Of a DNA stretch of 64,000 nucleotides, positions 1 through 64,000 are shown piece by piece. This DNA comes from an uncultured bacterium (lineage in GTDB: Bacteria > Babelota > Babeliae > Babelales > Babelaceae). Position 1 is the stretch's first letter, and every line of letters begins with the position of its first letter. The notes beneath the pieces were generated by a model. The model made no database searches, was not told the origin of the DNA, and saw only the letters and a program-made list of their open reading frames with translations. The DNA lies in contig CAWFXL010000001.1 in assembly GCA_963819815.1 (NCBI GenBank), positions 672,001 through 736,000 on the forward strand, read 5' to 3'. The translations under genes and the position numbers were made by a program.

Positions 1-3
1 TAT

Positions 4-723
4 ATGACCACTATCTCTCAAGATGATCAAACTCTCATCTTAGGAACCATGAGTGGCTGGCCTCCCTTTGTACAACTAGCCACTGATGGCTCGTATGAAG
101 GGTTTGATATCGATATCGCAAATATTATTGCTCAACGGCTTGGTAAAAAGTTGGTCATTAAGGATATGGACACCGCAATGCTCATCAGTGCCCTCAATCA
201 GGGGCAGGTAGATTTCTTGATGACAGGACTCGACATCACTCCCGAACGGCTTCAGCAAATCACCATGATACCCTATCAAGGAGAGCCAATCACTTCGTAT
301 CCTCTTATTTTCTTTAAAGAAATTCCTGACGGGATTGAAACACTTGCTGATCTTAAAAAGCTTCCCAATGCTATCTTATGCGTTGAAGCAGGTTCAAGCC
401 AAGAAGAGATACTTCGTGGCTATGAAGGATTTGAGATTAAGCAGGTAGATCCACTTGTCTCTCTTTTAGAGCTAAAAAATGGGCGTGCAACAGCAACTCT
501 CCTTGATGAGAAGATGTTCAAGTCTCTTCAACAAAAAGAGCCCAATCTCAAAGCTAAGATGGTACCGTTACGGCCTGAAGAGGTCATCCTTGGATGTGGT
601 ATAGGTATCAAAAAAGAGAATGCCGACCTCATAGCAAAGATTACGGCTATCATCGACGATCTCAAGAAAACCGGTCTTCTTAAGAAGTTAGAACAACGGT
701 GGATTGCGAAGGAGCCATCATGA
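4..723 (+). CDS. Polar amino-acid ABC transporter substrate-binding protein (SBP family 3), probably 5'-truncated by the window edge
   Basis: WPPF...GFDIDIA...LNQGQVD motifs; no signal peptide inside the window; followed by permease and ATPase. Confidence 0.9.
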   Translation: MTTISQDDQTLILGTMSGWPPFVQLATDGSYEGFDIDIANIIAQRLGKKLVIKDMDTAMLISALNQGQVDFLMTGLDITPERLQQITMIPYQGEPITSYPLIFFKEIPDGIETLADLKKLPNAILCVEAGSSQEEILRGYEGFEIKQVDPLVSLLELKNGRATATLLDEKMFKSLQQKEPNLKAKMVPLRPEEVILGCGIGIKKENADLIAKITAIIDDLKKTGLLKKLEQRWIAKEPS

Positions 724-1364
724 CACAGTATACTACCCTCTTTCTCAAAGGTACGGGAATGACTCTTTTGCTCTGGGTATCATGCTCATTGCTCAGTCTC
801 ATGCTTGGCCTTTTTGCGGGAACTCTGCGTAGCACTCAGCTACGCATACCCCTTATTTCTCCCCTACTTGACGGCATTACTCTCTTGTTGCGAGGAATAC
901 CCTTATATTCACAGCTTATGATCGCCTACTTTGCCGTACCTCAGCTCATCGGGTTTGCACCTTCAGCACTTCTGACAGGCATCCTCACACTAGGATTCTG
1001 TTCTGGTGCTTACGCAAGTGAGCTGATACGTAATGGCTATAATACGATCGATAAGGGTCAATGGCTTGCTGCTCAAGCACTTGGTTATGCTCGCTGGCAA
1101 CAGGTGCGCTATATTATAGGGCCTCAAATGCTACAGAAAACATTTCCTGCTCTTGTAAATGAATATTTGATGGTACTGAAGAGTACTGCACTGTTGGGAG
1201 CGATAGGAATTATCGAAGTTACGAAGATAGGAACTAATGTGATGTATAAGACCTTTCAGCCGATCCCGGTCTGTCTTGCAGTTGCAGCTATCTATCTTAT
1301 ACTTGCTGCTCTACTGACACTTTTTGCTAACTGGATCGAAAGGAGCTATGCATGCTCTCAGTAA
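720..1364 (+). CDS. Polar amino-acid ABC transporter permease (HisM/GlnP type)
   Basis: LRGIPL...AYASELIRNG...GQWLAAQALG (EAA loop); ATG at 720 overlaps the upstream stop (ATGA). Confidence 0.92.
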   Translation: MTQYTTLFLKGTGMTLLLWVSCSLLSLMLGLFAGTLRSTQLRIPLISPLLDGITLLLRGIPLYSQLMIAYFAVPQLIGFAPSALLTGILTLGFCSGAYASELIRNGYNTIDKGQWLAAQALGYARWQQVRYIIGPQMLQKTFPALVNEYLMVLKSTALLGAIGIIEVTKIGTNVMYKTFQPIPVCLAVAAIYLILAALLTLFANWIERSYACSQ

Positions 1365-2011
1365 CCAACCTTACATTCAAACGGGGCTCCCAAACGATTC
1401 TAGACCAGGTAACCTATACGTTTGCCCCAGGGACGATTACCTGTATTGTTGGCCCGAGTGGCTCTGGCAAGTCTACATTGCTTGCTTGCCTTACTCAGTT
1501 ATATACGTCCTATGAAGGAACTATTAGGAGTAACGACCTGGTTTTGTCGAGTCTTACAGCCCAAGAACGGGCCCAGACTATCGGCATCGTCTTTCAAACA
1601 TGGCATCTTTTTCCTTTGCTCACTGCTCAAGAGAATATCTCTCAGCCACTCATGCTTATAGGTGGCTTGAGTAAAGAACAGGCTCGCGAAAAAGCAGCAG
1701 AATTGCTTCGTACATTTGATATGCAAGACTATGCGCATGCTTACAGCTCGCAACTATCGGGAGGTCAACAACAGCGCATTGCTCTCGCTCGTGCTCTTGG
1801 GCTCAAGCCAAAGATTCTTTGTCTTGATGAGCCAACCTCAGCTTTAGATGCTGGCAATAGCCAGCTACTTATTGAAGAGCTCAAGCAACTCAAACTGACG
1901 GGCATAACGGTCATAATCACGAGTCATGATAGAGAGTTTGTCGCCTCAGTGGCAGATACTGTGCTAGAGCTTGAGGAAGGCAAACTCAAATCGACATCTT
2001 TAAAAAACTAG
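1352..2011 (+). CDS. Polar amino-acid ABC transporter ATP-binding protein
   Basis: Walker A GPSGSGKS, signature LSGGQQQR, Walker B CLDEPTSALD, SHD switch. Confidence 0.93.
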   Translation: MLSVTNLTFKRGSQTILDQVTYTFAPGTITCIVGPSGSGKSTLLACLTQLYTSYEGTIRSNDLVLSSLTAQERAQTIGIVFQTWHLFPLLTAQENISQPLMLIGGLSKEQAREKAAELLRTFDMQDYAHAYSSQLSGGQQQRIALARALGLKPKILCLDEPTSALDAGNSQLLIEELKQLKLTGITVIITSHDREFVASVADTVLELEEGKLKSTSLKN

Positions 2012-2055
2012 TTTCAGACGGGCTTCTCAACAAAATGTGAAAAAACGCCTATTGC

Positions 2056-2084
2056 TTGACAATTTTTCAAGGAATTTTTACTAT
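2056..2084 (+). promoter_or_regulatory. sigma70-type promoter of the AAA+ ATPase gene, flanked by inverted TGTGAAAAA/TTTTTCACA half-sites
   Basis: TTGACA (2056-2061), 17-nt spacer, TACTAT (2079-2084); TGTGAAAAA at 2036-2044 and TTTTTCACA at 2096-2104. Confidence 0.65.
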
Positions 2085-2115
2085 GGTCGTATGAATTTTT
2101 CACAAAATTAGGTAT

Positions 2116-3444
2116 ATGGGGAGTGCTATGTATGTTATAAGATCAAACGAGAAGTTTATTTTCGAATCCTTCGAACGACCTTTCATTAGCGCACTCCTTG
2201 GACCTCGAAGGGTCGGGAAAACAACTTTGGTTGAGTATTATAAGCGCCAACATCCTGAGAGGAAATGGATCACTCTTAATATGGACATATTGAGCCAGCG
2301 AAATCGCATCGCCCAAGAAGAGCTCGAGTTAATGATCGAAGAAGCAGCCCTCCAAAGAATTGGAGGAGAAAAAAAGATCTGGGTATTCATTGATGAAGCC
2401 CAAAAAAGTCCTGAATTGTTCGACCAAATAAAAATAATCTACGACACCTATAAGGATCGAGATGCTGTTAAGTTTTTGCTCACCGGCTCTGCGCACCTTA
2501 ACTTACATAAACTAACCACTGAATCTCTTGCTGGCCGCGTAGAGCTCTTAAATCTTCGCGAATTTAATCTCAAAGAACTGGTCCTGCTTCAGCACAATGA
2601 GCTCCATTTTCCCAAAGACAACATTTTAGATGTTATAATTAATGGAAAGCAAAAAAATTTACTTGAGGATATAGTTCTTACCGTACGACCTTTTCAAAAA
2701 TTATTAGAAGAGTCCTTATTCGAGCATATGCTCTGGGGAGGTCTTCCAGAGGTTATTAAAGAGCCTTCAGCAGGCTACCGGCTCAAATATCTTGGAGATT
2801 ACTTACAAACCTATTTAGAAAAAGACATTCGTGCGATCGACTCCATAGGAGATATAAACCTTTACAACAATCTCCTAAGAATCTCCGCTGAAAAAACCGG
2901 ATCAATTCGTGACGACGCAAAGGTCATCGAAGCACTTCACTGCTCACGCGACACTCTTGTGAAATATAGAGGATACTTAAGCGCTACTTTGCAGTACATG
3001 GAGCTGTTTCCTTATATCAAAAGCTCATTAAAAAGACTCGTTAAATCTCCCAAAGGATATGTCATAAATAATGGTCTCGTAAGCTATTTAACAGGAATAC
3101 ATGATATTGCCCTCTTAAAAAACACTGGCCTGATAGGGCATCGCTTTGAGAATTGGTTCCTCAACGAAATACAAACCTGGCTTGATACCCAACAACAAAG
3201 AAATGCTCTCTATTACTGGCGAACCCATTCAGGTGCAGAAATAGATGTTGTTATCGAGATAGGAAGACATATAGTTCCAGTTGAAATCACCTACTCTCCG
3301 TACATAGACTCCAAAAAACTTAATAACCTGAAAGGTTTTCTCAAGGATTATCCGGAAGCGTCAATTGGTATCTTTTGCTATATGGGAAAACTATCATTTG
3401 ACGAGAACAATAATATTCTGTATCTACCAGCCTGGCTTATCTAA
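2116..3444 (+). CDS. AAA+ ATPase (AAA_14 / DUF4143 type) with C-terminal PD-(D/E)xK-like domain
   Basis: GPRRVGKT, IDEAQ, LTGSA, SLAGR, WGGLPE, KSPKGY, C-terminal YYWRT..GAEIDVV...PVEI. Confidence 0.88.
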   Translation: MGSAMYVIRSNEKFIFESFERPFISALLGPRRVGKTTLVEYYKRQHPERKWITLNMDILSQRNRIAQEELELMIEEAALQRIGGEKKIWVFIDEAQKSPELFDQIKIIYDTYKDRDAVKFLLTGSAHLNLHKLTTESLAGRVELLNLREFNLKELVLLQHNELHFPKDNILDVIINGKQKNLLEDIVLTVRPFQKLLEESLFEHMLWGGLPEVIKEPSAGYRLKYLGDYLQTYLEKDIRAIDSIGDINLYNNLLRISAEKTGSIRDDAKVIEALHCSRDTLVKYRGYLSATLQYMELFPYIKSSLKRLVKSPKGYVINNGLVSYLTGIHDIALLKNTGLIGHRFENWFLNEIQTWLDTQQQRNALYYWRTHSGAEIDVVIEIGRHIVPVEITYSPYIDSKKLNNLKGFLKDYPEASIGIFCYMGKLSFDENNNILYLPAWLI

Positions 3445-3537
3445 GCAGTCGTATCGTTACAAAAAACCAATGCCGTTTATGTTTATGGGCGCACCTCAAT
3501 TATGTAGAGCTCTAACCAGAGCTCTTTGTCCAGCAGA

Positions 3538-4593
3538 TTATGAAGCGAGCTGTTTGAGAGCATCTTCCGTAACGCCCTGTTTACGAAGCCACGAAACTGC
3601 ATCAATTGCAGCAGCAGCACCCCGTCCAGCAGCAACAATAGCTTGGCGATAGATGTCATCTTCTACATCACCGGCTGCAAATACACCCGGAACTGAAGTC
3701 GCCTGGGTCCGACCCTCAACGAGAATATGGCCATTTTCAGAAAGGGCAAGCTGCCCTACAAAGAGATCGGTATTCGGATGATGTCCTATGGCTAAGAAGA
3801 CGCCATCTGCGTCTAAAACCTCTGTTTTGTTCGTCTCAAAGTTCTGAATTTCAATCCCCGTAACTCCTTCGTTGTTACCAAGAATACTCTTTACCTGGAC
3901 CCCATACCGAGGAGGTTTGATCGTCGGATATCCCTGCAGTTTCTGTTGCATTGAATGAGCAGCGCGCATATGCTGCCTCCGCACCAAACAGGTAACGCTT
4001 TTAACATGAGGAGCAAGCTGGAGAGCCTCTTCAACTGCTGAATCTCCACCACCTATAACAAAAACATCTTTCCCCTTAAAAAATAGCCCATCACAGAGGG
4101 CACATGATGATACCCCGTTGCCATAGTGGGTTTCTTCTCCCGGGACATTAAGCATTTTGGGAGTGGCACCCGTTGCAATAACCAAAGAGAGCACTCGGTA
4201 CATGATACCTTCTTCTGTTCCTATTACAAAAGGCCATTGGCTAAGGTCTACTGACACAATGGTCTCATCAAGAATTTTTACACCCGCCTGACGGGTCTGC
4301 TCAATCATAGTATCCATGAATATATCACCTGCAACCTTCATAACGCCGGGATAATTGTCAATGAATGATGTTTTAGTAAGCAATCCACCAGATGTCTGCC
4401 CCATAAAGAGAGTCGTTGGCATTCCAAGACGAACACTATATTGCGCAGCAGCTAACCCAGCAGGGCCCGATCCGAGAATCACCATAGGAAGTAGGTCAGG
4501 CACTTTAGCTTTAGAAAGTTCCTCACCCATAAGGCTCGAAAAGCACAATCCCATCACTGCTACAAAAAGAATAGATATATAATTTTTCATCAC
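3538..4593 (-). CDS. trxB: Thioredoxin-disulfide reductase with N-terminal Sec-type signal peptide
   Basis: GSGPAG FAD motif, ATGA, CALCDG redox centre, GGGDSAVEEA NADPH motif, AAGDV..YRQAI; ~22-aa hydrophobic leader MKNYISILFVAVMGLCFSSLMG. Confidence 0.93.
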   Translation of the reverse strand: MMKNYISILFVAVMGLCFSSLMGEELSKAKVPDLLPMVILGSGPAGLAAAQYSVRLGMPTTLFMGQTSGGLLTKTSFIDNYPGVMKVAGDIFMDTMIEQTRQAGVKILDETIVSVDLSQWPFVIGTEEGIMYRVLSLVIATGATPKMLNVPGEETHYGNGVSSCALCDGLFFKGKDVFVIGGGDSAVEEALQLAPHVKSVTCLVRRQHMRAAHSMQQKLQGYPTIKPPRYGVQVKSILGNNEGVTGIEIQNFETNKTEVLDADGVFLAIGHHPNTDLFVGQLALSENGHILVEGRTQATSVPGVFAAGDVEDDIYRQAIVAAGRGAAAAIDAVSWLRKQGVTEDALKQLAS

Positions 4594-4636
4594 AATAACC
4601 TCATCATAGTTTTCTGATACCCTTTATACTCCATAT

Positions 4637-4666
4637 AGCATACCGAAACTAGTCACTGCCAGTCAA
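4637..4666 (-). promoter_or_regulatory. Putative sigma70 promoter of trxB
   Basis: Minus strand TTGACT-18 nt-TATGCT; homologous to the promoter at 6803-6831. Confidence 0.55.
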
Positions 4667-4740
4667 AGGGTCATGCCCCTTGCATCAAAGATCACTTCAA
4701 AGAAAGCGCTGGACCAAACTTTATGATAGTTACTAACCGG

Positions 4741-5595
4741 TTAGCCATGGGTTTCTTCACTATTCATAACAAAATCATCAAAAAGACTCAAGGGATCTGC
4801 TTCATTTCTATATTTTTCCACAGCTTTACCAAGAAGCTCTTTCTGATGCTCATGTAAATGGACCGTGAAATGATCATGATCTATAAGTGCTGCAGGGTTT
4901 TCATGAGCTTTATCCATAAGCTCAAGAAGCGCCCGATCAGAAGAGATAATCTCTTTTTGTTGGCTGGTTAACGAACGTTTAAACCGTTCCATGATTGGTA
5001 AATTGAGAGCTGATTTGATAAGTAAGCCAAGTATACCAAGTGTCCCCAAGCCAAGAGCTATTCGCCCCTTATGATTCCAAAACCATCCCGCATCCTTCGA
5101 TAATGACTCGCGAGTAGAAGCAAGGTCTCCTCGCAAAGCCGTGCCAAGGTGATAACGATCGGCACTTTTCTTAGCCCCATACAGTACGAGTAAAGCTACT
5201 CCCATTGCCGCGAAGTCCTTCTTAGATGGCCCTTCACGCTTAATGCGATCATAGACTATATACATAGGAACCCCAACATTTTCAATAAGGTAATCTTTAA
5301 GATAGTGTCTCAAGGACTTCTGTTCACTTTTTTGGGCACTTTCTAAAGATTTGAGAGCTAGTAAGGTGAGTACCCAGACCCCGATAATTGGACTGGTAAC
5401 GTAGGACACGTCAGCAGCACCGTTCATAAGAAGAATAGCTAGCTCTTCAGATGATTCCGCGATTTTATGTGAAGTGCATTTGTGCTCAATGAACATCTTT
5501 TGAGCATCAGGCTCTGGTGTTGGGGCCATACCATATAGAGGAGCCAGTGACGCACTCATTAGGATTCCCCAAAAAAACGTAGTCACTTTTTTCAT
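4741..5595 (-). CDS. Exported/membrane hypothetical protein (signal peptide plus several hydrophobic segments)
   Basis: 284-aa ORF; leader MKKVTTFFWGILMSASLAPLYG; hydrophobic stretches. Confidence 0.75.
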   Translation of the reverse strand: MKKVTTFFWGILMSASLAPLYGMAPTPEPDAQKMFIEHKCTSHKIAESSEELAILLMNGAADVSYVTSPIIGVWVLTLLALKSLESAQKSEQKSLRHYLKDYLIENVGVPMYIVYDRIKREGPSKKDFAAMGVALLVLYGAKKSADRYHLGTALRGDLASTRESLSKDAGWFWNHKGRIALGLGTLGILGLLIKSALNLPIMERFKRSLTSQQKEIISSDRALLELMDKAHENPAALIDHDHFTVHLHEHQKELLGKAVEKYRNEADPLSLFDDFVMNSEETHG

Positions 5596-5707
5596 AGTTA
5601 TTCTCTAGAATACTGATTCTAATATACCCTTAGGGTGCCATAATACCCCTCATTGTCAACAGCCTGCATGATCTCAAGCTCAGATTTTGCAGCCTATTAC
5701 ATAAGAA

Positions 5708-5737
5708 GTAGGAGGACCCTAGAGAGAGCCCTCCTAC
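5708..5737 (-). terminator. Putative intrinsic terminator after the 5763-6758 gene
   Basis: GTAGGAGG...CCTCCTAC stem, followed by TTCTT on the minus strand. Confidence 0.55.
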
Positions 5738-5762
5738 CTGTAGCTTCATAGCTTCATACATG

Positions 5763-6758
5763 TTACCTGCGAGCGCGTGCCATCATTCGAGGCTGTTGCT
5801 TAGACTTTGTCGGCATGGAAGCCCGTTGTACATTGCGTCGAGTTGGCTTTGTTTGAGCGTTCGTTACATTAAGTTTGTAGATTTCGCGAAAGTTCTCTTG
5901 TTTCTCTTTACAATCTTTGATGATCTCAAGTTCACCTTCGATAAACTTCACTTGTTTACGAGAAATAGCCCTTTTACCGGTCATATTCTCAAGATCTCCT
6001 AAGATATCAACTACCTTATCAGCATCTTCTGCTGCAAGAGCTTCAGTAAGCTCAGGGTGCCAAGTACCAAGAGAATCAGACAACAATTGACCAGCTTGCA
6101 TGATTCGATCGTTCGTATAGGCTACAAAGATTTGTAGCAGCATGAACTTTTGTTCAAGATCTAAACGATCAATAAGCCTTGTATCACGCAAGAGTTGATG
6201 TGGGTCTCTTGTGGCTACTTGAATATAAGGCTTTATAATTTTACGACGCTGTTCTGTATCTCTAATATTGCTAAACACTTCCCAGAATAAGGACCCTGCA
6301 GCCTGCAACCATCCAGGAAATTCAGCAGTTTCTTCTACGTCATTCACACGAGCGCCTGGCTTTCTTGGGGTCACTTTTTTCCCAAGATTGTTCAAAAAAT
6401 CTTCTGAATCTGGAGTTTCAACCGCAAGTTCATCTTGGCCTTGGAAGAAGAGCTTATAGGCTAGCCAACCCGCTGCAGCTGCGCCTAAAACACCGTATCC
6501 CAAGGTACGAGAATCAGCATTTTTTACGTAGTCGCGAGCCTCACTCAATTTCTTCTTTGCATCTTCAAATTTCTGCTTTGCGTCTACTGGATCATACGTA
6601 TAGTATGCCCCAGCACCCGCACCAGCTAATCCTAGAGCTGCGAGAACGTTACCCGCAGTAAAATATGATTCGGATTTCTTTGGTTTTACTGCATCGAGAC
6701 CCGACACTGCACATCCCATCACCGCAAGGAGAAGGATAGAAGTATAACGATTCATCAT
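5763..6758 (-). CDS. Exported hypothetical protein with two Gly/Ala-rich hydrophobic segments and a basic C-terminal tail
   Basis: GAGG RBS before ATGATG at 6758; signal peptide MMNRYTSILLLAVMGCAVSGLDA; VLAALGLAGAGAGAYY and GVLGAAAAGWLAY segments. Confidence 0.78.
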   Translation of the reverse strand: MMNRYTSILLLAVMGCAVSGLDAVKPKKSESYFTAGNVLAALGLAGAGAGAYYTYDPVDAKQKFEDAKKKLSEARDYVKNADSRTLGYGVLGAAAAGWLAYKLFFQGQDELAVETPDSEDFLNNLGKKVTPRKPGARVNDVEETAEFPGWLQAAGSLFWEVFSNIRDTEQRRKIIKPYIQVATRDPHQLLRDTRLIDRLDLEQKFMLLQIFVAYTNDRIMQAGQLLSDSLGTWHPELTEALAAEDADKVVDILGDLENMTGKRAISRKQVKFIEGELEIIKDCKEKQENFREIYKLNVTNAQTKPTRRNVQRASMPTKSKQQPRMMARARR

Positions 6759-6802
6759 AATAACCTCATAATAGTTTTTTCTTATTATATTCAACTATTT
6801 AT

Positions 6803-6831
6803 AGCGTATCGCGAATACGCAACCCCGTCAA
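6803..6831 (-). promoter_or_regulatory. Putative sigma70 promoter of the 5763-6758 gene
   Basis: Minus strand TTGACG-17 nt-TACGCT. Confidence 0.55.
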
Positions 6832-6985
6832 AAGGGTCCCTTTTTTTGCGCTGTAGACCTCAGGTTAAAGCATGCCACATAACACAAGCAATCATTTAAT
6901 CGATACATTGGCAAAGAAATAGAGGAATGACGGCGTCTGGAGAGACGCTATAGCTTGGCCAGCCAACGACAAGCATGCATTCATT

Positions 6986-7010
6986 AAAAAAAGCTCTCCT
7001 TTGGAGCTTT
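6986..7010 (-). terminator. Terminator, third (diverged) copy of the paralog-array terminator
   Basis: AAAAAAAGCTCTCCTTTGGAGCTTTT hairpin with U-tract on the minus strand. Confidence 0.6.
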
Positions 7011-7043
7011 TGGGCCCTTAAGCTAGCCTAATTGCAAAACATT

Positions 7044-7676
7044 TTATTGCATTGCCCCTTGAATAGCCTCACCAGAGGATAACAAATTATAATAGCCAAC
7101 AATGGCAGCAGCAACACTTACTATGCCGATTTGAGCATTACGACGAGCATTTCCATTGCCATCTTTTATATCATTGATGAAGTCGGATGCAGACTGGACA
7201 GAGCTATCAATCATACCCTTGAATGCTGGTATAGTTTTGTATGCACTTCCAACCATTTTGCCTGCTAAACTAATCAACGCACCCAGTGCAGCGACTTGGG
7301 TTGTTGGGTTAGTTATGTATGACGCGACGGCAATGCCCGTGAATCCCGGTATAGGGTTGTATGTACTTCCAACCATTTTGCCTGCTAAACCAGCCAATGC
7401 ACCCAGTGCAATGGCAATGCCCACTCTTGACTTCCAGCTAGCTCTTTCACCGAGCCAGTCATTCAAAATATTTTTAACAACAGCAATTATGCCAGGTGCT
7501 TGATAAATAGGCACATCAGGTTCCGGTTGAACACGCATGCCAGGTGCTTGATGTATAGGAGCAACTACATTAAAAATAGGCTCCCCAGCCTTAACTACTG
7601 AAAGAACAGACCCTATGTTAAGAAATATTGTTCCTAATACCAAAAGTGCCTTACCTACGCGGTTTACATAAGTCAT
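7044..7676 (-). CDS. Exported hypothetical protein, paralog C of a tandem triplet, with internal 40-aa and 16-aa duplications
   Basis: Start MTYVNRVGKALLVLG after GGAG RBS; shares WLG..ASWK and DFINDIKDGNGNARRNA with 8506-9084; 120-bp-period repeat at 7239/7359. Confidence 0.75.
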   Translation of the reverse strand: MTYVNRVGKALLVLGTIFLNIGSVLSVVKAGEPIFNVVAPIHQAPGMRVQPEPDVPIYQAPGIIAVVKNILNDWLGERASWKSRVGIAIALGALAGLAGKMVGSTYNPIPGFTGIAVASYITNPTTQVAALGALISLAGKMVGSAYKTIPAFKGMIDSSVQSASDFINDIKDGNGNARRNAQIGIVSVAAAIVGYYNLLSSGEAIQGAMQ

Positions 7677-7780
7677 AGTTTTTTTCTCCATAGTATTAGG
7701 TATTACCAATAACACATTCATCATCAAATTCTTCGTTACAAGTAAAAGATGGTTGGACCAGCTAAACTGCAAGGATATTC

Positions 7781-7847
7781 AAAAAGAGCTCTCTTCTGAG
7801 GAGAGCTCTATAAATACTTAAAAGATCTTAATTTTGCAACTAAGAGT
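7781..7847 (-). terminator. Duplicated 3'UTR/terminator of paralog B
   Basis: AGAGCTCTC...GAGAGCTCT hairpin plus ATCTTAATTTTGCAACTAAGA, near-identical to 8440-8505. Confidence 0.7.
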
Positions 7848-7861
7848 AATAGTCATCTAGC

Positions 7862-8335
7862 TTAGTAAAGCGAGTATAGGGTAGTTTCCTTAGAAGGATA
7901 ACGCCCAGCTACGAAACCAGCCGCGACTTGTTCGTTTGCCAGCATAGCATTATATGCAATGGCAGCAAGAACAGCAACCGTTGATGTAATGACGGCTCTT
8001 GATTTCCAGGTAGCTTTGTCACCCATATAGTTATGCCAAATATCTTTCAACTTTGAGATCAAACTAGGTGCTTCATAGACGGGCTCAAGTTTTACGCGGG
8101 CGGTTGTCGAATCCCTAAGAACCGGTGCATCAAAGGTGCCCTCTACCGCGCACTTTGCCCTTTTCCCACCAGCTTTAATGTCTGGATGGGCCCAACCATC
8201 GGCTACAAGTGCTGTTCCTCCTGGAGTTGTCCAACCTATAATCTTAGGGGCTGGCGCTGCAGCATCCACAGAGGTGTTAAGAGACGCTATTCCTAGCACA
8301 ACAAGTACTTTACTTACGTGTTTTATATAATTCAT
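7862..8335 (-). CDS. Exported hypothetical protein, paralog B
   Basis: AAGGAG RBS; signal peptide; APAPKIIGWTTPGGTALVAD..WAHPDIKAGGKR shared with paralog A. Confidence 0.78.
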   Translation of the reverse strand: MNYIKHVSKVLVVLGIASLNTSVDAAAPAPKIIGWTTPGGTALVADGWAHPDIKAGGKRAKCAVEGTFDAPVLRDSTTARVKLEPVYEAPSLISKLKDIWHNYMGDKATWKSRAVITSTVAVLAAIAYNAMLANEQVAAGFVAGRYPSKETTLYSLY

Positions 8336-8439
8336 ATTTGCTCCTTAGTTAGGAAATACCTGTGACATGTTCCTCATCAAGTTTTTCGTTACCGCTAAAA
8401 GAAAGTTGGACACGCCAACTGCAAAGACGTTCATAATAG

Positions 8440-8505
8440 AAAGAGCTCTCCTTTTGGGGGAGAGCTCTATGAATTCTTAAAACAATCTTAATTTTGCAAC
8501 TAAGA
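8440..8505 (-). terminator. Duplicated 3'UTR/terminator of paralog A
   Basis: AGAGCTCTCC-TTTTGGG-GGAGAGCTCT hairpin plus ATCTTAATTTTGCAACTAAGA. Confidence 0.7.
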
Positions 8506-9084
8506 CTACTTGTTGAATGGCCATTTTTCGCAATAATAGAGAGCGCCAGCAACACCAGTAGCAGCAACTGCACCGACGATAGCAGCGTTACGACGAGCGT
8601 TTCCGTTACCATCTTTTACATCATTAACGAAGTCAGCAGCTGACTGAGCAGCACTGTCAACACCGTCTTTGAATGTAGGTATAGTTTTGTATGCAATACC
8701 AGCAAGAACAGCAGCACCTACTGCAACGCCAGTTCTTTCTTTCCAGCTAGCTTTGTTACCTAGCCAGTTATCAAAAACATCTTTAGCTTTTGCAACCAAG
8801 CCTTTTGATTCATGAATAGGTTCAAGTTTAACGTTCTCTTTCTTTACAGTATCATAAAGAACTGGTACGTCAAAGTTGCCCCTTATTTCGAATTTTTCCC
8901 TTTTACCGCCAGCTTTGGCTTCAGGATGGGTCCATTTGTCTTTATCAGCCACAAGAGCTGTTCCACCTGGAGTTTTCCAACCTACAATCTTTGGAGCTGG
9001 GGCTGCTGGAGCAGTTGCAGCTGCGTTAAGAGACGCTGATCCTAGCACCAATAGTGCTATACTTAAGTGTTTTACATAATTCAT
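8506..9084 (-). CDS. Exported hypothetical protein, paralog A
   Basis: GGAGG RBS; signal peptide MNYVKHLSIALLVLGSASLNA; two Ala/Val/Gly hydrophobic segments. Confidence 0.8.
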   Translation of the reverse strand: MNYVKHLSIALLVLGSASLNAAATAPAAPAPKIVGWKTPGGTALVADKDKWTHPEAKAGGKREKFEIRGNFDVPVLYDTVKKENVKLEPIHESKGLVAKAKDVFDNWLGNKASWKERTGVAVGAAVLAGIAYKTIPTFKDGVDSAAQSAADFVNDVKDGNGNARRNAAIVGAVAATGVAGALYYCEKWPFNK

Positions 9085-9621
9085 AGTTTTTCCTCCATAG
9101 TATTATGTAATAAATGTAACATATCCATCATCAAACAAATTCTTCGTTAAAGTTTACATCCTTAGCTTCAAATCTACAGAATGTTTTTCTGTTGTCAACA
9201 GCTAAGGTCATAAGGTTTTGCTTCATCTCACATTTTGTGAACTTTTTATGCAACCTTATTAACCCTAGTATATCATTCACATTCTCGTAAGCAAAACCCC
9301 CCCCTCATGTTTGATAGTTTTACTGATTTGATCAAACGATCTTTAAACGTTTGAACGATTCTTTTTTCCACTCTTTCTTTACCCTTGGTAAGGTATAAAG
9401 CCTTCTACTAAAACATTCTAATCTTATACCGCATTTCTTGAGGTATTACAAGTATTTTCTTATAAAAGCCATTCTAATAGTGCACATCCTACCATATAGA
9501 GAGCAAATATACAATCTATCATTACTGTCACAATAACCTAGGTCCCAATGCACTGTCAAGAGTTAGCCTCATTTCCTTTTTACAATAGCAGGAAGTATTC
9601 ACTTTTATTCACATTCTTGCA

Positions 9622-9855
9622 TCAGTCAACACTTCTCACCTCTAGTAGGCCAGGAACTTCTTCCTTAAGACGCTGCTCTATACCCAGCTTAAGCGTATAA
9701 CGGGATAAGGGACAAGTTGCGCAGGCACCTATAAGACGTAATGAAACGATTCCCTCTTGATACGAGACAAGCTCTATGTCACCGCCATCCATTTGAATAG
9801 CAGGACGCATTTCATTAAGAAGCGCTTCAATTTTTATAAGCTCAGAAGAACTCAT
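9622..9855 (-). CDS. NifU-like (Nfu C-terminal domain) Fe-S carrier protein
   Basis: RPAIQMDGGDIELV...LIGACATCP...TLKLGIE. Confidence 0.9.
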   Translation of the reverse strand: MSSSELIKIEALLNEMRPAIQMDGGDIELVSYQEGIVSLRLIGACATCPLSRYTLKLGIEQRLKEEVPGLLEVRSVD

Positions 9856-9858
9856 CCC

Positions 9859-10218
9859 TTAGATTACCCATTCAAGCTTAGCCATCGAAGCAGTATCACT
9901 TGCACGACGCCCTAAGGGGATAATGCGGGTATAACCACCAGGACGATGAATATAGCGAGGAGCAATCTCAGTAAAGAGCTTTCCTACGACTGCCACATTA
10001 TACGGCAATATACTTTGCGCACGTCGACGGAATTCAAAGGTGTTACCTTTGCGAGCCAACGTAACTAGCTTTTCCGCCATACGCCTAACTTCACGCGCAC
10101 GCGCTTTCGTCGTGATAAGTTGACCCGTTTCAATTAACGTCAATACCTGATTACGGAGTAAAGCGCGTCTATGCGGGCCAGGAAGATTGAGTTTGCTTCG
10201 ACCTGATTGATGATTCAT
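9859..10218 (-). CDS. rplQ: 50S ribosomal protein bL17
   Basis: HRRALLRN...TTKARARE...RPGGYTRII. Confidence 0.96.
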   Translation of the reverse strand: MNHQSGRSKLNLPGPHRRALLRNQVLTLIETGQLITTKARAREVRRMAEKLVTLARKGNTFEFRRRAQSILPYNVAVVGKLFTEIAPRYIHRPGGYTRIIPLGRRASDTASMAKLEWVI

Positions 10219-10227
10219 TTTTCTACC

Positions 10228-11274
10228 TTACTGTTCTAAAAGTTTCCTAATATCATCTTCATTAATATTCATGCCAAAGGATAATCCGAAGGACTGCATA
10301 GCATCTTTGACCTCATTGAGAGACTTACGGCCAAAGTTTTTGATCTTAAGCCCTTCATCCTCAGAAAGATTCACTAAATCAATCACACGCTTAATCCCTG
10401 CATTAACAAGACAATTATGAGCACGTACTGACAGTTCAAGTTCATCAATAGGCTTAAGAAGGAGTTCAAGCGGAATCCCTTTCAATGGAGAATCCTCAAG
10501 AGACATTTTTGGTTTAACAGGCACATCTACCGGAATATGAGAAATTTCATTAAACGGAATCTCATCAGTTACCAGAAAATGTTCAAGTTGTGTCCTTAAT
10601 ACCGAAACGGCATAGTTCACTACCTCAACAGGTGCCATGGAACCGTTAGTCGAAACGGCAAGAGTAAGTTTATCATAGTCGATCTCTTTTCCCACACGCG
10701 TTTTTTCAACGTCGAAGGTAACTTTAGTCACCGGGGAGAATAATGCATCGATATGAATACGATTATCTTCTTGAAGTGCCATCCCAATAGGCCATTTTGC
10801 CGGGAGATATCCTCTGCCTGACTCAACAAAAAATTCAATAGAGAGTACCCCATCCTTTGCCACATGTGCAAGCACAAGATCCTTATTAATAATCTCAAGG
10901 TGTTTATCTGCCTCAATATCTGCAGCCGTTACCGTATGAGGGCCCGTAATGTTTAGTCGCATTGTTCCTGGCTGACCAGTACTATTGCTCACCACAAGTT
11001 GCTTGATATTCAGCACAAGTTGCATGGTATCTTCAACAACCCCCTGCAAAGGAGAAAATTCATTGTTCACTCCGTCAATAATAACTGAAGTAACAGATGA
11101 ACCTTCAATACCACCGAGCAATATACGACGTAACGCATTACCGAGTGTAATACCAAAGCCCGGCTCCAACGGTTGTGCAACGATTTCTGCAAAGGTTGCT
11201 TTCAACGTTTCTTTATTCCAACTTAATCGAGGTATCGTTAACGGTTGATATATTTTCTCTGACTTTTCTGGCAT
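10228..11274 (-). CDS. rpoA: RNA polymerase subunit alpha
   Basis: PLEPGFGITLGNALRRILL; IDALFSPV; alphaCTD ELSVRAHNCL...NFGRKSLNE. Confidence 0.97.
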   Translation of the reverse strand: MPEKSEKIYQPLTIPRLSWNKETLKATFAEIVAQPLEPGFGITLGNALRRILLGGIEGSSVTSVIIDGVNNEFSPLQGVVEDTMQLVLNIKQLVVSNSTGQPGTMRLNITGPHTVTAADIEADKHLEIINKDLVLAHVAKDGVLSIEFFVESGRGYLPAKWPIGMALQEDNRIHIDALFSPVTKVTFDVEKTRVGKEIDYDKLTLAVSTNGSMAPVEVVNYAVSVLRTQLEHFLVTDEIPFNEISHIPVDVPVKPKMSLEDSPLKGIPLELLLKPIDELELSVRAHNCLVNAGIKRVIDLVNLSEDEGLKIKNFGRKSLNEVKDAMQSFGLSFGMNINEDDIRKLLEQ

Positions 11275-11341
11275 GCGTTTTCTCCTCACCTAGCCGGTTG
11301 GGCATCGTATTTCATTGTCTATTTTTACACCATTCATAAGA

Positions 11342-11363
11342 CCAGGGAGCAGAGCTCCCTTGG
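11342..11363 (-). other. Short hairpin in the rpsD-rpoA spacer
   Basis: AGGGAGC-AGA-GCTCCCT inverted repeat. Confidence 0.4.
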
Positions 11364-11371
11364 CACCTATA

Positions 11372-11980
11372 TTATTTAGAGTACAACTCAACAATAAGAT
11401 GTTCCTCAATAGGTGTTGTAATATCAGCACGCACAGGGAAACGTAATACACGCCCCTTACGATCATTTTTACTTAATTCTACCCAGTCAGGAACCTTAAT
11501 ACCCGTACTAAGTCGCTTATCGATTACTTCCTCAATGAACACTTTCTTCTCAAGAACCTTCGGCTTATATGAAATAACATCATTAATGCCTACTAAATAT
11601 GAGGGCGAGCTCACTTTCTTACCATTCACGATGACCAATCCGTGCACAATCGCTTGACGTGCTTGAGGACGTGTCGACGCCAATTTGAGACGATAAAGCA
11701 CATTGTCAAGACGACGCTCAAGCAAGCTCAAAAGACTCTCACCTGTAGCTGCTTCACTCTTGACGGCCATCTTAAAGATACGCTTAAACTGAGCCTCACG
11801 CATCCCGTACATCTTTTTAACTTTTTGTTTTTCTTGAAGCTGTTTACCATATTCTGACAGCTTCTTCATACTGGTTTTCTTTTTTTCAACTTTAGCACCG
11901 GCCTCAGCGTTCGCTCCGCCTGGGCGAGTGCCTGGACGAGCTGAACGAGGACCACCAGATTTCATTGTCTTTTTTTCCAT
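11372..11980 (-). CDS. rpsD: 30S ribosomal protein uS4 (atypical N-terminus)
   Basis: SEYGKQLQEKQK, LERRLDNVLYR, ARQAIVHG, LIVELYSK. Confidence 0.96.
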   Translation of the reverse strand: MEKKTMKSGGPRSARPGTRPGGANAEAGAKVEKKKTSMKKLSEYGKQLQEKQKVKKMYGMREAQFKRIFKMAVKSEAATGESLLSLLERRLDNVLYRLKLASTRPQARQAIVHGLVIVNGKKVSSPSYLVGINDVISYKPKVLEKKVFIEEVIDKRLSTGIKVPDWVELSKNDRKGRVLRFPVRADITTPIEEHLIVELYSK

Positions 11981-12004
11981 TGCATCAACCTTCGAATCTA
12001 TACC

Positions 12005-12388
12005 TTATACCCGACGTTTTTTCGCTGCACGTGTACCATTATGTGGTAAGGGTGTCACATCTCGTAAGATACTAATGTGCAAACCTGAACCCTGTAAAGC
12101 TCGAACCACCGCATCCCTACCTGAGCCCGGACCACACAGATTAACCTCCAGAGTTCTCACACCCAAATCACTCATCTCTTTTGCAAGAGTAGATCCTATC
12201 TGGGTAGCTGCAAAGGGGGTACTCTTACGTGATCCTTTAAATCCAAGAGCTCCCGCGCTCTTGCGTAAGAGGACATCACCATCTGTAGTGGTGATTGAAA
12301 CAAGCGTATTATTAAACGTTGAGGTAATATGCGCTACCGCATTCTCAACGTGACGCTTTGCTTTTTTCGACTTTTTCTTATAGGCCAT
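12005..12388 (-). CDS. rpsK: 30S ribosomal protein uS11
   Basis: STFNNT...GFKGSRKSTPFAA...DVTPLPHNG. Confidence 0.97.
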   Translation of the reverse strand: MAYKKKSKKAKRHVENAVAHITSTFNNTLVSITTTDGDVLLRKSAGALGFKGSRKSTPFAATQIGSTLAKEMSDLGVRTLEVNLCGPGSGRDAVVRALQGSGLHISILRDVTPLPHNGTRAAKKRRV

Positions 12389-12415
12389 AGGTAAATTCCT
12401 CAGGTAGTATCCGAA

Positions 12416-12808
12416 CTATTTCTTTGTCACCTTTTTCTTCAATGCAATAGCTGATCCAGCGCGTTTTGGACCCTTACGCGTACGTGCATTGGTTTTGGTT
12501 CGTTGTCCACGGGCGGGAAGTGATTTTTTGTGACGTGAGCCACGGTAGCTTCCAATATCCTGTAAACGCTTAATATTCAAACGAATCTCTTTGCGCAAAT
12601 CACCCTCAGTAAGGTAGCCTGCGGTCACTTCACTCTGAATTGCCGCAATTTCCTCATCAGAAAGATCTTTAACTCGCTTATCAAAGTTTATTTTAAGCTT
12701 CGTCAGAATGTCACGAGAGAGCTTGAGCCCTAAGCCAAATACGTAGGGTAATGCATACTCAATTCGTTTGTTATTAGGAAGATTAACTCCCTCAATTCGT
12801 GCTGCCAT
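12416..12808 (-). CDS. rpsM: 30S ribosomal protein uS13
   Basis: ARIEGVNLP...EGDLR...YRGSRH...[14 protein letters not shown]. Confidence 0.97.
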
Positions 12809-12818
12809 TTAGGTCCTC

Positions 12819-12935
12819 TTAGCCTTGTCGTTGCTTATGACGTGGGTTCGTTTTGCAAAGCACACGAACAACACGTTTGCGTTTAATAATTTCACAATCA
12901 CGACATATTTTTTTAACTGATGTTCTTACTTTCAT
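12819..12935 (-). CDS. rpmJ: 50S ribosomal protein bL36 (Zn-binding type); not in the ORF track
   Basis: Manual translation [38 protein letters not shown]. Confidence 0.96.
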
Positions 12936-12950
12936 AGTACACCTTCTATA

Positions 12951-13181
12951 TTAATTTTTATACCGTAAAACAATACGCCCTCGCGTTAAGTCATACGGTG
13001 ATAGTTCTAAAGCTACTCTATCTCCAGGCAAAATACGGATGTAAAACATACGCATCTTTCCCGATACATGCCCCAATACTACGTGCCCACCCTCAATTTC
13101 CACACGAAACATAGCATTGGGCAACGTTTCTTTGACAATTCCATCTACGCGAATAACATCTTCCTTAGATTTCACAGTCAC
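12951..13181 (-). CDS. infA: Translation initiation factor IF-1
   Basis: LPNAMFRV...HVSGKMR...[17 protein letters not shown]. Confidence 0.97.
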
Positions 13182-13190
13182 TTTTTTTCC

Positions 13191-13940
13191 TTATAACCTT
13201 GTAATAATCTTTGGCCCCTGATCGGTTACAATCACCGTATCTTCCACATGAGCCGCCAAACTTTTATCAACCGTTTTCACTGTCCAGCCATCATCGTCTA
13301 CGTAGACATGGTAATCACCCATGGTAATCATCGGTTCTATAGCAAAAGCCATACCAGATTTAATTACCGGTCCACAGTCAACTTTTCCATAATTCAATAT
13401 CTCAGGGTCTTCATGCATCTTTTTACCAATACCATGCCCCGCAAATTCTCTTACTACGCCATAGCCATGACTTTCAACAACCTGCTGAATAGTGGCCGAG
13501 AGTGTTCCCAGCCGCTCCCCTTGGCGAGCACATTTAATGCCTTCATCAAGAGCTCCTTGTGCCGCTTCCAAAAATTTAGAAACCTCTTTCGAAGGGGTTC
13601 CTAGAAAAAAGGGTCGCGCCATATCAGCACAGTACCCATCATAGGAAGCACACACATCAACCTTTACTAGGTCACCTACTGTAAGTTTTGAGTTCTCAGC
13701 AGGGACTCCATGCACCACTTCATCATTAACCGAAATGCAACTTGCATGTCGATAGCCATGGTACCCTTTGGTACAGGATATCATCTTATTTTTTTGTGTA
13801 TACTGATCGATATAGCTATCTATCTGCAAGGTTGTCATACCCGGTTCAATCCAAATCTTAAGGATTTCAAAGAGCTCTGCAAGTAGTTTACCTGCAATCG
13901 CCATGCGTTCTTGCGCGTGACTATTTTTTATCGTTATCAT
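13191..13940 (-). CDS. map: Methionine aminopeptidase type I
   Basis: CISVNDEVVHGVP, GHGIG..MHEDP, AIEPMI, AHVEDT. Confidence 0.96.
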   Translation of the reverse strand: MITIKNSHAQERMAIAGKLLAELFEILKIWIEPGMTTLQIDSYIDQYTQKNKMISCTKGYHGYRHASCISVNDEVVHGVPAENSKLTVGDLVKVDVCASYDGYCADMARPFFLGTPSKEVSKFLEAAQGALDEGIKCARQGERLGTLSATIQQVVESHGYGVVREFAGHGIGKKMHEDPEILNYGKVDCGPVIKSGMAFAIEPMITMGDYHVYVDDDGWTVKTVDKSLAAHVEDTVIVTDQGPKIITRL

Positions 13941-14623
13941 GTGCGCATGAAACCTGTTGTTTCCAATAAGCGCTCATACACTTCTTCTAGGGGCATATGA
14001 GCCTGAACAACGCTCACCGGATGCCCAGACTTTTCATAAAACTCATGCAATCCCTTCTCATGCTCATGATAAATCCTTAGCCGCTCCATTATTGCAGACT
14101 CTTCATCATCAGTACGCCTTACTAAAGGACTACTACATTCATTACAAATATTTACCTGAGTAGGAGTATTTCCAGATCCCTTATGTAGGGAATAAACCAT
14201 CTGGCACGAATTATTTTGGCAAATAGACCGGGCTAATAAACGATAGACTAAATCTTCGTCAGGAATTACCAAGCGCACTAAATGCAATGTCATATCTCCA
14301 CGTGACTCCAAAAGCTCATGTAATGTCTCGGCTTGGGGCACTGTTCGGGGAAACCCATCAAATATTACCGTTTGACCTTTCATAGACTGAGCTAGCCACT
14401 CATCGACCATAGTCATCACAAGAGTGTCTGAAATTAGTTTACCAGATTTGATAGCAAAATCTATCTTCTTACCGATCTCAGTCCCTTGGGCTATATTTTC
14501 CCTGCAGAGATTCCCGGTAGATAACTGCTGCCAGCCAAGGCGCTTAATACATAACTGAGAAAGTGATCCCTTTCCAGCCCCAGGTGGGCCAAGGAACAGG
14601 ACAATATTTCTTTGAGTCTTCAA
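13937..14623 (-). CDS. adk: Adenylate kinase (Cys-containing LID)
   Basis: GPPGAGKG, LSTG, DGFPRT, RTDDEE; position between secY and map. Confidence 0.95.
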   Translation of the reverse strand: MKTQRNIVLFLGPPGAGKGSLSQLCIKRLGWQQLSTGNLCRENIAQGTEIGKKIDFAIKSGKLISDTLVMTMVDEWLAQSMKGQTVIFDGFPRTVPQAETLHELLESRGDMTLHLVRLVIPDEDLVYRLLARSICQNNSCQMVYSLHKGSGNTPTQVNICNECSSPLVRRTDDEESAIMERLRIYHEHEKGLHEFYEKSGHPVSVVQAHMPLEEVYERLLETTGFMRT

Positions 14624-15936
14624 CGTGTAACCTTACTTTTCATTCGTCCTGATGATAAGAAAGACCCATATTTATATTCAATTAAATAGGATTCTATCTG
14701 AGCCGAAGTCTCAAGAGCAACACCCACCATAATAAGAAGTGAAGTACCTCCAATAAAAATAGGCAAATGCAGCATCGTACCCAACAAGATAGCCGGGGCG
14801 ATCGCTAATAAACCTAAATAGATAGCTCCCACAAGACCTATACGGGTCAAAATATAATCAAAGTAATCGGCCGTCTGTTTCCCTGGACGAAGTCCCGGAA
14901 TAAAGCCACCACCCTTCTTCATATTATCAGCTAATTCCGTTGGATTGAAGGCGATAGCTGTGTAAAAGAAGGTAAAGAATATAATCAAACCAAATTCAAG
15001 TGCAAGATACAGTGCACCATTGCTTGAAAGTGCGTTAACTACTTTCTGAAGCCAAGGAACCCACCCGGCAAGTACCCCAATAAAAAAGGTGGGAATGTTC
15101 AAGAAGGACCCTGCAAAAATTACAGGCATCACCCCAGCAGTATTAATCTTAAAAGGTATGTAGGTACTCTGCCCACCATAGACGCGCTGTCCAATAATCC
15201 GTCGAGCATACTGCACAGGAATTTTGCGCTCACCTTTCTCAAGAAACACAATAAGACCCGCAATAACGATCAAGACAAGTATCGCTACGAGGGCTTTAAG
15301 CGGACTTACGGTAAACAGAGCCGCAAAACTTCTTGGAAAGGTGGCTACGATACCTGCAAAAATCAGCATCGAAGCTCCATTGCCTATACCAAAAAGAGAA
15401 ATTTGTTCGCCAAGCCACATCACAAACATCGCACCTGCAGTTAAGGAAAGAACAAACAGGAAAATAAAGCCGTACCCTGGAGATACGACCAATCCGGGCG
15501 TTTGAGTTGCATTTTGATGTAACAAGGCAAGCGCCATAGAAAGACTATAGCCAACAGCAAGGACAAGGGCTACATACCGAGTGTACTGGTTAATTAGGCG
15601 ACGTCCGTAGTCACCCTCTTTCATAAGAGCCTCCAATGAAGGAACGGTCATGCTCAACATCTGCATAATAATCGATGCAGTAATATAGGGACCAACTCCA
15701 AGGGAGAATATGGTACTTTGCGTCAGAGATCCCCCTGAAAATGTATCAAAGTAACTCAAAAAGCCCTTAAAAGCCGATTGTTTCGCCAAAAATTCTGTAA
15801 GCATGACGACATTAACCCCAATTGCAGGGATCATTCGTCCAATCATAAAGATAACAAGAACCCCTAAGGTAAATGCTATTTTCTTGGTGAGCTCAGGAAT
15901 CTTAAAAATGTTCGCAAAATTCATTAACAAAACCAC
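14620..15936 (-). CDS. secY: Preprotein translocase SecY
   Basis: FSLGVGPYITASII, WLGEQIS..GIGNG, AGVMPVIFA, FIPGLRPG, GGTSLLI. Confidence 0.97.
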   Translation of the reverse strand: MVLLMNFANIFKIPELTKKIAFTLGVLVIFMIGRMIPAIGVNVVMLTEFLAKQSAFKGFLSYFDTFSGGSLTQSTIFSLGVGPYITASIIMQMLSMTVPSLEALMKEGDYGRRLINQYTRYVALVLAVGYSLSMALALLHQNATQTPGLVVSPGYGFIFLFVLSLTAGAMFVMWLGEQISLFGIGNGASMLIFAGIVATFPRSFAALFTVSPLKALVAILVLIVIAGLIVFLEKGERKIPVQYARRIIGQRVYGGQSTYIPFKINTAGVMPVIFAGSFLNIPTFFIGVLAGWVPWLQKVVNALSSNGALYLALEFGLIIFFTFFYTAIAFNPTELADNMKKGGGFIPGLRPGKQTADYFDYILTRIGLVGAIYLGLLAIAPAILLGTMLHLPIFIGGTSLLIMVGVALETSAQIESYLIEYKYGSFLSSGRMKSKVTR

Positions 15937-15952
15937 AGCTTATCTCTCCTAT

Positions 15953-16450
15953 TTATGCAGCTTTCGAGCGAGCTTTTACCTTTTTCTTTTCAGCATCCAT
16001 CGATACTTTCTTTGGTTCAATGTGATGCACTTCGCCACCAGAATTCAATATACGGTCAGCAGCAGTTTTACTAAATTTATCTGCATGAACCACAAGCTTT
16101 TTCGATAAGGTACCGTCACCTAAAATTTTAAGAAGTCGACGACCACCTTTAATAAGACCCTTTTCAAAAAGAGCTTGTGCAGTAACTACCTCACCATGTT
16201 CAAAACGAACATCGAGCTCCTTGATATTTACTAATTCATAGGATGTTCTAAAGGGTGCATTATTAAACCCATGCTTAGGGAAACGTCTCGTAAGAGGCAT
16301 CTGGCCACCTTCGTATTGTGTACGAATTTTTGGTCCTGAACGAGCCTTTTGCCCTTTATGACCTTTACCTGAGGTACCACCTCGGCCACCGCTACGACCA
16401 ATACGTTTTCTTTTTTTCCCTGAGGACGTTAACGAATCTAGAGAAATCAT
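15953..16450 (-). CDS. rplO: 50S ribosomal protein uL15 (basic C-terminal extension)
   Basis: GRSGGRGGTSGKGHKGQKARSG...EGGQMPL.RRFPK. Confidence 0.96.
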   Translation of the reverse strand: MISLDSLTSSGKKRKRIGRSGGRGGTSGKGHKGQKARSGPKIRTQYEGGQMPLTRRFPKHGFNNAPFRTSYELVNIKELDVRFEHGEVVTAQALFEKGLIKGGRRLLKILGDGTLSKKLVVHADKFSKTAADRILNSGGEVHHIEPKKVSMDAEKKKVKARSKAA

Positions 16451-16451
16451 A

Positions 16452-16946
16452 TTATTCCTTTACCACTTCTTTAACTGATTTACCACGAAGGTGCGCTATA
16501 TGTTCAGCCGAACGAAGCTTTGCTAGTGCATTCAGGGTCGCTTTGACCAGATTTTGTCCACAGCCTGAAGTTCCAATCGATTTAGCAAGAACATCTTTAA
16601 TACCAAGCGCCTCCATAACTAAACGAACTGCACCACCCGCAATAACACCCGTACCTTTACAGGCTGAGTTGATAACTACGGTTGAAGCTCCATGCTTACC
16701 CATCACATTATAGGGTATCGTATCTCCACGCATGGAAACGGTAATCATATTTTTACGAGCCCGCATCGTAGCCTTAGCGATTGCCGCAGAAACTTCACGA
16801 CTCTTACCAAGCCCGATCCCAATACGACCCTTTTGGTCTCCCGATACTACAAACGCAGAGAAGGAAAATCGCTTTCCACCTTTTGTTACCTTGGTGACAC
16901 GATTGACGCTTACTACGTTATCTACAAAATCTTTTTGCTCTGCCAT
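16452..16946 (-). CDS. rpsE: 30S ribosomal protein uS5
   Basis: [15 protein letters not shown]...GTGVIAGG. Confidence 0.97.
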
Positions 16947-16962
16947 GCTCTTACCTTACTTG

Positions 16963-17316
16963 CTAAATGCGTAATCCACCTTCTCTCAACCCCTCTGCAA
17001 TCGCCGCAATGCGGCCATGATAGAGAAATCTTCCACGATCGAAAATAACCGACTCAATACCTGCTTTCAAAGCACGTTGCGCTAACTCTTTACCCACTTG
17101 ATGAGCACGCTCTTTCTTCGACCCTTTAAGCTCTTTAAGCTCAAGAGTTGAGCAGCTCACGATGGTCTTGTTATGCGCATCGTCTATGACTTGCGCATAA
17201 ATATTTCGTGCGCTCCTAAAGATCGATACTCGGGGAACTCCCGCATTTCTTACTTTACTTCGTACATGCAGCGCTCGTCTTTTCCGTGCTGCAGCTATTT
17301 TTTTGATTATTGACAC
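16963..17316 (-). CDS. rplR: 50S ribosomal protein uL18
   Basis: [17 protein letters not shown]...[11 protein letters not shown]. Confidence 0.96.
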
Positions 17317-17340
17317 ATCTATCCTTTATGAGGTTTCTAT

Positions 17341-17877
17341 CTATGCTTTAGCTTTACCTGCTTTACGTCTAATTGTTTCATCGACGTACTTAATCCCTGT
17401 TCCTTTATACGGTTCTGGGGGGCGCAATGCACGTATATGACTACATACATGGCCTAATAAATCTTTATCAAATGAACTAAAGCTCAGCTTTTGGCCGGTT
17501 TTATCAACTTCCAAGGTAACCTCTTTGGGAAGCTCATAATCGATTTTATGGCTATAGCCCAATGAAAACTGTATTTTAGGTCCCTGAATGATCGCCTTAA
17601 AACCAAGGCCATTTATCTCTAATTTTTTAACAAACCCGGTATCAGCCCCAATAATTCTATTATTGATAAGCGCTCTATGTAGGCCCCAAAGTCTGTTGGT
17701 ATCACTCGTCTTACGCACGGCAGTGATACGAAGCATTTTATCTTCAATTTCAGCTTTTAGGTGATCATCAAGATGATACACACCACTCGCCTTTTTGCCC
17801 TTATAGTGGACTTCCTGGCCTTTAACCTCAACAGTTGTACCACCTAGAGGTATCGGTTTTCTTCCAATCTTTGACAT
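17341..17877 (-). CDS. rplF: 50S ribosomal protein uL6
   Basis: MSKIGRKPI...LGYSH...RPPEPYKGTGI. Confidence 0.97.
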   Translation of the reverse strand: MSKIGRKPIPLGGTTVEVKGQEVHYKGKKASGVYHLDDHLKAEIEDKMLRITAVRKTSDTNRLWGLHRALINNRIIGADTGFVKKLEINGLGFKAIIQGPKIQFSLGYSHKIDYELPKEVTLEVDKTGQKLSFSSFDKDLLGHVCSHIRALRPPEPYKGTGIKYVDETIRRKAGKAKA

Positions 17878-17888
17878 ACGTTCCTCCG

Positions 17889-18284
17889 TTACCAAACCGT
17901 GCAGAGTAATTCACCGCCAACAGAAAGACTGCGAGCTTTCTTATTTGACATAACTCCACGATTTGTCGTCACAATTGAAATCCCTAAATTACCAATAACT
18001 GGCTTCATAGAACCAAATCCATAGTACTGACGCAAACCGGGAGTACTCACGCGGTCAATTTCATGAATCACTGACTCACCTTTAACGTACTTAAGACCAA
18101 TAACAAGATTTTTTTTCGTCGCATCAAGGTCTATTACATTCACGTGACGAATAAATCCTTCATCAAGAAGTACCTTAGCTATCTCATGCTTTAAACGAGA
18201 ATATGGCGCGGTTACTTCACGCTTGCCAACCATTACTCCATTACGGATGATGGTGAGAAAATTTCCTACTGCATCTACTGACAT
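17889..18284 (-). CDS. rpsH: 30S ribosomal protein uS8
   Basis: LTIIRN...RVSTPGLR...GGELLCTVW. Confidence 0.96.
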   Translation of the reverse strand: MSVDAVGNFLTIIRNGVMVGKREVTAPYSRLKHEIAKVLLDEGFIRHVNVIDLDATKKNLVIGLKYVKGESVIHEIDRVSTPGLRQYYGFGSMKPVIGNLGISIVTTNRGVMSNKKARSLSVGGELLCTVW

Positions 18285-18299
18285 GTTCAGCCCTTTACC

Positions 18300-18482
18300 T
18301 TACCAACTTGTTTTCTTCACACCAGGTAACACGCCCTTAAGAGCAAGTGTCCTGAAACAGAGACGACACAGTTCAAACATACGTATAAACCCTCGAGGTC
18401 GTCCACAGAGCTTACATCTATTTCTCTTTCTTACCGCAAACTTTGGGTGCATCGATTTTTCAATTAGTGCTTTACGAGCCAT
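18300..18482 (-). CDS. rpsN: 30S ribosomal protein uS14 (Zn-binding, short type)
   Basis: RCKLCGRPR...LCRLCFR...LPGVKKTSW. Confidence 0.96.
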
Positions 18483-18485
18483 TTT

Positions 18486-19106
18486 TTATGATTCCTTCCT
18501 AAAAGGCATTCCAAAACTTCTTAAGAGCTCTCTGGCCTGCTCATCAGAGTCAGTTGAGGTATGAATCGTAATATTCATACCAAACGTTTTTTCCACATTC
18601 GTATCAACTTCAGGGAAAATAGACCACTCTTTTATACCCACATTATAGTTTCCACGTCCATCTAACTTTGTTGGCAACCCCTGGAAATCACGAACTTTAG
18701 GTAATGCCAAATTAACAAACTTATCAAGAAATACATACATCTGACGGCCGCGCAGGGTTACACAGGTTCCAATAGCCATACCCTCACGAATCTTAAATCC
18801 TGCAATAGACTTTGTCGCCTCAGTCTTAACCGACTTTTGCCCTGCAATATTATCGAGCGTTTTCATCACCGTGGCAAGCACTTTACTATCACTCACAGCC
18901 TCCTTGACCCCAACGTTGATCACAATTTTTAAGAGGCGAGGAACTTGCATGATATTACTCAGCCCAAATTTTTTCTGTAAGGCGGGGCGTATCGTCTCTA
19001 CATACGTAACTCCAAGGCGGGCCTTAGAATCAGATGAAGAAGTCGCGGCTTTAGGAGCCTTTGCCTTCGTAGCCTGTGTCGCTGTTTTTTGAGTAACCGT
19101 TGCCAT
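18486..19106 (-). CDS. rplE: 50S ribosomal protein uL5 with Ala/Thr/Lys-rich N-terminal extension
   Basis: MQVPRLLKIVIN...SIAGFKIREG...LPKVRDFQG...FGMPF. Confidence 0.96.
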   Translation of the reverse strand: MATVTQKTATQATKAKAPKAATSSSDSKARLGVTYVETIRPALQKKFGLSNIMQVPRLLKIVINVGVKEAVSDSKVLATVMKTLDNIAGQKSVKTEATKSIAGFKIREGMAIGTCVTLRGRQMYVFLDKFVNLALPKVRDFQGLPTKLDGRGNYNVGIKEWSIFPEVDTNVEKTFGMNITIHTSTDSDEQARELLRSFGMPFRKES

Positions 19107-19138
19107 CAATAATCCTTATTGTATTTCTTACTACAAAC

Positions 19139-19444
19139 TTACAGTACTTTCTTGGTACGCTTATCTATGCGTACTCGTTTACCATCTTCTTGCACTTGAA
19201 TTCCCACTCGCGTTGGCTTTGAATCGGAAACAAGCATGACATTGGAGAGATTAATAAAGCTTTCCATCTTTCTAATCGTAGGAGTTTCTCCTTGACGACG
19301 AGCTTTTTGATGCTTCGTAACCATGCCTAGACCTGCGACCTTCACAAGCCCCTTATCCCTATCCACTTCAAGAACCAGTCCTCTTTTTCCTTTATCTCGG
19401 CCCGTCATAATTTGAACCGTATCATTTCTTCGTATGCGCATCAT
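19139..19444 (-). CDS. rplX: 50S ribosomal protein uL24
   Basis: DTVQIMTGRDKGKRG KOW motif; SNVML. Confidence 0.95.
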   Translation of the reverse strand: MMRIRRNDTVQIMTGRDKGKRGLVLEVDRDKGLVKVAGLGMVTKHQKARRQGETPTIRKMESFINLSNVMLVSDSKPTRVGIQVQEDGKRVRIDKRTKKVL

Positions 19445-19462
19445 GGTCTTTGTATCCTTTAC

Positions 19463-19840
19463 TTAAATAACTTCAGGAGCTAGAGATACAATCTTAGCAA
19501 ATTCTTTTGCTCGAAGCTCACGTGCTACAGGACCAAAAATACGGGTCCCTACAAGCGTATTAAATTCATCAACCGATTTAACAATAACGCCCGCATTATC
19601 GCCAAAACGAATATAGCTTCCATCAGCACGACGTAACTCTTTTCTGGTGCGCACGATCACGGCGGTTATCACATCACCCTTCTTCACCGCGCCACCGGGA
19701 ATTGCTTTTTTTACCGCACATCTCACCATATCACCGATAAAGGCATACCGTTTTCGGGTACTCCCCACTAAGTGAATAATTTTTAATAACTGCGCACCGG
19801 AATTATCGGCGACGGTTAACATTGTTTCTTTTTGGACCAT
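19463..19840 (-). CDS. rplN: 50S ribosomal protein uL14
   Basis: VADNSGA...[13 protein letters not shown]...SLAPEVI. Confidence 0.97.
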
Positions 19841-19852
19841 TGTTACTTACCT

Positions 19853-20131
19853 TTACTCTTTATGCGACGTTACAATGCGCGCAAGATACATATATTTTGT
19901 TTTGGAGACAGGGCGTCCTTCATAAATCTCAACAATATCACCAACGGACGTTGTTCCTGCTTCATCATGCACTTTATATTTTCTTGCACTACGCATTACT
20001 TTCTTAAGTCGAGGATGGGTAAAAGTACGCTCAACACGAACCACGACCGTTTTATCCATCTTATCAGAAATTACTTCGCCTGTCAGTACTCGACGACCAC
20101 TTCTTGCAGAAACTGTTTCTTTTCTTACCAT
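19853..20131 (-). CDS. rpsQ: 30S ribosomal protein uS17
   Basis: GEVISDKMDKTVVV...HDE...RPVSKTK. Confidence 0.96.
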   Translation of the reverse strand: MVRKETVSARSGRRVLTGEVISDKMDKTVVVRVERTFTHPRLKKVMRSARKYKVHDEAGTTSVGDIVEIYEGRPVSKTKYMYLARIVTSHKE

Positions 20132-20143
20132 CAGTTAACCCTC

Positions 20144-20347
20144 TTATACGTTGCCATGCTTCTGTTGCATAACGGTGAGCACACGCGCAATATTTTTCTT
20201 AAGCTTTTTAGCACTTTGATTATCTTTGATCGGTTTTGTCGCGCTATGAAGACGTTGAGTAAAATACTCTTGGCGTAACTCATTCTCCTTAGCGAGCAGC
20301 TCATCGATTGAAAGATTTTTTAATTTGTCTAATTCATTCTTTTTCAT
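20144..20347 (-). CDS. rpmC: 50S ribosomal protein uL29
   Basis: Size, operon position, KKNIARVLT motif. Confidence 0.9.
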   Translation of the reverse strand: MKKNELDKLKNLSIDELLAKENELRQEYFTQRLHSATKPIKDNQSAKKLKKNIARVLTVMQQKHGNV

Positions 20348-20774
20348 AAACCTTCTTCCTTCGCCACTTCTTTCTTAACAATTCTTGTCTTCATAGGAAG
20401 CTTATACGCTGCTGCTTGCAAAGCACTCTTTGAGGTAACCTCATCAAGACCACTAATCTCAAACATAATACGCTCACGCTTCACTACGCAAACCCATTGT
20501 TCAACGTTACCTTTACCTTTACCCATACGTGTTTCCGCAGGTTTTTTGGTTACAGGCTTATCTGGGAATACACGTAAGAAGAATCTTCCCAGCTTTTTTC
20601 AGTTACGACGAGCAAGGGTTACACGAATCGCTTCAATCTGCTGAGCAGTGAGCCAGGCAGGTTCAACAGCTTGCAAGCCATATTCGCCAAAAGAAATGTC
20701 ACGAGCACCCTTTGACAAGCCTTTCCGGCGACCTCTTTGAACTTTACGAAACTTAATTTTTTTGGCATCAACAT
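20344..20774 (-). CDS. rplP: 50S ribosomal protein uL16 (frameshifted as given)
   Basis: MLMPKK / KFRKVQRGR..GEYGLQA..QIEAIR / FPDKPVTKKPAETRMGKGKG...KLPMKT in different frames; first break is in an A homopolymer. Confidence 0.9.
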
Positions 20775-20779
20775 GATTA

Positions 20780-21425
20780 ACTCTTCTGCTATCAGTTGAT
20801 ATTCACCACGACAAATCCACACCTTGACCCCAATAATTCCGTAGGTCGTTAGTGCTTCAACAAGAGCCATAATCAATATCTGACCGTAAGGTATGCAATG
20901 GAGTCGACCCAACCCGTATCCATTCATCACGAGCAATTTCAGCACCACCTAAACGACCGGAACAACGAATCTTAATTCCGAGCGCACCCGCCTTCATAGT
21001 TGCCATGGCAGCTTTTTTCATTGCTTTTTTAAAGCTTACTCGTTTTTCAAGCTGTTCAGCAATGCTCTTTGCAACCACAATCGCATCAAGATCAGGTTTT
21101 TCAACTTCCTTAACGGAAACTTCTACATTAGCACGTTTAAGCAGTTTAGAAAGATCATTTCGTAACAATTCAATTTCTTTGCCCTGCTTACCAATGACTA
21201 ACACCAGGACGAGCTGAATGAATATCAACGCGGATATTATCACCCGCTTTTGCAATTTTAATCGAAGAAATTTCAGCCCCGGGAAGTTTATTTTCAATAT
21301 AACTTACGAATTTTAAAATCTTCAAGCAATAACTTGCCATAATTGCCACGACGAGCAAACCATCTTGAATCCCAATCTCGATAAATTCCTATTCTAAACC
21401 CTATTGGGTGAACCTTCTGTCCCAC
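20780..21425 (-). CDS. rpsC: 30S ribosomal protein uS3 (frameshifted as given; end approximate)
   Basis: GTG start [25 protein letters not shown]...[23 protein letters not shown] split across frames. Confidence 0.9.
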
Positions 21426-21432
21426 AGATCAC

Positions 21433-21823
21433 CTACTTACTGTTTTTGGTTTGTAATGTAACTTTAATATGACACATCCGCGTACGTTGCGGTTTAGCAC
21501 GACCTTGTGCTCCTGGTTTAAAATACCGTCTTATAGGACCTTGATCAACCCGAATATCTTTAACGATAAGTAAACTTGCTTCAACATTCTGCAAGTTCTT
21601 CGCATTAGCAACCGCTGATTCAAACAATTTTTTTATAGGCTCAACTCGCTGAGTTTTATAAGTCGTAAGCCAATTAAGCGCATAATCAACATCTTTACCA
21701 CGCACAACATCGACAATCGGTCTTAGCTTATAGGGCGAATAGTGCACATAACCGAGCAATCGCGCCAAACTGCTCAGCAGATGGTTCAGCTGTTATTTTT
21801 GCTGTTTTTAATGTCTTATCCAT
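21433..21823 (-). CDS. rplV: 50S ribosomal protein uL22 (frameshift near 5' end; N-terminal extension)
   Basis: SPYKLR..VDVVRGK...SAVANA...VDQGP...AQGRA; ATG at 21823 with AAGG RBS. Confidence 0.88.
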
Positions 21824-21877
21824 GTATACGCTACCTTGTTATTATGCGGTACCTTTGCCCTCGCCTATTAATGCCTA

Positions 21878-22168
21878 TTACTTAGCAGGAGCTGCCCCAG
21901 CTTTACGCTGACCACTATGCAATCTGAAAGTTCTTGTCGGAGCAAATTCACCTAAGACGATGACCAACCATATTTTCAGTAACAAAAACCGAAACAAACT
22001 TTCTTCCATTATGTACTGCAATAGTTAAGTCCCACAAATTCAGGGGATACCATACTTCGACGAGACCATGTCTTAATAACTTCTCGTTTTCCACCAGCTT
22101 TCACTCGATCAACTTTTTTCAAGAAGATGATCATCAACAAATGGACCTTTTTTAGCAGATCGTGCCAT
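21878..22168 (-). CDS. rpsS: 30S ribosomal protein uS19 (frameshifted as given)
   Basis: [42 protein letters not shown] read manually across frames. Confidence 0.9.
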
Positions 22169-22182
22169 ACTTATTCCTTACC

Positions 22183-23008
22183 TTATGGTTTTCTTCGCTT
22201 TAAAATAAGCGGATTTTTACGTGTTCTTGTACGGGTACCTTTAGCACCTTTACCCCATGGAGTCATTGGATGTGAACCAGATTTAGAACGACCTTCACCA
22301 CCACCATGTGGGTGATCAACAGGGTTCATAGCCATACCACGAACCGTAGGACGTAATGCCACGATGTCGTGTTCTTCCCGCTTTACCAATCGTAATATTT
22401 TTATAATCAGCATTACCTAATACACCAACGGTAGCCCAACAATCTAAGATGAACCATTCGAATTTCACCAGAAGGCATCTTTAATGTTGCATGATTCATC
22501 AGCTTTTGCCACAAATTGAACCGAAGTTCCTGCACTTCGTGCAAACTTTCCACCCGAACCAGGAGTAATTTCAACATTATGTACCATAAAACCAACCGGA
22601 ATATTGCGTAATCGGTAAACAATTTCCAACGTTTGCTTCAACTTCTACACCTGCAATACCGTATCACCAACAGCTAAGTCCTTCAGGCATCAGCATATAA
22701 TGTTTTTGCACCATTTTCATAAACAACAAGACCAATGCGTACATTACGATTTGGATCATATTCAATTGAAATAATTTTACCAGGAACATCACGTTGCTCT
22801 GCTTGAAAATCGATAATTCGATATTTTCGAGCAGCACCACCACCACGATGACGAACCGTAATACGTCCATAGGCATTTCGCCCACCTTGTTTTCTTAAGC
22901 CAACAGCTAAGACTTTTTTCTGGCTTTTTCTTAGTTAAGATCTCTGTATCAACAAACGTTTGAAAACGTAATGATGAATTTCGCGGTTTTCTTGTTACTA
23001 ATTGCCAT
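22183..23008 (-). CDS. rplB: 50S ribosomal protein uL2 (multiple frameshifts as given)
   Basis: [51 protein letters not shown]. Confidence 0.92.
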
Positions 23009-23022
23009 AATCTATTTCCTTA

Positions 23023-23372
23023 TTACTTCCTTATAGCTTCAGACTACTCAGTCGCTTGACCAGCATACTGGCAGTATCCGTAACCCCATCAAGATCAACT
23101 GAATATCCTTCTTTTAAGGTAATAATCGCTTTTTTCTTGTTTTGCCAACAGTAGAATGCGCGACCTGAACGTCTTTCTTTTACCTTTTAACACGATATAC
23201 TACTATCTTTTCAACTTTAACATTAAAAAGCTTTTTTAATGCTTCTGCAATCAAGAGGCTTATTTGCATCAGGATGAACTTCAAGCACTAGCTTTTTTAA
23301 ATTCTTATTTAAGCTATATGCTTTTTCAGTAATCCGCGGACCTTTAATAATATCATAAATTGTTAAATCCAT
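23023..23372 (-). CDS. rplW: 50S ribosomal protein uL23 (frameshifted; end approximate)
   Basis: YDIIKGPRITEKA...EVHPDAN...KLFNVKV...KKAIITLKEG. Confidence 0.85.
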
Positions 23373-24038
23373 GTGCTCACCATTTCTTTAAAAGCATCTA
23401 AATCTTTTTTTAAAACCACCCACATGTTTACCATTGGAAAGATCATACGCATTTCGTTGATCAAAAAGAAGCATACGTACATTAGGAATATTGGCAAATG
23501 ATGCATGAGTCATATCTATCATGCTGGCGACTACAAAAAGAATAATATTTTTTGTCATGCAAACCCGCATGCTTGCAATGCATTAAATGCATGTGCTGTT
23601 TTTGGTGCACCATCTGAGTGGTTCCCAATCTAAGACATTACAATATTATTATTATCCAAACAATCCCAAAGAAGATTTATCATACACTACGTTTCGACGA
23701 TTTTTTGGTAACTTTCAAGGTACGTGTACGCTGGTTGTGGACCAAAAATAACACCACCTTTTCGCCAAATGGAGAACGCGAGACTACCTGCACGTGCTCG
23801 ACCTGTACCTTTTTGTTTCCAAGGTTTCTTATTAGAAAAAGCAACATCAGAACGACCTTTACAAGCAACTGTTCCTTGACGCCAATTTTGTAACAATGCA
23901 CGGATATAGGTCGAAAATGCTTCACTATGTACTGTCTGTACGCTGCTCTTCGGTCAGACCAATATCTGCTGGAGTCATCAGTCTGTAGCATCCTTCACCA
24001 GAACTCGTTAGCTTTGTAGCAGTTTTTCTTGTAGCCAT
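23363..24038 (-). CDS. rplD: 50S ribosomal protein uL4 (multiple frameshifts)
   Basis: NWRQGT...[23 protein letters not shown]...[12 protein letters not shown]. Confidence 0.88.
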
Positions 24039-24046
24039 GTGTTTAC

Positions 24047-24694
24047 CTACACCTTTCTCACAAAAACCAAGGATCCAGATTTGCCAGGAACCGAACCTTT
24101 TACTAACACAACATGTGCATCTGGCTCAATGTCTACTACTTCAAGATTTTTCATCGTACACGTTGATCAACACCCATATGACCAGGCATTCTTTTACCTT
24201 TAATAACACGACCACGACTTCTCATAAAGCTTAAAGCTCCGGGAATGCGTACCAAATGTAGCACCGTGACTTGCAGGACCACCAGAAAATCCATGTCGTT
24301 TAACAACACCTTGAAATCCACGTACCTTTGGTAATACCAGAAACATCAACACGATCACCTTTTGCCAAGCTAAGAATTGAGTCAGCAGCTGACCAATCTC
24401 GATTCCTTGCCAACGCTTCTGTTCACCCGCATTAGCTTGCTCAGTTAGGCACTTCTTTAAAGGCACTAAAATATTTCTTGGTCTTTTTCAACCAATCAGG
24501 TGAAAAAGTACTGATCTGCATATTTTTTCTTTACATAGCCTAATTTGAACCGCATCATACCCATCGCTTTCCTTGGTTTTAACTTGAGTTACATACCAGT
24601 TAGCAACATCAATAACGGTAACAGGAACCACTTTATTCTCCTGCGAAAAACTTGGGTCATTCCTATTTTTTTACCCCAGAGACCGTTTCACCAT
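24047..24694 (-). CDS. rplC: 50S ribosomal protein uL3 (multiple frameshifts)
   Basis: [41 protein letters not shown]. Confidence 0.9.
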
Positions 24695-24708
24695 GTGATA
24701 TACCTTTC

Positions 24709-25014
24709 TTACTTAATTTCAACATCAACACCAGATGAAATATTTAACTTCATAAGCGCATCCATTGTTGCATCTGATGGAGAAACAATATCTAAAATGC
24801 GTCTATGCGTTGTTAATTCAAATTGCTCACGTGATTTTTTATCAATATGCGGCGATCTCAAAACCGTAAAACAACGCTTTTATTCGGCAGAGGAACAGGT
24901 CCCACTAATTGGGATCCTGTTCTTTTTACTGTCAAAACAATTTGCTTAACTGCTTTATCCAAGCAATTGATGATCATATGATTTAAGCGTTAAACGAATT
25001 TTTTGTTTTTTCAT
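24709..25014 (-). CDS. rpsJ: 30S ribosomal protein uS10 (frameshifted)
   Basis: [49 protein letters not shown]. Confidence 0.92.
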
Positions 25015-25026
25015 CTATCAACCCAA

Positions 25027-26224
25027 TTACTCAATAATTTCAGTAACAACACCAGAACCAACAGTTCTGCCACCTTCACGAATTGCAAAACGTAGATCTT
25101 TTTCCATAGCAATAGGTGAAATCAATTCAACTGTCAACTCTAACATTATCACCAGGCATTACCATTTCACGACCAGCTGGCAAGTGTTACAACACCAGTA
25201 ACGTCAGTTGTTCTGAAATAGAATTGTGGACGATATCCATTGAAGAATGGACTATGACGTCCACCTTCATCTTTGCATAATACATAAACTTCACATTTAA
25301 ATTTCTTATGCGGAGTTAACTGAACCAGGTTTAGCAAGAACCATACCACGTTCAATTTCTTCTTTCTTAGCACCACGAAGAAGAAGACCAACGTTATCAC
25401 CAGCTTGACCTTCATTCAAGTTCTTTTCTGAACATTTCAACACCAGTAACAGTTGTTTTGATGTTGTACCAAAACCAACAATTTCAACTTCTTCACCAAC
25501 TTTAACTTTACCACGTTCAATACTACCTGTAGCAACTGTACCACGACCAGAAATAGAGAATACATCTTCAACAGGCATTAAGAATGGTTTATCAATTTCA
25601 CGTACTGGTTCTGGAATATAGGTATCAAGAGCATCCATTAATTTCATAATTGCTTGTAGCACCAATTTCACCTTTATCACCTTCAAGTGCTTTTAAAGCT
25701 GAACCACGAATAACAGGAATTTTATCACCAGGGAAATCATATTTTGTTAACAAGATCACGAATTTCTTCTTCAACCATGTCAATCATTTCTGGATCATCA
25801 ACCATATCTACTTTATTCAAGAAAACAACAAGTGCTGGAACACCAACGTTTTTTGCAAGCAAAATATGTTCACGTGTTTGAGGCATAGCACCATCAGCAG
25901 CAGATACAACTAAAATAGCACCATCCATTTGCGCAGCACCGGTGATCATGTTTTTTACATAGTCAGCATGACCAGGACAGTCAACGTGTGCATAGTGACG
26001 CTTTTCTGTTTCATATTCAACGTGAGAAGTTGCAATGGTAATACCACGTGCTTTTTCTTCTGGAGCATTATCAATCTGATCAAATGCTTTTAGCTTCTGC
26101 CAAACCTTTTTTTGCTAAATACTTTTGTAATTGCAGCTGTTAATGTTGTTTTACCATGGTCAACGTGACCAATAGTACCCACGTTTACATGCGGTTTTTT
26201 TCGCTCAAATATACCTTTTGCCAT
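25027..26224 (-). CDS. tuf: Elongation factor Tu (multiple frameshifts as given)
   Basis: [82 protein letters not shown]. Confidence 0.95.
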
Positions 26225-26269
26225 CGTTATCTCCTAACAACTATAATTAATACTATACATACTAACTAT

Positions 26270-28361
26270 TTACTTCTTCAACAATTGCTTCTTGAACATT
26301 CTTTGGCACTTCTCGATAACATTCAAATTCCATCGAATAGGTTGCTCGTCCTTTAGTCATAGAACGCAAATCAGTTGCATAACCAAACATTTCACGCAAG
26401 TGGAACTTCAGCAGTAATAACTTGTTTACCCACTCTTAGCATTCCATACCTAAGAATTCTGCCACGTCGAGAGTTTAAGATCACCCATCACATCACCCAT
26501 ATATTCTTCAGGTGTTTCAACTTCAACTTTCATAATTGGTTCAAGCAATACAGGAGATGCTTTTGCCATACCATCTTTAAATGCCATAGAAGCAGCAATT
26601 TTAAATGCTATTTCAGATGAGTCAACATCATGGTATGAACCATCAAATAAGGTTACTTTAACATCAACAACTGGATATCCACCCAAAACACCTGTATTAA
26701 TTGCTTCTTCAAGACCTTTTTCAACCGCAGGAATAAATTCTCTTGGAATAGAACCACCAACAATTTCATTTTCAAACTCATAACCTTTACCACGCTCAAG
26801 AGGTTCAATCTTAATCCAAACATGACCATATTGACCACGACCACCAGATTGCTTAATAAATTTACCTTCAGCATCAACAGGTTTTTGAATTGTTTCTTTA
26901 TAAGCAACTTGCAGCTTACCTTGAACAACTTCAACTTTATGTTCACGCTTTAAACGATCAACAATAATTTCAAGATGCAATTCACCCATACCCTCAATAA
27001 CTGTTTGACCTGTTTCTTCATCATAAGATAAACTGAAATGATGGATCTTCTTGCATCATTTTTCGCAAAGCCAATAGTCATTTTTTCATAATCAGCTTTA
27101 TTTTTTGGCTCAACTGAAGCAGAAATAACTGGCGCTGGAATATCAATTGTTTTCAAGCAATATATTGATGACCTTCATCACACAGTGTATCACCTGTGAT
27201 AGCATCTTTAACACCAACAACTGCAGCAATATCACCTGCTCGTAACTCTTCAATTTCTTCACGCTTATTTGCATGCATTTTAACCAAACGACTTACACGT
27301 TCTTTAGTTCCTGTACGTAGAATTATAAACATAAGAACCAGACTTTAATTCACCTGAATAAACACGAATAAAGTTCAAGACACCAACAAATGGATCGGTC
27401 ATAATTTTAAAAACTAAGGCCTGAAAATGGTTCATCTAGGATCAGCTTTACGCAATCTCAGCTTCATCAGTTCCAGGCACTATACCCTCAACCGGAGGAA
27501 TATCCAGTGGTGATGGCAAATAATCAACAACAGCATCAAGCACTAAGCTGAACACCTTTATTTTTAAAAGCAGTACCACAAAATGCAGGAACTACTTTTA
27601 TGCTCAATAACGTACCTTTACGTAAAGCTGCTTTAATTTCTTCAATCGAAATTTCTTCTTCATTTAAAAATTTTTCAGCCAAGCTGCATCATCAAAATCA
27701 GCATGCTTTTTCAACAATCTTAGCACGCAACTCTTCAATCTTGATCTTTATATTCTGCAGGAACATCAGACCATATTACATGTCAACCCATTATCACCCT
27801 CACTAAATGTTGCCATTTTACGAGTTAATACATCAATAATGCCACGTAAAATTTTCTGATTCACCAACAGGCAATTTGCATAGCAACTGCATTAGCCTTT
27901 AAGCTTTATATTAACATCATCAACTACACTGTGAAATAATCAGCACCAATACGATCAAGTTTATTAACAAAAATAATACGTGGAACTTTATAACGATTTG
28001 CTTGACGCCATACTGTTTCAGATTGAGGCTGAACACCACCAACACCACAAAAAACTGCTATCACACCATCAAGAACACGCAATGAACGTCCTACTTCAAT
28101 AGTAAAATCAACGTGTCCGGAGTATCAATAATATTAATATGATAATCTTTCCAGCTACAAGTTGATTGCAGCTGAGGTAATGGTAATACCACGCTCACGC
28201 TCTTGCTCCATCCAGTCCATAATAGTTTCACCTTCATGAACTTCACCAATTTTATGGATAATACCGGTATAAAAAAGAATACGCTCAGTAACGGTAGTTT
28301 TACCCGCATCAATATGAGCAGCAATTCCTATATTTCTATATTTCTCTAATGGATTACTCAT
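26270..28361 (-). CDS. fusA: Elongation factor G (multiple frameshifts as given)
   Basis: [68 protein letters not shown]. Confidence 0.95.
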
Positions 28362-28374
28362 TACTACACCTTAC

Positions 28375-28865
28375 CTACCAAGCATAATGAGAGAAGGCAC
28401 GATTAGCTTCTGCCATTCTATGAACATCTAATCTTTTTCTTAACCGCACCACCACGACCTTCAGCAGCATCCAATAAGCTCATGTGCCAAACGTAATACC
28501 CATAGTTTTATCTGAACGTTCTGCTGCAGCTGCTAATAAGCCAACGCATTGCAAGCGCTCGCGCTCTATCAGGATCTACTTCCATAGGAATTTGATAAAC
28601 ACTACCACCAACACGACGCGGACGAACTTCAACAGCAGGAATCACTTGCTCAAATGCTTTATAAAAAAGATCTAACGCTTTATTCTTGATCACCTTCGCT
28701 TTTTTCACTAAATACATCAATTGCATCATACACAATTGTACGAGCAATATTTTTTTTGCCACGCCCCATAACAACATTAATAAATTTTTGAACTGATCTC
28801 GAGATCCATAACGAGGATCAACTCCAATTATCTCGTCTAATATTTACTGATTTACGTCTTGGCAT
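28375..28865 (-). CDS. rpsG: 30S ribosomal protein uS7 (frameshifted)
   Basis: [44 protein letters not shown]. Confidence 0.92.
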
Positions 28866-28876
28866 ATCTTACCTTC

Positions 28877-29254
28877 CTACTTACTTTGGACGCTTAGCAC
28901 CATACAGTGAACGGACTCTGTCTTTCTATTTTCAACACCAGCAGAATCAAGTGCACCACGAACAATATGATATTTAACACCGGCAAGATCTTTTACTCTA
29001 CCACCACGAACAAGCACCACAGAGTGCTCTTGCAAGTTATGGCCTTCACCAGGAATATAAGCAGTTACTTCAATACCGGTTGAAAGCTTAACACGAGCAA
29101 CTTTACGTAATGCTGAGTTTGGTTTTTTAGGCGTTGTCGTAAATACACGAGTACATACACCACGGACCTGAGGATTTGCCTTCAGGGCCGCACTTTTTGA
29201 TTTGACTTTGGCTTTAGTGCGCTCAAAGCGCGCTAATTGATTAATCGTGGGCAT
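28877..29254 (-). CDS. rpsL: 30S ribosomal protein uS12 (frameshift in last codons)
   Basis: MPTINQL...[21 protein letters not shown]...[12 protein letters not shown]. Confidence 0.97.
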
Positions 29255-29578
29255 ACGTTACCATTCCATTAAAGTTATAGATTCCATCTTTAATTCCAAC
29301 ATGCATGAGGCTTCTTCATTCAAAGAGAGACCTCTTAAAAACAGTGCTCCCTAAGGGAAGCTATTTCTTTTCAATGTTCTGACTCATTAAGGCTTTACCT
29401 GATTTTGGGAAAATCTTTTCAGCCCTAATTTTCGATAGATTACTTCAGTAGTATAGCTTCTTTGCTCTTTTTTTCAAGATCAAAAGACAAAAGAATTTGC
29501 CTCTTAGAACAAATAAAGTAAGCTAGTGTTCTAACTATACTACAGAAGTTTCATTTGTCAATTTTTCAAGGAGAATCT

Positions 29579-30700
29579 ATGTTGCTGCATGCGCTTTTCA
29601 CTAAAGTTACCCTAGCTCTGGGACTCTTATGGTCCAACCTGCCCCTTATTATCCTAGCACTTTTTGGATTAGGCTTTGTGATAGCTTTTCATGAGCTTGG
29701 GCACCTTCTTACTGCAAAGCTCTTTAATGTCTATGCACCCTCCTTTTCAATCGGTTTTGGGCCCAGGATTTTTCAGAAAAAGATCGGCGAAACTACCTAT
29801 GCGCTCTCTGCCATACCCTTAGGAGGCTATGTGGAGTTAGCAGGATCGGCTGAAATGGGACAAGGAGAGCAGGCTCATGCTCAAGATACGGGCGATCGTT
29901 CCTTTAATTCTAAGCCCTACTGGCAAAAGTTTCTCATTATGCTTGGAGGAATAGGGTTTAATATCATCTTTGCCTACTTTGCGCTAAGCATTCTTTTTAG
30001 CTCAGGAGCCCCTTGTATAGGTTCATGGTGTAACGATAAACCTGCAAACATAGGATCGGTCTATCCAAAAACCCCTGCTGAAAAAGCTGGCCTACATGAA
30101 AACGACACGATTGTTAGCGTTGATGATAAGCCCACAGCCACTATCGGTGAAGTTGTAGCTGCCCTTGAACCCTTCATAAAAAAACCGGTACGTCTTGGAG
30201 TACAAAGAGCTAACGAAGCCCTTACAATAGAGATTACTCCCGATGAGCAGACAGTAGGAAGTCACGCGAAGCCCCTAATCGGTGTAGCATGGCACATCAC
30301 AAAAATGGGCTTTTTTGAGGCATTCAAAGAAGGCTGGCTGGCAACCTGGTCACTGATGAAGCAGGTAGGCAATGCTCTACTGCATCTTACAAAAAGTAGA
30401 GAAGGTCTTGGTGGGCCGCTCATGCTTATTACTCAGGTTACTCAATTTGCGGGCATGGGCATAAAAATGTTCCTCTTTATGCTAGCTTTTATCAGTGTCA
30501 ACCTTGCTATATTTAATCTTCTTCCTCTTCCTATCTTTGATGGTGGTCAGGTACTCTTTTTCACGATTGAAGCACTTTCAGGCCGCCCACTCTCAGATAC
30601 AGCGCGTGAAAACGTTCACTATTATACCTGGATAGGAGTCATACTCTTGTTCATTTATCTTACGTTCCGCGATGTCATTAAATTAAGTTCATGGTTTTAG
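29579..30700 (+). CDS. rseP: Site-2 intramembrane zinc metalloprotease with PDZ domain (RseP/M50B)
   Basis: HELGH, FSIGFGP, IPLGGYV, PDZ segment, FNLLPLPIFDGG; AAGGAG RBS before ATG 29579. Confidence 0.93.
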   Translation: MLLHALFTKVTLALGLLWSNLPLIILALFGLGFVIAFHELGHLLTAKLFNVYAPSFSIGFGPRIFQKKIGETTYALSAIPLGGYVELAGSAEMGQGEQAHAQDTGDRSFNSKPYWQKFLIMLGGIGFNIIFAYFALSILFSSGAPCIGSWCNDKPANIGSVYPKTPAEKAGLHENDTIVSVDDKPTATIGEVVAALEPFIKKPVRLGVQRANEALTIEITPDEQTVGSHAKPLIGVAWHITKMGFFEAFKEGWLATWSLMKQVGNALLHLTKSREGLGGPLMLITQVTQFAGMGIKMFLFMLAFISVNLAIFNLLPLPIFDGGQVLFFTIEALSGRPLSDTARENVHYYTWIGVILLFIYLTFRDVIKLSSWF

Positions 30701-30719
30701 CTTTAAATCCTTAAGAAAC

Positions 30720-30746
30720 TAAGGGGCGCCCTTCTGGGTGCCCCTT
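30720..30746 (+). terminator. Intrinsic terminator after rseP (possibly bidirectional)
   Basis: TAAGGGGCGCCC-TTCT-GGGTGCCCCTTA stem. Confidence 0.7.
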
Positions 30747-30770
30747 ATACTTTCAAAAAGAAATTCTATT

Positions 30771-31170
30771 TCATGCAGCGGAACCGACAGGTACCGTACA
30801 GCTCTGCAAAACACAGCTACAGTATTTGTTAAATATATAGGCTTTTAGGGCGTTCGATATGCCTTGCGGTAAGGGAAACTCGATTGCAAAGAAACCACCC
30901 AATCAATAGCTATTACAAAAGTAGCGAGCAGTGCGACATACTTGAAACAGGCAGAACGGAAAACGTCTGCGCAAACACTGTCTTCGCAATGGCTGTTCCA
31001 ACAAATGGAGTAATTGAAAAGGTAACTACCTCATCGGTCCCAGCCGGCTCAACCACCGTTAACGTTATGCATCCTCGACCATCCCCTAGCGGCAATGAAT
31101 CAATGCTCATGCTTACTGAGGTAGCCCACTGATTGCTATTAACTACTGCCGGACAGCTCATATCCCGCAC
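30771..31170 (-). pseudogene. Possible remnant of the C-terminus of a Cys-containing, beta-rich protein
   Basis: Beta-strand-like text (ITLTVVEPAGTDEVVTFSITP) continuing through frame changes to ...ISNALKAYIFNKYCSCVLQSCTVPVGSAA*; no clear start or RBS. Confidence 0.3.
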
Positions 31171-31206
31171 AAAGACAAGTTGCTTAGCATTCTTTTGGGC
31201 ACTGAA

Positions 31207-31229
31207 AAGGCCGGCTCAGAGCCGGCCTT
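31207..31229 (-). terminator. Intrinsic terminator after the thioredoxin-domain gene
   Basis: AAGGCCGGCTC-A-GAGCCGGCCTT inverted repeat, ending in TTTT on the minus strand. Confidence 0.7.
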
Positions 31230-31249
31230 CTAGAAACTAGTAAGCAACA

Positions 31250-32101
31250 CTATAGACTAGAAAAGTCTATGTCTGCAAGAATCTCATACGTCAGGAGCTT
31301 CATTCTTTTCTGAATCAGTTCGGCTATCTTCATCTGCCGACTCAAATAAGTAGCGTAGTCTGGTGAAGCAAGCACCATATCAAATGAATGCATACTATAT
31401 CGAATGATCGAATCTTGTGGATTTATACTTTGGAATTTGTACCCTTCCAGAGCTTTTTTCGCTCCACGACTATAGTTTTTATAATTTTCAAAAGGCTTCT
31501 TATTCGACGCGCTCGATGGATCATCTATGGAGAAGTCTTTGAAGATTTCAGCAGAAGCTTCATCAAATAATGCTGCCTCTAATCCTGCTATATCAAAGTC
31601 TTTCTTTTGGCAGATCTCTATGATCTTCTTATAATGCGCCAGTCCTCTAGCATAGCAATCATCTGCGGTCAGTTCTGGAGCTTTTTGTACAGCAGCTTTT
31701 GGTTGTCCTGTTACCTCAGCTTTAAAAGTCTCAATCATATCTTGAAGCTGGGTACGAGTCATACCTCCAGCCTTATGGATAACTTCTTGACCTTTATGGT
31801 TAGCTATGAAGGTCGGGACTCCCTTGATACCTTTGGTAATTGAAGAAAGACCTTTGTTGTCGATATCTACGACACAAAAGGTAATGTCAGGATATGCTTG
31901 AGCGAGTTCCAAGAAATAAGGTTTTGTCTGTTTGCAGGGTCCACACCAACTTGCCGTAAACATTGCAAGCACAGGCTTTGGTCCTTGTACATGTTTTGTA
32001 TACTCATCTACGCTCGCAATTATTATAGCGTTTGCTTGAAGTCCTGCATAGATGCTCGTAAGAGCGCAAACCACAAATAGTCTTGTCATTTTAGTAATCA
32101 T
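31250..32101 (-). CDS. Signal-peptide-bearing thioredoxin (WCGPC) with extra C-terminal helical domain
   Basis: Leader MTRLFVVCALTSIYAGLQANA; FTASWCGPCK; cis-Pro GVPTF; ~150-aa unknown C-terminal domain. Confidence 0.88.
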   Translation of the reverse strand: MITKMTRLFVVCALTSIYAGLQANAIIIASVDEYTKHVQGPKPVLAMFTASWCGPCKQTKPYFLELAQAYPDITFCVVDIDNKGLSSITKGIKGVPTFIANHKGQEVIHKAGGMTRTQLQDMIETFKAEVTGQPKAAVQKAPELTADDCYARGLAHYKKIIEICQKKDFDIAGLEAALFDEASAEIFKDFSIDDPSSASNKKPFENYKNYSRGAKKALEGYKFQSINPQDSIIRYSMHSFDMVLASPDYATYLSRQMKIAELIQKRMKLLTYEILADIDFSSL

Positions 32102-32205
32102 TGATACTCCAATTGGTTAAGATATTTTTGTAAGACCCTTACAAGGAAAGTGCACCATCCTCCTTATTACCTATGAGTTCGATACGATGAGACACACTAG
32201 AAATG

Positions 32206-32232
32206 AAAGAGGACCTATTAGGCCCCCTTTTT
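32206..32232 (-). terminator. Terminator directly after rplM
   Basis: AAAGAGGACCTA-T-TAGGCCCCCTTT imperfect hairpin. Confidence 0.55.
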
Positions 32233-32246
32233 TGCTATCTTTCAAA

Positions 32247-32690
32247 CTATTTAATTTCCTCAGGAAATCCCGCAATTTGCGCAGCATGTGGGTGCTCAGC
32301 TCCTTTATATACGCGTAATTTTTTAAGAAGCTCGCGTGCCAATTTATTCTTAGGGAGCATACCGCGGACCGCCATTTCAAGAATCCGCTCTGGATGCTTT
32401 TCCATAACAACTGCAGGAGAAAACTCTTTACGATTACCAATATACCCTGAATAGCGCTGGTAAACCTTTTGAGTCATTTTATTACCGCTAAAAACAATCT
32501 TATCCGCATTGATCACCACAACATAGTCACCAGCATCAGAATGGGGGGTATATGTTGCGCGATCTTTACCACGCAATGCATCTGCAATCTGGGTGGCTAA
32601 GCGACCAACTATTTGGCCTTGCGCATCGATTTCACGCCACCGAGGCTTTTCATCTTCGCGACGCAAGAAAAATGTTCTATTCATATCCAT
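32247..32690 (-). CDS. rplM: 50S ribosomal protein uL13
   Basis: IDAQGQIVGRLAT...YTPHSDAGDYVVVINA...AVRGMLPKN...HPHAAQ. Confidence 0.97.
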   Translation of the reverse strand: MDMNRTFFLRREDEKPRWREIDAQGQIVGRLATQIADALRGKDRATYTPHSDAGDYVVVINADKIVFSGNKMTQKVYQRYSGYIGNRKEFSPAVVMEKHPERILEMAVRGMLPKNKLARELLKKLRVYKGAEHPHAAQIAGFPEEIK

Positions 32691-32841
32691 GGAATATCCT
32701 TATTATTCTAGGCTCTTTTAAAGAACCACACTGTCCTAAGGTTATGTAAAAAAAACAGACTCGTCAAATCGGATCGGTTGTATTGCTGTCACGTGCATGA
32801 TACCTTATTGGACTCGCCATGCCAGTATGTACTTTGGCAAA

Positions 32842-33306
32842 TCAATCATGTGCTTTAGCCAATAGTTTCAAACAATGCATGAACGATCGCTCTTCTTGCT
32901 TTGAAAGTGAAGAAAAATACTCAGTATCGATCTGCTCAATAAGAGGTACAAGCTTACGGATCATCCCTTTACCATGAAGAGTAAGTACTATGCTCTTAGC
33001 ACGAGTATCGTGTACGGACTCACTACGCTCTACAAGCTCCTGTGTCACTAGTACTTTTAGCGCCTTTGAGACCGTCATCTTATCAAGCCTCGAGGCCTGC
33101 GAGAGAAGAACTTGAGTCGGCACCTGTCCATGCTTTTCAAACCAGAGGGCTAAGGCCATAATAACAAACTGAGCATGCGAAACACCAAAAGGCTCAAGCA
33201 CTTTTTTAATACGCCGTTGCCAGGCAATGGTAGTCTGCCAGAGCAAGAACCCTGGGCTATCTTCCGGTGCATCAAACCCAAAGGGAAGCTTAGACCTTTT
33301 TGTCAT
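32842..33306 (-). CDS. MarR-family transcriptional regulator
   Basis: DSPGFLLWQ...HAQFVI...DKMTVSKAL..L...DTRAK. Confidence 0.9.
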   Translation of the reverse strand: MTKRSKLPFGFDAPEDSPGFLLWQTTIAWQRRIKKVLEPFGVSHAQFVIMALALWFEKHGQVPTQVLLSQASRLDKMTVSKALKVLVTQELVERSESVHDTRAKSIVLTLHGKGMIRKLVPLIEQIDTEYFSSLSKQEERSFMHCLKLLAKAHD

Positions 33307-33733
33307 TGCTTTCCTGTGCTCTCTTAATTAACGCATCTATTTGCTCGGGAATACTCGCGGCGACATTCTGGGCAACTAGCTTAGTCCATAGCCATTGCAA
33401 TGGCCCTGTTACCATAACAATATTAGTTACCCTGATCCCCTGGGGAGTTTCCTCTACCGTATGGGTGTCATACATCTTAGCACCAATAAATGTTGTACAA
33501 TCGGTGAATGTTTTTTCTTTTTCTACATGCGTCAGCATAATCTTAACCGCACTGAATCCCTGAGGCTTCATCATAAAATAGTTCCCTACTTCAAAAGCCC
33601 CTTCCATCGTGCAATATTCTAGATCTCCATGCCAAACAGACCAGGCATTTACGTCGGTCCAGACACGCCATATCGCCTCTTTTGTCACACCAGTGTAGGT
33701 TTTACTATAGGTCCTCGTCCACATCTTCGTCAC
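33290..33733 (-). CDS. SRPBCC/polyketide-cyclase-like protein
   Basis: IWRVWTDVNAW..W; overlaps and is likely co-transcribed with the MarR gene. Confidence 0.8.
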   Translation of the reverse strand: MTKMWTRTYSKTYTGVTKEAIWRVWTDVNAWSVWHGDLEYCTMEGAFEVGNYFMMKPQGFSAVKIMLTHVEKEKTFTDCTTFIGAKMYDTHTVEETPQGIRVTNIVMVTGPLQWLWTKLVAQNVAASIPEQIDALIKRAQESNDKKV

Positions 33734-33845
33734 CTCTTGTGTATGATTAATAAAGTATATAAGTTTATTATATGCGAGTTTACTAATTTTAGCAAGAAGA
33801 TCATATTAAAAGTACTGCGTAACGGTTATCTATTTTTTCTGCTAA

Positions 33846-35135
33846 TCAGAATTCTTCAGTCTCATCATCAAGCTCTGAGGCCATCATCTCTTCGATCTCA
33901 TAGGAGTCCCGAGGAAGCTCCTCGCTCATACAAACAGCACCTTTATCGGTGATCCAATAATTATCTTCAATGCGGACACCTAGCATCTCCTTAGGTATAT
34001 AAATACCTGGCTCAATAGTGATAACATCACCCTCTTGCAAGGGGCCGCACTCAGAACCAACATCATGTACATCAAGTCCAAGAAAGTGCCCTATACCGTG
34101 AGTAAAATACTCTGCATAGCCCTGCTCTTTAAGAAACTCAAGTGCTAGATGATGTAACGACTTATCAGGATAGTCCTTATTATGCAACCAATACCCTGGC
34201 GCTGCAAGCTCGGCTATATAATCCTGAGTTGCAAGAACACAATCGTAGACTTCTCGTTGACGATTGGTAAAGGTACCAGATACTGGAAGTGTTCTAGTCA
34301 GATCAGCACAATAAAATCCAATTTCAGCTCCACAATCAAGTACAACAAGATCTCCCGCACGAAGCTGACGATTGTTAGCAGTGTAATGAAGAACCGTACT
34401 GTTTTTTCCGCTCCCTACAATCGTAGGAAATGCGGGTGAACCACCAGCCTCTTTAAAAATAAACTCAACCCCAGCTTGGAGCTGATACTCAAAAAGTTCT
34501 GGTCCAGTGCGCATTGCTGCTGCTTCAATCGCTTGCATAGTACAATCGATTGCATCATAGATCATTTCTAGCTCATCACGAGATTTCGTACGACGTAGTG
34601 CACCTACCACTGATGAGATATCAATAATTGAGGATGCAATTTCAGGACGTAAGGCACACAATCTCTCAATAAAAAGAGTTTGTTCAGTTACTCGGGAAGG
34701 ATTGTACACCATATATAACAGCTCTCCCCTTGCCACTCGAGCTGCCAGATCCTCCAAAAAATGCTCATATTCTTTTTGGGTACATGCTGCAGTTGCTGCA
34801 TAGCCCTTACAAGGGTGTCCTAGATGGCGAACGTCATTCATTCCCCATTGAACTGCGTGCTTTTGCTCAGCCTCTGCAATAGTGCTTACCCATTGAGAGC
34901 GAGAACTTCCATAGCTGGGAACCCAAAGAGTTGTAGCGTTGTGATCCATCTGAAGAATCGTTGCCGGCTCTTCAAGGCCCGTAAAATAATAAAAGGTGCT
35001 CTCTTGTCGGAAAGCGTATCGATGATGTTCAAACCCAGCAAAAAGAATGACGGAACCTTTTTTCCCCGGATATGCCTCTGAAAGAGCAGTTTGCAGAAGT
35101 TTTCTTCTTTCAATATAGGGAGTATATGAACTCAT
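33846..35135 (-). CDS. pepP: Xaa-Pro aminopeptidase P
   Basis: FRQESTFYYFTG; DCGAE..YCADLTRT; HGIGHFLGLDVHD; TIEPGIY; GVRIED. Confidence 0.92.
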   Translation of the reverse strand: MSSYTPYIERRKLLQTALSEAYPGKKGSVILFAGFEHHRYAFRQESTFYYFTGLEEPATILQMDHNATTLWVPSYGSSRSQWVSTIAEAEQKHAVQWGMNDVRHLGHPCKGYAATAACTQKEYEHFLEDLAARVARGELLYMVYNPSRVTEQTLFIERLCALRPEIASSIIDISSVVGALRRTKSRDELEMIYDAIDCTMQAIEAAAMRTGPELFEYQLQAGVEFIFKEAGGSPAFPTIVGSGKNSTVLHYTANNRQLRAGDLVVLDCGAEIGFYCADLTRTLPVSGTFTNRQREVYDCVLATQDYIAELAAPGYWLHNKDYPDKSLHHLALEFLKEQGYAEYFTHGIGHFLGLDVHDVGSECGPLQEGDVITIEPGIYIPKEMLGVRIEDNYWITDKGAVCMSEELPRDSYEIEEMMASELDDETEEF

Positions 35136-35148
35136 AGAGTATCCTCGG

Positions 35149-35748
35149 TTAAAATGGTCGTCGCTCTGATAGCGCCTTATACACGGTTAAGCGGTCCATA
35201 GCCTCTAATGATGAGCCTACTGGTAGCCCACGCGCTAGACAGGTTATCTTAATATCTTTACCTTTGAGTTTTGATGAAATATAGGAAGCTGTAGCCTCTC
35301 CTTCGGGAGTCTGATTAAACGCAAAGATAAGCTCCTTACACCCGGTGGCTACCCGAGCGACAAGCTGCTTAATCGTTAAGTCATCAGGGCCTATCCCATC
35401 AAGAGGGCATAACGCTCCACCAAGAACATGATACATCCCAAAGTATCCACCAGTTTTTTCAAGCGCAATAAGGTCACGCCAGTTTTCCACCACACAGATC
35501 ATCTGAGCATCTCGTTTTGCTGAGCTACAAAAGGGGCAGGCCTTATCCTTCTCTTTCCAAGTCCAACAGTGAGAACACTTATCAATGCGCTTTTTAAGCT
35601 CTTGAAGTATCGATACGAACTTTTGAGTCGACGGCTCATCAAGATCTAGAAAGTACTGTGCTACCACGTACAGATTCTTCGAAGCCAAGTACGGCACCCG
35701 CTGAAGCTCCTTTAGGAAGGCAAGAAGTGTAGGACTCTGGTCAATCAT
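35149..35748 (-). CDS. recR: Recombination mediator RecR
   Basis: C4 zinc finger CSHC..CPFC; CVVE; YHVLGG; EGEATA; LARGLPVG. Confidence 0.95.
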   Translation of the reverse strand: MIDQSPTLLAFLKELQRVPYLASKNLYVVAQYFLDLDEPSTQKFVSILQELKKRIDKCSHCWTWKEKDKACPFCSSAKRDAQMICVVENWRDLIALEKTGGYFGMYHVLGGALCPLDGIGPDDLTIKQLVARVATGCKELIFAFNQTPEGEATASYISSKLKGKDIKITCLARGLPVGSSLEAMDRLTVYKALSERRPF

Positions 35749-37265
35749 CGTGCAAGTGCTTTAAGTACAAGAGTTTGTGCTAATGCGAACAATGAACTAG
35801 ATGCTATGAAAAGTGTTAGCCCAGCAGATATATTCACGGTAATCGCCGCAAAAACAATCGCTAACAAAACATTAAACATCATCTGTCGAGCATCACTCAT
35901 TTCACCCATCATTCCTATCATTGAAGCACCAGCAAGTACCGGTAAAATATAGTAAGGATCGGGTGATGATAAGTCTGATATCCATAGAAAAGGTGCTTGG
36001 TATAACTCAATCGCATTTGATAAAACACGCTGCAATCCAATAAAAACAGGTATCTGAAGAAATATAGGCAAACATCCCAAGGTCTGCGAAACACCATGCT
36101 TACGCATGAATTCAGATTTTGCCGCTGAAAGAGCCTCTGGATCATCCTTGTAGCGTTGCTCAAGGTACTGAAGTTTCTTCTGGGCTTCCATATTTCTTTT
36201 TTTAGTCTGTTCGACATTCAAGGTAAACGGAATCAAAACGATACGCACTAACAATGTTAATACGATAATAGCGATCCCATAGTTCTGAAATATGCCATAT
36301 AAGAAGATAAGCAGATAGAGAAGGTACTTAGAAATATGGAAGAACCATCCATAGGAAAGAAGCCCCTCCAACCTACTATCAACATGAGAGATTGCAGCAA
36401 GCTCTTTCGGTCCAGCATAGAATGAAAGTGTCCAGCTCTTTTTCTCATGTATCGTGTCACTCTGGAGCACTGCCTGTGGAGTCTCACCATCGAATTTAAA
36501 GAAGGCACGCTGGGTAAAATGATCAGGATCTTTAAACAGTACCTGTGCAAAATAGGTATCTTCAAGCCCAAAGATTGAAGGATGTTCAACTCCTACATTA
36601 ATAAGATCTTTGATCGGTTTCTTTTCAAGAGAAGTGCCGCTTGCAAGTACCGTGTTGACAATGTCTTTCGTATCACCAACCACTTGTGGACCGGTAAAGA
36701 AAATACGTGGTCTTACGCCTTCAGGAGTCTTAGGATCGATCGTAACGGTAAGATCTATGACATACTCATCATGATGCACCGTAAACTGCTTAGTAATACT
36801 TGCTGCGGGGGATTCTCCCTTATAAGTAAGAATAGTCCGCTTGTCCTCATCTTTCTTGTCACTCAGAGTATAGTAGTAAGGAGTCTTCCCTAGACCATCG
36901 AGCGCTACTAAAAAGGACCCTTTTTGCTTACTTGACGAAGGCACTAACGTCTCCACCAAAGTGGGCTTACCCCCAAGCTCACGCGCATACCCGATAAAAG
37001 TAACTGCCGCACCATCATTAGAAAACTGAATTCTACTGGTAGGCAAGGTAACCACTGAATCTTCATGTTCTCGAGCAGGTGCCGCATCATAATAATCGAT
37101 ATCAAGATCTAAGGGTTCTGCAATCTGAACTGTTGTAGGCGCTACAAAACGACGATCAGTGGCCTGTTCAGTAGCAGGGTGCTTCTCAGCTAGGAAAAAA
37201 TGATGGATAAGCAGCGTACCTGCGAGCGCAAAAGCAACAGGCAGTATAAAATCTTTAGCATTCAT
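35745..37265 (-). CDS. yidC: Membrane protein insertase YidC
   Basis: N-terminal TM and periplasmic domain; YAGPK; NYGIAIIVLT; GCLPIFLQIPVF; FLWISDLSSPDPYYILP. Confidence 0.95.
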   Translation of the reverse strand: MNAKDFILPVAFALAGTLLIHHFFLAEKHPATEQATDRRFVAPTTVQIAEPLDLDIDYYDAAPAREHEDSVVTLPTSRIQFSNDGAAVTFIGYARELGGKPTLVETLVPSSSKQKGSFLVALDGLGKTPYYYTLSDKKDEDKRTILTYKGESPAASITKQFTVHHDEYVIDLTVTIDPKTPEGVRPRIFFTGPQVVGDTKDIVNTVLASGTSLEKKPIKDLINVGVEHPSIFGLEDTYFAQVLFKDPDHFTQRAFFKFDGETPQAVLQSDTIHEKKSWTLSFYAGPKELAAISHVDSRLEGLLSYGWFFHISKYLLYLLIFLYGIFQNYGIAIIVLTLLVRIVLIPFTLNVEQTKKRNMEAQKKLQYLEQRYKDDPEALSAAKSEFMRKHGVSQTLGCLPIFLQIPVFIGLQRVLSNAIELYQAPFLWISDLSSPDPYYILPVLAGASMIGMMGEMSDARQMMFNVLLAIVFAAITVNISAGLTLFIASSSLFALAQTLVLKALAR

Positions 37266-37515
37266 GAAATGATCCTTTTCAATAAAAAGTAACAGCGACA
37301 CCCTATACCAGGACGACCACTATCTTAAGGTGATGAGGAGATTCTGTACGTAGTTTACCAAAGGGCCACATTTTAGGCTAGTCGAAAAAATCCTATGCCT
37401 AAGAAAACATCTAGGTATTGAAAGAAGAAAAAGCGCAGGATATTCGCTTTACACACCGCGAAACTTGCTCTATCATTAGAATCGTAACGACCAGCCTCTT
37501 AGCAAGATAGAGCCA

Positions 37516-37923
37516 ATGACAGAAAAAGCATTTACTAAAGCTGAAATTGCACACACGTTAGGTATACAATTGTATATGCTTACGGCGTGGGAAAAGCAGT
37601 TCGACATTGTTCCACTTAGGGAGAATGATGAGGCTGTCTATACCCCTCAACAGCTTGCTACCTTCAGAAGCATTAAAGAGCTCCTCTATGAAAAAGGCTT
37701 AACAATGGCCGCTGCAAAAAAAGCTCTTCAAGATACGAGCGGTCAGTTTGAGGGAAAAGAGCTCCATGCAGCATCTCCTCTTTTTTTTGAGCCAACTAAG
37801 GTCACAAGATTAACTGAACATGCTCAGAAGGAACCCTCTTTTGATCAGCGTAAGAGTAAAGATATCGCCGCCAAGCTGCTTCAGATTAAAGCACAGCTCA
37901 TTAAAATCAACACTTCCTTATAA
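37516..37923 (+). CDS. MerR-type HTH protein
   Basis: EIAHTLGIQLYMLTAWEKQF...IKELLYEKGLTMAAAKK, typical of ihfA-linked MerR-like proteins. Confidence 0.8.
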   Translation: MTEKAFTKAEIAHTLGIQLYMLTAWEKQFDIVPLRENDEAVYTPQQLATFRSIKELLYEKGLTMAAAKKALQDTSGQFEGKELHAASPLFFEPTKVTRLTEHAQKEPSFDQRKSKDIAAKLLQIKAQLIKINTSL

Positions 37924-38052
37924 GATACAATCTCTTATGAGACAACCTCATTTCTTTTCAAGATAGAAAAAAGTACCGTTTTTACGTATACTCAAAAGGA
38001 AGATCTATCTCAAGTCATAGGCCACATTAACTCTTTTTTTGAAAGCATCGAC

Positions 38053-39445
38053 ATGTATACGCAAGGACATATTCATTTTGTTGGTATCGGTGGTATAGGT
38101 ATGAGCGGCATTGCCAAAATCCTTCGCTCACAAGGGTATACCATCTCAGGATGCGATTCGGACCTTTCGCAAAAAAGTGTCCAGGACTTGCTTAAGTTAG
38201 GATGTACCATTCATCAGGGGAATAATACTCCTCAGTGTCGGGACCATACAATCGACGTCCTGGTCTATTCCTCAGCTATTCGTGAATCAAATGAAGAAAT
38301 CACCTATGCACAGACTCGAGGCATTCCAACGATTCCCCGAGCTTTAATGCTTTCAGAGATTATGCGCACCAAATTCAGCATTGGAGTAACGGGCTCTCAT
38401 GGTAAGACAACGGTTACTTCACTCATTTCACATATTCTCATTGAAGCCAATCAAGATCCTACCGTCATTATCGGAGGACATCTCAAGGCTATCTCCTCAA
38501 ATGCTCAACATGGCTCAGGAAAATTCTTAGTTGCTGAGGCTGATGAAAGCGATCGATCCTTCCTCCGACTCTATCCTACCATAGCAGTTATTACAAATAT
38601 TGGTCTTGAGCATCTTGATACCTATAAGGATCTTGAAGATATTAAGAAGACCTTTGCAGAATTCATTACGCATGTTCCTTTCTATGGAAAAGCGGTTGTC
38701 TGCCTTGATGATCCCAATATTCGATCACTGCTCCCGTTTCATCAGGTAAAAACTATTAAGTATGCACTTGATCAAGAAGGGGCTGATATCTATGGTACCG
38801 ATGTCGTCCTAGGAACACACGAATCTACCTGTACCGTCTATAATAAGGGAATTCTATTGGGTACTCTTGACGGTTTCTATGGCGGGTAAGCACAATCTTC
38901 TGAATGCTCTAGGAGCCCTCGCAACGGTGCTTGATATCGGAGTTTCATTTGAAGAGGCGGCTCATGCTCTGCAGACATTTAAAGGCGTGGACCGAAGATT
39001 TACCTATAAAGGTACCTTCCAGGGCGCAGAGATTATCGATGATTATGGACATCACCCTACTGAAATCCTCAATACCCTCCTGGTCGCACGCAAAAGGACT
39101 AAAGGAAAACTCATCCTCGTCTTTCAGCCACATCGATTCTCTCGTACTGAGCTTCTATGGGATGACTTTGTAAACCTGTTGGCCTACAGTGCTGTAGATG
39201 AGCTCATTATTACTGACATTTTCCCTGCAAGCGAAGATCCCCGTCCAGGCATTACTACGTCGGCTCTCGTACAAGCTATCGTAGCAAAAAATCCCCAATG
39301 CCCTATCACCTATGTACCTCAATCAGAGAATTTCATAGAGATACAAGCACTTCTTGCCAAGAAAGCTTCACAAGATGATCTTATCTTGCTTCAAGGAGCG
39401 GGGAAAGTAACGAAGCTCGGTCCACTCCTTGCACAAGCTACTTAG
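38053..39445 (+). CDS. murC: UDP-N-acetylmuramate--L-alanine ligase (single frameshift at ~38869)
   Basis: HFVGIGGIGMSG, GSHGKTT, EADESD; DDYGHHPTE and FQPHRFSRT in the second frame. Confidence 0.95.
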
Positions 39446-39542
39446 CATCAACTTGAGAAGATCGCTTACACCTACTGTTGACTTTCCCAGCGTGGCTTTG
39501 GCATTCTAAAACTACAGATTGGAAAGAACGTTAGGGGAAGAC

Positions 39543-39845
39543 ATGACTATCTACAAAAAAGCTTTTTTCGTACTTATATGTGTTGGACTCGTTCCCTCAC
39601 TCCATGCTCAAAATCGCCAAAGAGATGCGGCAGTGGGAAGATTTCTCGGTGCCCTTACCGGCGCTACGTTAGCAGAAGAATCATTTGGCAACCAATGTTA
39701 TTATCAAGATGGTCCTGCCTACCTCTTTGTCTATCCGGGAGCACCTATCTATGCATATGACTATCCCACCTACGTCTATTCGCCGATTTACGCCTATCCT
39801 GACATGAGGCATGCTATTTATCCAAGCTACTTCTTCTCACGCTAG
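39543..39845 (+). CDS. Small exported protein with glycine-zipper-like segment and Tyr/Pro-rich tail
   Basis: Signal peptide ending SLHA; AAVGRFLGALTGA; YP repeats. Confidence 0.65.
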   Translation: MTIYKKAFFVLICVGLVPSLHAQNRQRDAAVGRFLGALTGATLAEESFGNQCYYQDGPAYLFVYPGAPIYAYDYPTYVYSPIYAYPDMRHAIYPSYFFSR

Positions 39846-39904
39846 TTCGCTGTTCCCGACTCCTTGCGCGCACTCAAGAAGCATCGAATTCACATCTAAC
39901 CCAT

Positions 39905-39941
39905 ACCTGTTACAGCTTGGTAAAGTACGGTTACGCTAGTA
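39905..39941 (+). repeat. 37-bp direct repeat copy 1 (promoter-like)
   Basis: ACCTGTTACAGCTTGGTAAAGTACGGTTACGCTAGTA; 33/37 identical to 41974-42010. Confidence 0.8.
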
Positions 39942-40103
39942 CCAACACCAAACATCTTTCCTTCATGTAGCATAACTAACTTCCCTGCACCTCTCTTATA
40001 CTAACAACCCGAAACTATTGCTTTCGGAATTTTCTTTAGAGTACCCTGAGTGTAACTGGGGAGTGAACCCAGAAAAACAAATCGTTTCAAAGGGGGAAAT
40101 CCT

Positions 40104-41743
40104 ATGAAGTTCGTATCAAAATCTCTTGTGTTACTCATAAGTCTTATGATTCTTGCACCTGCGTTAGCAAAATCTGATAAGCATTGCAATGAAGATATCG
40201 TGAAATATGTCCAAGCCAATGCTGCTCCAAACGGTAATGGTAGCAAAAAACATCCTTTCTCATCACTTGCTGCTGCTGCCCTTGCTACATGGGATGTCCT
40301 GATAGTGCTTCCTTCAGTACAGGCGCTTGAAGGAGGTATAACTCTCAAGCCAGGACAAGAAATCATTGGATCTTGCGATCCGACGTGATATCTCTGTATC
40401 TCCACAACAAGCTATCATTACGACATTTAGCACAACCCCAAACCCAGTTGGCATCACAGCTACGGGCAATAATGTCATTAAGAACATCTACTTTAAAAAC
40501 ACCTGGTCTTCTGCCATCAATTACGATAACGCCGTAAATCTGACCGTACAGGACTGCCTCATTACCGGTCACAACCAGGGAAATATCAAAATTCCCGCTG
40601 GAAATCCTTTTACAGGTCGTGCCGTAGGGGGAATACATGGTCAATGCTCACAATCTGGCGAAACTCTTATAGAACATGTAATTATTCGGAACAATCACGC
40701 TGGGGCAGGAATTGAAGACCTTCCAGTAAATCCTGCTCATCGGGAATTAACAATATGCAAGTGCGAGCTTTCTCAAATTAACGCCGGTACTGATTTAGGT
40801 GGTATCTTCTCTGCCCCTGGAGGTGGCACTACTACCGCCTTTTCTTCAGTAGTCGTTAAAGATTCATATTTGCATGATTTTGTTGCGGAATACTATAGGA
40901 TTCTTTTGTTTCCCCCAAAATGGAAGTGTTCAGACAGTTCTCATTAAAGATTCAGCATTTTCTAATATTAATAGTTTTAATATCCAGGGCTCTCCAAGTT
41001 ATAACCCCGCCGGTACAGCTCCTGCACCAGAGCTAAAAATAGAAATTGATACCTGCTCATTTGAAAACAGTACGAGCGTTGCAATAGACATAACAAATAC
41101 AGGCGCACTAAAAAGTAAACTGTTTGTAGAAAACTCGGTCAGTAAAAATATGAACGTTTTTTTCCTATCGGATGTATTGGGCGGCGTACAACAAAACAGG
41201 CTCTGTGGTAACACCGCTACTGGGGGAATTTTCTATACGGCACAAGCAGGGCTTACGCAATCAGTAGAAATTACTGAAATCATAGGTAACTGTTTTACTG
41301 GATCTATAGGTATCAAACTCTTGCCAAGCATAGCTTGGACCCTCCTTGATATTACTGCAGAATGTAATTGCTTCTTCGGCACCGGCACTGGCAGTATTTT
41401 GTTTGATACCACAACTTCATCCTCAGCAGGAGCGTTTAATGGGCTCATTAAGGCCCATAACAATACCTTCTCCGGTTTCGCTACCGATATTCAAGACAAT
41501 GGAAGTGGTGTCAATTACCTGGTAAGCAGAAACTTTTGGGGTGAACCTACGAATACAACTCCTTGTTCAAGTACAAGTCCCTGCCCACTATACCAAACCT
41601 GTGAACATGGTTCTTGCCTTGGTCCAATAGTCCCTAAACCTTTCCTTGGCAATGGCTCTATTGACGCAAGCCATCCACTTACAGCTTCTATTAAATGTCC
41701 TTGCAACTGTAGCTTTTCAACATCTGGTACGCCTGCACCTTAA
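40104..41743 (+). CDS. Exported Cys-rich right-handed beta-helix (pectin-lyase-like) protein; two frameshifts (~40386, ~40888); paralog of 52531-54114
   Basis: Signal peptide; NGNGSKKHPFSSL (GxGsxxxPF motif); SRNFWG; three ORFs colinear with the intact paralog. Confidence 0.8.
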
Positions 41744-41847
41744 GCAAGCCTCTCCAAGAGAGACTCCAGAAGCTTGAAGAATGAGAGAAAGCACCAAAAG
41801 CAGATCTCATCTCAACTACCGAAGCAAGAGCTCTTACAAGCAACTAA

Positions 41848-41886
41848 GTTCCTACCTATGATACATACCGTACCATAGGTAGGAAC
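41848..41886. other. Perfect 13-bp-stem hairpin downstream of the beta-helix gene
   Basis: GTTCCTACCTATG-13 nt-CATAGGTAGGAAC; no U-tract; second hairpin CGAGC...GCTCG at ~41894-41915. Confidence 0.6.
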
Positions 41887-41973
41887 ATTAGACCGAGCTA
41901 CCCCACGCAAGCTCGCTACTTCTCATTCTAGGACCTTTTTCTCGGTTCATTACCTACATTCAGACAACCCCCC

Positions 41974-42010
41974 ACCTGTTGCAACTTCGTAAAGTACGGT
42001 TACGCTTGTA
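41974..42010 (+). repeat. 37-bp direct repeat copy 2; likely promoter of the 42126 gene
   Basis: ACCTGTTGCAACTTCGTAAAGTACGGTTACGCTTGTA; contains TTGCAA-16 nt-TACGCT. Confidence 0.8.
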
Positions 42011-42125
42011 TATACATACACGTAACCTGGTTTATAAAATGCTTGCTACGCACCATAAAAATCACTAAACAATCATACAGTAGCAGCACCCTCTAGAAAA
42101 TATAATTAACCTCTAGGAGACCTCC

Positions 42126-42635
42126 ATGATCTATAAACCTCTTCTACCTCTTGCAGTAAGCATATTGCTCTGTGCATCGGTCCAGGCAAGAACTTCTGAT
42201 GGCCTTATCATTGGTGGATTTGCAGGGTTGACCGCTGGGCTCATTACGAGTGCCATCGCTCATCATGCAAACCATCATCATTGCCATCGCCGTACCGTCT
42301 ATGTCGAAGAGTCACCGCGAATTATTGAGCGACCTGTTATCGTTGAGCAGGTAATTGAGCACCGCCCCGTAGTCATTGAACAGCGTGTACGCCAGGGCCG
42401 AGTAACTACATATCACCAGCCACAACCGGTACATACCTGTCAGCCAGCTCCTCAACCAATCCAGGCGATTCAGGCTCAACCCAAGGCAATACCGAATCTT
42501 GCAGAACGAGAATTGGCTCTGAGAGAGCAACAAGTGAAGCTTGATCTACTCAAAGAAGAAAATAAAAAGCATGAGCTTAAAATAAGAGAATTGGAACTTG
42601 AAGTCCAACGCGTAACAGCTCGCAAGGCTTTCTAG
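42126..42635 (+). CDS. Exported protein: glycine zipper, His-rich patch, PVIVE/PVVIE repeats, C-terminal coiled coil
   Basis: AGGAG RBS; signal peptide ending VQA; GGFAGLTAGLI; HHANHHHCH. Confidence 0.78.
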   Translation: MIYKPLLPLAVSILLCASVQARTSDGLIIGGFAGLTAGLITSAIAHHANHHHCHRRTVYVEESPRIIERPVIVEQVIEHRPVVIEQRVRQGRVTTYHQPQPVHTCQPAPQPIQAIQAQPKAIPNLAERELALREQQVKLDLLKEENKKHELKIRELELEVQRVTARKAF

Positions 42636-42683
42636 ATCACCTTGTCTAACTAATCGTGCTGCATCTCTTTAGGTGCAGCATCT

Positions 42684-43121
42684 TTATTGCTTGAGCGTTG
42701 TAAAAAGAGTAACCGAGGTTTGAGCTCCTTCAGGACGAAGGACCATAGTACAGAGCTTTGAGGGCTTTGCAAACATAAGACAGGATTCTGGCGCCATAAC
42801 AATACCAAGCTCTTCCCACCCCCAATAGTCCATACTCGTGTGATAAAATACACGTAGCTCTTCCTGAGAAAGCTCAGTTTTATAGGCAAGCACCATCTGA
42901 GTTTCAGTAAATAAAAGCTTTTTCGGCTGCACATTTAAAGGGAACGACATATCATGAAGCCGAGCTAGCTCTTCGGGGGTTAGGTTAGGAAACTCCTCAA
43001 CCTGAACGGCGGGTGTCATAATCACACTTGAAAGAGATAGCTCTTGGCGCCCTCCGCACCCACTTAGGCATACAAGAAGAGTCCCCATGAAAAGAACTTT
43101 CACAAAGACTCTTGCATACAT
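42684..43121 (-). CDS. Putative lipoprotein
   Basis: Lipobox LSGC after a hydrophobic leader; directly downstream of rplS. Confidence 0.7.
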   Translation of the reverse strand: MYARVFVKVLFMGTLLVCLSGCGGRQELSLSSVIMTPAVQVEEFPNLTPEELARLHDMSFPLNVQPKKLLFTETQMVLAYKTELSQEELRVFYHTSMDYWGWEELGIVMAPESCLMFAKPSKLCTMVLRPEGAQTSVTLFTTLKQ

Positions 43122-43129
43122 AGCAATCC

Positions 43130-43525
43130 TTACGATTTTTTCAGGGCAGCTTTCTGTTCTTTGGTAAGAACTTTCTCAGCAACACGGGCAGCTTTACCGA
43201 TACGATCTCTCATATAGTAGAGCTTAGCACGACGGACTTTACCCTTACGAACAAATTCAACATGCTCGACAAGGGGAGAGTAATAGGGGAAAATACGTTC
43301 AACAGATATAGAGTTGGAACCGATTTTCCGGATCGTGAAGGTAGAAGCCATACCATGGTTATGCATAGCAATAACGTCCCCTTCAAATAGCTGGATTCGT
43401 TCCTTGTCGCCTTCTTTGATCTTTTGGGACACTTTAACGGTATCTCCGACTGTAAATGAATCAAAGGTGCGTGGTTGCATACCAAATTCAAGAATCGTTT
43501 CTTTAGTATAGTGTTTTGCTTTCAT
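43130..43525 (-). CDS. rplS: 50S ribosomal protein bL19
   Basis: [24 protein letters not shown]...[12 protein letters not shown]. Confidence 0.97.
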
Positions 43526-43859
43526 GATCGTCCTTTTCGAGGCTCTTGACGCTAAAATACTGATTAATTTTTCTGTGCATTGATCTTAGTATAGGATATT
43601 TTTTAACGTTTGTCATACCAAAATCATCGATCCCTGACAGACCTAAGATTAGCTCTGCCTAGCACCTCAGCAACTTCATATAAGTGGCATGTTCCATTAT
43701 TAGTAGCTCACTCAAGACTGGTGTTTAGGAATGAAGCTTTATATTGATTTCACTACACTTGGCAGCCTATTAAGCTTCTTCCTTCGCCATCGTTAGCCGA
43801 ATATCATGTACACTGCGTAATCTGCTCTTTGATAACCCCAAGGATAGCATACACTGATG

Positions 43860-44090
43860 TTATATAGGTAACAGTTGGTTTCTGGAACTCATAATAGGTA
43901 AACTTTTCAAGCATTTCTTTGATCCAGCCCAATAAACTCGTGAGTTCCATGAATCCATTGCGCATAGGACATATATGGGTATAGTCGCACCAGCCATGCT
44001 TTTGCTGCGAATAAGCTCATCTAGATGGTATTCAAGCTGATCCTTGCCTGAAAAATACTTTTCAAGTCCACATTCATCTATTAAAGCCAC
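43860..44090 (-). CDS. Hypothetical protein (possible fragment)
   Basis: Short ORF immediately after 44099-44407 in another frame. Confidence 0.35.
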   Translation of the reverse strand: MALIDECGLEKYFSGKDQLEYHLDELIRSKSMAGATIPIYVLCAMDSWNSRVYWAGSKKCLKSLPIMSSRNQLLPI

Positions 44091-44098
44091 CTTGCACC

Positions 44099-44407
44099 TT
44101 ACTGCGAAGAGTCAATGCACGTATATGAAGCAAGATTTCTCTGCAATGCATTAAGTATTGAAAGAATATGCGCAAATGTACTTCTTACATGCACACCCTT
44201 CAAGGTTAAGAGAGCTTGAGCATCATTATGTTCCCACTGAGCCAGAGACTGACTAAGCACATAATCCTTTTCTTCAAGATCTTGTTTTGTTGCAAGAAGC
44301 TTCTTCGAGAATTTATCAAGAGGCCCAAGCAAGCAACGAGAATCTCCTGTTGGGCCGGTTAATTCTTTAAGTCCAGCAGGAAAATCGATATTAAAAAATT
44401 CAAACAC
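44099..44407 (-). CDS. Hypothetical protein (possible fragment)
   Basis: 102-aa ORF overlapping the stop of 44400-44783. Confidence 0.45.
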   Translation of the reverse strand: MFEFFNIDFPAGLKELTGPTGDSRCLLGPLDKFSKKLLATKQDLEEKDYVLSQSLAQWEHNDAQALLTLKGVHVRSTFAHILSILNALQRNLASYTCIDSSQ

Positions 44408-44783
44408 AAGATGGTCCCATAGCTGCTTTTCCTTTTCCTCGTCTCCTAAATTCTTGTTCTAGAATTTTGACATAGGGCATAAACTCAGTACGTGCTCCTA
44501 GGGCAGATTCATAGAAATCTGAAAGTAGCTGATGGTCTTTAAACATGCGCTCGTGATCATCATATTTGCTTGCCAAAGCATCATAGTTTCCTATTTGAGC
44601 ATCATACTGCCTTTGAAGGGCATGGTTATCGATCAATGTACTGAATAGCAAGCCCGTAGCTACTACTGAAGCAGAAAGCCAAACGATCTCCTGCAAAGTG
44701 TAATCACTCAATGGATTCCAGGTATAGATCTGTGATGAAGGCATAGAGGTAACTAATGCTATAATAAGACATCTCTTCAACAT
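44400..44783 (-). CDS. Exported/membrane hypothetical protein with coiled coil
   Basis: Hydrophobic leader, TM segment, heptad-like region. Confidence 0.6.
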   Translation of the reverse strand: MLKRCLIIALVTSMPSSQIYTWNPLSDYTLQEIVWLSASVVATGLLFSTLIDNHALQRQYDAQIGNYDALASKYDDHERMFKDHQLLSDFYESALGARTEFMPYVKILEQEFRRRGKGKAAMGPSCV

Positions 44784-44929
44784 AGGTCAGCCTTTCTGTA
44801 TGATTTTCGCTGTATAGAGTAGTATACAGGCTTTTTTGAGACCTACAAACAACTATGTTTGCTCATATTTGGAGGCTGAACACATGTGGCAATAAAAGGA
44901 AGAGCTTATTCAGAGTACAAAAGTCTTTC

Positions 44930-45457
44930 TCAACCTAATGCATTGAAAGTTTCTCTTTGAGCCTGGATATAACTATCCACTTCTAGTGCTTTTTTAAGCT
45001 TAGTAGTATCTCTTTGCCTTTTATAGAGCAGCATTGATCCTGTAACGAGACCTAGTCCACCAAGCGTCACTATTGTCATTCTGTTACGCATTAATTCAAT
45101 AAGACTATCCGTTATATGCAACTCTGGCATCAACCCTTTTATAGCAAGAATTCCGCCACCTACTATCAAGCCGGTTCCAATTAATTTAATAGCCACGTCG
45201 AATGGATCGCTCTCCCATAACTTATGAAGTTGAGCATTTCTAACTCTTCCTGCAGCAAGCTCACCAAGAGATGATAAATATATCTTCTTAGTATTTGAAC
45301 TCTGCTGACTACCTAAAAGATCTTGAATCCCTCGCTCAAGGCTTTCAAGGTCTGAATTTTCAATTGCGCTCTTACAAGCAGTATATGCAGCATCTTCTGC
45401 AAATAATACGCTACCAAAAAGACTCAATGTCAGAGCCATACATACTAGTTTCGTCAT
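44930..45457 (-). CDS. Exported hypothetical protein with two TM segments
   Basis: AAGGAG RBS before ATG 45457; signal peptide ending LFA; two hydrophobic helices. Confidence 0.7.
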   Translation of the reverse strand: MTKLVCMALTLSLFGSVLFAEDAAYTACKSAIENSDLESLERGIQDLLGSQQSSNTKKIYLSSLGELAAGRVRNAQLHKLWESDPFDVAIKLIGTGLIVGGGILAIKGLMPELHITDSLIELMRNRMTIVTLGGLGLVTGSMLLYKRQRDTTKLKKALEVDSYIQAQRETFNALG

Positions 45458-45627
45458 GAGAATCTCCTTAATGTAGATGTCTGAGAACTTTTTTACAGTA
45501 TCTATCAATGTGAGGTCGTCGTCAAATACCTTTGGGGCGTTAAACTCAGAGATCGGAAGGCTGAAGACTTTTCACAAAAGAAATTGGATTGCCAATCTCA
45601 TCAAGAAAGCAGAGTTTTTGATAACAT

Positions 45628-46953
45628 CTACGTATTACTCACACCAGTGCTCTGTTGAGCTACGGGATTCGTACCCAGCCATCTATCAAAGATGACTGCT
45701 GCTGCAGAACGAACAGATAAATGGTTAAACTCAGAAAACCCCTCGATGGGACCTAATACATAGTCACAGCGTTCAAGTAGGCTCGGCGCTAGACCGCGAG
45801 CAGTACCGAGTACAAGGACTACCGGTCGCTCTTGAGACCAAACTCTCTCTTGGTCATAATAGGTAAGCCCTTTGATACCGGTAACCTGTCGTGCCGAGGT
45901 AGCAATGCAAAGAGGTTGCTTACCTTCTTGGTGCTTAATTTGAGCAAGCGCCTCATCAAAGGATTCAACTAAGCATACTGCCTTGAGCGCTTCATGCCGT
46001 TGTGGATTATAGTCAATACCTACATCGGTATGCCAAAAATGGAGGAGCTTCTTAACAATCTTCTGCTGATCTTGTAAGGGCGTAACGAGAAAGTACTGTG
46101 TAATGCCATAGGTACAAGCCGACCGGGCAATATCATGAATATCAAGAGATGTCACTGAACTAGTACCCTCGGTATCGTCCCCTAGGAGTACTTGGCTATG
46201 CATAAGAATAACATAATGAGGCGGAATCTGTTGCGCCACCAGCTTCTTATCTTCTTGTGCATAGGTATGTGAGCGTACCCATCCAAAATGATGAATCACC
46301 GAATCATGAGCAGCCTTGGTTCTTCTCCAAGATTCAATAGCACCATGGTTACCCGAGCGTATTATCTCGGGAACTTCAAGCCCCTTCCAAAGCACAGGAG
46401 CTGTATATTCAGGATAATCGACAAAAGGGCCCGAGAAAGACTCTTCAAGCACCGATTCTTCTTTGCCTACAACGCCTGGTATAAGCCTTAAAAGACCTTC
46501 CATAAGCACCATAGCGGGAAGATCCCCTCCCATAAGGACATAGTCCCCTATCGAGACCATACAATCTGCATAGACCTCTTCAACTCGAGCATCCATACCT
46601 TCATAACGAGCAGGTATGAGCATAATGTGCTTTTTTTCTTGCAAGATCTGAGCAAGCTTCTTCAGTAAGCACTGGTCAAGCTTTTGTCCCTTAGGTGAAA
46701 AAAATATTTTATAGGCAGGACCATACTCGAGCTCGCTCTTCTCAATACCCATTTGAATGACTTCTGGCTTTAAGAGCATACCTGCTCCTGGCCCAAAGCA
46801 TGGACTATCGATACGCTTTTTAGGTCCTACTAAGGAAAAAAGTTCTTCAACCCCTAAGGAAACGATCCCTGCATCAACCGCACGAGCTGGCAAGCTCGTC
46901 TTTATAAACGGTTCATACAGGGCTTTAAAAAGGGTAAGCGTCGATATACGCAT
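45628..46953 (-). CDS. trmD: tRNA (guanine37-N1)-methyltransferase TrmD fused to a second SPOUT domain (TM1570/DUF2168-like)
   Basis: TrmD: DSPCFGPGAGM, RYEGMDARV, SIGDYVLMGGD, ESF, YPEYT, SGNH. Second domain: TSLDIHDIARS..TYG, YNPQRHEAL, ATSAR, LGTARGL, NHLSVRSAAAVIFDR. Confidence 0.93.
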   Translation of the reverse strand: MRISTLTLFKALYEPFIKTSLPARAVDAGIVSLGVEELFSLVGPKKRIDSPCFGPGAGMLLKPEVIQMGIEKSELEYGPAYKIFFSPKGQKLDQCLLKKLAQILQEKKHIMLIPARYEGMDARVEEVYADCMVSIGDYVLMGGDLPAMVLMEGLLRLIPGVVGKEESVLEESFSGPFVDYPEYTAPVLWKGLEVPEIIRSGNHGAIESWRRTKAAHDSVIHHFGWVRSHTYAQEDKKLVAQQIPPHYVILMHSQVLLGDDTEGTSSVTSLDIHDIARSACTYGITQYFLVTPLQDQQKIVKKLLHFWHTDVGIDYNPQRHEALKAVCLVESFDEALAQIKHQEGKQPLCIATSARQVTGIKGLTYYDQERVWSQERPVVLVLGTARGLAPSLLERCDYVLGPIEGFSEFNHLSVRSAAAVIFDRWLGTNPVAQQSTGVSNT

Positions 46954-47187
46954 TTATGCAGTTTCTATAACTAGATCGTGAGGATTACCTTCTAAAGGTA
47001 AGTTAATCAATGCCCGTAAGGCCTTGAAGGTTCTTCCTTCTTTGCCGATGACACGGGCTCGATCCTCAGGAGCAACCCTCACTTCGAAGGTTATTCTATC
47101 GGAGCTCTCAACACGGGTAATGGTAAGAGCTTGAGGATTATCCACAAGCTTTTCAATACAGAATCTGAGGAGTTTTTCTACGTCCAT
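46954..47187 (-). CDS. khpA: KH-domain RNA-binding protein
   Basis: KLVDNP...EDRARVIGKEGRTFKALR; between rpsP and trmD. Confidence 0.88.
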   Translation of the reverse strand: MDVEKLLRFCIEKLVDNPQALTITRVESSDRITFEVRVAPEDRARVIGKEGRTFKALRALINLPLEGNPHDLVIETA

Positions 47188-47199
47188 TGAATACCCTAC

Positions 47200-47445
47200 T
47201 TACGCCGCTGCAGAGCTTTTATATTGTCGACGCAACTTTTCAACTGAGTCGCTTACCTGAGCCCCTTTTGAGACCCACTCGCTAATACGGGCATCATGGA
47301 ATTGAACAAGCTCTTTAGTCTCAGGATTATACGTCCCAAGAATCTCAAGAGGCTCTCCATCTCGTTTTTTACGAGAGTCGATAGCTATAATACGATACAT
47401 AGGTGCGTGAGTTCGCCCTATACGAGTCAAGCGAATTTTTACCAT
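47200..47445 (-). CDS. rpsP: 30S ribosomal protein bS16
   Basis: MVKIRLTRIG...YRIIAIDSR..RDG...LGTYNP. Confidence 0.97.
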   Translation of the reverse strand: MVKIRLTRIGRTHAPMYRIIAIDSRKKRDGEPLEILGTYNPETKELVQFHDARISEWVSKGAQVSDSVEKLRRQYKSSAAA

Positions 47446-47478
47446 TCGTCATATCCTTTAGTTAACAGATACTCAATT

Positions 47479-48800
47479 TCATGAACCATGTTTTCCCATC
47501 TTTCTCATGAGTGTAGCATATTGTTTAATTTGCTCAAATCGGGCAAGCAATGTATTGACGTCAGTTGGATATCATCCGCCCCTTGCGCGATTCTTTTTTT
47601 TTCGTGAACCATCTAGTAACGAAGGTATCATTCGTTCTTTAGGGGTCATCGAGCTCATGATAGCTTTGAACTTTTTCATCTCTTTTTCAGAACTTCCCCT
47701 TGCTCAGGAGTTACCTTTAAACCTAGGTTACCAGGAAGATACTTAGTTATCGAACTAAGTGAACCTAATGAGTTCATCATAGACATCGTTGCTGCAAAAT
47801 CATCTAAGGTAAACCCTTTTGACATTGAGCGGGAAAGTCTTTCCTGGTCCTGTAGCTTAATCTTCTTCTCAGCCTGCTCAAATAAGGTCTGCAAGTCACC
47901 CATCCCCATAATTCTACTGGCCATACGCTCAGGTCTAAAGGGCTGCAAGTCTTCAAGCTTCTCACCAGTAGCTGCAAAAAGAATCGGTTTCTTTAAAGCA
48001 TACCTAAACGCAAACGCTACACCACCACGTGTATCACTATCCATTTTGGTAAGTAAGGCACCCATAAAGCCAACTGAGGTATCAAAGGCCTTGGCAACGG
48101 CAAGTGACTCCTGCCCTATCATAGCATCAAGTACTAAGATCTTATAGTTTGGATTAACGGCTGTGTCGATCTTTTTAAGCTCACCAAGCAAGGTTTCATC
48201 AATATGGAGCCGCCCTGCTGTATCAAGGAGCAGCACATCCACCAGCTCTTTCTTCGCATATGCTTTAATATCTATGGCTGCAGCGATAGGATCTGTCTCT
48301 TGAGAGCGATAAAAGAGTACTCCCGCCTTCTTTGCAAGAATCTCAAGTTGGTCTATCGCAGCGGGTCTATAATAATCGACCGAAGCAACCATAATATGCC
48401 TTTTTTTGCCTCGTGCTTCAGCCTGTTCTTTAAACATCAAGGCAAGCTTACCAAGAGTCGTCGTCTTACCTGAGCCCTGCAATCCAAGAACCATAATGGT
48501 AGCGGGAAACTGAAAGCTAAAGCCACTTGTAGAAGCTCCCCCTAAGAAGGTCACCATCTTATCATGGACAATTTTGACAAGCAGTTCTGCAGGCTTCATA
48601 GAGTTAATGAGCTTTTGCCCTACCACTTCTTGCCGTATCTCTTGGGTAAATGATTCAATTACTTCATAGGGAACATCGGCCTCAAGCAAGGCATCACGTA
48701 CCTTACCAAGAGCCTCATCAAGAGATTTCTCGGTAATCCGAGATCCGCTTGAAAAGCGAGAAAAAATAGACGAAAATTTTGTAGATAGAAGATCAAACAT
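47479..48800 (-). CDS. ffh: Signal recognition particle protein (M-domain interrupted by frameshifts; end approximate)
   Basis: ALLEADV, GLQGSGKTT, DTAGR, TKMDSDTRGG, RIMGMGD; AIMSSMTPKER..SRKKRIAQG continues in another frame below 47690. Confidence 0.93.
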
Positions 48801-48939
48801 ACTCAGAGGCCACCAGAATTCTTATCATACTCTTATCTATAGGAAGACAAATACAACCAAGTCATATAGACTAGACATAGCTTAGTACAAGTAAGTATAG
48901 CATAGAATAAAACTCTTGAACATTTTTACATGGCACAGC

Positions 48940-50088
48940 ATGAAACCAGAATCAACAACTACTGTAACACATCCCCGTACGCTCTTAGTGGGTATACATG
49001 CCCCCTATAACCATACAAAGGATATTCAGTCCTATTATGATGAGTTTATCAACTTAGTACTCTCAAATGGGCTTGAGTATGACGCTACCTTTTTCACAAA
49101 AATTAGAACGGTCGACCCAGCCTACTTCCTCACTAAAGGAAAGGTGGAAGAACTCAAAGAAATCTGTGATAGAGATAACATTGAAGAGGTGATCATCTCA
49201 GAACCGATTAGTGCTCAACAAGAACGCAACTTAAGCGAGCTTCTCCATCTGAGAGTGTTCGATCGAACGCAGCTTATTCTTGAGATCTTTGAAAAAGGTG
49301 CCCAGTCAGCCGAAGGTAAAACTCAGGTTGAGCTTGCTCTCTTTGAGCACCGCAAGTCTCGACTTGCCGGCCGAGGTATCCACATGTCTCAGCAGTCTGG
49401 CCGTATTGGAACGCGCGGCCCCGGTGAAACCCAAAAGGAAAAAGACCTTCAGCATATTGAACATCGAATGATCAAACTTCGAAGAGACCTCGAGCAGCTT
49501 GAAAGGACTCGTGAAACACAAAGAAAGCGGCGTCTTGAGACTAAGATTCCTCAAATTAGTCTTGTCGGATATACCAACGCCGGAAAATCTACGATTCTCA
49601 ATCTGCTTACCAAGAGTGACGTGCTTGCTGAGAACCGATTATTTGCAACACTCGATACCACAACACGAGCACTCATTATCGATGGTAAAAAAAAGGGCCT
49701 CATCTCAGATACGGTAGGATTTATTCAGCAGCTCCCTCACCATCTTATCGAAGCATTTAAGTCAACACTTACAGAGCTTAAATATGCCCACCTGCTTTTA
49801 CAGGTAGTAGACATATCTGATCCAAACTGGCCAGCGCATATCCAAGTAGTTCTTGAAGTACTTAAGGAGCTTGATATTGATAAACCGATGCTCTATGTCT
49901 TTAATAAGGCTGACCGTCTTGGCGAAGGCGAACTTGTTGGCTATAAGATATCGAGGTATGAGCCCCAGGTACTCGTTTCAGCCCTTTCAAAAGAAGGCAT
50001 CGCTCCTTTAGTAGAATTTCTTCGTGAGTGGGCTCCTGAAGAGGATCAACCATCAGCTGATCAATCATATGTATCAGAAAAGAGCTAA
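48940..50088 (+). CDS. hflX: Ribosome-splitting GTPase HflX
   Basis: DRTQLILEIF, EGKTQVELA, GTRGPGET, GYTNAGKS, FATLDTT, DTVGFI, NKAD. Confidence 0.96.
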   Translation: MKPESTTTVTHPRTLLVGIHAPYNHTKDIQSYYDEFINLVLSNGLEYDATFFTKIRTVDPAYFLTKGKVEELKEICDRDNIEEVIISEPISAQQERNLSELLHLRVFDRTQLILEIFEKGAQSAEGKTQVELALFEHRKSRLAGRGIHMSQQSGRIGTRGPGETQKEKDLQHIEHRMIKLRRDLEQLERTRETQRKRRLETKIPQISLVGYTNAGKSTILNLLTKSDVLAENRLFATLDTTTRALIIDGKKKGLISDTVGFIQQLPHHLIEAFKSTLTELKYAHLLLQVVDISDPNWPAHIQVVLEVLKELDIDKPMLYVFNKADRLGEGELVGYKISRYEPQVLVSALSKEGIAPLVEFLREWAPEEDQPSADQSYVSEKS

Positions 50089-50182
50089 AAGCATTCCTTG
50101 CCTTGTTAAGGAACCTTTTTTAGACTAGCACAAGAGCATGGTACAAAGTAGGTGCTCCCCTCACTCTACCTCCAGGAATATA

Positions 50183-52396
50183 ATGAGCTTTAAAGAATTT
50201 TTTGAACAAAACTTAAACCCAGAACAGCAGCAAGTCGTAGAGCCCGAAAAAGGGGTACTTATTGTAACCGCTGGTGCAGGATCGGGAAAAACTCGTGTTA
50301 TTACGGCACGTATGGCCTATCTGATAACACAGCATCACATACCGGCTTCTCAAATTATAGCCCTTACCTTTACCAACAAAGCTGCTAAAGAAATGAAAGA
50401 GCGTATAGCTCGTTTTCTTTCCCATGAGGGGCCCCTTCCCTATGTAGGTACGTTCCATTCTTATTGCCTAAGGATACTCAAAAGCAATACGCATCTTCTG
50501 CCGTTTAAAAGTTTCTCCCTTATGGACGAAGCTGACCAAGAAAAATTAGCTCGCGACCTTATCGCTGAAAAAGGGCTCACTAAAAAGCTTCGGCCAGGCC
50601 AACTGGTCGCTTTTGTTTCTAAGCTGAAGAATGAAGCTACTGATGACCAGGAGCGGGCTAAGCTTTGGGGCGATGATCTTTTCTATAGAGATCTGTATTA
50701 TCTCTATGAAGCTCGTAAGACTGCTGCTCACTGCCTCGATTTTGATGATCTGTTAGTGCATACTCTTGAGCTTTTTAAAAAGAATGAGATCTTTAAAAAA
50801 GTATTCCAAGAGCATGTTCGTCACGTCCTTGTTGATGAATATCAGGATACCAATAAGGTACAACATGCGCTCCTTAAAGAACTGACCAAAGATCAGGGTA
50901 CCTTTTCACTTGACTCTTTATGTGTTGTTGGCGACGAAGATCAATCAATTTACTCATGGCGAGGAGCCACAGTAAGCAATATTATTAATTTTAGCAAAGA
51001 TTTTCCGGCAGCACGTTCGATTACCATTGAGCGTAACTACCGATCAGTTCAGCCGATATTGCATATCGCTAATGAAGTTATTAAACATAATGCCTTTAGA
51101 AATCCAAAACGGCTCTATTCAGGACGTGATGCAGAAGATTCTGTACGCATGCTTACCTGCCAATCTGGTCATCAAGAGGGAGAAGCTGTCGCCCTTTTTC
51201 TTAAAATGCTCCGCGGCCATTCAGGAATAAACTCAGCAGCCATCCTCTACAGGTCCCATTTTCAGTCCCGTTCGCTTGAAGAGGCGCTGATTCGGCATTC
51301 GATTCCCTACAAAATTATGGGCGGCATCCAATTTTATGACCGTCTTGAAATTAAGGATATGCTCGCCTACATGAGGCTTCTCATCAATCCTTACGATAGA
51401 CTTGCCTTTGCACGCGCTATCAATAAACCGAGCCGTGGCCTTGGGGATAAGTTCGAAGATCTCTTTTATGAAACATGGGATATGATGCCTTTTGAAACCT
51501 ATGCAGGCATAGCACAGATGTTACTTCAACAGGGCTCTTTAACTGCCTCAAAACAAGAAGCTCTTAAAGATTTTCTGAAGACATTTGAAGGATTTTCAAG
51601 CACCTCACAACCAAGTAAGGTCCTGAATGCACTTATTGAGAGAACCCGCTATTATGCCTATCTAGATTCTGCCTTTGAAAAAGAAGAAGCAGTAGCCAAA
51701 AAAGAAAACCTCAAGGAGCTTATCAATGGCGTTCTCTTCTTTGAAGAGCGACATGAAGCCACTCTTGATAGCTTCTTACAAGAAGTATCTCTTTTGCAAG
51801 AACAGATGAATGCTCCTGAGGATACGTCTGAGTATGTGAAGCTCATGACGTTTCATGCTGCCAAGGGCCTTGAGTTTGATACGGTAATACTTTCAGGAAT
51901 CGAAGAAGGAATACTACCAAGCGCTCGCTCACTTGGTAACCAAGAATCGCTTGAAGAGGAACGTCGCCTTCTCTATGTAGGCATCACACGGGCTCGAGAA
52001 CGGTTACTTATAACCCGCACAAAGTATCGCTATACGTATGGAACACTCACTGACCAACAACCATCACGTTTTCTAGATGAGATTCCTGAAGGCCACGCCC
52101 CACAGGAAGATGCCTCATATTGGAAAGAATACGAGCTTATACGCTACTTCAATGACTGGTTTTTTCATCGCACTCAACCAGTAGCCCCCAAGAGTAGTGA
52201 CGACTTAAACTATGAGCCTGCATTTCATGAAGAGCTCGAAGAACCCTCCTGGAAGCAATACCAACCAGTCTATCATGCAAAATTCGGGCAAGGGATCATT
52301 GAGAAGATCGAACAGAAGAGCACCTCTACTCATCTTACTATTCGCTTCAAGACAGGCACTAAAAAGCTTGATGCATCCTATATCACCTCTTTATGA
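50183..52396 (+). CDS. uvrD: SF1 ATP-dependent DNA helicase UvrD/PcrA
   Basis: AGAGSGKT, LTFTNKAA, VDEYQD, VGDEDQSIY, NYRS, MTFHAAKGLEF, EERRLLYVGITRA, C-terminal Tudor-like HAKFGQG. Confidence 0.95.
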   Translation: MSFKEFFEQNLNPEQQQVVEPEKGVLIVTAGAGSGKTRVITARMAYLITQHHIPASQIIALTFTNKAAKEMKERIARFLSHEGPLPYVGTFHSYCLRILKSNTHLLPFKSFSLMDEADQEKLARDLIAEKGLTKKLRPGQLVAFVSKLKNEATDDQERAKLWGDDLFYRDLYYLYEARKTAAHCLDFDDLLVHTLELFKKNEIFKKVFQEHVRHVLVDEYQDTNKVQHALLKELTKDQGTFSLDSLCVVGDEDQSIYSWRGATVSNIINFSKDFPAARSITIERNYRSVQPILHIANEVIKHNAFRNPKRLYSGRDAEDSVRMLTCQSGHQEGEAVALFLKMLRGHSGINSAAILYRSHFQSRSLEEALIRHSIPYKIMGGIQFYDRLEIKDMLAYMRLLINPYDRLAFARAINKPSRGLGDKFEDLFYETWDMMPFETYAGIAQMLLQQGSLTASKQEALKDFLKTFEGFSSTSQPSKVLNALIERTRYYAYLDSAFEKEEAVAKKENLKELINGVLFFEERHEATLDSFLQEVSLLQEQMNAPEDTSEYVKLMTFHAAKGLEFDTVILSGIEEGILPSARSLGNQESLEEERRLLYVGITRARERLLITRTKYRYTYGTLTDQQPSRFLDEIPEGHAPQEDASYWKEYELIRYFNDWFFHRTQPVAPKSSDDLNYEPAFHEELEEPSWKQYQPVYHAKFGQGIIEKIEQKSTSTHLTIRFKTGTKKLDASYITSL

Positions 52397-52530
52397 GGGA
52401 TATTGGAGCAAGGAAACACATCCAACAAAAAAGAGCTCTTAACTATTGCTTTTCGAATTTTCAGTAAGGTAGTATAGATCTAACTGAGCTTGAGCCCAGA
52501 AAACAATACCTTACAAAAGGGAGAAATCAT

Positions 52531-54114
52531 ATGAAATTCTTATCTACATCTCTTAGATTACTGTTAATCCTTACGATGTTGGCACCTGCGTTAGCAAAAT
52601 CGGACAAGTGCCATGAAAAAAAAGAAGTCGTAAAATATGTCCAAGGTGGAGCTAATGCTCCTGGTAACGGTACCAAGGAGCATCCTTTTGCCACACTCCA
52701 AGTTGCTCAAAAGGATCCGTCCTGGGACGTGCTTATTGTACTTTCATCAAAAGTCCCACTAACGGATGGCATCATCCTAGCAAACCGCAAACTCATAGGT
52801 GAGGAAAACCCTACCTGTATAACCTTCTCTCCGACGCAACCTACTCTCACAACCTTGGGGGTCACCGTTGTTGGCAATTCGGTCGTTGAAAACCTCTATA
52901 TTAAAGATACCACCGGCTCTGCCATCAATTATGATAAAGCAGAAAACCTTACGGTAAAGAATGTCCTCATCAGTGGTTTTAATAAAGGAAATAGTATTAG
53001 TGTGGCCGGAATTCAAGGCAACTCCTCAAGTCCAGGAGAAACCATAGTTGAACATACTATTATTCGCAACAATAATGGGACAACTGGCATTGGAATTTCT
53101 GACATTCCTGCGAATGTATCTCGGAAATTAACCGTATGCAATTGTACGTTTTCTGCACTTACCACTACAGGTATCACTAGTATTGCAGCTAATCCTACAA
53201 CTTCAGTTCGTGTTATTATTCGAGATTCTTATTTTCATGATTTTAATGCAACCAATGGTACCGGAGTCTCCTGTTCCACTTCCATTGGCGCTCAAGAGAC
53301 TGTACTGATAAAAAACTCTTCATTTAGTAGTATTGCTAGTGCAACTGGTGGTAGCCATATTAGGGCAAACTTAACTGGATCATCAGATTTAAAACTGAAG
53401 ATCGATACCTGCTCATTTGAAGAAAACACCCTATTTGATTCTTCTTCCACAATATTTGTAGGGAACGCAGGATCTACGGGCGAAGTAATTGTAGAAAATT
53501 CAGTATCTACAAATTTGGTCAATTTCTTTGTATCAACTGGATCTGGAGCTAGCATACAAAAAAACAAACTCTGTGGCAACACAGTTACTGGAACCGCCAG
53601 TGTCTTCTATTTACTAACCAATAATGGGAGCTCAAGTCCTCAATCCCCTGTAGAAATAACTGATATCAAAGGAAATCTCTTTACTGGAAGAGAGGTCATT
53701 AACCTCCCAATAGTTAAGCCTTGGACACTCCTTGAGATACATGCGGAGCATAATTGCTTCACGGCTAGTAGTGGTATCTCTAGTGCAGGCTTTTCAGCAC
53801 AACCAGGTAATGCAGGGAACGCAGATATTTTTGCCCATAAAAACTCATTTATTGGGTTCACCACTGATATTTCAGATAGTGGAACCAACATCAATTATCT
53901 GGTGAGCAAAAACTTTTGGGGTCATACTCCCGCAATTCCTTGCACAGGAGGCGTTTGTTCAAGCCCATACCAGGTCTGTAAAAATAATGTGTGCCTCGGC
54001 CCAATAGTCACTGCTCCAGCTCCTCCTTTCATTGGCTTCATTGATGCAAGTGATCCGCTTGAGGAGTCTATTAAATGTCCTAAGAACTTCTGCAATGAAG
54101 ACCTTTGTAAGTAA
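52531..54114 (+). CDS. Exported Cys-rich right-handed beta-helix protein (intact paralog)
   Basis: Signal peptide LAPALA; GNGTKEHPFATL motif; Asn/Ser/Thr/Gly-rich beta repeats; SKNFWG; Cys-rich C-terminus. Confidence 0.82.
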   Translation: MKFLSTSLRLLLILTMLAPALAKSDKCHEKKEVVKYVQGGANAPGNGTKEHPFATLQVAQKDPSWDVLIVLSSKVPLTDGIILANRKLIGEENPTCITFSPTQPTLTTLGVTVVGNSVVENLYIKDTTGSAINYDKAENLTVKNVLISGFNKGNSISVAGIQGNSSSPGETIVEHTIIRNNNGTTGIGISDIPANVSRKLTVCNCTFSALTTTGITSIAANPTTSVRVIIRDSYFHDFNATNGTGVSCSTSIGAQETVLIKNSSFSSIASATGGSHIRANLTGSSDLKLKIDTCSFEENTLFDSSSTIFVGNAGSTGEVIVENSVSTNLVNFFVSTGSGASIQKNKLCGNTVTGTASVFYLLTNNGSSSPQSPVEITDIKGNLFTGREVINLPIVKPWTLLEIHAEHNCFTASSGISSAGFSAQPGNAGNADIFAHKNSFIGFTTDISDSGTNINYLVSKNFWGHTPAIPCTGGVCSSPYQVCKNNVCLGPIVTAPAPPFIGFIDASDPLEESIKCPKNFCNEDLCK

Positions 54115-54424
54115 GACAACCCGCATCTGATACACAATCAAGCTTTCTGGTAAAGAAATACGCCAGAAAGCTTGAATAGAGTGGATAACCATAATGCAAT
54201 AGCAATCAGCTTGGGAGCATTAAGCTCCATAGGAGTAGTAATTCATCCCTCTGATATGCAAAGAACCAAGGGGAGAAAACACTGCTCTTGAAGATAGTAC
54301 CTCGAACCCATCTGATAGAGTGTTACAATATAAAATGATCTGATCAATATATCCAAGAATAAAGCAGCTCTCAGAAAATCTATGCAATTTTTGAATCAAA
54401 ACATTTAAAAGCTAAGCTCCAGAA

Positions 54425-55897
54425 TCATTCTTTTTGAAAAAGGTCTTCAAGATTTACCACTCCTGAAACCATCGCCTCAGCATACAGGGATGGCTTCAAC
54501 CCGCTAGCAGATACAAAAGCGAGAAAGATAAGCTTTTTTGTTTTGGTGCGCTTTTTGAATGCGTCAATTTTCTTGGAAAGTACTTCAGCATACTGCTTAT
54601 CGATGATAAACTCATTCAGGCTATACTTAATTTCGCAAAGAGTAATTGCACCATCATCGCGGTCAAACAATAAATCAACCTGAGCTCCCTGATCCTTTGA
54701 ACCTCGAGCGGGTACGTATCGCCAAGCATAGGGAATTGCCGTAGGACTTAATTGCAAGGCTATGCTTATTTGAGGAATATGCTTATAGCAAAGTGCTTCA
54801 AACGCATACCCAGACCAGCTGCGCCATTGAGCTGAGTTCTGGATGCGCTCCCAATATCCTTTACGCATACCCTTTTCTAAAAGCGTTTCTTGAATCGGCT
54901 CTATCCAATGAAAATAAAAAAGACTATATTCGTCAGTCATCTTATAATAGACACCTCTTCGTGCATGCTTAAACGGCTTAAACCGCTGAATAAAACCGGC
55001 CTCTTCTAAGTCTTCAAGCCAAGAGATTAGTCTGCCACCGCTGGAAATATGTTTGAACTGAGATGCAAGATCCTCTTGACCTATTCCATAATGATGTTGG
55101 GCAATTGTTCTCGCAAGCTCAATATGACCTTCTTGGGACCCAAAAAGCGTCTCATATAAATTAGTAAACTCGCTCATAAGAAAGCTATTTTTTTTGAATG
55201 CTAACCGTTCGATCGTCTGAACTGCAGTAGCACCGGGCTCGATTTGAGACAGATAAAAGGGAATCCCGCCAAGCACCATATATAAGTCAGCTATCTGCCT
55301 CTCATTGAGCTTTATTTTTGCATATGCCAGGTACTCTTTCGTTTGTGCAAGATTGAGTGGCTCCAAGTGAATTCTTTTTGTAACTCGGTTATAGAGGCCA
55401 CCTTTATTATTGATAATATTTTTTACGATCCATCCTGCTGATGATCCGCAAATAATAAGTTTAATCCTACCATCTTGAGACCAGTAATGATTCCAGAAGT
55501 ACTCAAGCATCTGGATTAAGCGTGCATTTGGAGTCACCATCCAGGGAAACTCATCAAAAAAGAGAACTATTTTTTTCTTATTTGATAGCTCGATGTAATC
55601 CGTTAGAAACTTAAAAGCGTCACGCCAATTATCAGGTACTTTTGCACTACCTACTGGAACTCCGAACGCCCGCACAAGTGCTTCAGAAAAACCCGTCAAT
55701 TGTTCTTGAAGACTAGCATCTTTTATACCGGTGATAGAAAAGAAAAGCGCTTCTTTACGATCCTTAAAGGCATTTCGCACAAGGAATGTCTTTCCTACCC
55801 GCCTTCTTCCATAGAGGGCAATAAACTGAGGCGATGGCGAAACGTAGGCTGAATCAAGAATTTTCAGCTCATCTTTGCGACCAACAATACTACTCAT
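54425..55897 (-). CDS. Archaeal-type AAA ATPase (ATPase_2) with wHTH-like middle and C-terminal PD-(D/E)xK-like (DUF234-like) domain
   Basis: IVGRKDE, YGRRRVGKT, FDEFPW, ICGS, GGIPFY, GYAFE, QVDLL...LCEIK. Confidence 0.88.
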   Translation of the reverse strand: MSSIVGRKDELKILDSAYVSPSPQFIALYGRRRVGKTFLVRNAFKDRKEALFFSITGIKDASLQEQLTGFSEALVRAFGVPVGSAKVPDNWRDAFKFLTDYIELSNKKKIVLFFDEFPWMVTPNARLIQMLEYFWNHYWSQDGRIKLIICGSSAGWIVKNIINNKGGLYNRVTKRIHLEPLNLAQTKEYLAYAKIKLNERQIADLYMVLGGIPFYLSQIEPGATAVQTIERLAFKKNSFLMSEFTNLYETLFGSQEGHIELARTIAQHHYGIGQEDLASQFKHISSGGRLISWLEDLEEAGFIQRFKPFKHARRGVYYKMTDEYSLFYFHWIEPIQETLLEKGMRKGYWERIQNSAQWRSWSGYAFEALCYKHIPQISIALQLSPTAIPYAWRYVPARGSKDQGAQVDLLFDRDDGAITLCEIKYSLNEFIIDKQYAEVLSKKIDAFKKRTKTKKLIFLAFVSASGLKPSLYAEAMVSGVVNLEDLFQKE

Positions 55898-55918
55898 ATA
55901 TGCTCCCTCCTTACAATT

Positions 55919-56044
55919 CTGTTCCGCCTCCTTGAAGGATGCCAGAAAAGGCGGAACAAGTCAAAAATTGAGCTGTTCCGCCTCGCTGAACCCACTTTGA
56001 AAAGGCGGAACAGAATCAAATTCGATTTATCCCGCCTCACTGAA
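55919..56044. repeat. 54-bp-period palindromic repeat array over the ATPase promoter
   Basis: CCGCCTC at 55924, 55978, 56032; GAAAAGGCGGAACA at 55945, 55999; minus-strand TTGACT-17-CATCCT inside unit 1. Confidence 0.85.
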
Positions 56045-56128
56045 TGTTAAGTAACAGCATGGTCGACTTACAAATATGCCTTCTAGATGGAAATAAAGAA
56101 CAACGCGCCCACATTAACGAGCTTCAGA

Positions 56129-56533
56129 TTAAAGTTTTTGGCCACCTCTTCTTTCTATTGCTTCATCAATAAAGGTATCGATGATCTTGCTTAGAGAAAT
56201 ATTGCGCTTTGTTGCTTCTTGGATTAGGCGATGATGTCTTTCGGGAGTCGTCCAATACGCTATAGTATCTTTGCAGAAATATCTGTTCGAAGGTTCTGCA
56301 ATAGCGTGGCCTCGACATAAACAAGACTCAACATACAGCGCTAACGCTTCTTGGATAGATTCAAAAGCTTCAGCTATAGAAGAACCATCTGTTACGACTT
56401 GAGGTAACTCATTAATACTCAAGATAAATATTCTACCTGAGTTACTATCAATGTCCTATCCAACAGTATAGGTCCAAGGGAGATTGAGATAGTATGTCAC
56501 ATCCTTAGATGCCGTCTTGATATCCATAAGCAT
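56129..56533 (-). pseudogene. HicB-like antitoxin with in-frame TAG (56456-56458); no HicA neighbour
   Basis: KDVTYYLNLPWTYTVG*DID...INELPQVVTDGSSIAEAFESIQEALALY...EP; C-terminal RHH-like PERHHRL..EA. Confidence 0.7.
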
Positions 56534-56602
56534 TAGATGCCACCTTAAGTAGATCGTCGGTGAGGACTTTTCTTAATGATAACAACCATGTACCCTCATG
56601 CG

Positions 56603-57179
56603 TCAATCAAGAGTCTCTATCTCTTCTAATGGTATACGAGATTCTTGATGTGGTTCATGATGAAACTGATAGGTCTCAATAAATGCGCCCAGTGGTCGAT
56701 GATTGCTTAGGAGCGCCTGAGGATCTTGAAGTAATGTTTCAAAATTTGAGTCAGGAGTAAGGGAAAGCGTTTTCCCGATGACTTTACCATTAGCCAGCTT
56801 CACCCCATCACCAGGTACAATATAGTATCCTTTTTTTGTACCGATGTATCTGATATTCTTTACCCTCTATGGTGAGGTTTTCAGGAAGATACGGACCCTC
56901 CCAATTATGTGGCTCTAATAGATTCATAGATCCTACAACAGACCCTGCAAAAGAACCAACATTGAGAAAGTCGATCAGATCTTTAGGATTGCGAAATGCA
57001 GTTATCTTACATCGATCGTTTATGCGCTTAAAGATATCCCTAAGCTGCACAATATGATCAGCTATAAGCTCATCATTTGCCTTACGAGCTTGCATAAGAT
57101 AGCGAATAATAATTATCCCAGAGCCCGCCACAAAAAGAAGCGCTAGGAAAATCCATGATCGATTATGTTGTGCAACCAT
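56603..57179 (-). CDS. Pseudopilin (GspG-like) protein, single frameshift at ~56846
   Basis: N-terminal TM plus amphipathic helix; NWEGPYL resembles the GspG NWxGPYL motif; YQI/IGTKKGYYIVPGDGVKLANG joins the two ORFs. Confidence 0.55.
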
Positions 57180-57189
57180 ATTTTTCACT

Positions 57190-57474
57190 TCAATGGCATG
57201 ATGAGGAATCACATTTACAGTCTGCTGAATTGCATTTGCAATCAGCTACATTACCCTGACATCGTTTTGAATGGGCTAAATATAAGAAGACAAAACAGAG
57301 CATCGCAGCAAAACCGATCATAACATAGTTAGAGCTAGAAGTAATTGTGACACCCCAGATGGAAATAGGCAGCAGCCCATAAGCCTGAAATCCAATATGA
57401 ACAAGCATATCCCAAAAAGCCGCCCCTGCAAGAAAATACCACAGATCATGTAATGACCAACATTTACACCACAT
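57190..57474 (-). CDS. Small two-TM membrane protein with Cys-rich termini
   Basis: AAGGAG RBS; MWCKCW...; tail CQGNVADCKCNSADCKCDSSSCH. Confidence 0.7.
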   Translation of the reverse strand: MWCKCWSLHDLWYFLAGAAFWDMLVHIGFQAYGLLPISIWGVTITSSSNYVMIGFAAMLCFVFLYLAHSKRCQGNVADCKCNSADCKCDSSSCH

Positions 57475-57554
57475 ATGGACTCCTTTTGATAATAGATGTA
57501 TTAACTTTCAGCGTAAGCATAAAAGAATCTTACGCAAGAAGCAACTCTACTTTG

Positions 57555-59300
57555 TCATGCTTGTGTATTTTTATAGATCCTAGCTAATGCTTGGCTAGAT
57601 TCACCAAATCCCTGATCTGCTAAAAGTTTATGCCTTCTTTTAGCTTCTTCTATATTACCTTCTTGTTCAAATAGAATGGCTAAGCAATATTGCGCGTTAG
57701 CAAATCCTTGTTCTGCTGCAAGCTCAAAAAGTTTTCTCGCTTCGAGTGCATTACCCTCTTGTTCACAAATAATAGCTAGATTGTGTTGAGCATTAGCATC
57801 TCCCTGATCTGCTGCAAGTTCATAGAGTCTTCTCGCTTCGAGCGCATTACCCTCTTGTTCATGTATAACAGCTAAGTTGTATTGAGCGTCAGCATCCCCC
57901 TGCTCCGCTGCAAGTTCATATAACCTTCTCGCCTCTTCTGCGTTGCCCTCTTGTTCATGTATAACAGCTAAATTGTATTGAGCGCTAGCATCCCCCTGAT
58001 CTGCTGCAAGTTCATATAATCTTCTCGCTTCTTCTACATTGCCGTCGTTCTCAAAAATAAGGGCTAAGTTGTATTGAGCTTTAGCAAATCCGTTACCAGC
58101 TGAAAGTTCATAGAGTCTTCTCGCTTCTTCTCCATTACCCTCGTTTTCAAAAATAAGGGCTAAGTTGTATTGAGCATGGGCAACTCCCTTATCAGCAGCA
58201 AGCCTATATACTCTCTTAGCTTCCTCTATGTTACCCTCTTGCTCACATATAATTGCTAAGTTGTATTGAGCATCAGAATCCCCTTGATCTGCCAAAAGTT
58301 CATAGAGTCTTTTCGCTGCTTCTACATTGGCCTCGTTTTCAAAAATAAGGGCTAAGTTGTATTGAGATTTAGAAAATCCCTGGTCTGCTGAAAGTATGTA
58401 TAGTCTTCGTGCTTCTTCAACATTACCCTCGTTTCCGGACATAATCGCTAAATTGTATTGGGCATCAGCGAATCCCTTATCTGCTGCAAGCCTATATATG
58501 CTCTTCGCTTCTTCTAAGTTACCCTCGTTCTCATACATAATCGCTAAGTTGTACTGAGCTTTAGCAAATCCCTTATCTGCTGCAAGCCTAAACAATCTCT
58601 TAGCTTCTTCTATATTACCTTCTTGTACACAAATGACGCCTAAGTTGGTTTGAGCTACAAAATCTCCTTGATCTGCCAAAAGTGTATATAACCTTTTAGC
58701 TTCTTCTACATTACCCTCACTCTCACAGATGACACCTAAGTTACATTGAGCACTAGCATATCCCTGATCTGCTGAAAGCTTATACAATCTTTTAGCTTCT
58801 TCTAAATCACCCTCGTTTTCACGTATAATGGCCAAGTTGTATTGTGCATTAGCAAATCCCTGATCCGCTGCAATCTTAAACAATCTCTCAGCGTCTTCCA
58901 AATTACCTTCTTGTGCACTTATGACACCTAAGTTAGTTAGAGCTGCAGCATGTCCCCGATCTGCTAAAATCTTATATAATCTTTTAGCTTCTTCGACATT
59001 ACCCTCTTGTTCATAGATAGTAGCCAAATTGTATTGTGCCGGAACAAACCTCTGATCAGCTGCAAGTATGTACCAGCTCTTCACTTCTTCTATATCGCCC
59101 TCATTCTCACATATAAGGGCCAAGTTGAATTGGGCATGAGCAGATCCGTGCTCCGCGGCAAGCCGATATACTCTCTTAGCCTCTTCTAGGTTACCCATTT
59201 TTTTATATATAAAGCCTTGAGCTGTCCTTAATAAACGATTCAACACCTTAATCTTTAGAAAAAACCCAACAACAAAAAACTTCACTATTATTCTCGTCAT
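57555..59300 (-). CDS. Sel1-like/TPR repeat protein (~17 tandem 32-aa repeats)
   Basis: Consensus AQYNLAIIxExEGNxEEAKRLYxLAADQGxAx; 96-bp DNA period. Confidence 0.92.
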   Translation of the reverse strand: MTRIIVKFFVVGFFLKIKVLNRLLRTAQGFIYKKMGNLEEAKRVYRLAAEHGSAHAQFNLALICENEGDIEEVKSWYILAADQRFVPAQYNLATIYEQEGNVEEAKRLYKILADRGHAAALTNLGVISAQEGNLEDAERLFKIAADQGFANAQYNLAIIRENEGDLEEAKRLYKLSADQGYASAQCNLGVICESEGNVEEAKRLYTLLADQGDFVAQTNLGVICVQEGNIEEAKRLFRLAADKGFAKAQYNLAIMYENEGNLEEAKSIYRLAADKGFADAQYNLAIMSGNEGNVEEARRLYILSADQGFSKSQYNLALIFENEANVEAAKRLYELLADQGDSDAQYNLAIICEQEGNIEEAKRVYRLAADKGVAHAQYNLALIFENEGNGEEARRLYELSAGNGFAKAQYNLALIFENDGNVEEARRLYELAADQGDASAQYNLAVIHEQEGNAEEARRLYELAAEQGDADAQYNLAVIHEQEGNALEARRLYELAADQGDANAQHNLAIICEQEGNALEARKLFELAAEQGFANAQYCLAILFEQEGNIEEAKRRHKLLADQGFGESSQALARIYKNTQA

Positions 59301-59366
59301 TGTTTGTTTCCATAAAATCTTGATACCATATTAGGAATAACTATCACCGGAAGCCAAATCATACCA

Positions 59367-60404
59367 CTAAAAATAATCTAATCTCATTACCTGACGCACT
59401 TCACGCATAGTATGCTCCGCTGCCTGACGGGTCTTTTCAGTACCTTCCTTCAAAACTGAGAGCACATAGTTTTTGTCTTTTTTAAAATGCTCTCTACGCT
59501 CTCTGATAGGTCCAATAATTCCTTCAAGAACTTCAATGAGCCGCTTTTTAAGCACTACATCTCCAAGTCCACCTCGCTGGTAGTGCGCTTTCAATTCTTC
59601 AACCTCCAGGACACGCGGATCAAATACGTCAAGGTACGCAAATACCGTATTGCCTTCCACTTTACCCGGATCGGTCACCTTCAGATGTGTAGGGTCGGTA
59701 TACATGCTCATCACTTTTTTTGCTATTACATCTGGAGAGTCAGAAAGATAGATAGCATTCCCTAAAGACTTGCTCATTTTAGCCTGGCCATCAGTACCTG
59801 GTAATCGGGAAACCTTAGGGACTAGTGCTTTTGCTTCAACGAGAATATCAGTATGATAGACTCGATTAAAGCTCCGCACAATCTCATTGGTCTGTTCGAT
59901 CATCGGAAGTTGGTCTTCACCAACGGGCACTACATCAGCTTTAATAAACGTAATGTCAGCAGCCTGACTAATCGGATAGCACAAGAAGCCCGCGTTAAGC
60001 TTTTCACCAAACCCCTTCTGAAAAATTTCCGTCTTTACGGTTGGATTACGCTGCAGCCGAGCAATGGTCACTAAATTCATATAATAAATAGTAAGCTCAG
60101 CAATTTCGGGGATCATCGACTGAATAAAGATGGCTGATTTGTTCGGATCGATGCCAACAGCTAGATAATCATACGCTACTTCAAGAACATTTTCTCGCAC
60201 CTTCTCAGGCGTATCAAAATTGTCAGTCAATGCCTGAACATCTGCAACAATGATATATTGTTTATGGGTATCTTGTAGGACAAGCCGATTCAGAAGAGAG
60301 CCAACATAATGGCCAAGATGCAGGGGTCCTGTAGGTCGGTCACCGGTCAACACTATCGGAATATGTGAAGTTTTTTTTGCAGCACTTTCTGCGTTTGAGC
60401 TCAT
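59367..60404 (-). CDS. trpS: Tryptophan--tRNA ligase
   Basis: [34 protein letters not shown]. Confidence 0.96.
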
Positions 60405-60645
60405 AGCACCAAATCTCCATCAGATTTTTTAGTCTGCCAATAGCACCCATCTCTGATATAAAAGTGCCGACTAAAAGTTCGTTTCAACAGATTTAACTTT
60501 TTTTGTTCGCCTAGATCAATCCAAGCTAATAATCATACTATATGAACTTGTCAGATTTGTCCAAATAAGGTATACTAAGTTCGGTCGAAAAAGGAGAGAC
60601 CAAGCAGATCATTTCCCATATCTTACAAGCTTGTGAAGGGGCTTC

Positions 60646-61479
60646 ATGACATACCTAACGGCAATGCTCGCCCATGTTGCGCGCACATTACCCTACCGCG
60701 ATATTATAGAAGTACTTTTTTTTGCCGGAGCAATTTATTATATACAACTGTGGCTGAAGAAGGACAGCCAGCGCAATCTTCTTTTAGGATTCTATATTTA
60801 TTGTGCACTCTTTTGTGCCTCATACTATGCAGATCTTCCAGTTCTACGTTTTATTTTATTTATATTTGCACCCGCAATAGCGATGCTCTTCATTATTTTG
60901 CATCAAGAAACATTGCAAAAGAATTTTATTACTCTCTCAAATCCTGCAATCCCTCTTAAGGACCAAAGTACCTGGATTGATGAGCTCATCAAATGTACTC
61001 TCACGGCTCTTAATAAGCATAAAGATATTATTGTCGTTCTTGAACGGAATGATCCTCTTAAAAACCTTATTCATGCGCCCTATTTTATTTATGCTGAACT
61101 TAAGAAGGATGTCTTTGAGATTCTTCTTGAGAAGCAGGCGGCAGGAAACGATTATATGATCTGGATAAATCAACAGGGAAAGATTGTTTCCATTAACTCA
61201 TGTTGGAAGACACAGCTTGATGAAGATTGGATTTCGCAAGATGCAGAACATATGCATGTCTGGAAACAGCAGGCACTCTACTTTAGCAGTAAAACTGACG
61301 CTCTTGCGCTTAAGATCAATCCTGTTTCACGAAGCTTTGACGTTGTTTCACAAGGTCGCATAGTGGAAGGAATGACCGCAGATGCGGTGACTACCTACCT
61401 CAAAAAACAGCTTCTTCAAGGCTCACGAAAAGAAAAAGTAGCCATAGTTCAACCTCAAGCATCACAAAAATCAGCTTAA
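60646..61479 (+). CDS. CdaA/DacA-like membrane protein with degenerate diadenylate cyclase domain
   Basis: 3 N-terminal TMs, IILHQETL, IDELIK, IIVVLER, SSKTDA align by eye with CdaA; DGA is DYM and RHR is WKQ. Confidence 0.72.
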   Translation: MTYLTAMLAHVARTLPYRDIIEVLFFAGAIYYIQLWLKKDSQRNLLLGFYIYCALFCASYYADLPVLRFILFIFAPAIAMLFIILHQETLQKNFITLSNPAIPLKDQSTWIDELIKCTLTALNKHKDIIVVLERNDPLKNLIHAPYFIYAELKKDVFEILLEKQAAGNDYMIWINQQGKIVSINSCWKTQLDEDWISQDAEHMHVWKQQALYFSSKTDALALKINPVSRSFDVVSQGRIVEGMTADAVTTYLKKQLLQGSRKEKVAIVQPQASQKSA

Positions 61480-61494
61480 CAACCTATGCACAAG

Positions 61495-61528
61495 ATCGCC
61501 GGCTCATATGCTGGCGATCTTGTATATG
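61495..61528 (+). terminator. Hairpin after the CdaA-like gene
   Basis: ACAAGATCGCCGGC-TCATAT-GCTGGCGATCTTGT. Confidence 0.6.
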
Positions 61529-61935
61529 TGCTATCTTGTTTATCCACACGCAATGCTACCGGACGTGATTTTACACTCATACATAGCACGACGAAAAAGT
61601 TAAGAAGCATGCTCTCCTTATATAAGAAACTTGGGCCGCCGCTGAGAACCACCCATTCATTCAAACAAACTATTAAAAAATTCATGGACGAATAGAGAGT
61701 CTTCTATTTTTCTGCATGTCGATGGACATGCATCTTCGATTAAACCCATCTATTACCGGGCAAGAATCGTTTGATAGCCTGTTTCTATGCTTTTTATAGG
61801 CATTGGCAGTAAAGATCAGGGTCTAGGAAAAAAATTAATGTAGATATAGTATTAGTAGCCTAGGTATCGTAAACCCGCTTGACTACGAGAGCAAGAATAT
61901 CTTTAAGAAGTTAAGCCAATGAAGGAACTATTATT

Positions 61936-63084
61936 ATGAAAAATCTATTTATTTTTTGTGGACTACAGCTCTTAATAATACCATGTGAGGCTGCAGAGTC
62001 ATCATGCCTAGCAAAACCTCGATCTGAAGAGACTACGGCACAAGACACCAAACTAGAATCCCTCTTTAAAGTAATCCGATTCGGCAACATGTCTGAAGAT
62101 GATCTTTTGAACAAGGTTGATGAATTACTTAGCCAGGGCTGCGACGTGAACCAAGTAGGCTATCTAGACAGAACCCTGCTCATGTTTGCAGCTGCGCGAG
62201 ACTATAGAGCTGTAGTACAGAAGCTAATAGATGCAGGTGCCGATCTGAAAATTCGGGACAAGGGCGGTATGAATGCGCTTATGTTTGGCGCCTATCAAGG
62301 GCATGCGGAAATATGTACGCTTCTTATTGGACATATGGGGAGAATCAGTATCGATGCTCCTGATAATAGCGAGACAACCGCCCTCATGTATGCTGCACGT
62401 AGCGGTAGTAAAGCTACCATTTCTCTGCTGTTACAGCATGGAGCTCAGACCAATGCGCGAAACAAATCAGGTTCAACTCCCCTTATGCAAGCCTGTGGTG
62501 CCTCGTTTCCGTCTGTTGAGGTGTCCTGGCGTTCATCTTCGCAAAAAGGGAAAATTAAAACCTTGGCTGAGGCGCGTACTGCTGGCATAGATGCCTGTAC
62601 AGAACTTCTGCAAAGCGGAGCCGACATGGGTGCTGTTGATGCAAGTGGCAGGTCAGCACTTTTTTATGCTGCGTTAAATTTGCGAGAAGATGTATGCAAA
62701 CTATTGTTGAGTCGAGGAGCTACAAGTATACGAATTGTTGAACCAGACAACTTACTCTACGTCAACGATCTTATGTCAGCAGCTCTTTTAGGTAATGAAA
62801 CTTGCTTAAAGGTATTGCTCGATGCTGGCGTACCCGTAAATGCCAAAAATGATCACGGCGAAACAGCTCTTCTTAAAGCGGCTTCTCGGGGTCATCTACC
62901 CTGCATTTCTTGCTTGCTCACTGCCAAAGCAGATATAGAGCTATGCGATGATACCGGTCTTACACCATTATATGCGGCTGCACAAGAAGATCAAAAACAA
63001 GCTGTTGCCACTCTGCTTAAAGCGGGCGCTCGGCGAACTCTTGATCCTCGCTTTCAACATATCAATAGCAGATTTTCATGGTAA
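61936..63084 (+). CDS. Exported ankyrin-repeat protein
   Basis: Signal peptide ending CEAA; repeated TALMYAA..G / TPL..A / GA.VN motifs. Confidence 0.92.
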   Translation: MKNLFIFCGLQLLIIPCEAAESSCLAKPRSEETTAQDTKLESLFKVIRFGNMSEDDLLNKVDELLSQGCDVNQVGYLDRTLLMFAAARDYRAVVQKLIDAGADLKIRDKGGMNALMFGAYQGHAEICTLLIGHMGRISIDAPDNSETTALMYAARSGSKATISLLLQHGAQTNARNKSGSTPLMQACGASFPSVEVSWRSSSQKGKIKTLAEARTAGIDACTELLQSGADMGAVDASGRSALFYAALNLREDVCKLLLSRGATSIRIVEPDNLLYVNDLMSAALLGNETCLKVLLDAGVPVNAKNDHGETALLKAASRGHLPCISCLLTAKADIELCDDTGLTPLYAAAQEDQKQAVATLLKAGARRTLDPRFQHINSRFSW

Positions 63085-63203
63085 AGAAGCTTACGGCTAT
63101 ATTACACGATGCTGTCGTGCGATGATTATTGAAACTTCTCGACCCGAAACAAGGGTAAATCTCGCACAAGCTAATCCAATTTAAAAAATCTTATGGGGTT
63201 ATT

Positions 63204-64000
63204 ATGAAAAATCTGATTATTCTTTGTGGGCTCTCACTAGGATGCGGGATGCCGTGCGAGGCTGCAAAGCCACCATGCATAACAAAATCTCAACATAGAT
63301 TCATAGACGACGAAACACAGACAGCAAAATTTAACTCATTTGCCATAGCCCTCTATCGGGACACTAAACCTGAAGATGAGCTTTTAAAAAAGGCTCGTGA
63401 ATTACTTAGCCAGGGAGTCGATGTCAACAAAAAACATCATTCCTTAACCTTACTCATGCTCGCGGTTGCGAAAGGATATGGAGCTTTAGTACAGGTGCTG
63501 TTAGATGCAGGTGCTGATCTGAGCATGCGCAGTTCAACTGGTATGACGGCACTCATGATTGGTGCTTATCAACAAGAAGCAGAAATGTGTAGGCTGCTTA
63601 TACAACACATGGAGAAAAAGCGACAGTACGGTACCATTGCCCGTGCTCTTATAGAGCGCATGGGCTCTTGTGATATTAAAGGAGCCTTACCAGGTGCTCA
63701 CAGGCTCTGATCAAGAAGGTATCGATGCTACTGATGATACTGGAATGACCGCTTTAATGTATGCAGCTCATAATGGAGACAAAGCTACTACTGCTCTACT
63801 TCTCCAGCATGGCGCACAGGTTAATGCTCGAAACAAGTTTGGTATAACTCCTCTTATGCTATCCTGCGGGGCCCCCATACCACGAGCAGTACGAGACTTT
63901 GTTGAAATTATTACTCTCAGCATAGATGCCTGTGTAGAGCTTCTTCAAAATGATGCCGACATTATGCTTCGTGACCAGAATGGAAAATCAGCGCTTACGT
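63204..64000 (+). CDS. Second exported ankyrin-repeat paralog; frameshift near 63700; runs off the window
   Basis: Leader homologous to 61936; after the shift IDATDDTGMTALMYAAHNG...GAQVNARNKFGITPL is colinear with the first paralog. Confidence 0.85.

Follow-up and report, generated by a model that had tools for sequence, protein, structure and literature searches.

The thioredoxin reductase gene and its leader

The window, a stretch of 64,000 nucleotides from a Candidatus Dependentiae genome, carries on its minus strand at 3538–4593 what is, from its sequence, an intact gene for a low-Mr thioredoxin reductase (TrxR), a paralogue bearing a predicted signal peptide. The open reading frame encodes 351 residues from the GTG at 4593 or 350 from the ATG at 4590, and a Shine-Dalgarno (SD)-like GAGG (4599–4602, minus strand) lies 5 nt and 8 nt, respectively, 5′ of these codons. 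The product matches the thioredoxin-disulfide reductase family TIGR01292 (E 2e-93; 312.5 bits, which falls short of the curated equivalog cut-off of 343.45) and Pfam Pyr_redox_2 (E 1.5e-41). Solved TrxRs align to it at E 1.6e-70, beginning at residues 35–37, with 40–50% identity over residues 35–345, and only an 11-residue tail follows the core. In the AlphaFold model (mean pLDDT 89.3) the TrxR fold is confident from residue 32 on. An ESM Atlas search with the protein returned generic TrxR clusters only, spread over many phyla, and the sole match in a related-locus search of genome contigs was a MAG with 97% identity.

The three motifs by which the first-pass annotation had recognised an intact low-Mr TrxB are all present (residues are counted from the ATG at 4590, and conservation was scored over 26 aligned sequences). 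The FAD-binding GSGPAG spans residues 40–45 (4456–4473, minus strand), with G40, G42 and G45 invariant in 26/26; the redox-active CALC (residues 163–166 within CALCDG 163–168; 4093–4104, minus strand) aligns with CATC of the solved enzymes, and C163 and C166 are likewise invariant in 26/26; the dinucleotide-binding GGGDSA occupies residues 180–185 (4036–4053, minus strand), with G180–G182 invariant. In addition, VRRQHMRA (residues 203–210; 3961–3984, minus strand) aligns with the HRRDxFRA motif of solved TrxRs (HRRDGFRA/HRRDEFRA; 4jnq, 2a87), R204 being invariant in 26/26 and R209 present in at least 90% of the 26 sequences. By E. coli TrxR, we take this position to be the NADPH 2′-phosphate site.

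Residues 1–22 (MKNYISILFVAVMGLCFSSLMG) lie outside all family and structure alignments, and appear in the AlphaFold model as a lone helix (pLDDT 65–69) joined to the TrxR fold by a linker of pLDDT below 50. This segment (4525–4590, minus strand) is a predicted Sec-type signal peptide, with n-region MKNY, h-region ISILFVAVMGLCF and c-region SSLMG, and its basic-hydrophobic-polar order bears out the earlier description of the leader. The n-region charge of +1, the hydrophobic core of 13–14 residues and the polar c-region agree with the architecture of Sec (signal peptidase I) leaders (positive n-region, 7–15-residue core, polar c-region), and the next 15 residues have a net charge of −1. Cleavage is likely before EE, judging from the residues near LMG/EE; this candidate site (L at −3, G at −1) departs from the canonical AXA, CFS/SL is an alternative, and orthologue leaders often have clearer sites (ATA, TIA, ASA, AHA, SIA). 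VMGLC does not fit the lipobox pattern [LVI][ASTVI][GAS]C. Export of the protein through Sec is a prediction. We rejected a Tat route, since RR is missing from the leader and a search of the genome (88% complete), with a control that was positive in 11/14 genomes, did not find TatC.

Translation from an internal Met (MVILGSGPAG), which would make the leader untranslated or an annotation artefact, is scarcely credible, and we rejected it on a table of start codons and SD motifs over 29 short-form orthologues. An in-frame ATG does sit four codons 5′ of the glycine motif, but it has no SD motif, the GAGG instead preceding the leader start, and its use would leave four residues N-terminal to the motif as against 7–15 in leaderless TrxBs. 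An SD motif of at least 4 nt lies 5′ of the leader start in 22/29 orthologues, and ATG, GTG and TTG are absent within 15 codons of the glycine motif in 16/29; in these, with no alternative start close to the domain, translation has to include the leader. The leader frame is open and is preserved in G001 at 97% identity, and recurrence of the leader in orthologues of related genomes argues that it is not a chance feature.

A promoter and terminator scan of 3300–5000 was uninformative, because the two promoter-like sites compare with a mean of 3.0 in shuffles. The sequencing sets listed for the same interval comprise three soil-metagenome DNA sets with small shares, and no RNA set is among them. 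Upstream of the TrxR gene, at 4741–5595 (minus strand), lies a conserved partner gene encoding a 284-residue protein that has no Pfam family. It begins with a signal or transmembrane (TM) segment, contains other hydrophobic stretches and is helical towards its C-terminus. At 6 of 14 loci, tblastn places a homologue immediately upstream of the TrxR orthologue and in the same orientation, and alignment adds three more. The protein has only eight relatives among 5.8 billion proteins, all without a name, and AlphaFold models it poorly (mean pLDDT 58.4), with confidence limited to residues 200–265. Its identity as a CpxP/Spy-type LTXXQ protein was not supported, as Pfam searches at E ≤1 with all nine members gave 13 unrelated single matches.

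Paralogues and leaders across the order

The genome encodes four TrxR paralogues: one leaderless, the window TrxR, and two leader-bearing TrxR-thioredoxin fusions of 487 and 480 residues (C1:244603 and C1:1327882). The leaderless trxB (C1:73446–74342; TIGR01292 score 366.9) is the second copy for which the first-pass annotation proposed searching the genome, and its presence fits the view that the window gene is a specialised exported copy. A similar set is found in the annotation table of Babela massiliensis, where one of four TrxRs is leaderless (SignalP 0, TMHMM 0), the forms of 369 aa and 473 aa are SignalP-positive, and a 480-aa form has one TM helix; the Babela orthologue of the window TrxR is positive in only 1/3 SignalP networks (PMC4378268, supplementary file 9).

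TrxR matches occur in 41/41 related genomes. From 119 matched frames we kept 115 TrxR homologues, representing 39 related genomes, and in their tree 36 leaderless-type sequences split from the other 79 with a support of 0.999. A hydrophobic N-terminal leader is present in 78/79 members of the leader-bearing clade versus 2/36 in the leaderless clade (in this count the leader call for L111 is a motif mis-detection), and at least one leader-bearing TrxR occurs in 37/39 genomes. The leader, whose conservation in relatives had been raised as a check, is thus conserved as a feature throughout the order, and by its sequence the window TrxR falls in a clade of leader-bearing TrxRs that is old, spans the order and exists beside the leaderless cytoplasmic TrxB. 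More broadly, 122 of the best 150 representative clusters have an N-terminal leader extension of this kind, 10 of these with a strict lipobox; among 10 leader-bearing cluster representatives, two are named, as ‘thioredoxin reductase (NADPH)’. Signal peptides as such are very common in the phylum, being predicted in 44% of Chromulinavorax coding sequences (PMC6561590).

The N-termini differ in kind. Canonical lipoboxes are found in the homologues L108, L109, L124, L128, L026, L015 and L010, and both Lgt and LspA are present in the genome. Short-form leaders have h-regions with a median of 13 residues, and the next 15 residues have a net charge of 0 or below in 24/30; in the long TM-anchored paralogues K/R occur on either side of the segment, and the C-side flank is positive in 28/33. 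The cores placed by the h-region finder are wrong for L013 and for three rows of the fused paralogue type p4 (L100, L099, L004). The NADPH-type arginines are retained in both the short and the long leader-bearing clades, whereas the leaderless clade has VHILDKLTAS instead, and the p4 paralogue of the window genome has lost the motif (IVPGPRMTAH). In this respect the pattern supports the NADPH-dependent type of enzyme originally proposed.

Redox partners and cofactor supply

A thioredoxin of 283 residues with the leader MITKMTRLFVVCALTSIYAGLQANA and a WCGPCK active site is encoded at 31250–32101 (minus strand; Pfam Thioredoxin E 5e-19, residues 28–124). The earlier reading of this gene as a signal-peptide thioredoxin proved correct; the genome encodes six thioredoxins of this kind in all, three of them with WCGPC or WCPPC, and one leaderless thioredoxin is also present. 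We infer that the thioredoxin at 31250–32101 may be a partner, and thus a candidate substrate, of the window TrxR. The genome also encodes two MsrAB fusions, both with hydrophobic N-termini.

Cys-rich exported proteins of the window had likewise been suggested as substrates, for which the case is weak. Two leader-bearing ORFs in the window, and only two, do reach 2.5–3% Cys against 1.3% overall; the five exported neighbours at 4741–9084, on the other hand, are Cys-poor, the four that were scored having 0.3–0.8%. The accompanying idea of a chlamydia-like, disulfide-cross-linked envelope is not supported.

The periplasm normally receives reducing power through DsbD or CcdA, as the first-pass annotation pointed out, and a search of the genome found a full-length DsbD. 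The standard route is therefore already in place, and a second periplasmic reducing source is not obviously needed. VKOR is present, and profile searches of the genome did not find DsbB or a DsbA-like Thioredoxin_4 protein; an AhpC/TSA-family peroxiredoxin was likewise not found there. As for cofactors, NAD kinase was not found in the genome and occurs in 1/41 related genomes; the genome also yielded no FAD synthetase, so that FAD would come from the host. The genome's G6PD is leaderless, so that cytoplasmic NADP(H) probably exists.

Site of action and comparison with known systems

Our preferred explanation, to which we assign slightly less than an even chance, is that the window gene encodes an NADPH-type TrxR that is exported through Sec and, drawing on cofactors from the host, supplies a thioredoxin network outside the cytoplasm. 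Given the Sec-type signal peptide, the catalytic domain would work in the periplasm, and possibly farther out. The unfolded precursor would pass through Sec, the leader would be cut near LMG/EE, and the apo-enzyme would pick up host FAD. Electrons would come from host-derived NADPH, which must cross the periplasm in any case if these bacteria have no NAD kinase, and Cys163 and Cys166 would pass them on to the signal-peptide thioredoxins, including the one in the window; the exported clients of these thioredoxins may include the two MsrAB methionine sulfoxide reductases, which bear leaders. It counts against export that a flavoprotein crossing by Sec has to acquire its FAD on the far side of the membrane. 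The non-canonical cleavage site, the SignalP result for the Babela orthologue, the DsbD, the leaderless G6PD and the commonness of predicted signal peptides in the phylum also speak against this reading. Moreover, we know of no NADPH-dependent enzyme that works in a bacterial periplasm, and a literature search for NADPH oxidation outside the cytoplasmic membrane by a soluble flavoprotein found no precedent.

It is unlikely, in our estimation, that the hydrophobic segment is instead an uncleaved N-terminal anchor that tethers an NADPH-dependent housekeeping TrxR with its catalytic domain facing the cytoplasm, while the leaderless paralogue, whose NADPH arginines are missing, relies on a different donor. 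As a cofactor NADPH is cytoplasmic, and only the leader-bearing clades retain its motif; leaderless TrxB, moreover, was not seen in G011, G017 or G034 of the 39 genomes, where some leader-bearing form may serve the cytoplasm. DsbD, for its part, depends on a cytoplasmic thioredoxin system. In the long forms, K/R-rich flanks follow a hydrophobic segment of about 20 residues in 28/33, and the uncharged span of the window TrxR is also 20 residues; the short forms, however, combine positive n-regions with the neutral or acidic downstream flanks noted above, which predicts an N-in/C-out orientation, and small residues come after their short cores. An extracytoplasmic position is the only one open to homologues with canonical lipoboxes, and leaders are also found on the six thioredoxins and two MsrAB proteins that are candidate partners.

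If the enzyme is exported, it might not stop at the periplasm. The folded protein, perhaps with the exported thioredoxins, could exit by a secretin-type pathway or in vesicles, reach the FAD- and NADPH-rich cytosol or vacuole of the host, and there blunt host oxidants or alter the host redox state; we consider this rather improbable. The genome has four to five secretin matches, cleavage would yield a soluble form able to exit, and the retained NADPH motif would suit a workplace in the host cytosol. Ankyrin-repeat proteins with signal peptides are encoded in the window (61936–63084 and 63204–63710), and in Babela 79/126 ankyrin proteins have signal peptides and are proposed to be secreted into the amoeba (PMC4378268). 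The sister paralogues, however, are TM- or lipid-anchored, so that at least those stay on the cell, and the product of the conserved upstream gene is predicted to lie in the membrane. Besides the Sec leader, no secretion signal is recognisable in the window TrxR, and passage through the outer membrane is a postulate.

More doubtful still is an exported flavin thiol oxidase or other non-NADPH enzyme, in which FAD and O2 would make envelope disulfides and supplement VKOR: the TrxR fold with CxxC, the distant match to GliT (4ntc, E 1.3e-10), the DsbB and Thioredoxin_4 not found in the genome, the p4-type paralogue without the NADPH motif and the electron transport chain reported absent from TM6 genomes (PMC4776705) would all accord with it, but such an enzyme would not need the NADPH-type arginines and GGGDSA that are clearly conserved in the clade (R204 in 26/26), VKOR is already present, and exported thioredoxins have the reducing-type WCGPC site.

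Returning to the Sec-exported reductase, a leader-bearing extra TrxR in a tiny protist parasite and, order-wide, in its relatives suggests NADPH-type redox repair outside the bacterium's own cytoplasm. The broader proposal is that Dependentiae, and possibly other obligate intracellular bacteria, have a complete periplasmic thioredoxin system driven by pyridine nucleotide, comprising a flavoprotein reductase, several WCGPC thioredoxins and MsrAB clients, with host NADPH and FAD arriving through the outer membrane; this we put forward tentatively, as a possibility that falls well short of an even chance. If true, the parasite periplasm would be, biochemically, an extension of the host cytosol, and the pathway would be the first NADPH-dependent redox pathway known beyond a bacterial cytoplasmic membrane. 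The textbook view confines NAD(P)H chemistry to the cytoplasm and lets electrons reach the envelope only via membrane relays such as DsbD. TrxRs that occur order-wide with signal-peptide, lipoprotein and TM N-termini, retaining NADPH-type motifs beside exported WCGPC thioredoxins and Msr enzymes, would challenge this rule if their localisation is confirmed. Confirmation would also reveal a new way for genome-reduced parasites to exploit host cofactors, and would account for the ‘expansion of thioredoxin reductases’ in Babela massiliensis, to which published mention is limited, without explanation.

Compared with TrxB of the E. coli type (TIGR01292; 4jnq, 2a87, 1tde, 1f6m), the window TrxR has the same fold and catalytic-core length, and shares the FAD GxGxxG, the CxxC in the NADPH domain, the GGGxxA and the HRRxxxR-type arginines. 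It differs in its 22-residue leader and linker of about 14 residues, in scoring below the equivalog cut-off, in coexisting with a leaderless TrxB, and in being paired with a conserved, unnamed membrane or exported protein.

NTRC of cyanobacteria and plastids (7p9d/7p9e were matched) resembles the sister paralogues of the genome and the order, in which TrxR is followed by a C-terminal thioredoxin. The short-form TrxR keeps the first residues of the inter-domain linker; the window protein itself, unlike NTRC, has no thioredoxin domain. The classical client of NTRC is a 2-Cys peroxiredoxin. The Dependentiae forms further depart from NTRC in their TM, lipoprotein or signal-peptide N-termini, and in fused sites that are mostly CPSC, CASC or CSSC, not CGPC. 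The best RefSeq matches of the Babela fusions are cyanobacterial (PMC4378268, supplement).

The window TrxR also shares its fold, FAD and CxxC with GliT, DepH and HlmI, although the 4ntc match is weak. These are TrxR-fold dithiol oxidases, cytoplasmic biosynthetic enzymes that use FAD and O2 and no NADPH, whereas the NADPH-type site is conserved in the clade of the window TrxR. DsbD/CcdA, the established route, delivers electrons to periplasmic thioredoxin-fold proteins as the proposed system would, but relays them across the membrane from cytoplasmic thioredoxin, while here NADPH would be oxidised outside by a soluble flavoprotein. FAD can occur in a periplasm and serve to mature flavoproteins there without Tat export of holo-enzyme, as described for Shewanella Bfe (PMC3551548) and Treponema flavin trafficking (PMC4436053). 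There the FAD is bacterial, exported or hydrolysed, and in these accounts no NADPH is used; that of the window TrxR would be derived from the host.

The reductase gene and its surroundings

The leader-bearing reading frame (window 3538–4593, minus strand) encodes 351 residues from the GTG at 4593 or 350 from the ATG at 4590, from which residues are numbered here; a GAGG Shine-Dalgarno (SD)-like motif (4599–4602, minus strand) lies 8 nt ahead of the ATG. By every sequence test run, the product is a thioredoxin reductase (TrxR). A profile search matched TIGR01292 at E 2e-93, although at 312.5 bits it fell below the curated cut-off of 343.45, Pfam Pyr_redox_2 matched at E 1.5e-41 and solved TrxRs at a best E of 1.6e-70, with all of these alignments starting only at residue 33–37. 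A motif scan placed GSGPAG at residues 40–45, CALCDG at 163–168, GGGDSA at 180–185 and VRRQHMRA at 203–210 (all minus strand), the last aligned with HRRDGFRA/HRRDEFRA of the Brucella and Mycobacterium TrxRs; from the E. coli enzyme, we take such arginines to hold the 2'-phosphate of NADPH. R204 is invariant (26/26) and R209 present in at least 90% of 26 orthologues. An AlphaFold model with 26 orthologues as input has a mean pLDDT of 89.3, with the TrxR fold beginning at residue 32. The leader (residues 1–22, MKNYISILFVAVMGLCFSSLMG) lacks RR; residues 2–25 form a lone helix (pLDDT 65–69), and pLDDT is below 50 at residues 22–28. The reading frame, family matches, motifs and model bear out the first-pass annotation, which had described an intact TrxR behind a leader without a twin-arginine motif.

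Directly upstream on the same strand lies a gene for a 284-residue protein (4741–5595, minus strand) with no Pfam family match and only 8 relatives, none of them named, among 5.8 billion proteins. A homologue sits directly upstream of the TrxR orthologue at 6/14 loci by tblastn, and alignment adds it at loci L013, L014 and L019 and partially at L015, for a total of 9–10/14; at these alignment-found loci the two genes are separated by ~10–30 nt or overlap. The protein has a signal or transmembrane start and further hydrophobic stretches, and its model (overall pLDDT only 58.4) contains a confident helical C-terminal region at residues 200–265. It is a candidate anchor or docking site for the reductase. 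Its C-terminal helices carry two LTxxQ-like motifs.

Elsewhere in the window, at 20100–28900, many short frames replace intact genes for EF-G, EF-Tu and S7 and for the beginning of the S10 ribosomal operon. Since these genes are essential, the breaks look more like indel errors of the assembly than like pseudogenes, and they spare the TrxR region. A Mur ligase is likewise divided between two overlapping frames (Mur_ligase and Mur_ligase_M, 38053–38889; Mur_ligase_C, 38879–39445), through either a frameshift or an assembly error. Three tandem genes at 7044–9084 encode related leader-bearing proteins without a known family that have common starts (MNYIKHVSKVLVVLG, MNYVKHLSIALLVLG) and C-terminal motifs. 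Two ankyrin-repeat proteins (61936–63084 and 63204–63710) have near-identical signal-peptide-like starts (MKNLFIFCGLQLL, MKNLIILCGLSLG), in keeping with what the accessible part of the Babela report describes as secreted ankyrin effectors (PMC4378268).

Paralogues and conservation of the leader

The genome (1.64 Mb, 2 contigs, 88% complete) encodes four TrxR homologues; a locus 97% identical to the window locus was also found in a Candidatus Dependentiae MAG. Besides the window protein there are two NTRC-like fusions on contig C1: L002 (C1:244603–245511, 487 aa), which opens with a hydrophobic segment, continues with TrxR and ends in a thioredoxin domain (CASC), and L004 (C1:1327882–1328784, 480 aa), with a signal-like leader, a TrxR-like core that has CGLCDG but has lost the NADPH motif, and a thioredoxin domain (CPSC). 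Both genes whose presence the first-pass annotation had left to a genome search are there: a leaderless TrxB (L001, C1:73446–74342, 309 aa; 366.9 bits, above the cut-off) and a full-length DsbD.

TrxR matches occurred in 41/41 related genomes (17 families, one order). Fetching all matches with E below about 1e-30 recovered 119 frames, of which 115 were kept after removal of one duplicate fragment and three truncated frames. In a FastTree of the TrxR core, 36 sequences group as a leaderless-type clade, split from the remaining 79 at a support of 0.999. Conservation of the leader, which the first-pass annotation had proposed surveying, follows this split: a hydrophobic N-terminal extension is found in 78/79 of the leader-bearing clade, the sole exception (L132) having lost CxxC too, against 2/36 of the leaderless clade (L108, L123; a third flag, L111, was a motif mis-detection and is uncounted). 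At least one leader-bearing paralogue was present in 37/39 genomes. L108 (G037:C21) is nested in the leaderless clade and has acquired a canonical lipoprotein signal, MNKNILLIVIASLLLLSSC, independently; its genome yielded nothing from the main leader-bearing clade. Since 122 of the best 150 among 1.84 billion representative proteins start with an extension 25 or more residues long that includes a hydrophobic 10-mer (10 of the 122 with a strict lipobox), the leader-bearing family is large in metagenomes. Representatives P0089, P0141 and P0149 have the reversed order, with a signal peptide or lipobox, thioredoxin, and then TrxR with canonical HRRDxFRA.

Short-form leaders, those followed by TrxR only, vary in sequence but have a common architecture of a K/R start, a hydrophobic core (median 13 residues), small residues (ATA, TIA, ASA, AHA or SIA, for example) and a neutral or acidic stretch, with a net charge of zero or less over the next 15 residues in 24/30. 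Canonical lipoprotein signals occur in homologues L108 (LLSSC), L109 (LVGC), L124 (LGGC), L128 (LLGC), L026 (LAAC), L015 (LSSC) and L010 (IIAC). Lgt and LspA are present in the genome and YidC is encoded within the window; TatC was not found in the genome (88% complete). The long TrxR-thioredoxin fusions have a ~20-residue hydrophobic segment with K/R on both sides, the C-side flank being positive in 28/33, that looks like a membrane anchor of either orientation. Lipoboxes take the place of this segment in basal fusions built the same way, so the anchored fusions probably face outward too. Fusions of the L004 type share xYAPID after the leader, with CG[IL]CD and GGGDIA, the NADPH motif being gone.

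Thiol partners and cofactors

Eleven thioredoxin-domain matches were found in the genome, including one leaderless WCGPC thioredoxin and six proteins with predicted signal peptides. One of the six is the signal-peptide thioredoxin that the first-pass annotation had paired with the reductase (31250–32101; WCGPCK, Pfam E 5e-19), and the other five are clustered (L041–L045, C1:897467–902114; WCGPCK, WCPPCK, WCGACT, NCAPCK and TCTACD). The genome's two MsrA-MsrB fusions, at C1:65877–66821 and C1:442411–443421, have hydrophobic N-termini, and in the second the MsrA active site is degenerate; no Msr protein lacking a leader was found. VKOR is present, while searches of the genome found no DsbB, Thioredoxin_4 or AhpC/TSA-family peroxiredoxin (the control search for the last matched 14/14 genomes). 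A cysteine-content check did not support the Cys-rich exported proteins of the window that had been suggested as substrates, and the analogy with the chlamydial envelope found no support either.

LVR[KRGS]xxMRAA is kept in the leader-bearing short and long clades and lost from the L004-type clade. Across the order, the leaderless clade has a VHILDKLTAS-like sequence without arginines at this site; L001 and nearly all its orthologues have VHISKKLSAS/VHILDKLTAS in place of HRRxxxR and keep GGGDTA. The exported-looking paralogues are therefore the NADPH-specific-looking ones. The cytoplasmic leaderless enzyme may not be NADPH-specific, with NADH or another donor conceivable.

NAD kinase (PF20143) was found in 1/41 genomes, one with 7% contamination (the control search matched 12/14 genomes). 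G6PD occurs in 25/41, including this genome, where it is leaderless; FAD synthetase was not found in this genome. The host presumably supplies NADP(H) and FAD, both of which would therefore have to cross the periplasm. The genome's 4–5 secretin matches leave an outer-membrane route open.

Export, its alternatives and related systems

We tentatively favour a Sec-exported NADPH-type TrxR, at somewhat short of an even chance. Predicted export would put the enzyme outside the cytoplasm, where it would feed extracytoplasmic thioredoxins and Msr with host-supplied cofactors. Against this, the window protein's cleavage site is non-canonical, DsbD could be expected to serve that compartment, no leaderless TrxB was seen in three genomes of the set, and signal peptides abound in this phylum. 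The retention of the NADPH motif in leader-bearing but not leaderless clades is also the main argument for a cytoplasm-facing tether, whereby leader-bearing TrxRs would be the NADPH enzymes of the cytoplasmic side, which we consider unlikely. That the protein is a secreted effector seems quite unlikely. An O2-dependent thiol oxidase, independent of NADPH, is very unlikely, as the exported-looking paralogues keep NADPH-type arginines.

An SD-like motif of at least 4 nt precedes the leader start in 22/29 short-form orthologues. In 16/29, the nearest ATG, GTG or TTG lies more than 15 codons from the glycine motif; the count rises to 20/29 if starts lying 2–3 codons ahead of it, whose use would remove the first strand, are set aside. 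The window gene's internal ATG has no SD motif and would leave only 4 residues before the glycine motif, against 7–15 in leaderless proteins, so that a wrongly assigned start codon is hardly credible.

Phrase searches of the literature on secreted, extracellular, periplasmic, exported, extracytoplasmic, membrane-bound or membrane-anchored TrxR and on 'periplasmic NADPH' found nothing relevant; in the accessible part of one review, 'membrane-bound thioredoxin reductase' denotes quinol-linked enzymes (PMC13488963). Among related bacteria, the accessible text of a comparative TM6 study names TrxR solely as an indication that the bacteria tolerate oxidative stress (PMC4776705), and that of the Chromulinavorax paper gives signal peptides on 44% of CDS and does not mention thioredoxin (PMC6561590). 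The Babela massiliensis paper, in its accessible sections, speaks of an 'expansion of ... thioredoxin reductases' but gives no reason for it (PMC4378268). Its supplementary file 9 lists four TrxRs of the same architectures as those described here, gives SignalP and TMHMM values for each gene, and assigns signal peptides to three thioredoxins (PMC4378268).
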